Source: a virus
Lineage: Duplodnaviria > Caudoviricetes
IMG/VR virus record: IMGVR_UViG_3300011334_000248
Span: 1-28,849 of that record
Length of the DNA stretch: 28,849 nt
Strand: one strand, 5' to 3'
In this document: positions 1 to 28,849 of the stretch, piece by piece
How positions within the stretch are numbered: position 1 is the first letter of the stretch
Layout: each line of letters begins with the position of its first letter
Position numbers and translations under genes: made by a program
The notes under the pieces: generated by a model
What the model saw: the letters and a program-made list of their open reading frames with translations, nothing else
The model's database searches: none
Told to the model about the DNA's origin: nothing

Positions 1-2
1 CT

Positions 3-260
3 AATCTAGATGCTGAGTTTAATGTAGCTTCTGTTGTTGATGCTAATAACGTAACAGTTGCAATTGCAAACTCAGGACTTAGTGCCGGTAACGGAGTGGG
101 CTGGATGCAGACTCTGCGCGTTTTGCCGCTGACTTCGCCGACCGGAAATACCATCAGTAGTTCTTACGGCTTAGATCACGTAGTAACTGCGGTGCGAATT
201 AACGTCTCCGCCTGGACAAGTGGTACTGTCGACTTCCAAGTAATTCAAGGCCGGGGTTAA
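3..260 (+). CDS. 3' end of a probable virion structural protein (partial)
   Basis: Own translation of frame 3 is open to TAA at 258-260 (...VTAVRINVSAWTSGTVDFQVIQGRG); beta-rich composition; immediately upstream of the adaptor gene. Confidence 0.6.
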   Translation, partial: NLDAEFNVASVVDANNVTVAIANSGLSAGNGVGWMQTLRVLPLTSPTGNTISSSYGLDHVVTAVRINVSAWTSGTVDFQVIQGRG

Positions 261-266
261 TCTGCC

Positions 267-980
267 ATGACTGCGCCAAATCCTAACACTCCGATTGCAA
301 TTATCAGCGATGCGTACTTTGATGCGGGATTAACGCAGGAAGGGCAGTCTCCCAACTCCGAGCAGATCGTAACAGGGATGCGAAAGCTTACGGATATTAT
401 AAATCTGTGGCAGACGCAAGGGCTGAAGCTTTGGCTGAACGTAGATACAACTGTCCCCCTGGTTGCAGGGACGGGGACGTATACGTTCAGTCCAACTGGC
501 ACAGTTATTATGCCCAAGCCACCTCGAGCTATTGATGATTATTATATGGACTCCAACGGGATTCGCCGCCCGTTGATTCCGTTAAGCTGGAACGATTACA
601 TTCGCCTAAGCCAGGTTAATAGAACTGGCCAGATCAACTCTTACTTTGTTAATAAAAAGCAGGAAGAGTTAAGTGTCTTTTTCTGGCTGATCCCTGACGC
701 GACAGCTGCAACAGGCACTGCACACTTGCTGCTGCAAACACAAGTTACAAATTTCATCTCGGTGATCGAGACGATGAACTTCCCAATCGAGTGGCGCATT
801 GCGCTGCGTTGGGGACTTGCTGATGAGCTGGCGACAGGTCAGCCTCAAGCAATCATGGATCGTTGCCAGCAGCGAGCTATCAGCTATCGGACGATGCTGG
901 AAGATTGGGATGTGGAAGACGCACCGACTCGGTTTAGCCCGGACTCTCGCGGACAATACTCTACAGGAAAGTTTCGTTAA
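267..980 (+). CDS. head-to-tail adaptor / head completion protein (P22 gp4-like position)
   Basis: 237 aa; N-terminal IISDAY..AG..QEGQSP....GMRKL.D.INLW and C-terminal FP.EW..ALRWGLA.ELA patterns typical of podovirus adaptors; precedes the gp10-like gene. Confidence 0.7.
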   Translation: MTAPNPNTPIAIISDAYFDAGLTQEGQSPNSEQIVTGMRKLTDIINLWQTQGLKLWLNVDTTVPLVAGTGTYTFSPTGTVIMPKPPRAIDDYYMDSNGIRRPLIPLSWNDYIRLSQVNRTGQINSYFVNKKQEELSVFFWLIPDATAATGTAHLLLQTQVTNFISVIETMNFPIEWRIALRWGLADELATGQPQAIMDRCQQRAISYRTMLEDWDVEDAPTRFSPDSRGQYSTGKFR

Positions 981-2405
981 ATGGCACAAGCTGAAACAGT
1001 TGCGATTCCAAAGCGTTTGCCGCTGGTGCTAGAAGCAGCGAATCGGGATCACACGCCTTTTAAAGATGCACGTCTGGTCAATGGGTATGTGGAGAAAAAT
1101 GACAAGACTGATGAGCATTGGATTTTTAAGCGCCCGGGGTTGCTGCAAACAGGAGCGACAAAGGTCGGTAATGGTTACGGTGTTTATAACTGGAATGGAG
1201 ACATATACTCAATCTTTGGTGCTACGCTGTATAAAAATGGAGCAAACATTGGTACAGTAAACGCAGCGGGGGGTGTGTATAGATTTTCGTCCAGCCTTGG
1301 CGCTACCCCACGGTTGCAGCTCGGCAATGCAGCAGCTTCGTATAATTGGGATAATACTACGCTTGCCCAGATTGCGGGGGGCAACTTTCCAGGCAATACT
1401 TACACAACTGCAGGGGCGCTTGCAGTTAAGGGGTTTGTATATCTAGATGGTACGACTTATGTGCTAGACACAACCTCGTACATTCACGGATGCGATGCTT
1501 TAAACGATCCTACCCTATGGACAGATCTGACAAACATACTTGGTGCGCAGATTGAACCCGATGAAGGCGTGTTCTTGGCTAAGCAACTTGTCTATGTGCT
1601 GGCATTGAAATCATGGTCAACTGAAGTTTTTTATGATGCACAGAATACTACGGTGTCTCCCCTTGGCCCGGTGCAAGGAGCTAAGATAAACTACGGTTGC
1701 GTGAGTGCGGATTCAGTGCAGGAGATTGACGGAACGCTGCTCTGGATTGCCACAAATCGTTCTTCCGCGGCGCAGGTTATTCTAGTCGACAACCTTAAAC
1801 CAACGATTGTATCAACCAAGCCGATTGAGCGGATACTTGGAGCGGCGAGTTTTACTAACGTAGCTTCCTTTGGTATTAAGTACGATGGGCATAGATTTTA
1901 CGGCATTACTTTAAAGGATGATAATATAACCTTGGTTTACGATTTGACTGATAAAATGTGGGCACAATGGACAGATGAGAATGGAGATTATTTTAAGATT
2001 GTTTCATCCACTTATCTTGCCGGGACTGGTCGTATATTGCAGCATGAGACTAATGGTAAGTTGTATTTGTTTGATTCTGACTACACGTCTGATGCTGGTG
2101 CAGTCATTACAGTCGATTTGTACACGCCTACCTTTGACGGAGGTATGCGGCGGCGGAAGCAGATGACTATGATGGAATTCATCGGCGACCAGACCGTAGG
2201 GAGTACTTTGCAAGTTCGTGTGAATGATTTCGACTATGAAGATGGCAAGTGGTCTAGTTTTCGCTTAGTAGATATGGGAGTACGCAAGCCTATCTTGGCA
2301 AACTGCGGAACCTTTATGCGGAGGACTACACAGATCCGCCACCAGTCTAACACTCGTATGCGCTTGCAAGCTATTGAGTTGCAACTAGATATTGGAACGC
2401 TCTGA
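981..2405 (+). CDS. packaged-DNA stabilisation / tail hub protein (P22 gp10-like beta-propeller)
   Basis: 474 aa; RLVNGY, KRPGL, YLDG, STEVFY, GC..ADSV, GHRFY and TLVYD....W motifs; size and synteny fit. Confidence 0.75.
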   Translation: MAQAETVAIPKRLPLVLEAANRDHTPFKDARLVNGYVEKNDKTDEHWIFKRPGLLQTGATKVGNGYGVYNWNGDIYSIFGATLYKNGANIGTVNAAGGVYRFSSSLGATPRLQLGNAAASYNWDNTTLAQIAGGNFPGNTYTTAGALAVKGFVYLDGTTYVLDTTSYIHGCDALNDPTLWTDLTNILGAQIEPDEGVFLAKQLVYVLALKSWSTEVFYDAQNTTVSPLGPVQGAKINYGCVSADSVQEIDGTLLWIATNRSSAAQVILVDNLKPTIVSTKPIERILGAASFTNVASFGIKYDGHRFYGITLKDDNITLVYDLTDKMWAQWTDENGDYFKIVSSTYLAGTGRILQHETNGKLYLFDSDYTSDAGAVITVDLYTPTFDGGMRRRKQMTMMEFIGDQTVGSTLQVRVNDFDYEDGKWSSFRLVDMGVRKPILANCGTFMRRTTQIRHQSNTRMRLQAIELQLDIGTL

Positions 2406-3001
2406 TGGCAACCAACGTATTTCAGCCGCCGCCCACCTGGGCCTTACCCGTGACCGTTGATGAGGTCTCCGGTAAAGCTGCGTTTAATCCGGTCTGGCTT
2501 CGCTGGTTTTTAGACCTGTCGCAGAATCTAGGTTCGGGCGGTGCGGGGTCGGTTTCGAGTGTAGCTGCTTTAACTCTCGGAACATCGGGGACTAACTTAA
2601 GTTCTACTGTAGCAAATCCGACGACTAATGCAGTTATTACATTAAACGTCCCGACTGCTTCGGCGACTAATCGTGGTGCATTGAGTGCAGCGGATTGGAC
2701 TACGTTTAATGCGAAAGGTAGTGGATCAGTAACGTCGGTTGGAGGTACTGGTACAGTCAACGGAATTACTTTAACGGGCACGGTAACAACTGCTGGTAAT
2801 TTAACACTGGGTGGTGCGTTAAGTAACGTAAGTTTAACTACTCAGGTAACTGGTATCTTACCTATTGCTAACGGCGGTACGGGTACTTCGGTTGCCGGAG
2901 TTACTGCTGTAATCACCACTGCCAAGCTAACCGCACTCGGCGCAAATGGCAGTATGACTTTTACTAACGGTTTGCTGACAGCGCAGACCGCTGCAACTTA
3001 G
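2405..3001 (+). CDS. tail needle / short fibre-like virion protein
   Basis: N-terminal NPVWLRWFLDL motif after the gp10-like gene; Gly/Thr/Ser-rich fibre repeats (GSVTSV, LTLGG, LPIANGGTG). Confidence 0.55.
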   Translation: MATNVFQPPPTWALPVTVDEVSGKAAFNPVWLRWFLDLSQNLGSGGAGSVSSVAALTLGTSGTNLSSTVANPTTNAVITLNVPTASATNRGALSAADWTTFNAKGSGSVTSVGGTGTVNGITLTGTVTTAGNLTLGGALSNVSLTTQVTGILPIANGGTGTSVAGVTAVITTAKLTALGANGSMTFTNGLLTAQTAAT

Positions 3002-3009
3002 GACTGACT

Positions 3010-4113
3010 ATGGCATATGATAGTGATGGCTTTGGTAGTTATGGCGAAAACGCAGCGCCGGAGGGCAATCCAGCCCAGGGATTAAGTGCTGGCAATTTTG
3101 GATTTGGGATGACTGGCCGTGACTTTGCTCAGCTAGGACTTACCGCTCCTTCCTTTGCAGATACCGGAGTAAATTTTAACACAAGCAGTCAAGTTGGCCT
3201 GCAAGCACCGTCAGATTTTGCGGCGAATGTTGGCAATCTTGGTAGTTACGGGGCGAACTATAGTGGAGCTGCGGATTACGGATTCAATGGAAATGCTTTG
3301 CAGGGTATGGCGAGTTTAGGCAAAGCTAATGAACCAGGATTGCAGTCGATAGGTTACCAGGGACTGCAAGCAAATCCGATGGGAGCAGCCTCTGGTTACA
3401 ATATGGCCCCTGCTGCGCAGTCAGTAGGCCTGCAAGGAACGCAGCCGGAAAAAAGTTTTTTTGACAGCAGCTATGGAAAAGCATTGCAAGCCCTTGCAGG
3501 ATTCGTTCCAGTGCTTGGAGGTATTTTTAACAGTGCAGTGAATTTTAGTAGAACTCAAGATCCGATTTCCGCATTGCTAGGGTTAGTCCCCGGGGTTGGC
3601 GGGTTCCTTGCAAACACTGCGTACGGGCTGGCGAACTCTCGTGACCCTCTCGGATTCCTAGGCGAGCGCGCTATCGGGACTGGAGCCAGTATGCTAGGTG
3701 GACTGATTGGAGGTCGCAGCGGGGCAATAGGTGCTGGGCAACTTGCTGGGGGATTCCTGGGCAATATGGCGGCAGATCGGGCGTCAATTGGCCCTTTCGG
3801 GTCGGCTAGTCCTATTGGCTACCAAGGCCCTTCGTTCGCTGGGATGCCGGCTGGGATGCCGGAAGGTTCTTACGCGCGGACGGATATGGACACTGGGCAA
3901 CGTGGCGTAAGTACTATGACGCCAGCAGACATGGCAGCGATGGCGACGGGTGGCAGGGGTGGCCCGGGATCTTCGGTATCACTCGGACTCAGCGCCCCAC
4001 AACAAACTTTTGCGCAGCAGGCACTGGCCGGACAGGGGCCTGGTTTTAACTTTGGTGGCCCCGGCGGGGATAATGCAGGTTTGATAATGCGTAGATTAGC
4101 AACTAGACGTTGA
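3010..4113 (+). CDS. putative ejection (DNA transfer) protein, Gly/Ala-rich
   Basis: AGGA RBS; low complexity with glycine-zipper hydrophobic segments; located after tail genes like the P22 gp7/20/16 block. Confidence 0.5.
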   Translation: MAYDSDGFGSYGENAAPEGNPAQGLSAGNFGFGMTGRDFAQLGLTAPSFADTGVNFNTSSQVGLQAPSDFAANVGNLGSYGANYSGAADYGFNGNALQGMASLGKANEPGLQSIGYQGLQANPMGAASGYNMAPAAQSVGLQGTQPEKSFFDSSYGKALQALAGFVPVLGGIFNSAVNFSRTQDPISALLGLVPGVGGFLANTAYGLANSRDPLGFLGERAIGTGASMLGGLIGGRSGAIGAGQLAGGFLGNMAADRASIGPFGSASPIGYQGPSFAGMPAGMPEGSYARTDMDTGQRGVSTMTPADMAAMATGGRGGPGSSVSLGLSAPQQTFAQQALAGQGPGFNFGGPGGDNAGLIMRRLATRR

Positions 4114-4124
4114 AAGGATATTTT

Positions 4125-5252
4125 ATGGCTTTAGATGAATACTTTTTTCCGCAAGGTTCCGCAGGTTACATGAATTACGAAGCAAGTAATCCAGGTATTG
4201 ATCTTGGCTCACTTAGCAACACAAATGCTTATTACGCAAACGCTGTGCCAAATCAATACCCTGGTTCGTATAATCCAGGAACTTATAACCCAGGATCGTA
4301 CGCAGGAGCTTACCAAACAGATTTAGGCCCTAACGCGGGTAGTGCTTATAATCCAGCTTTAAGTGATCTAACGCTAGCGGGATCAAATACTTTCCAATTA
4401 GGTAGAGCTGCACCAAACGCTGACGGCAGTGCTCCTACAATTACAGTTAGCAATAGTGGTTCTGCACCGGGTAATAATCTTTACGATCCCGCAACAGAGG
4501 AATATTTTAACTCTAATTTGCGTATGTCGCCTAATCCTAATGTCTACGGAACTACTAACGATCCGTATTCAGCAGAAATGCCAGCCGGTAATTTTGGAGC
4601 TGCTGCTAACAGTGGCATCTCTAACAACGCAGGTAGTTGGTTAGAGAATCTTTACAACTCTACAGTAGGCCCGGGGACTGCACTAGGCGGACGTTCCGGG
4701 GCATTTACCGGAGGCGCGTCTGGCGGCATGGGCGCAGGTGGACAAGGATGGTTGCCAGCTTTAATGAGCATTGGTTCAGGCATTTATGGCATGTACGAAG
4801 CGCGAAAACAAAGAGAACTGGCCCAGCAAGCTATCTCTGGTTCAGCCCCGTGGAATACCGCACAAGGAGCTCCAGCTGGAAGTGGTGCGCAAGTTGCAGG
4901 TAATGCACTGACTAATGTAATCAAGGGCGATTTTACAAATGATCCCGGGTATAAGGCTGCGTTACAAGCAGCAGCTCGTACCTCCTCCCAGCAACCCGGC
5001 GGATTTGCAGCAATGGCGGCGGCGCAAGCAGCGCTGAAGTACCAGAACGACCGGATACAGGCGCTTGGCCCAGCTGCTGGCGTAGGGTTTAGTCCAGGGG
5101 CAGGCTACCAAACAGCTTTGGGAGGAATGACTTCTGCGAATGATTTGGCGTCACGGAGCTTAGGTTCGATTGGGTACGGAGTGACTGGTACGCAACCTAT
5201 GCCGCCTTGGTTGCAAAAATATCTTATAGATAATAATATGGGAGGCCGATAA
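4125..5252 (+). CDS. putative ejection (DNA transfer) protein
   Basis: ATG at 4125 after AAGGA is preferred over TTG at 4110; Gly/Asn/Ala-rich; hydrophobic WLPALMSIGSGIYGMY segment and DPGY motif typical of pilot proteins. Confidence 0.55.
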   Translation: MALDEYFFPQGSAGYMNYEASNPGIDLGSLSNTNAYYANAVPNQYPGSYNPGTYNPGSYAGAYQTDLGPNAGSAYNPALSDLTLAGSNTFQLGRAAPNADGSAPTITVSNSGSAPGNNLYDPATEEYFNSNLRMSPNPNVYGTTNDPYSAEMPAGNFGAAANSGISNNAGSWLENLYNSTVGPGTALGGRSGAFTGGASGGMGAGGQGWLPALMSIGSGIYGMYEARKQRELAQQAISGSAPWNTAQGAPAGSGAQVAGNALTNVIKGDFTNDPGYKAALQAAARTSSQQPGGFAAMAAAQAALKYQNDRIQALGPAAGVGFSPGAGYQTALGGMTSANDLASRSLGSIGYGVTGTQPMPPWLQKYLIDNNMGGR

Positions 5253-6295
5253 TGGCTGAACTATTTGGCGCCCCGTTAGGGATGATGGCCGCCGATGAGC
5301 AAAGTCGGCAGAACGCGCTCGTCGGGTTGGAAGCGCAAAAGGTTATGAATACCCTGGCGTTGCAGCCTTCTCAGATCGCGCTTAACCAAGCGCATACAGG
5401 ATACTACGGAGCGCAGACAGCAGAGGCGCAGGCTAAAGCAGACGCAGCTAATGTAATGCAACGTCTTGGTGCAGGGTTTACTGAAGATCAGCGACTTCGT
5501 CAAGGCGTTATAGATGAAAAGGCGGCAAAAGGTCAGATAGCCACAGTAGCTGACTTAAAAGGTGCGGGGCAAAAAGTTTCTGTTGCACAGCCACTAAAAG
5601 ATTTTGCTGCGTACGCTGCTGGCAAAGGTGCTCCTCCGACTGTACTTGAAAAGATTTACGGAGAAATTGCTACGATAGAAGAGAAAGAAGCTGTCGGACT
5701 TTGGAGAAATAAAGAATCGGAGGTAGCACAAGATAAAATGCAACGTGAGCAGCGTACTGAGGTTGGAGGTATTGCCGCAGCCGCTGCAGAAAGTCCTCAA
5801 CAATACGCTGCAATTATGATGAATCCGGAGATGCGAAATCGCTTGCCTAAAGAACTTACAGGTTCATATAATACAGATCGTGCGGTGTTGCGAGCAATTG
5901 GGCAAGCTAGCATGGATGCAAATAAGCAAGCTGATAACAGGCGCCAGCAAGCGGAGCTTGATGCGCGGCAAGCTAACTTTAACGCGGGGCAATCCAAGCG
6001 GGATGCTGCGGTTACGCTGGCTGATGCGCAGTTTTTACTTACCATGGAGCGTTACGAAAATTTAGTTAAGAATGGGCAGGCTGTTACAGATGCGGGGATT
6101 GAGGCTAAGAAAGCAGTTACTGCGGCAGCTAAAGCCCGAACAGCCGCCGCAGCGGATAAGGCAGCTCCCCAGTTACCACTTGATTCCAAAGCTCGCGTAC
6201 TTAACAAATCTTATACTTTACCTGACGGACGCATAGCTACCTGGGAAACAGATCCTGCAACGGGCAGACCCGGTCTTAATGTAAGAGAGGATTAA
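5252..6295 (+). CDS. putative ejection / internal virion protein, helical
   Basis: 347 aa Ala/Gln/Glu-rich coiled-coil-like sequence; GGAGG RBS; translationally coupled to upstream gene. Confidence 0.5.
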   Translation: MAELFGAPLGMMAADEQSRQNALVGLEAQKVMNTLALQPSQIALNQAHTGYYGAQTAEAQAKADAANVMQRLGAGFTEDQRLRQGVIDEKAAKGQIATVADLKGAGQKVSVAQPLKDFAAYAAGKGAPPTVLEKIYGEIATIEEKEAVGLWRNKESEVAQDKMQREQRTEVGGIAAAAAESPQQYAAIMMNPEMRNRLPKELTGSYNTDRAVLRAIGQASMDANKQADNRRQQAELDARQANFNAGQSKRDAAVTLADAQFLLTMERYENLVKNGQAVTDAGIEAKKAVTAAAKARTAAAADKAAPQLPLDSKARVLNKSYTLPDGRIATWETDPATGRPGLNVRED

Positions 6296-6296
6296 C

Positions 6297-9200
6297 ATGG
6301 CATTTATTACAGAAGCTGACGCTTTCCGCCGCCCGGCTGATGCCGCAGCACCCCCCGCCAGTACGCCGGCAGCTCCGGCAAAACTTGGCAATTTTATCAC
6401 GGAGGAGGAAGCTACGGGTTATTCAGCAGCTCCGTCTGCCTTTGATATTCTAGGTGGCCAAGCGCGTGCAGTGACTGAACGTGTAAGTGCGGGCGCTCGT
6501 AATCTAGCACGACCTTTTTCCAGCGTGCTTTGGGATGCAAAACCAGCTCCGGCTTTTGACACTGATCCTGCAGCCAATCGTTTCTATCGGGATCGTAGTG
6601 TGAGTCCAGGCTCAGTAATGTTTTCGCAAACGAATCAAGCAGATACTCGCGCCGCGCTAGAGAAGGAGCTTGCAGGTGCTCCACCGCCGCCTCCGACATT
6701 TCTGGGGAATCCGCGGAAGTTTGTTGAGGGAATGACGCTAGGGACTGTCGGACAAGTCTCCGATATGTTCAGCAGTATTCCTAAGAGCGTAATAGGCAGT
6801 GCGGTTTATAACTACTCGCGGCTCTACGATGAACTGTTTACGAAGCTACCCCGCGCAGAAAGTGTTAAGAATGCACAGGCACTTAAAGATAAATGGCCGC
6901 AGGAACTTAACGCACCCTGGAGTGTCGTAGCTAAGGCAATGGGGCCAGATGCACTTTATTTTTACGAGAACAATCCCGTTGCTTTTGTCATGGGGCATAT
7001 TGGTAAAGGGATTGAAACCGCAGCTAGCGGTGCAGGTGCTGCGACTGGTACGCCTGTTGGGGATATAATGAATTTGGCTGATGCCACAATGGGCTGGCTG
7101 GGTGTGGCGGGGGTTAAGAAAGGCGTGACAAGTTCGGTTAAAGCTCGCACAGCGCAGCTGCGTGGGGCGCTTGAGCCCAAGGCGCCTGTTGTACCGGGGG
7201 GTGTAGAGCCTATGTTTGCCGAAGGGCCACTTGCGCCCGAAGCACCTTTGGCTCCTGCGGCACCAGCTCCAGGAATGGGAGCGCGTTTACGCGGAGCGCT
7301 GCAAGGTGTGCGGCGGGACTTTCGCGAAGCATCTGCAATGGGAACGGACGCAGTGGCCGCGGCAGCAGAAGCTGTAGCTGCGTCGAAGGCGCGGATTGCT
7401 GCGCTTACGCCAGAGACCCCGATTGATCTTACCGAAGCGCCGCCGGCTGCCCCGACGAAAGCGGAACTTAAAGCGCAAGCGGATGCAGTTGATTCACTGG
7501 TGGTGGATAAAGCTAAGCTGCAGGAGATCTTTGGCATCGCGGCTAAGAAAGGCCCGGCGGCTGAAGCAGCTTTGGTGCAAAATATCTTTGACCGGGTGCT
7601 AAAGCCCACCACTAAAGTAGAGCCGCCGCCCCTTGCGGAGCCACGAGCTCCTTACGATGCTACTACGTTTCCGCCGGGAGAAGGGCCAAAGACTACTTTA
7701 GCTGAGCTTCCTGTTATAATCGGGGAAACTGTTACACCAGATTTAGTGACGTCTGGGTTGGATAAACTTAAGCAAGGGCTGCTGATCTCCGCGCGCGAAG
7801 CTAAAGCAATTCGAGGATTGCAGGTACGTGCAGGGGAAGGTGTGATTGTAGATCAGTCGGGCGTACCTTATTTTAAGCGCGGTTCTGCCGATCCCTCTTT
7901 GCTCAAGGTGCTTACGCTCATGGGCTTAAGTGGCATAGCGGCGAAACAGATTTATGACTGGTGGAATAGTTCGAGCGGATTATCGGAGGATAACACGCGC
8001 GATGTTGGCATGGGACTGGCTGCCGCCGGTGCTGCCGGGGTGATGAAACCTAAGGGAGGTATGTGGCATCCGTCTGCGGTGCCGGCGCTGGTAAAACCGC
8101 TTCGAGGCACTCAGGACGGTAATGTTATACGAATGTATGGGGATATAGCTCCAGATTTACTTGCGCCTGCAGAAAGTGCAGCACTAAATAAAGCTGTAGC
8201 TATGAATAGCTGGTCAACTAATGTAGTCACCAGATGGCTGAATAAAGAAGCTGGCACTGCAACAGACAGGGCAAAAGATATTACCCTTCCAACAGGAGAG
8301 ACTATAGAATCCCTTACAGACCAGGCGTTTGGAAGTCGGCCAGCTACAGGAATGGGATCACTGCCAAGTAGAGATACACCCGGACTTACCAAGCTTATTC
8401 AAGAAGGTAAAGTGGGCGCAGACACACGAATTTACCAGGTAGCTAATCGGGGCTCCGATGTTCAGGTGGGACACCAAGGCGACAGGATTGGGGAGTCTCG
8501 GGAGCTGCTGAATGGATATTTAAGTCACGTTGGCGATTACATAAGGTCGCTGAATCTTACGCCTGAGAAGCTACAGCAGTACGACCTGCCTCGTGCTATG
8601 CTAGAAACCTCCGCCAATGATGCGAAGATCGCAGCGCAAGCGTTGAAGGACTTTACTAAGCCGAATCCTATTCGTATTGCTGACACGCAAGCATTACCAG
8701 TGTATGAAGGGAAGAGTTACCCTAGCGAGATGGCCCCCGCGCGTAAGTTCTCTTTTAACAAAGACGGTTCGATTAGGAAAATGGAGTCGATTGACTTGCC
8801 GGCAGGGGAAGTGCAGTATACTTGGCATGAGCTGAAGTTGCCGGATGCGCTGACGCCGGAGCAAGCAAGCAGGATTCTTCCTATTGACAGCTGGGGGTCG
8901 AATACGGCTATTGGAAGAGTTCCACCCGATATGCGTTACAAGGCGGTGGATGCAAAGGGTAAGGTGATAATAGATAATTTCAGCGAGCAGCCAGCAGTTG
9001 GGCGTACTCCGGAAGAAGCTCATCTTGCAGGACAGATGGCGCAAGAGGGAAATGCGTTAGGCCACTGCGTAGGTGGGTACTGTGGCAATGTGCTGGCAGG
9101 AGAATCTCGGATTATATCACTGCGTGATCAGCTTGGTCGGAGCTATGCTACGGTGGAGTTGCGGCCCGGTATTTACAAAGGCTACCCTATAACTTTTCGT

Positions 9201-12200
9201 AATACTTTTATAGGACCATCTGCTGCTGATAAAGCATACAAGCCGCCGGAAAACATTGCCCAAATCAAAGGCCCTGGCAACGGTGCGCCAGCGGACTATG
9301 TTAAACCTTACGTGCAGGACTTTGTTAAGTCGGGCAAGTGGGGAGATGTTCTAGATTTAGACAATGCTGGTTTAGTTAGAAACATGGTTACGGGAGCTTA
9401 CGAACAACGAGTTCCTGCTCGCTATGAGCAAGGTTCCTCCAGGCCCGAACAGCTCGCCCTAATCGCCGGCGGAGCAGCCGCGGCAGCCTACCTCGCCAGT
9501 GATCCAGATCCCGACAAGCTAGCTACTCTAGCAACCGCCCTGGGCGCCGGAGTCATCGCCTCACGCGGAGGTAAGTTTGCCGACCTACCCGAAGGGAAGT
9601 TGATTGAGACTTTCCGCGCTGGTGGCCGGGAAGGGGAGGCCGCAGCTGCGCAAATCTGGGAGAATACGAATAGACAGCTAGGTCGGACAATCGGTAATAT
9701 GAATCGGCAGCTGGATAAGGCGGGTATCCAGGATATAAGCCAGCGGGTTTACGAGAAGGTGTTTAAGGCGCTGAAGCAATCCCCCGATGATCCAGGTGGT
9801 TTTCGCGGAGAGGCTAAGCTGTCTACATTCCTTCACGGAGTCGCGTCGAATGAGGTTAAGAATTCCTTTGCCGCCGCTAGCCGCCGACCAGCTACTGACT
9901 CCATGACCGTGGATGCGGAAGGCACGACAGCGGTTCCTGAAAAATACATGATGGAGCAGAATCCTGAGCGCTACCAAAGCGCGGAGGATGTGACGTCTAA
10001 CAATCAGCTTGCCCAGCAAATGCAAAAGGCGCTGGATAAACTGCCTGAGGACTCTCGAGCGTTGTTTGAAGCTATTGAGATGGAAGGCCTGTCGTATCAG
10101 GAGGCAGCGGATCGCTTTGGAATTCCAATTGGAACTGTGCGCTCACGGGTCAGTCGGGCGAAGGATGCGCTAGGGCAGAGCCTGCGGCAGTACCGTACTC
10201 AGGGGGGAAAGATTGACACAGATGCGGTAATTGCTCTGGGCGCGTTAGGCAGCGGAGTGGCTCTGGGTGCGTATCTGGACTCTGACAATCCTATCCGCGG
10301 CGGGGTGCTAGGGGCAATTGGCGTAGCTGGGTTTGGGGCAATGGCAAAAGGCAAGCCAGGAAAGGGTCTCGAGTATACGCTAGGGTTAGTCTCAACTAAT
10401 CTAGGCGGTATATCCCAGCCGTTGCTGCGGCGCGCAAGGGATTATGAACGCTTTGTGATGGAACGGACAGATAAAGCACTGGATGCAGTTACACCTTTTA
10501 TTAAGGGAATTAAGAAACTACCCGCAGCGGCAGCTGATGCGTTAAATCTAGCGTTATTGCGGAATGATCTGGGCGAAATTACAGCGGCAATTAAGGGCAA
10601 TCCTGTGCTGGTAGCAGGGTATAAGCAGGTACAGAATCTTCTTGCAGCATTCCGGGCGGAGCAGATTGCTTTAGGCCGCTTTGCCGCCGGAGTTAATGAT
10701 TACTTTCCGCGGGTGCTTAAAGACCTAGAAGGGCTTAAGAAAGCACTAAGCTTGCCAATGCGTACGCACCTGGAAAATGCTCTGGCAAAAGCTGAAGCGG
10801 ATATGATTAAAGCGCGCGGGAGAGGGTTAAGCGATGTTGAGCGTTCACTTGTTGTTAATCGCTCGCTGCTAGCTTCTGCTCCTAATGCAAACTTGCCCGG
10901 GTTTGCCAAGGCGCGCGGGGTGGATGTTACGGCAGACCTAGCGCAATTCTACATGACACCTACGGAATCGTTACTGCGATATATCGTAGGTGCGATTGAA
11001 GATGCGGAAATGGCAAAGTTCTTTGGGAAAGACCTTGCGTCGAAGAAGCTAGCAAACGGGCAAATGGCTACGCACGTAGATGACTCGATTGGTAATCTTA
11101 TCCAGAGTGAGCTGAAGTCCGGAGCGCTTTCCGCTGACCAGCAACTTGCTATTAAAAGCATACTTGAGTCTCGCTTCAAGCAAGGCGAGCAGCAGATGGG
11201 TGGGTTTTTGCAGGATGTGCGGAATGCGACTAATATAGGATTGCTAGGTAACTTTGCCTCCGCAGCTACGCAGATTGGCGATTCACTAATGACTGTGTAT
11301 CATCACGGTTTAATGCCTACGCTTGGCGCGCTGCGGATGAAGCTGACCGGGTCTTCCCAGATTACGCCAAAAGAGTTTGGGCTAGTCAATCATATCGCAG
11401 AGGAAATGGGCAGTACACGTATTACTGGTAAGGCGTTACAGACTTTGTTTAAGTACACTGGATTTTCCGCCATTGATCAGTTTGCTAAAGGGTTGAATTT
11501 GCAAGCTGGATTGATTAAAAATCAGCAACTAGCGCAGACGCCGAAAGGCCAAGCAAAACTTGCTGAACGGTGGGGGCAGGCGTTTGGTGCGGAGTTTCCA
11601 CAGTTGCTGCAGGATCTTGCAGCGAAACGGATAAGTGAACCCGTTAAAAGTTTACTCTTTAGCGAACTGTCTAATGCTCAGCCAATTACGAAACTGGAAG
11701 TACCACAAGCATACCTTGATCATCCGAATGGTCGGATCTTGTACCAGATGAAAACGTATATGCTAAAGCAAATTGATGTAGTTCGGCGTGATGCGTATCA
11801 AGAGATTGCAAATGGTAACTACGTCAAGGGCGCGCGGAATCTGGTTGGGCTGGCAGCTGCAATGTCTCTTGCCAATATTCCAGGAGATATTGTTAAAGAT
11901 ATGCTGGCCGGGCGACCAGTCCAGCTAGACAAGATTGACTACGTGGAAAACATATTGCAGAACTTCGGCATCAACCACTACACGATGAGCAAGATTCACG
12001 CAGAGACCAAAGCTAAAGGGGTTGTAGAATTCGCCAAGGGAACTGTTACGCCGCCGATTCTCAGTATGCTTAGCGACCTAGATAAACCAGAGCGGCTGAT
12101 CAAGTACATCCCTGGCGTCGGCCGGCCACTGTACGATCGAGAGTTCGGCGGCAACGAGGCGCGGAAGTGGGCGGAGCTAGTCCAAGCTAAGCGCGTGGAG

Positions 12201-12305
12201 CGCGACCGCCTGGAAGAGCAGTCACCTGCGTTAAAGGCCGAACGTCTTCGCAAGGCGGCAGCTATCAAGCGTAAACGGGATGAGGCTATGCAGGCATTAC
12301 CTTGA
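6297..12305 (+). CDS. large polyvalent ejection protein with PcfJ-like domain and embedded ECF sigma factor
   Basis: 2002 aa; GAGGA RBS; last and largest gene of the ejection block; contains EGNALGHCVGGY (PcfJ-like), sigma regions 2 and 4, three hydrophobic hairpins and a helical C-terminal region (DYFPRV, HPNGRILYQMKTY). Confidence 0.75.
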   Translation: MAFITEADAFRRPADAAAPPASTPAAPAKLGNFITEEEATGYSAAPSAFDILGGQARAVTERVSAGARNLARPFSSVLWDAKPAPAFDTDPAANRFYRDRSVSPGSVMFSQTNQADTRAALEKELAGAPPPPPTFLGNPRKFVEGMTLGTVGQVSDMFSSIPKSVIGSAVYNYSRLYDELFTKLPRAESVKNAQALKDKWPQELNAPWSVVAKAMGPDALYFYENNPVAFVMGHIGKGIETAASGAGAATGTPVGDIMNLADATMGWLGVAGVKKGVTSSVKARTAQLRGALEPKAPVVPGGVEPMFAEGPLAPEAPLAPAAPAPGMGARLRGALQGVRRDFREASAMGTDAVAAAAEAVAASKARIAALTPETPIDLTEAPPAAPTKAELKAQADAVDSLVVDKAKLQEIFGIAAKKGPAAEAALVQNIFDRVLKPTTKVEPPPLAEPRAPYDATTFPPGEGPKTTLAELPVIIGETVTPDLVTSGLDKLKQGLLISAREAKAIRGLQVRAGEGVIVDQSGVPYFKRGSADPSLLKVLTLMGLSGIAAKQIYDWWNSSSGLSEDNTRDVGMGLAAAGAAGVMKPKGGMWHPSAVPALVKPLRGTQDGNVIRMYGDIAPDLLAPAESAALNKAVAMNSWSTNVVTRWLNKEAGTATDRAKDITLPTGETIESLTDQAFGSRPATGMGSLPSRDTPGLTKLIQEGKVGADTRIYQVANRGSDVQVGHQGDRIGESRELLNGYLSHVGDYIRSLNLTPEKLQQYDLPRAMLETSANDAKIAAQALKDFTKPNPIRIADTQALPVYEGKSYPSEMAPARKFSFNKDGSIRKMESIDLPAGEVQYTWHELKLPDALTPEQASRILPIDSWGSNTAIGRVPPDMRYKAVDAKGKVIIDNFSEQPAVGRTPEEAHLAGQMAQEGNALGHCVGGYCGNVLAGESRIISLRDQLGRSYATVELRPGIYKGYPITFRNTFIGPSAADKAYKPPENIAQIKGPGNGAPADYVKPYVQDFVKSGKWGDVLDLDNAGLVRNMVTGAYEQRVPARYEQGSSRPEQLALIAGGAAAAAYLASDPDPDKLATLATALGAGVIASRGGKFADLPEGKLIETFRAGGREGEAAAAQIWENTNRQLGRTIGNMNRQLDKAGIQDISQRVYEKVFKALKQSPDDPGGFRGEAKLSTFLHGVASNEVKNSFAAASRRPATDSMTVDAEGTTAVPEKYMMEQNPERYQSAEDVTSNNQLAQQMQKALDKLPEDSRALFEAIEMEGLSYQEAADRFGIPIGTVRSRVSRAKDALGQSLRQYRTQGGKIDTDAVIALGALGSGVALGAYLDSDNPIRGGVLGAIGVAGFGAMAKGKPGKGLEYTLGLVSTNLGGISQPLLRRARDYERFVMERTDKALDAVTPFIKGIKKLPAAAADALNLALLRNDLGEITAAIKGNPVLVAGYKQVQNLLAAFRAEQIALGRFAAGVNDYFPRVLKDLEGLKKALSLPMRTHLENALAKAEADMIKARGRGLSDVERSLVVNRSLLASAPNANLPGFAKARGVDVTADLAQFYMTPTESLLRYIVGAIEDAEMAKFFGKDLASKKLANGQMATHVDDSIGNLIQSELKSGALSADQQLAIKSILESRFKQGEQQMGGFLQDVRNATNIGLLGNFASAATQIGDSLMTVYHHGLMPTLGALRMKLTGSSQITPKEFGLVNHIAEEMGSTRITGKALQTLFKYTGFSAIDQFAKGLNLQAGLIKNQQLAQTPKGQAKLAERWGQAFGAEFPQLLQDLAAKRISEPVKSLLFSELSNAQPITKLEVPQAYLDHPNGRILYQMKTYMLKQIDVVRRDAYQEIANGNYVKGARNLVGLAAAMSLANIPGDIVKDMLAGRPVQLDKIDYVENILQNFGINHYTMSKIHAETKAKGVVEFAKGTVTPPILSMLSDLDKPERLIKYIPGVGRPLYDREFGGNEARKWAELVQAKRVERDRLEEQSPALKAERLRKAAAIKRKRDEAMQALP
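9024..9330 (+). other. PcfJ-like domain within the 2002-aa protein (about aa 910-1011)
   Basis: EG..LGHCVGGY...V..G..RIISLRD......TVEL...QIKG.GN follows the PcfJ family signature. Confidence 0.7.
9576..10190 (+). other. RpoE-like ECF sigma-70 domain within the 2002-aa protein (about aa 1094-1298)
   Basis: Region 2: QDISQRVYEKVFKAL...FRGEAKLSTFLHGVASNEVKN. Region 4: ALDKLPEDSRALFEAIEMEGLSYQEAADRFGIPIGTVRSRVSRAKDAL. Spacing and ~205-aa length match a whole ECF sigma. Confidence 0.9.
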
Positions 12306-12313
12306 AAATAAAT

Positions 12314-12341
12314 GGAACTAAAGCAACAGTCTCGGGTCTAA
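12314..12341 (+). promoter_or_regulatory. sigmaE/ECF-type promoter, GGAACTA-N16-TCTAA
   Basis: -35 element at 12314-12320, 16-nt spacer, -10 element at 12337-12341; intergenic, just after the stop of the sigma-bearing gene. Confidence 0.75.
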
Positions 12342-12417
12342 CAGATTGTATGCGGTGATTTTAAGTAGCATTGGAAGGCACAGCTATGACTGGGTGGATT
12401 AATAAGAGGCAAGGTTA

Positions 12418-12744
12418 ATGACTGGTCGTGCAGACTTTCTTGACCTCGGCGACTGGAACGCGGTATGCTACCAGTGCGGGAGGAAGCGTAAGGCTAGCAC
12501 GCTTATGCGGCAGTGGCAAGGGTACTATGTTTGCCCCGAGCACTGGGAGACTCGGCAACCGCAGGATTTCGTACGGAGTGTTCCGGATGTGCAGACTCCG
12601 TCCTGGGCGCAGCCAATGCCAGCGAATGTGTTTGGGCTGATGTGTACGCCTAATGGACAGAGTGCAGTGCCAGGGCAGATGGAACCTGGGTGTATAGTGC
12701 CGGGGTGGTTGAGCACTGCGTATAATCCAGAATCGGATATTTAA
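12418..12744 (+). CDS. small Cys/His zinc-binding phage protein
   Basis: WNAVCYQCG...VCPEHWE.RQPQDFV; CxxC...CxxH pattern seen in podovirus structural regions. Confidence 0.6.
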   Translation: MTGRADFLDLGDWNAVCYQCGRKRKASTLMRQWQGYYVCPEHWETRQPQDFVRSVPDVQTPSWAQPMPANVFGLMCTPNGQSAVPGQMEPGCIVPGWLSTAYNPESDI

Positions 12745-12752
12745 GGAATTTT

Positions 12753-13028
12753 ATGCCACTTCATGTACCGTTTATAGATAATGACGTATCGTCTGGCAAC
12801 CGCGTTATGGCGGACTGGCTGAATGGAGTTAATAATTATACCTATGGGCCGGTTAGTAATCTTGTTGGGGATGGAGTTACGTTAACTTTCGCTACGACAG
12901 GAACGGCAAGATCAGTCTATATTAACGGGGTTTATCAGAATATTAACACTTATACTACAACAAGTGCTAATATTCTATTTAGCCAAGCACCGCCCGATAC
13001 ATCTATTATTGAAGTTGTTTACAACTAG
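12753..13028 (+). CDS. tail fibre attachment/adaptor module
   Basis: AAGGA RBS; ADWLN.VN fibre N-terminal motif and GDG..LTF...VYINGVYQ...Y.....I.FS.APP..S.IEV beta module. Confidence 0.6.
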   Translation: MPLHVPFIDNDVSSGNRVMADWLNGVNNYTYGPVSNLVGDGVTLTFATTGTARSVYINGVYQNINTYTTTSANILFSQAPPDTSIIEVVYN

Positions 13029-13036
13029 GAATCGCC

Positions 13037-13651
13037 ATGTTAAAAGTTGCAAATTCAGTCATTGACGCCAGTAGGATTACAGGTGTTCTACCCGTAGCTA
13101 ACGGCGGCACAGGCGTAACCACAAGCACAGGCACTGGCAACACGGTACTGTCTGCCTCGCCTACGCTGTCTGGTGACGTTAACCTATCCACAGGCAATCT
13201 AGTTATTGGCACATCTGGCAAAGGCATTGACTTCTCCGCTACATCATCAGGCTCTGGCACGATGACCAGCGAGTTGCTGGCTGACTATGAAGAAGGTACT
13301 TGGACGCCTACGGATGGGTCAGGTGCTGGACTTAGTTTTACTGTTTACAATCCAACGTATACCAAAATTGGTAGATTGGTTCAAATTGAAGCCTCAATTT
13401 TGTGGCCTTCAACACTAAGCGTTGACGAAACAAAAATTAGTGGACTACCTTTTACTGCGGCAGGTGGCGATGACAATACTGCCGGTATGTTTATGTCTGG
13501 TACAAATGTTGGAGTTGCGGCAGCTAACTATTTGTGGCAAGTAGGTAGAGGCCAAACAAGTATTTTAGGAGCAACTAACTCAAACACAGGCATTACAAAT
13601 GCCAATATGTCTGGAAAATTTGTAAAACTTTGTGGTATGTATCACGTTTAG
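13037..13651 (+). CDS. tail fibre protein (short)
   Basis: LPVANGGTG, VLSASPTL, GKGIDFSA, L.DYEEGTWTP, YTKIGRLV and ISGLPF fibre motifs. Confidence 0.75.
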   Translation: MLKVANSVIDASRITGVLPVANGGTGVTTSTGTGNTVLSASPTLSGDVNLSTGNLVIGTSGKGIDFSATSSGSGTMTSELLADYEEGTWTPTDGSGAGLSFTVYNPTYTKIGRLVQIEASILWPSTLSVDETKISGLPFTAAGGDDNTAGMFMSGTNVGVAAANYLWQVGRGQTSILGATNSNTGITNANMSGKFVKLCGMYHV

Positions 13652-13660
13652 GAATAGAAA

Positions 13661-15337
13661 ATGTCACTTACAAAAGTAAGCCATTCGATGATCTCCAATG
13701 CTCCAGTATATGTGGAGGATTTTGGAGCTACAACATCAGATACCGTTGGTACAACAAATCTCGCTGCAATCCAAGCCGCTATAGATACGGGGAAAGATGT
13801 TTGTTTTAACGGTTTTTATACTGTTAACGGCCCTATTCAAGTTTTTAATGAACAAAGATTGTTTACCGAAAAATCATGGACAAACTATCTGGCGGGGATA
13901 AATTTTAAAATTACCAGCGTAGTTAATATTGATTTAATTACAGGGAAGAATGGTTATTATTTACAAGACACCGTATTTGAAGCACTTTCTTTTGTAATTG
14001 ATGCAGCAAGCACTTTTTTAAGGACAACTACTGTTCGCATGATTTATGGCGCTGGTCGCCGTATTCAGTTACGCAATGTTGAATCGACGAATAAAGCTAA
14101 TGCTCCTAATGTGGCAATTGCCACGATTAGTGCTGTCGGTGCAGTTGCATCGGTTACCACAGCTTCACCGCATGGGTTGTCGAATGGAACATGGATTAGG
14201 GTCACTGGGGTTGGCTTTCCAGATGGAACTTCTAGCACCCTACCCTATTCTGGTTTGTTTCAAATCTCCAGTGTTGGTGCGTCTTCTTTTAATTACACGA
14301 TGGGGTCAGTTCCCTTAAACCTTACACCAGCCATAAATGCTTACTACGCAAGTTTTCAAGCTGAATCGGCAGGGACAATTGCATTTTCTAGGTTTCTTTA
14401 TTTAGATGGCGCACTAATTCCAACCTTTGAACTAATGATGGACGGGTGCTTAATTTATGGTGGGTATAACTGTGATGTCCAACTGCAAGGCAGCACCGTC
14501 CCTGCTGCTGGCAATGGCTTAATGGTTGGGATGACTATTACAAATAGTCAAATAAATTCGCAATGTAACGATTGGACAAACGGCTGTGCAAACATTGCTT
14601 TGCAAAACGGAAACCAAAATGTTTTTTACGCCAATATTTTAGGCAGCTTGTCGTCTAATTTTAGGATTGGTGGGGATAATGAAAGCAATATTATTGCCTA
14701 TAACTATTATGAGGGTTCTAATAGCGGATTGAGAAGGATTGGACTTTTCAACAATACAACCAGCACGCTTATATCTGAATCAATATTTGACCCAACTAAC
14801 GGATCAATTTATTCAGAAACAACTGGTACATACAGTTTTTACGGTCACTCAGGTATTGTTTTAAAGAGTGGCACGGCTCGACTTGGATCGTTACTTAAAA
14901 ATTATGAAGTCGGTACATTAACTGCAACCTTTTCGCCAACAACCGGGGCATTTACAGTGCCTCCAGTTTACGTAAGTCAAGCAGTTAATTTTGTCAGGAT
15001 TGGCAATGTTGTAACAGTGACAGTAGATATTAGAACTACATCTATGGACATAGCCACTGGTACACCGGCAGGCGCTGTAAAGATAAATTGTTTGCCTTAT
15101 AGCATTGCCAATAGTGGTGGCATTTTAGAAACAGCAGGCGCGGTTGTTGCGGATAACACAGGCTGGGGAACCGGCGCACCAAATATTGTAGTAGGTTTGG
15201 AGGGAAATAAATATGTTACTCCATATTACACCGTAAGCAATAGTGCTAACGTGGCTAAAATTGTAAGTGAGTTGGCAACGGGCGCTAATGCCAATCATGT
15301 TTTATTCACCATGACTTACATCACGGATGAAAGTTAA
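13661..15337 (+). CDS. tail spike / receptor-binding protein with pectate-lyase-like beta-helix
   Basis: MSLTKVS N-terminus; V.DFGA.....N.AAIQAAID beta-helix cap; Asn/Gly-rich rungs; visibly AT-rich DNA. Confidence 0.75.
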   Translation: MSLTKVSHSMISNAPVYVEDFGATTSDTVGTTNLAAIQAAIDTGKDVCFNGFYTVNGPIQVFNEQRLFTEKSWTNYLAGINFKITSVVNIDLITGKNGYYLQDTVFEALSFVIDAASTFLRTTTVRMIYGAGRRIQLRNVESTNKANAPNVAIATISAVGAVASVTTASPHGLSNGTWIRVTGVGFPDGTSSTLPYSGLFQISSVGASSFNYTMGSVPLNLTPAINAYYASFQAESAGTIAFSRFLYLDGALIPTFELMMDGCLIYGGYNCDVQLQGSTVPAAGNGLMVGMTITNSQINSQCNDWTNGCANIALQNGNQNVFYANILGSLSSNFRIGGDNESNIIAYNYYEGSNSGLRRIGLFNNTTSTLISESIFDPTNGSIYSETTGTYSFYGHSGIVLKSGTARLGSLLKNYEVGTLTATFSPTTGAFTVPPVYVSQAVNFVRIGNVVTVTVDIRTTSMDIATGTPAGAVKINCLPYSIANSGGILETAGAVVADNTGWGTGAPNIVVGLEGNKYVTPYYTVSNSANVAKIVSELATGANANHVLFTMTYITDES

Positions 15338-15368
15338 GCCCACTTTTTAATTTTGCAAAGGAACTATT

Positions 15369-15617
15369 ATGTCTCTTCAAAAACAAACCGTAGTTGATCA
15401 AATTGAAGTGGTCGAAAATGGCTGCGTACAAGTTCGTACCAAGACCGCCATCATGGAAGATGGAAAGCAGATCAGCGGCGCGTTCCACCGCCATGTCGTT
15501 GCCCCTGGTGATGACTACAGCGGCGAGGATGCCCGTGTCAAAGCCATCTGCAAAGCAACGCATACAGCGTCTGTGGTGGCGGCTTACAAGGCGGCACAAG
15601 CTGCCGCTACGCCATAA
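15369..15617 (+). CDS. tail-fibre-associated small protein (chaperone-like)
   Basis: AAGGA RBS; DQIEV...G.VQVR...I.EDG..IS..FHRHVV.P family commonly found after such fibres. Confidence 0.65.
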   Translation: MSLQKQTVVDQIEVVENGCVQVRTKTAIMEDGKQISGAFHRHVVAPGDDYSGEDARVKAICKATHTASVVAAYKAAQAAATP

Positions 15618-15654
15618 TTAGGCACGAGCCGCTGAATAACCTTGAAAGACAAAT

Positions 15655-15996
15655 ATGCTTACTACACCTGAAGCAACTGCTTTTGCCCCGCTAGGGCCTA
15701 CTGTAACTTTTACCGCAGCTACACCTACACCGCCAACGGCAGTACAAGCTACTGTTAATACCGGAGAAACCGCGGCAGGGATGTACCGGATAGTTAATGT
15801 TGGTGCGGTAACAGTGTTCCTGGGCGTCGGAACGTCAAGTGCGTTGGCTATTACGGCGGCGAGTTCGCTGGCGACTTCTATCCCGATGGTAGCAGGGGCA
15901 GTGGAAATACTGCGGTTTGCGCCGAATCTTTACTTTACCGGACTGTCGGCTTCATCAACTGCCGTTGTCTATGTAACGCAAGGCCAAGGGCTTTGA
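15655..15996 (+). CDS. putative small virion structural protein
   Basis: 113 aa beta-rich sequence (YRIVN.G...VFLG.G, VYVTQGQG). Confidence 0.55.
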   Translation: MLTTPEATAFAPLGPTVTFTAATPTPPTAVQATVNTGETAAGMYRIVNVGAVTVFLGVGTSSALAITAASSLATSIPMVAGAVEILRFAPNLYFTGLSASSTAVVYVTQGQGL

Positions 15997-15997
15997 C

Positions 15998-16243
15998 ATG
16001 GAAGCTGTTACTGAACGCCGAGCGGAACGCTGGCATCTTAAAAAGGAAATCCAGCTAACGCACGTTATTAGTACCTTGGTGCTGGTGGGCGCAGTGCTGG
16101 CTTACGTCAGCAAGATTGAGCAGCGGCTGACGATTGTCGAGACTCAACTGCTGGCCCAGCGGGATGCGGCGGTATTGCAACGAGCGCAGCTTGAGCGCAT
16201 GGATGCCAAGCTAGACAGATTGATTGAGCGCGGCAGCAAGTAA
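15998..16243 (+). CDS. single-TM coiled-coil protein (holin/antiholin-like)
   Basis: Hydrophobic VISTLVLVGAVLAYV followed by a coiled coil ending LERMDAKLDRLIE; starts the lysis cluster. Confidence 0.55.
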   Translation: MEAVTERRAERWHLKKEIQLTHVISTLVLVGAVLAYVSKIEQRLTIVETQLLAQRDAAVLQRAQLERMDAKLDRLIERGSK

Positions 16244-16395
16244 TGGAATTTCTGGAAGCACTGGCGAAGGGTTGGCCGATGCTGCTGGCGCTGATTACGC
16301 TGATTATTGTGCTGGCAAAGATGGATATAAAGATTGCTGTGTTGGAAGAAAAAGTTAAAAGCCTGTTCGAGATATTCAATAGGAAAGACAAATGA
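16243..16395 (+). CDS. 50-aa single-TM membrane protein (absent from ORF track)
   Basis: MEFLEALAKGWPMLLALITLIIVLAKMDIKIAVLEEKVKSLFEIFNRKDK; TAATG and ATGA overlaps with both neighbours fill the gap exactly. Confidence 0.75.
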   Translation: MEFLEALAKGWPMLLALITLIIVLAKMDIKIAVLEEKVKSLFEIFNRKDK

Positions 16396-16778
16396 TTGGA
16401 CTAGACGCTATTCTTGGCATCGGCGGCAAGCTGATTGACAAGCTGATTCCTGACCCTGCCGCCCAAGATGCCGCACGGTTGGAGTTGCTCAAGCTGCAAC
16501 AGAGTGGCGAACTGGCGGCGATGACTGCTCAGACTGAAATTAACAAGGCAGAGGCTAGCAACCCCAGCGTGTTCGTCAGCGGCTGGCGTCCAGCGATTGG
16601 TTGGGTCTGCGCCCTGGCAATGGGCTATCAATACCTGGCTCGACCTCTGCTGGTTGCCTTCATGCCTGCTTTGGCGTTCCCCGGCTTGGACGATAACCTT
16701 TGGCAGTTGATGATGGGGATGCTTGGCCTGGGCGGTCTCAGGACGTTTGAGAAGACCCAAGGCGTAGCATCAAAGTGA
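16392..16778 (+). CDS. holin (GTA-type 3TM holin family)
   Basis: IDKLIPDP, SGWRPAIGWVC and GMLGLGGLRTFEK signatures; directly upstream of the endolysin. Confidence 0.8.
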   Translation: MIGLDAILGIGGKLIDKLIPDPAAQDAARLELLKLQQSGELAAMTAQTEINKAEASNPSVFVSGWRPAIGWVCALAMGYQYLARPLLVAFMPALAFPGLDDNLWQLMMGMLGLGGLRTFEKTQGVASK

Positions 16779-17185
16779 CCCCGCATTTCACGCTTGCGGA
16801 ACTAACCCACACTGACCACCGCAGCCTAGACAACACGCCAAACGCTGGCGAACTGGCAAATCTCAAGCGGCTGGCTGAGTTTCTGGAAACTGTCAAAGCT
16901 ACGTTGGGCGGCAAGCCTGTGATGATTAACAGCGCCTTCCGCTCCAAGGCAGTCAACGATGCTGTAGGTAGCAAGGACACCAGCCAGCATCGCCTCGGAT
17001 TAGCCTGTGACTTCCGAGTCCCCGGCATGACTCCTGATGCGGTAGTCCGAACACTTCTAAAAGCTCGTGTTCGCTTTGACCAGCTTATCCGCGAATACGA
17101 CGCCTGGACACATATCAGTATTAGTGATAATCCTCGCGGCCAGGCGCTCATCATTGACAAACTAGGCACTAGAGCTTTTTCTTAA
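16775..17185 (+). CDS. endolysin, peptidase M15A family
   Basis: HFTLAEL, INSAFRS..VN..VG....SQH..G.A.D and WTHIS zinc-binding motifs; GTG start. Confidence 0.85.
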   Translation: MTPHFTLAELTHTDHRSLDNTPNAGELANLKRLAEFLETVKATLGGKPVMINSAFRSKAVNDAVGSKDTSQHRLGLACDFRVPGMTPDAVVRTLLKARVRFDQLIREYDAWTHISISDNPRGQALIIDKLGTRAFS

Positions 17186-17420
17186 TAAACATTCGATACG
17201 CTGCAATGGCGTCTTTTCTATCCCCTTCTAGCTGCTCAATCCTATCCGCCTGTTGTTGTAGCTTTGAGTAAGCGTCCCTGGCGAAGCATTCCAAGTCTTC
17301 TCGACTGAGTTTCTGAAATAAAGGTTTGTTGTTGGAGGAGTACTGATTTGCTGAGGGTGATAGGCTGTTCAAGTGTGCTGAATTTGTGTTGGTTAAAACA
17401 GAGTCGAATTCGTTTGACAT
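17169..17420 (-). CDS. hypothetical coiled-coil protein (start uncertain)
   Basis: C-terminal half (LSREDLECFARDAYSKLQQQADRIEQLE.D.KDAI.AYR) looks like a real phage protein; the 5' part overlaps the Zn-ribbon ORF. Confidence 0.45.
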   Translation of the reverse strand: MSNEFDSVLTNTNSAHLNSLSPSANQYSSNNKPLFQKLSREDLECFARDAYSKLQQQADRIEQLEGDRKDAIAAYRMFIKKKL

Positions 17421-17484
17421 TATTTTCCTTGGTTACGCGAGTTGATTCTACTTCGGAAGGGGCATTACAGGTGGGGCACCTCAT
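17242..17484 (-). CDS. NrdR-like N-terminal Zn-ribbon protein
   Basis: MRCPTC....V.STR.......RIRLC.N.HKFSTLE; ATG at 17484 overlaps the upstream stop. Confidence 0.6.
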   Translation of the reverse strand: MRCPTCNAPSEVESTRVTKENNVKRIRLCFNQHKFSTLEQPITLSKSVLLQQQTFISETQSRRLGMLRQGRLLKATTTGG

Positions 17485-17735
17485 GTGTTTGCCCTTGCTC
17501 GGATGGCGGCGGCGCACCCTTCAAAGTTCAATCCTTCTTGCAGCCGCCCCTCGCACAGCTTCGCGCAAGCCTCACGTTCGGCAGCGGCCCCGGCCTGGTA
17601 ATCCTGAAGAAAATTCTCGGTCACGTAGCCCTGCGTGTCGTCATCATCATCATCGGGCAGATTCAAACTATCAAACATCTGCTGACCCCTATTATAGAAA
17701 TCTTTAGGTTTACCCGTACTGTTATCTTTAGTCAT
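17481..17735 (-). CDS. hypothetical phage protein (EREACAK motif)
   Basis: AAAEREACAKLCE...CAAAIRAR motif common in small phage proteins; poly-Asp run; coupled ends. Confidence 0.65.
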   Translation of the reverse strand: MTKDNSTGKPKDFYNRGQQMFDSLNLPDDDDDDTQGYVTENFLQDYQAGAAAEREACAKLCEGRLQEGLNFEGCAAAIRARANT

Positions 17736-18037
17736 AGCATCCTCACTCTTGTTTTCTTACCACGTTTAGTAAAACACTGAACCCGACCATCCGCAAGCAA
17801 TTCCCAGCCTGCGTTTTCTCCACACATTGCTTGAGCAGCAGCTTCGAAACGTGCCCAGGCTTCGGCGGCTTCTCGAGCATCCCGGGCGGCTGCAGCAGTA
17901 TCCCGAGCCGCCTGTATTTCATCGGGCCAGTCCAGCATATAGCTAGTGCTGAGAATCCCCGCAATAAGGAATACGAGTAGGAGGTTGAGGAAACTGTTGT
18001 ATAGTTCGCGTGGTTTATTGAATGATAATTCGCGCAT
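17732..18037 (-). CDS. hypothetical membrane-anchored protein
   Basis: N-terminal TM (LLLVFLIAGILSTSY) and AAQAMCGENAGW...VQC..KRG C-terminus; tiles between neighbours. Confidence 0.65.
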   Translation of the reverse strand: MRELSFNKPRELYNSFLNLLLVFLIAGILSTSYMLDWPDEIQAARDTAAAARDAREAAEAWARFEAAAQAMCGENAGWELLADGRVQCFTKRGKKTRVRML

Positions 18038-18040
18038 TGT

Positions 18041-19285
18041 TTATCCAAACTTAGTATCAGGTGTAATTGCCGCCTGGGGGATCGAGTGCGTTGCAGGTGA
18101 GGCGGAGGTGGCCTGCAACATAATTCCTGCTGCGGTGCTTACGATACGAAGCTGCCCGGAGTTTATTGCACCGGATAGGATTCCTTCGAAGTCGCGGAAG
18201 TCGGGAAAGTAGATATGGATCATCTTGTAAGCATCGTGGTAGGGGACGGAACCTTTGCGACGGACAAAGTCAATGAAGCGTTCAGCTTGCATAGAGTCTT
18301 CCGTGCGACCGATGCGAGAGAAGACTCGGTGCATATCTTGCTCGAGATCTTCTAGCATTTCGTTGGCGAGTTGAAGGTCTTCGGAGGTGAGGATCAGGGA
18401 GCTGGAGCGGGAGGCAGAAAGCACCATTGCGACCTTGTGCATATGGGTTTGCTTGCGGGCGGCGTAGCCTTCCAGCATCTGATCATCCATACGGGAGGCG
18501 GCGTCCTTCCAGAACCTCTCGTACCAAGCGCGTCCCCACTCCCGAGCTCCGGAGGAGATAGTGTAAGGGCCGGTGAGCATAGCGATGCGCTCGAGGTCTT
18601 CGATGAGGTTAGTTCGCATCTCGACGTCGCCAGCGCCTACTTGCTCGTCGACGTAGGCAACGTAGCGTTCCTTGGTGTCTCCGTAGACAAAGATGCAGCG
18701 GGAGGACAGTCCGCCGCCGATCATAGCTTGGGGCATATTGTCAGCAATCCAGTGCGGGGTAGTGCCAGCTTGCAAGTTGATCCAGGGCGCTTCGATGATA
18801 TCGTTCCCTGACATTTTGGTTATCTTCTCGTAGGTTTTCTTTCCGTCCCAGAGCTCGATGAGTAGGTTTATCATCTCCTTGTCTTGCAGGTTGAGGAGGG
18901 AACCAAGTTCCGAGGCGACCAGGGTGAGCGGCGACATAGGATGCCACTCGGCATTGTACTCGAAGGATTCGGAAGCGGCAGCGAAAGCGGTGACGAGGGC
19001 TTGCCAGGTGATAGCGTTCGGGCCGAACTTGATACCGGGAACTTGGCGAAGCAAGTCTGTCGATATGTCGATGGTGGTGGACTTGGCGATGATGCCGGGC
19101 GGCCCTACGAAAATTATGTAGAATGAAGGATACCAGCAGAATCGCTTCATGTCAATCCAGACTCGGCGGCGCAGGCAACCGGCGACGGTGCCTACAGCGC
19201 TCCAGAAGTGCATACGCTTCGGCGCCTCGGTGACGGAGGCGTACTGGAGATACTGGGGAATCCAGTCAGGATAGTTGCGCGTCAT
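18041..19285 (-). CDS. DUF3987/YfjI-like P-loop protein, putative replicative helicase
   Basis: Walker A-like FVGPPGIIAKSTT, Walker B-like LVASELGSLL, LWDG and GLSSRCIFV; coupled to the polymerase gene. Confidence 0.7.
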   Translation of the reverse strand: MTRNYPDWIPQYLQYASVTEAPKRMHFWSAVGTVAGCLRRRVWIDMKRFCWYPSFYIIFVGPPGIIAKSTTIDISTDLLRQVPGIKFGPNAITWQALVTAFAAASESFEYNAEWHPMSPLTLVASELGSLLNLQDKEMINLLIELWDGKKTYEKITKMSGNDIIEAPWINLQAGTTPHWIADNMPQAMIGGGLSSRCIFVYGDTKERYVAYVDEQVGAGDVEMRTNLIEDLERIAMLTGPYTISSGAREWGRAWYERFWKDAASRMDDQMLEGYAARKQTHMHKVAMVLSASRSSSLILTSEDLQLANEMLEDLEQDMHRVFSRIGRTEDSMQAERFIDFVRRKGSVPYHDAYKMIHIYFPDFRDFEGILSGAINSGQLRIVSTAAGIMLQATSASPATHSIPQAAITPDTKFG

Positions 19286-21744
19286 GCACAGTCTCCCCAG
19301 GAGATGGAAGAAGTCTTAACGCCTGTGGGGATGATCAGCGGCGGGTCGTAGGGGATCTCTATGCGGGAGTGCTTTTCCATGAGGGGCAGGATCGTGGCGG
19401 AGCGGTGCGTAGGGAACTGCCCAGCAAGGGAGTCGTGGACTTGGAGGAGCACTTGGACTTCCGGTATGTTTTCGTAGAAGGAAGTCCAGATGCGATTGAT
19501 AAGGATACCGACAGTGGACTGGGGAACCCAGGCAAGGGCTTCGGGGAGGAGCGCTTCGAGTCGGTCGAAAATGTACCAGCGGTAGCCCCAGCGATTCTCT
19601 ACAAAGCGATGACGATTGATCTGGTCAAAGGTGCGGGTGTGCCACTCTCGGATGCCGGGATGGGCGGAGAACCAGTACTTCTGCGCAACGTCGATTTCGT
19701 GGATCGTGCGGCCAGTGTGGGCGGCGACTGTCTTGGCACCTCCGCCGTAGTTGGTGGCGTGGCAGAAAACCTTGGCGAATTCCCGAGCGTGCTTGAGGGG
19801 AGCGCGATGGTCGCGGTAGCTAGGGTGGGCTTCTACCAGCTCGTCAAGGGGAGGCGGGGACTTCTTGGCCAGGATGTAAGCGTTGCGCAGGTGCATATCT
19901 ACGCCTTGGAGCATGGCGGCTACCCAGTCCGGCTCGGCGGCTTCCCGCACGACTACTTGAAGATCCGCCCGATCCAGATCCATGTCGAAGAAAGTAAAGC
20001 CTGGATCTGGGCCATACATACTGCGGATGTTCGGGAGAGTGAAGTCCATAGATCCCCGAGCTGCGGCCTTGCCGGACGATTTGCTCTTCTCAGAAGGGAT
20101 TGTTTGGAGATTTCCGCCAGATCCGAAGGGGTTCTTGGACGAAGAAAGGCGATAAGAATAAGGCGCAGATTTTCCACCGGCATCTCCAGCTATGTTGAAG
20201 GAACAACGCATCCTGCCATCATCGTCTAGCGGCATCATGACGAAGTCGCCGAGGAACTTGTTAAGGGTACGAATGTCTGCGATGGCGTTGCAGAGGGGCT
20301 TGACAAGGGGTTCCTTGGCGGCGATCTTGCTGAGGGCTTCGTCGTCGCAGGTTGGGTTCATCGTGGTCTTGCCGGCGAGGATGACGCGCTTGTAGATGAC
20401 AGGCTGATTAAGGTCGTCGTAGAAGAGAGTCTGCATTTGCTTGGGGGACGCAGGATTGATTGTATGGCCGAGGACATTGTGGAGGAAGGCTTCGCGGTGG
20501 GAAAGTTCTTCCTGGATATCAAGGGCCATCTGGTTCTTGACTTCATGGCGGATGCGGACTCCACGGAGCATAGCGCGTAGGACAGGGTAGAAGAGCTTTT
20601 GCTGGTGTACGTCAACCTCGGCAAGGTGCATGGATTCGGCGACCTGGGCAAGAATTTCGCCGGACTCGCGGGTGTAGACGCAATCCTGAAGGTTGTAAGT
20701 CCAGCGTTGTTCCTCCGGGACGTCAGAGGCAATCTTCCCTTCGTCTTTCCAGTAGACGTACCAGTCAGCATACATGGAGGCAAGGAAGGCCAGGCCCTTA
20801 GGCAGCGCACAGAAGACACTGTGCTGAGTTATCATCGTGTCCTGGCCGCCATGGGGGATGAAGTGCCAGTGGCGATAGACATACTGTGCATCGTAGAGGC
20901 CGTTCTGCCAGCGTACCTTGACGTTAGGGTGCGTAAGCAAGCGGTAGATTGCGAAGACAATCCGGGACTCTTCGTCGACTGACCAATAGCCTTCGGGCTT
21001 GCCTCGAGCCATCAGGGGAATACACAGGGCGTCTTGGCGCGACCAGCTGAGGCCGATGCAGTCTATATGTCCTCCACGCGTCTCGATATCGAAGTCAATC
21101 CAGACTGTCTCGGCGAACGCAGTTGCGTCAGAGTGCAAGGCCTGTAGGCAGTTAAGTGCTTGCGGGAAAGTTGGGCGGACGAGGAAGTTCCAGACAGGCT
21201 TGTTATCGTAAGTGCGAGAAGTCATGTGGCGCTTGAGGCGACGGAGGTCGGAGAGAACTACTGCGCGCTGGTTCCACTCCCGCATGACTGCGCCCGGGGT
21301 GAGGGTTGGAATTACCTTGATGCCGGCCGGGGTGGAGAGAAGAGACCCGCGCCACTTGAGCACACCCCAGTGACCTGTGAGGGCCCAGAGTGCTAGGTTG
21401 CCCATGGCTAGGATGATGTTTGGCTGAACCATCTCGATTTCAGTGAGGAGCTCTGCATAGCCCTCGTGGATGTGGTAGGTACAGTACTTGTCCTTGAGCA
21501 AGGTGTGATGGGCGGATATGTCTTTCTTTTTCAGAGCAATCCAGGTGGACAGCTGGCCCAAGGGAGGACGCTCCTTGCAGACGTAGGTAGTGTAGCACTC
21601 CGAACGCATCACGCCGACTTCGTGGAGCATACGATTAAGCTCCATGCCGGAGGCTCCGTCGAAGGGCTGGCGGTCACGCTCGGCAGGGAACTCCCCGACG
21701 ATCATCACTCGGGTAGGGATAGGGCCTTCGCCTTTTACTCGCAT
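19282..21744 (-). CDS. polA: family A DNA polymerase with N-terminal uracil-DNA-glycosylase-like domain and 3'-5' exonuclease
   Basis: UDG-like GEG.....MIVGEFP..PFDGASG..L..ML; exonuclease DFDIET, QNGLYD, YNLQD; polymerase motifs DMDLDRAD, REFAKVFCHATNYG, LLQVHDS. Confidence 0.9.
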   Translation of the reverse strand: MRVKGEGPIPTRVMIVGEFPAERDRQPFDGASGMELNRMLHEVGVMRSECYTTYVCKERPPLGQLSTWIALKKKDISAHHTLLKDKYCTYHIHEGYAELLTEIEMVQPNIILAMGNLALWALTGHWGVLKWRGSLLSTPAGIKVIPTLTPGAVMREWNQRAVVLSDLRRLKRHMTSRTYDNKPVWNFLVRPTFPQALNCLQALHSDATAFAETVWIDFDIETRGGHIDCIGLSWSRQDALCIPLMARGKPEGYWSVDEESRIVFAIYRLLTHPNVKVRWQNGLYDAQYVYRHWHFIPHGGQDTMITQHSVFCALPKGLAFLASMYADWYVYWKDEGKIASDVPEEQRWTYNLQDCVYTRESGEILAQVAESMHLAEVDVHQQKLFYPVLRAMLRGVRIRHEVKNQMALDIQEELSHREAFLHNVLGHTINPASPKQMQTLFYDDLNQPVIYKRVILAGKTTMNPTCDDEALSKIAAKEPLVKPLCNAIADIRTLNKFLGDFVMMPLDDDGRMRCSFNIAGDAGGKSAPYSYRLSSSKNPFGSGGNLQTIPSEKSKSSGKAAARGSMDFTLPNIRSMYGPDPGFTFFDMDLDRADLQVVVREAAEPDWVAAMLQGVDMHLRNAYILAKKSPPPLDELVEAHPSYRDHRAPLKHAREFAKVFCHATNYGGGAKTVAAHTGRTIHEIDVAQKYWFSAHPGIREWHTRTFDQINRHRFVENRWGYRWYIFDRLEALLPEALAWVPQSTVGILINRIWTSFYENIPEVQVLLQVHDSLAGQFPTHRSATILPLMEKHSRIEIPYDPPLIIPTGVKTSSISWGDCA

Positions 21745-23081
21745 CAGAGTCCAATCGACAAATCAAGTTCTAGCTGAGCGCGCAAGGCAGTGATCCGCTT
21801 GCAGGCGATGCCGTAGCTAGCCTGATCCATCTCGATGCCAGTTGCCCGAGCTTTCATTGCGTGGGCAGCGGGGAAGACAGGCCCGCTGCCACAAAAGGGG
21901 TCAAGGACAGCTTGGCCAGGAAGGACAGATCGCCGAAGCAGGTCTTCGAAGAGCGCCACCGGCTTCTGCGCGGCGTGGCCGAGATTGCTGTCAGGCGGGT
22001 AGTCGAGAACGTCTCCGAGCATCTTGAGGATCGGCCGCTTACCCTTGACGGCGTAGAGGAGCGTTTCGTACTTACGCTGGGGGCCTTGCTCCGGCCAGGG
22101 TGCGCGCATACCGGACTTCTTGTACCAGATAAGAGGAGTGCGGAAGACGTTCCAGCCGGCCTCGATCATCAGGGATTTGAGCTGAGCGAACTTGTCGAAG
22201 TCGCAGAAACAGTAGAGGTGCGCTTGAGGCTTGGCGATGCGGTAGCCCTCGAAGGCTAGGGCAGTCACACAGCGTATGAAAGTTTCGTAGGTGTCTTCAT
22301 AGCCGTGAGCGCCGGCGGCTAGGCCACCCGAGTCTCCGAACTCATCTGCACCCATGCCGTAGGGAGGATCGGTTAGGATACAATCGAAGCTGTCGGCTGG
22401 GCAATCCTGCATCCAGCTGATTGAGTCCGCGTGGACTGCCTGGTGCATATCGGCAGTGAAGGTCTTGCCGACGGAGGCTCCGAGCTCCCGGTGCTTTATT
22501 GCAGTCTCCTCCTTGCGGAGGATCTTAAAAGCTTCATCGACGGTTTTCGCTGCTTTGACGGCGGGATTGTCCAGGTGACCTGCAACAATAAGCTCCCGGC
22601 GCGTGTTTTCTTGATGGATACCTTCGGAGCTCCCGCGAACCTCAAGCGAGATGTCAGCTGTAGTAGGCGGCGGTGTTCCCCGCTGGACTGCCTGGGCGGT
22701 ACGAAGTGTGTTGAGGCGAGCATGGGCGGCTGCGCGCTCCTGCCATGTAAGGTTTTCACGATGGATGTTCTCGGAGAGTTCAGCTTCCTCCGCCGCCAGG
22801 GGGTCGAGGTCGCTGAGGAGAGTATAGGGAATGCTGTTTGCTCGGACGCGCTCGCCATCGTGCATTATCTCTCCGCCGAGGGCGTATAGGTCTGTGACTG
22901 CCCGGAGGCGACGTTCGCCGGCGACTAGGTAGTAATCGTCGCCGACTACCCGCAGTATGATTGGATGAAGCAGCCCCTGCGTAGCGATCACCTCGCCGAA
23001 TTCGTGTAGTTTTGCTTGATCAAACAGCCTACGCTGGCGATCTGGAGCAATCTTGATTGCGTCAACATGGATGAGTTTCAT
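21744..23081 (-). CDS. ParB/Srx domain fused to an N6A/N4C DNA methyltransferase (beta class order)
   Basis: LLHPIILR, LVAGERRLRA, ENIHRENL; TDPPYG, H.AQKPV.L, VLDPFCGSG. Confidence 0.88.
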   Translation of the reverse strand: MKLIHVDAIKIAPDRQRRLFDQAKLHEFGEVIATQGLLHPIILRVVGDDYYLVAGERRLRAVTDLYALGGEIMHDGERVRANSIPYTLLSDLDPLAAEEAELSENIHRENLTWQERAAAHARLNTLRTAQAVQRGTPPPTTADISLEVRGSSEGIHQENTRRELIVAGHLDNPAVKAAKTVDEAFKILRKEETAIKHRELGASVGKTFTADMHQAVHADSISWMQDCPADSFDCILTDPPYGMGADEFGDSGGLAAGAHGYEDTYETFIRCVTALAFEGYRIAKPQAHLYCFCDFDKFAQLKSLMIEAGWNVFRTPLIWYKKSGMRAPWPEQGPQRKYETLLYAVKGKRPILKMLGDVLDYPPDSNLGHAAQKPVALFEDLLRRSVLPGQAVLDPFCGSGPVFPAAHAMKARATGIEMDQASYGIACKRITALRAQLELDLSIGL

Positions 23082-23090
23082 GAAAGTCCT

Positions 23091-23135
23091 AAAAAGAAGA
23101 AAAAGGGGACGAGCACCGAAGCACTCGCCGCCCTA
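23091..23135 (-). terminator. Rho-independent terminator with cUUCGg loop
   Basis: Minus strand GGGCGGCGAGTGC-TTCG-GTGCTCGTCCCC followed by a T-rich tract, just after the SSB-like gene. Confidence 0.75.
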
Positions 23136-23145
23136 GCTTGGAAGA

Positions 23146-23631
23146 TCAGCTCGGCAGGATAGCGCCTACGCGCTCCTGGATTGCGTCGTTGTAGAGCTCG
23201 TGCTGTACCTTGACGCGGACAGTCTTCCCTTGCAGCTGGCGCCATGCCCACGGCACGCCTGCGACATTGGTTCCGGTGGCCTCGCGGTAGTCTTTCTGCC
23301 GCCGATTCTTGCCCTTGGAATTGTCCAGTGCGCCCTGCGCTGTCAGGTCAAGGAACGCCCGGTCGCTGAGGGTGAGCTCAGGCGGGATACCAAGGCCCTG
23401 AACGGACGGGGGGATCTGCAAACGCAGCGGAATGACCATCGAGACCCAAGGCTTGCCAGCATTATCACCTTTGCTGATTGTGCCAGAGCTGGTGGTGATC
23501 TCGCCGATGACAGCAAGGTAGAGACCATTCTCGTGGTCGGGGTTCTCCGTGGGAAGCGGAGGGCGCTTCTCGTTGACTTCGGTAACTTGCGCGTCGAGAA
23601 ACACGCTGGGATCGAACTGACTTGTACTCAT
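23146..23631 (-). CDS. putative single-stranded DNA-binding protein (DUF669-like)
   Basis: ATG at 23631 after CAGGAG; PLP.....G.Y.A.I and L.GK.VRVKV.HE.Y patterns; downstream of the Sak4-like ATPase. Confidence 0.55.
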   Translation of the reverse strand: MSTSQFDPSVFLDAQVTEVNEKRPPLPTENPDHENGLYLAVIGEITTSSGTISKGDNAGKPWVSMVIPLRLQIPPSVQGLGIPPELTLSDRAFLDLTAQGALDNSKGKNRRQKDYREATGTNVAGVPWAWRQLQGKTVRVKVQHELYNDAIQERVGAILPS

Positions 23632-23691
23632 ATGAGTAACTCCTGTGTGGTTAACTAGGGACACTTGGCGCAGTCCCCTTCTCGCATCTTA

Positions 23692-23871
23692 CTAGAGATA
23701 GGTTGTTTCACGCTTGACTGGCTTGACGATGACTGTGCCAGGGTGAAAGATTGACGGGGCAGCAGCAACGAGCTTGTGGATTTCCGCTATTGTTGCTTGC
23801 TGCGTCCAGCCGGGAGGGATAGCTAGTTGGACTGTAACGGTGATGAGAGAATAAGATTTCTTGCTCATCAT
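23692..23871 (-). CDS. 59-aa hypothetical protein (absent from ORF track)
   Basis: MMSKKSYSLITVTVQLAIPPGWTQQATIAEIHKLVAAAPSIFHPGTVIVKPVKRETTYL; GGAGG RBS; ATGA overlap with the ATPase stop. Confidence 0.65.
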   Translation of the reverse strand: MMSKKSYSLITVTVQLAIPPGWTQQATIAEIHKLVAAAPSIFHPGTVIVKPVKRETTYL

Positions 23872-24746
23872 ACACCTCCGGAGCGCTTAGCCCATACGTC
23901 CATGACCTGGGCAAAGTCAGGGGTGATCTTGCTGCGATAACCGAGGGAGCGCGTCTTGGTGTCGACTCCGTAAGCGGCAGTGTCCCACCAGAACTTATCA
24001 GCTTCTCGCGTGGTATAGATGATATCGCTGAACAGCGTAGGGATCTCGGTTGCTAGGGCCTTGCCGATAGCCTTGATCATAACCTTGGTGGACTGGGTGA
24101 TCGAGTCGGTCTCGCGGTCTACGTGAGCAGTCATGACGAACGGGCACTCCATTCCCTGGGTGCAGAGGCGAAGGAAGTTCATCAGGTTGTTCTGGGCCAC
24201 GCCGTAGTCGCCGGGACTGGCCATTGGGCGGGAGCCGATCTGCATCTTCATAGCGGCGTTGCTGGTCTCGGTGAGGGAGTCCATGACGAAGATCCTGCGG
24301 GAGGAGAATGCGTCGATAGGGCCGAGCTCCTTGCCGGTTCGGTCGTCCTTGAAGTTGCTGCAGGATTGAAGAATCTTCCAGAAAGCATTGTTGTCTCCGC
24401 CGCGATTGCCATCTACGGACTTAGCCAAGGCCTCGTAGGACAGCTTGCCTACGTTGTCGGCGGTAGCCATGAGGGACTTGAGGGATATGGGCCGCGTCCC
24501 TTGCTGGTGCCAAAAGATACAAGCTGGGGGTTCCTTGCCCTTGTCGCGGAAGTAGCCGAGGAGCGTCTCGAGTCCGTTCTCTGTGAAGAGTACCGCAACC
24601 TCGAATCCGTTCTTGTCTGCCCAGTCGCAGAGCGTACCGATGGCGTAGGTCTTGCCTGTCCCGCCTAGCCCCATCAAGCAGATCTTCGGGCCAACAAGCA
24701 CCTGCTTGTCTTTAGTAACCAGCGATGCTGGTGTGATAGTAGTCAT
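23868..24746 (-). CDS. AAA_24 / Sak4-like ATPase (recombination, ssDNA annealing)
   Basis: KICLMGLGGTGKT, FVMDSLT and VMTAHV motifs; sits between a nuclease and an SSB-like gene. Confidence 0.75.
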   Translation of the reverse strand: MTTITPASLVTKDKQVLVGPKICLMGLGGTGKTYAIGTLCDWADKNGFEVAVLFTENGLETLLGYFRDKGKEPPACIFWHQQGTRPISLKSLMATADNVGKLSYEALAKSVDGNRGGDNNAFWKILQSCSNFKDDRTGKELGPIDAFSSRRIFVMDSLTETSNAAMKMQIGSRPMASPGDYGVAQNNLMNFLRLCTQGMECPFVMTAHVDRETDSITQSTKVMIKAIGKALATEIPTLFSDIIYTTREADKFWWDTAAYGVDTKTRSLGYRSKITPDFAQVMDVWAKRSGGV

Positions 24747-25072
24747 AGTAAACTTTCGTAGTAATCCAGATGAATCTCGAATTCCCGCTTGATGAAGTCA
24801 AGGGAGAGCTCGTTAAGGTTGTAGATAAGTTCACCGAGAAGCAGGGAGCCTGGGATGTTCCAGTAATCTTTATGCTTCCTACAAGCAGCTTCGGCGATGC
24901 GGAAGTGCGCTTGGGTTCCATCAAGGTTTTCTAGGACTACCCGCGCCCAGATTTCTCCGCAGCTGGCACAGAAGTACGCGCGAGAAGGCCAACCCCAGCT
25001 GTCCGCTGCTTGGGAAGCATAGCGGAACGTGCCGAGGTAGGTCTCCTCTGCGATGATGTACCCAGCCGGCAC
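24743..25072 (-). CDS. hypothetical Zn-finger protein
   Basis: YFCASCGEIWARV...CRKH; GTG start coupled to upstream stop. Confidence 0.6.
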   Translation of the reverse strand: MPAGYIIAEETYLGTFRYASQAADSWGWPSRAYFCASCGEIWARVVLENLDGTQAHFRIAEAACRKHKDYWNIPGSLLLGELIYNLNELSLDFIKREFEIHLDYYESLL

Positions 25073-25989
25073 TAGTCTACCTGTACTGTTTCAGTCCGAG
25101 CGACTGGATCCCAGCGTCGGCGCTGGAACTGCTGCTCTAGCAGCGGAGTGGGATCGCGCATCTGGCAGACGGACTTGAAGGGGCAACCTCCGTACTCCGC
25201 GCAAGCGTGGTCTAGGTTCCAGTCCCAGTACCCGGACTCCCATGCCTGGATCATTCGCTTGGCGTCTCGGATGAGCTGCTCGTACCAGCGGTCGATAAGC
25301 CACTGGGGGCGGTAGGTGATGGCTTGGAGAGTGTCGTACTTGGTTTTAAGTATTGATACTCCTCGCACAAGGAATCCATCAAGCTTGATGCCAGCTCTGG
25401 CGGCACCCCAGACATAACCAGTGAACTGGCTGCGTAGATCCCATTGACGAGGCCAGCTTGCTCCAAGCTGCGATGTAGTTTTATCATCTTCTCCAAGGTG
25501 CATCCCTTCGTATTCACACATCATATCCATGCGGCCTGAGTACAGCAGTGGATCGCCGGTTACTGGGTGAGCCAGATCGAGTGGCTCGAGAAAGGAGAAC
25601 TCGATGCCGCGCTTGCCGCCAGGCAGGGTCATCGGGATCGCTTTGTCCTCCCCGAGACGGTACTGGGAGAAGTAGTACTCCAGCGCCCCGGCAGTACGCT
25701 CGGCAGACTTCGCCGATTCGGGAGGACACTCGAAGTCTCCGTAGGCCGTCAGCAACGCCTTGAGACCTAGGGCAAGGGAGTCTTCCGGCGACTTCCCGTC
25801 GATGTAGTAAGCTACTCGAGCCTTCTCAATCCCGGTTGCGTAGGCAGCTCCGGCGTGGAGGTGGACTGACTGGTCACGGAGTTTCCAGTGCTGCATGAAC
25901 TCGAGGTAGGCTTTCTGAGGGCAAGACTTAAACGCCGCCATAGTGGTGGAGTCGAGGACTGCCGGAAAGGGTGGACGCTGGCGGGTCAT
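25072..25989 (-). CDS. PD-(D/E)XK exonuclease, Cas4/AddB-like with Fe-S cysteines
   Basis: FKSCPQK, GRMD...EDDKTT, SQFTGY and C....GCPFKSVC; ATG at 25989 after GGAG. Confidence 0.85.
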   Translation of the reverse strand: MTRQRPPFPAVLDSTTMAAFKSCPQKAYLEFMQHWKLRDQSVHLHAGAAYATGIEKARVAYYIDGKSPEDSLALGLKALLTAYGDFECPPESAKSAERTAGALEYYFSQYRLGEDKAIPMTLPGGKRGIEFSFLEPLDLAHPVTGDPLLYSGRMDMMCEYEGMHLGEDDKTTSQLGASWPRQWDLRSQFTGYVWGAARAGIKLDGFLVRGVSILKTKYDTLQAITYRPQWLIDRWYEQLIRDAKRMIQAWESGYWDWNLDHACAEYGGCPFKSVCQMRDPTPLLEQQFQRRRWDPVARTETVQVD

Positions 25990-26276
25990 ACCGTGTTCTC
26001 CAGGCACAGAAGTTTCTGCAGTTCCTGCTCAATTTCCGCAACAGTTGCTTCGGCTTCGAGACGCGCTTTTGCCTGGGCTGCTCGCATCAATTCCACACGC
26101 TGAGGAACCCAGTTATCCGGCACGTCAAACTCCACGATGTGCAAATGCTCTTTAACTACAACAAAGCACGGATCATGGGGCTTGTGCGTCATAAAAATAT
26201 AGTTATGCGGAACAGCTGGACTATCGTATTTACTAAAGTAGGCTACGATATAGCCCTTGATTTCAACTTGCATCAT
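25986..26276 (-). CDS. hypothetical protein
   Basis: AGGAG RBS; C-terminal coiled coil (IEQELQKLLCLE); ATGA coupling. Confidence 0.65.
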   Translation of the reverse strand: MMQVEIKGYIVAYFSKYDSPAVPHNYIFMTHKPHDPCFVVVKEHLHIVEFDVPDNWVPQRVELMRAAQAKARLEAEATVAEIEQELQKLLCLENTV

Positions 26277-26332
26277 CTTCTCCTAGACTCGAGGGTGAAA
26301 CTGCACCCACAACAGATTCTTTAATCCTTACG

Positions 26333-26827
26333 CTAGGCGTAGGAGACACCGATCCAGCTAGGCTGCTGTCTAGTGCCTCGATAATAAGTACGCGCCCACG
26401 ACGGGTCTTTCGATTGGTAGTACTGACGATATGCCAGCACTGTATCAGGATGCTTATACTCATCAGGCATACACTGTGGCGGGTTTATCCAGCTGAGATT
26501 ACCAGCAATCGCCAACGGCGGCTTTGCGAGCTCGCCAAGTAAGTATTGGTTACACTTATGCTTTTTACCATACCGCTGGGTGTATTCCCTGCACAGTTCA
26601 ATCGCCAGCGTCAAGACATAATTGTATTGATAAGCACTGCCACGAGTCCAGATAGCCGAAGGGTGATTTTTATGCGTAGACTTGTAAGTCACACACTGGC
26701 CATTACCATGCTCATGATGAGCTGTTGCAAGCAATTGGCAGGATTCAACTATCATTTTTATAACGTGCTTGTCGCAGTGCAGTTGCGCTGCAATTTTAGG
26801 CAGACAGTCTAAGTAAAAGATGTTCAC
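26333..26827 (-). CDS. pyrimidine-dimer DNA glycosylase / endonuclease V-like family protein
   Basis: MNIFYLD..P..AA..HCDKHV.KM..ES.QLL, YK.THKNHPS..W, E...RYGK.H, PQCMPD.Y and AYR.YY signatures. Confidence 0.75.
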   Translation of the reverse strand: MNIFYLDCLPKIAAQLHCDKHVIKMIVESCQLLATAHHEHGNGQCVTYKSTHKNHPSAIWTRGSAYQYNYVLTLAIELCREYTQRYGKKHKCNQYLLGELAKPPLAIAGNLSWINPPQCMPDEYKHPDTVLAYRQYYQSKDPSWARTYYRGTRQQPSWIGVSYA

Positions 26828-27048
26828 AGGTCGTCTAGCTCGTCGAGCATGGAGTCTTGGCTCGGCGGAGCAGACCGCTTGGTCGGTGTGCGCTTGGCTG
26901 CAGCGGCAGCGGAGGCAGCGCCGAGGCGACCTGCGCGGAGGAACACGATTCCCTCTCGCATCTCCTCGAGAGTAAGTGTCCCCTCGGTGGCACGAAGGCG
27001 CCAGGATGCGATCTTTGATTGAAGTTCCAGTGGGATAGGATTACTCAT
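26824..27048 (-). CDS. hypothetical protein
   Basis: 74 aa; overlap-coupled on both sides; acidic C-terminus. Confidence 0.65.
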   Translation of the reverse strand: MSNPIPLELQSKIASWRLRATEGTLTLEEMREGIVFLRAGRLGAASAAAAAKRTPTKRSAPPSQDSMLDELDDL

Positions 27049-27319
27049 GATTGCTCAGCAAGGTACGTAGTGCCTTGACTGCCTCGGGGGAGCCGGCGAC
27101 TGTGAACGCGCCCGGCTGGGTGTTGGTGAAAGGGGCGAGATCGAATTGCTCGGCGGTGAAGTAGCCGCGGAGCAGGTCGATCAGGAAGCGAGAGTACCCG
27201 CCGTGAGGCACGCGGCCTTCCAGCTCGGAGTACAAGTGCGCGGTGAGCTGGACGTAAAGAGGCAAGGGGAGTGCCACGTTAAGCTGCTGGGAAGGGATAA
27301 TCGACTTAGTCTTAGTCAT
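27041..27319 (-). CDS. putative ribbon-helix-helix-like DNA-binding protein
   Basis: QLNVALP..LY..L...........YSRFLIDLLR pattern; AGGAG RBS. Confidence 0.5.
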   Translation of the reverse strand: MTKTKSIIPSQQLNVALPLPLYVQLTAHLYSELEGRVPHGGYSRFLIDLLRGYFTAEQFDLAPFTNTQPGAFTVAGSPEAVKALRTLLSNHE

Positions 27320-27497
27320 CGTAGACTCCTAGCAGCAGTCCACCATCTTCATCCGCAGCGGCAAGTTCGAAGCTTGCTTGAGCACTGGTCAGGATAGACT
27401 GGATTACTGTATCTTCATCCTCTCCGTCGACTGTGACGGAAGTCCAGGGATCATCCCAGTCAAGGGAAGATCGAGCTCTAAGAAATATGCGAATCAT
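27312..27497 (-). CDS. small acidic hypothetical protein
   Basis: 61 aa, Asp/Glu-rich; tiles between neighbours. Confidence 0.55.
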   Translation of the reverse strand: MIRIFLRARSSLDWDDPWTSVTVDGEDEDTVIQSILTSAQASFELAAADEDGGLLLGVYDD

Positions 27498-28039
27498 AAT
27501 GGTTGACCTAGCTGGGTGAGAAGGGAGTTGATGGTTGCGCGGGAGAGATCCCGGATTACGTCTGTCCCGGCGGGGAGGATTACTAGCTCGCTGAGGGAGC
27601 TGCCGGGACGGGCAAGGAGCGTGTCGGCGGCGAGTTCTACACGAGTCAGGCAGCCCTCGCCGAAGACTGCGTAGACAGCTGCGGAAGGGGAGGATACGCC
27701 GAGTGTGCGGAACTCGAGGGGGAGTGTGGCGAGGCGAGACTCATGCCAGGCTCGCTTGGGTGTCGGCGGCTCATCGCTGCCAGTCCACCAGCTACCACTA
27801 AGGGTCTCGGTAGCTTCAACTGGCATGGGAGGGTCTTCACGGACAAGCCGGCGAGAACCGGGCTGCCCGCGGTGGAGATACTCGGTGAAGTTACCGAGGA
27901 GCACGCCGGTTTCTGCGTGGATGAGAGCAATACCGCGGGAGCGATACCAGACAGACGAGGTTACGGCTGCTGGAGTTGGCGTGGCGGAGCGAATCGCAGC
28001 GATAGCTTCGCTGAATAGATCGTCAAGGGAAGTTTCCAT
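27494..28039 (-). CDS. hypothetical protein (181 aa; start METSLDDLF)
   Basis: ATG at 28039 with GAGG upstream; the longer track start overlaps the 28119-28334 gene and the promoter. Confidence 0.65.
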   Translation of the reverse strand: METSLDDLFSEAIAAIRSATPTPAAVTSSVWYRSRGIALIHAETGVLLGNFTEYLHRGQPGSRRLVREDPPMPVEATETLSGSWWTGSDEPPTPKRAWHESRLATLPLEFRTLGVSSPSAAVYAVFGEGCLTRVELAADTLLARPGSSLSELVILPAGTDVIRDLSRATINSLLTQLGQPL

Positions 28040-28086
28040 GAGTGAGCCTCGGTTTGCGCGAATTATACAATCATAATCCGCATTGA

Positions 28087-28114
28087 TTAGACATGAACTG
28101 TTTGTGAAAGTTCC
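28087..28114 (-). promoter_or_regulatory. sigmaE/ECF-type promoter, GGAACTT-N16-TCTAA
   Basis: Minus strand GGAACTT (28114-28108), spacer TCACAAACAGTTCATG, TCTAA (28091-28087); intergenic, at the head of the replication/recombination operon. Confidence 0.8.
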
Positions 28115-28118
28115 ACAG

Positions 28119-28334
28119 TTATTTGATAGATTTATCCAGCTCCGGCATCGGGCCTTCCTGCCACACCCAGTCAACCCAGGAGTCGTAGAGTGCCTGGAAT
28201 TCCGGCTGCGCGGCGACAGCGTTGCGGAGCGCCATTGCTTGTAGCTCTCCACGATTATGCACAGTATGATCGTCGGAGCGACCGTAAGTCCAGTCATGCA
28301 GAGCGCAGAGCTGGTAGAATTCTTTGAGAGTCAT
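28119..28334 (-). CDS. hypothetical phage protein (HDW..SDD motif)
   Basis: L...HDWTY..SDDH.V..RG motif recurrent in small early phage proteins. Confidence 0.7.
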   Translation of the reverse strand: MTLKEFYQLCALHDWTYGRSDDHTVHNRGELQAMALRNAVAAQPEFQALYDSWVDWVWQEGPMPELDKSIK

Positions 28335-28359
28335 AGGTTGAGCCTTGAACAGAGCCTTG

Positions 28360-28400
28360 AAAAAACACCGGGGAGGCGAGCTTTATAGTCCCGCCTCCCG
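28360..28400 (-). terminator. Rho-independent terminator
   Basis: GGGAGGCG / CGCCTCCC stem (28392-28399 with 28371-28378) followed on the minus strand by GTGTTTTTT. Confidence 0.65.
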
Positions 28401-28513
28401 ATGCCCCCAGCAAGCGAGGCTCAATTCATCTTGCCGAGTCGGAGGGTGTGACCACCGCTCCTAGTGCCTATGGGCCACTGAAGGCCCACAAGGGTTTGCT
28501 AGACCAGCTTAGA

Positions 28514-28849
28514 TTAGACCATTGCCAGCTCAGCGTCTGCGTCAACCTTTGCAACCTTGGCGAGCTTGGCATCCTCCATGCGCTTGATGATGACGCCAGT
28601 CTTGGTGCCAGCCACGCGGAAGGAGTCGTACAAGGCACGGCGAGTGAGTGCGGGGTCTCCATCCAGTTTCTTCTGCAGGTAGGCCTTGACTGTCGCAACG
28701 TCTTTGCCTGTGGCCTCGCAGATAGCCATGACGACTATGCTGGCGCCGGAGACACCACCGCCGGAGGCAGCGCGACCAGCACCCCACTTGCCGGACTGAA
28801 TCAGGGAGTTCAGGTCATCTATCGCCAGCACCATGTCGTCTTCGCTCAA
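28514..28849 (-). CDS. hypothetical protein, 5'-truncated by the window edge
   Basis: Open frame from the window end to TAA at 28514-28516; codon usage like the other minus-arm genes. Confidence 0.65.
   Translation of the reverse strand: MSEDDMVLAIDDLNSLIQSGKWGAGRAASGGGVSGASIVVMAICEATGKDVATVKAYLQKKLDGDPALTRRALYDSFRVAGTKTGVIIKRMEDAKLAKVAKVDADAELAMV

Follow-up and report, generated by a model that had tools for sequence, protein, structure and literature searches.

A site at positions 28087..28114, on the minus strand of the phage DNA analysed here (the window, a whole record of 28.8 kb), is almost certainly a promoter of the sigmaE (RpoE/AlgU, ECF02) type, and it belongs to an array of such sites that likely drives both gene arms of a phage clade. 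The virion/lysis arm of the window lies on the plus strand and the replication arm on the minus strand, and an RpoE-derived ECF sigma domain is built into a giant protein encoded in the position of an ejection protein. On balance we lean towards a reading in which an injected and likely RseA-resistant phage sigma would start early transcription, and the sites could be read by host RpoE as well.

A predicted sigmaE-type promoter upstream of the replication genes

Read directly from the sequence, the minus strand from 28114 to 28087 is GGAACTT TCACAAACAGTTCAT GTCTAA, with the -35 element GGAACTT at 28114-28108 and the -10 element GTCTAA at 28092-28087. The E. coli sigmaE -35 consensus is GGAACTT (PMC1540707, in part), and the ECF02 -10 consensus is GTCTAA in Table 4 of PMC13492112, whose authors applied it there rather than measured it. 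A twin on the plus strand, at 12314-12341, reads GGAACTA AAGCAACAGTCTCGG GTCTAA. An earlier, sequence-only reading of the window had reported the same spacing in the two sites and no other full match; both indeed read GGAACT-N16-GTCTAA, and a scan of the window allowing at most one mismatch recovered the same two and none else, with 0.07 expected and two matches reached in 0 of 100 shuffles. A looser pattern (GGAACT N15-18 TCNNA) gave a third match at 6902, within the big ORF described below, a total of three being reached in 2 of 100 shuffles. Scanning for the sigma70 consensus returned chance levels, with 3 matches against 3.1 expected in 23000-28849 and 9 against 7.7 in 12000-18500.

The placement given by the sequence-only reading was also borne out, as the site begins 4 nt past the stop codon of ORF 28334-28119, with 47 nt from its end to the ATG at 28039. 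This ATG opens the first gene of the replication run (27494..28039, minus strand), which encodes a 181-aa protein of no family and has an SD-like GAGG 7 nt before the start codon. A 267-aa reading of ORF 27494-28297 that passes through the site was rejected, as in the relatives this gene begins at the equivalent of 28039, preceded by an SD. The consensus match and the presence, in most relatives, of a syntenic site ahead of the homologue of the 28039 gene uphold the view that a sigmaE-type promoter heads the replication run.

On the minus strand beyond the first gene lies a 92-aa protein (27041..27319) that has no Pfam match and is ribbon-helix-helix/MetJ-like by language-model features (MetJ cluster 0.91, rank 22). 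The run at 23146..26827 contains a pyrimidine-dimer glycosylase-like gene (26333-26827), a PD-(D/E)XK exonuclease (25072-26007), a Sak4-like ATPase (23868-24746) and a gene labelled SSB-like by the sequence-only reading (23146-23664), which has no family match of that name. The early arm ends with a ParB-N/DNA methylase, a UDG-PolA polymerase and a primase-like gene (18041..23081, minus strand), the ParB-N/methylase fusion occupying 21744-23081 and the UDG-like domain being fused to the PolA polymerase at 19282-21744. By tblastn, no match to the pyrimidine-dimer glycosylase-like gene was found in 13 relatives. As a terminator-like hairpin (23108..23129, minus strand) separates the SSB-like gene from the MTase, polymerase and primase genes, expression of the polymerase may need read-through, although six such hairpins were found against 4.2 in shuffles, so that this one is not above shuffle level. 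Of the single run from promoter to polymerase that had been proposed, the promoter at its head stands and the continuity up to the polymerase is qualified by this weak hairpin.

The twin site (12314..12341, plus strand) begins 8 nt past the stop of the ejection gene and is a candidate internal late-arm promoter; it is present in only part of the clade. In the relative G004 the equivalent of this site is followed by a 257-aa gene (11598-12371, L052) with lysozyme-like motifs by eye, for which no PHROG match and no meaningful Pfam match was found. Relative to this gene, G002 and G003 show a gap of similar size, and the window has the promoter without the gene.

Sites of the same type across the clade

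Only 735 nt of the window lie upstream of the site, so that just the last member of the array is visible in it. Relatives were collected with the sigma domain, the exonuclease and the primase as queries, and 40 records chosen for length were read, three of them only to 20 kb. Early sites were counted with a relaxed pattern in the region preceding the 27041 homologue, to a maximum of 13 kb, in 38 sequences, a set that leaves out G002 and G003, as near-copies of G004, and G019, as too distant. Of the 11 sigma-bearing records whose early region exceeds 2.5 kb, 10 showed 3-7 early sites if G027 is included, which scored 0 because its four sites sit at the other contig end. The individual counts for sigma-bearing records were three in G026, four in G008, five in G004, G017 and G028, six in G006, G018, G025 and G041, and seven in G009 and G039. 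The window and G048 have one early site each, in less than 2.5 kb, and G040 is without an early region. A reversed-pattern control gave 0-2 matches per record.

Among 105 early sites, a 16-nt spacer was present in 97, a GGAACT start in 94 and a GTCTAA end in 62, with the sequence of the spacer nearly free; since the scan pattern was tuned on the same sites, this composition is partly circular; the circularity does not extend to position and orientation. No record has more than one site that does not face the replication genes, and most of those that face them are followed by an SD and a start codon within 130 nt. A divergent site within 400 nt of a small-terminase-like gene was found in 13 of the 15 clade records with such a match (the exceptions being G018, where it is 490 nt away, and G047, which has none) and in 0 of 7 outgroup records, and in G004 the terminase and portal lie downstream of the divergent site. 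Taken together, the early array and the divergent terminase-arm site place a sigmaE-type motif at the head of both arms. Thirteen whole outgroup records contained no site in eleven cases, one in one and two in one, and on the polymerase-primase-exonuclease tree (25 rows) the motif falls in a single clade (SH-aLRT 99). The site noticed at 28087 by the sequence-only reading is real and one of a larger set, whose scale, 3-7 early sites per genome with the same motif on the late arm, that reading missed.

Folding is better in the first 42 nt of the predicted transcripts than in random windows of the early region (mean z -0.84 vs -0.04). Sequence-diverse hairpins lie just past many predicted starts of the early sites, A/T-rich tracts lie upstream of their -35 boxes, and GAGGCTCA recurs around ribosome-binding sites. 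A 208-aa early protein of no family (28514-28849 in the window, partial; 28732-29358 in G004) is matched at up to 93% across the clade and at about 45% in outgroups, and a shorter look-alike occurs near divergent promoters.

A palindrome at the early and terminase-arm promoters

The sequence-only reading recognised the promoter and missed a palindrome that overlaps its predicted start. This palindrome, CGCGGATTAT-N6-ATAATCCGCG with two mismatches, lies at 28057..28082 and is centred at about +12 when the start is assumed to be 6 nt past the -10 box, which makes it a candidate operator. A second copy (18009..18034) lies just past the primase stop and a third (7974..7999) inside the ejection gene, the latter in the same place in several relatives; three copies in the window were reached in 0 of 100 shuffles. 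Across 39 records, a palindrome occurs at +12 to +24 of the 28087-type promoter in 19, and 13 have one at -72 to -98 relative to the terminase-arm promoter, against 0-0.3 in shuffles for either position. It is absent from G029, G031, G051 and G030 and present in the sigma-less G016 and in the outgroup records G036 and G037.

A palindrome downstream of the early promoter and upstream of the late one suggests the layout of a repressor-activator switch. The MetJ-like 92-aa protein (27041-27319) could be its binder, as could an early HTH protein of the relatives, both being offered as a lead only. That the palindrome merely forms a 5' RNA hairpin is less likely, given its fixed 6-nt spacer of free sequence and its copies upstream of promoters and inside genes. 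The TATAAT within the palindrome was not among the matches of the sigma70 consensus scan. Clade records that have the palindrome carry 1-7 copies, some of them among structural genes, and it may have roles beyond the two promoters.

An RpoE-derived sigma domain

The sigma domain (9624..10196, plus strand) spans aa 1110-1300 of the 2002-aa protein and consists of sigma2, a linker and sigma4. Its closest PDB sequences are AlgU (6in7, E 5.5e-17) and RpoE (1or7, 2.3e-16). It passed the cut-off of TIGR02937 (73 bits vs 42.9), and its best-scoring NCBIfam family was the RpoE equivalog TIGR02939, but at 91.6 bits against a cut-off of 236.15. The structural model has a pLDDT of 84.7, and sigmaE and AlgU complexes took ranks 1, 3 and 4 in the fold search. 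In line with the sequence-only reading, the big protein contains a complete sigma of RpoE-like type, and its recognition helix, GTVRSR, fits GGAACTT.

A sigma domain was found in 16 of 41 sequences, every time inside the big ORF, and 33 database proteins of 1,358-2,064 aa contain it. It is under strong purifying selection, with dN/dS of 0.014 and 0.044 to two close relatives and of 0.17-0.19 to two relatives with a much more diverged sigma4 half. In L003 and L004 (10001-10570) the sigma2 half is near-identical to that of the window and the sigma4 half far more diverged, which suggests recombination within sigma. In a tree, 14 phage sigmas fall on one side of a branch and 24 cellular RpoE proteins on the other (92/83); the phage domain is 30-37% identical to cellular RpoE, and the phage sigmas, near-copies aside, are 33-55% identical to the copy in the window. 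The distant relative G062 (L368-L371, protein P0033) has a divergent ECF sigma fused in the same cassette layout; this sigma, possibly a second capture, has a long branch and does not group with the other phage sigmas. G062 has one clear site.

Among the 14 phage sigmas, R176 and T169 are kept in all, R171 in 13 and S172 in 11, as are F64 and E150 in all and N80 in 12. E49, a presumed core-binding residue, and F175 are often lost, each being kept in 4 of 14. Of the four residues that read -35 bases, R171, S172, R176 and F175, the sigma of the window retains the first three and has S in place of F175. In cellular sigmas, R149 and R178 are contacts for D11 of RseA (Table 2 of PMC7406223); this pair is present in 118 of 120 cellular sigmas and in 0 of 14 phage sigmas, and no rseA-like partner for the phage sigma was seen. 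Retention of most of the residues that read the -35 element together with loss of the R149/R178 pair fits a working sigma that escapes its anti-sigma, and the phage sigma is likely RseA-resistant on this residue pattern; as the phage sigmas are diverged overall, loss of the pair may also be drift.

The same residues bear on whether the phage domain could instead be a decoy that mops up RseA and frees host RpoE to read the promoters. Such a role would agree with the retention of both RseA-clamped domains and of E150 (14/14), with the frequent loss of the presumed core-binding residue E49 and with promoters that remain host-like. We nevertheless consider it improbable, since the RseA-contacting R149+R178 pair is lost in 14 of 14 and the base-reading R176, R171 and S172 are kept, the reverse of what a decoy would be expected to show.

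The giant protein in ejection-protein position

The 2002-aa modular protein (6297..12305, plus strand) owes its assignment to gene order. Its ORF is preceded by an adaptor-like gene, by the head-closure gene Hc3 (P22 gp10-like; 981..2405, plus strand), which marks the podovirus virion block, and by three smaller Gly/Ala-rich or helical ORFs, and it is followed by tail-fibre-like and lysis genes. In the gene order of P22, the same place belongs to the podovirus ejection proteins. When the features of such proteins were looked for, the big protein proved to be large, to have hydrophobic segments and to be encoded after head-closure and tail genes. Its conserved C-terminal domain gave no PHROG or PDB sequence match and no homology to known ejection proteins, and since no family was found for this domain, we infer packaging from gene position.

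On the N side of the sigma domain (9417..9563, plus strand) lies a repeat module in which Q/R-x-G-x-x-D is followed by a Gly/Ala-rich hydrophobic hairpin, and further copies occur at 7866-8048 and 10191-10343. The Q-x-G motif of the repeat presumably resembles prepilin cleavage sites. In 15 of 15 sigma-bearing proteins examined, sigma lies directly between hydrophobic segments, in the first or second slot, and it is joined to the hydrophobic hairpins by short linkers. If they entered the inner membrane, the hairpins would put all cargo on one side of it. The cargo slots between the hydrophobic-hairpin repeats are exchangeable, holding sigma, a PcfJ-like domain or others, and their order in G039 and G048 differs from that in the window.

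Relatives without the sigma domain

Three relatives inside the motif clade, G029, G031 and G016, have ejection ORFs of 1283, 1248 and 1547 aa without sigma; no sigma was found over cut-off in these records in any frame, by profile or by Pfam. All three keep a site syntenic with that at 28087, and their early regions contain 6, 7 and 1 sites, respectively, the last within only 2.4 kb of early region. G029 is a complete, contiguous genome with the portal divided between its two ends, and the motif heads its terminase arm as well. Two weak sigma4 matches in small ORFs (15.3 and 12.8 bits, below cut-off) were considered as a hidden sigma and rejected, the one in G031 being a plain HTH protein. A TGAAC start is seen in 6 of the 14 sites of these relatives; as five of the six are in G031, this is not an independent trend. 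By calling the promoter 'cognate', the sequence-only reading had implied a private promoter-sigma pair and had itself proposed a comparison with relatives lacking the sigma; the motif is kept in all three that have a whole ejection ORF and no sigma, and the pair is not sustained.

Further arrays without a sigma came from a strict-motif scan of about one third of the collection, in which 40 long records were picked from the 80 loci listed among 124, and 39 were examined. Six of these 39 (G065, G066, G067, G068, G080 and G096) have 4-8 relaxed sites, some of which may fall within genes in G080, and gave no sigma match, some of them being fragments. If G081 is included, seven other phage records have 3-8 sigmaE-type sites and no sigma match. 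As the sigma-less relatives and these motif-selected records keep arrays, the motif does not require the phage sigma. The record G005 (75 kb, one site, no sigma) was set aside as it is without a virion block; it (L055-L058) joins a clade fragment to unrelated lower-GC sequence, and chimerism is possible.

No co-variation of promoter and sigma was seen either. T172 is linked to A at -34 in the pertinent part of PMC1540707; the phage sigmas of G008, G025 and G027 have T172, yet their sites keep GG. To explain the distribution of sigma, the tree needs two or more changes, either a single gain with two losses or two gains.

That the phage sigma is nonetheless the only reader, in a private pair as in T7, with the sigma-less relatives being recent deletions, mis-assemblies or carriers of an unrecognised sigma, is very improbable. 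In the replication-gene tree the sigma-less records do nest above G039, which has the sigma, excision of the cassette through the repeats is conceivable, and the array was found in 0 of 12 outgroup records scored sigma-less. Against this, G029 is contiguous and has no sigma2 or sigma4 match over cut-off, the branches of G029, G016 and G031 themselves are long (0.21-0.29) with sites intact, and the motif equals the host consensus.

Most likely, host RpoE reads these promoters too, as the sequence-only reading had allowed in its alternative; as the sole reader, host RpoE is a weaker proposition. Under that proposition, which we regard as rather unlikely, host RpoE alone would start early transcription, either basally or through envelope stress triggered by injection, and the phage sigma, acting only from ejection protein freshly produced late in infection, would be a feed-forward booster of the late promoter, inert or lost at injection. 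In its favour are sigma-less relatives with full arrays, a sigmaE site at the head of the late arm that encodes sigma itself, a motif that is invariant across diverged sigmas and a cultured Alcaligenes phage with one perfect site heading its terminase arm. However, a late booster need not sit in an ejection-position protein between membrane-type repeats, and in 16 of 16 cases sigma is a cassette of the big ORF. With the sites kept by sigma-less relatives and the promoters of host type, the phage sigma appears to be an add-on.

The site in the cultured Alcaligenes phage, QDWS535, is a perfect GGAACTT-N15-GTCTAA (OK172329.1, 48814-48841; L400) that lies 53 nt before gene 62, in front of the terminase/portal arm. 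No cultured close relatives of the clade were found, and nine distant cultured records have 0-3 relaxed sites. Two clade fragments (G102 contigs L240 and L388) are binned in a Rhodoferax MAG that carries rpoE-rseA; as a pointer to the host this is too weak, and a binning artefact is possible.

Discussion

In its GGAACTT -35 element, GTCTAA-type -10 element and 16-nt spacer, and in the two-domain ECF fold with the recognition helix GTVRSR, the phage system resembles E. coli sigmaE (RpoE) and P. aeruginosa AlgU (ECF02). Unlike cellular RpoE, the phage sigma forms an internal cassette within a protein of 1,300-2,060 aa; no rseA-like partner was seen for it, and it has lost the R149+R178 pair. Among other phage systems, gp66 of the crAss-like phage phi14:2 is a virion-delivered transcription enzyme and T4 gp55 and SPO1 gp28 are phage-encoded sigma factors; sigmas of the T4/SPO1 type and those of jumbo phages are stand-alone proteins produced after infection. 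The N4 and phiKZ-type vRNAPs are described as virion-delivered transcription enzymes in parts of PMC5512222 and PMC7824862, and the relevant part of the latter describes sigma factors, only stand-alone ones, encoded by jumbo group 2 phages. As with these vRNAPs, a transcription starter is found here in a giant protein among virion genes, with repeated early promoters served; unlike them, it is a specificity factor only, which would borrow the host core enzyme, and its promoters are of host class. With the jumbo group 2, T4 and SPO1 sigmas it shares the role of a phage sigma redirecting host core RNA polymerase, and it differs from them in being an ECF02 sigma in an ejection-position protein, with a specificity common to the host stress sigma. 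The system would be N4-type in aim and T4/SPO1-like in means, and a member of neither group.

The protein itself recalls the phage polyvalent proteins (Iyer et al. 2017, PMC5512222, in part), which are large and multi-domain, lie near virion genes and carry exchangeable cargo domains; here, unlike there, the cargo slots are bracketed by a hydrophobic-hairpin repeat. The word 'sigma' is absent from the main text of that paper. Within a full-text literature search whose scope takes in a minority of subscription papers, no report was found of a virion-carried ECF sigma or of a phage programme on RpoE promoters.

Under the reading we lean towards, in which an injected sigma starts early transcription, the giant protein would be packaged and ejected, its hairpins would enter the inner membrane, and the sigma would be left in the cytoplasm, either tethered or cut out. 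There it would bind host core RNA polymerase and open the early promoters without waiting for the destruction of RseA, the loss of RseA contacts likely being of help to it. An early DNA-binding protein would then bind the palindrome: at +12 it would damp the 28087 promoter, and at -72 to -98 it would activate that of the terminase arm. Relatives without the cassette would rely on host RpoE alone, and the cassette would accordingly be an add-on to a host-sigmaE strategy. More tentatively, and as a possibility only, one may picture a lytic podophage clade that runs its whole programme, early as well as late, on sigmaE promoters: an anti-sigma-resistant sigmaE would be injected and anchored by its hairpins at the DNA entry channel, host RNA polymerase would be recruited as the genome enters, and one early protein would switch transcription over from the replication arm to that of the terminase via a single palindromic operator.

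The known routes are the injection of whole RNA polymerases and the production of sigma factors after infection, and an injected ECF sigma would, if true, be a third. The proposal is unusually testable, as the sigma is intact and RpoE-like, the consensus that the promoters match is well studied, and sigma-plus and sigma-minus relatives occur naturally; an RseA-insensitive sigmaE would, in addition, be a useful tool. The sigma-minus relatives suggest that many phages may tie their development to the envelope-stress response of the host, and the use of host RpoE by phages may be widespread.
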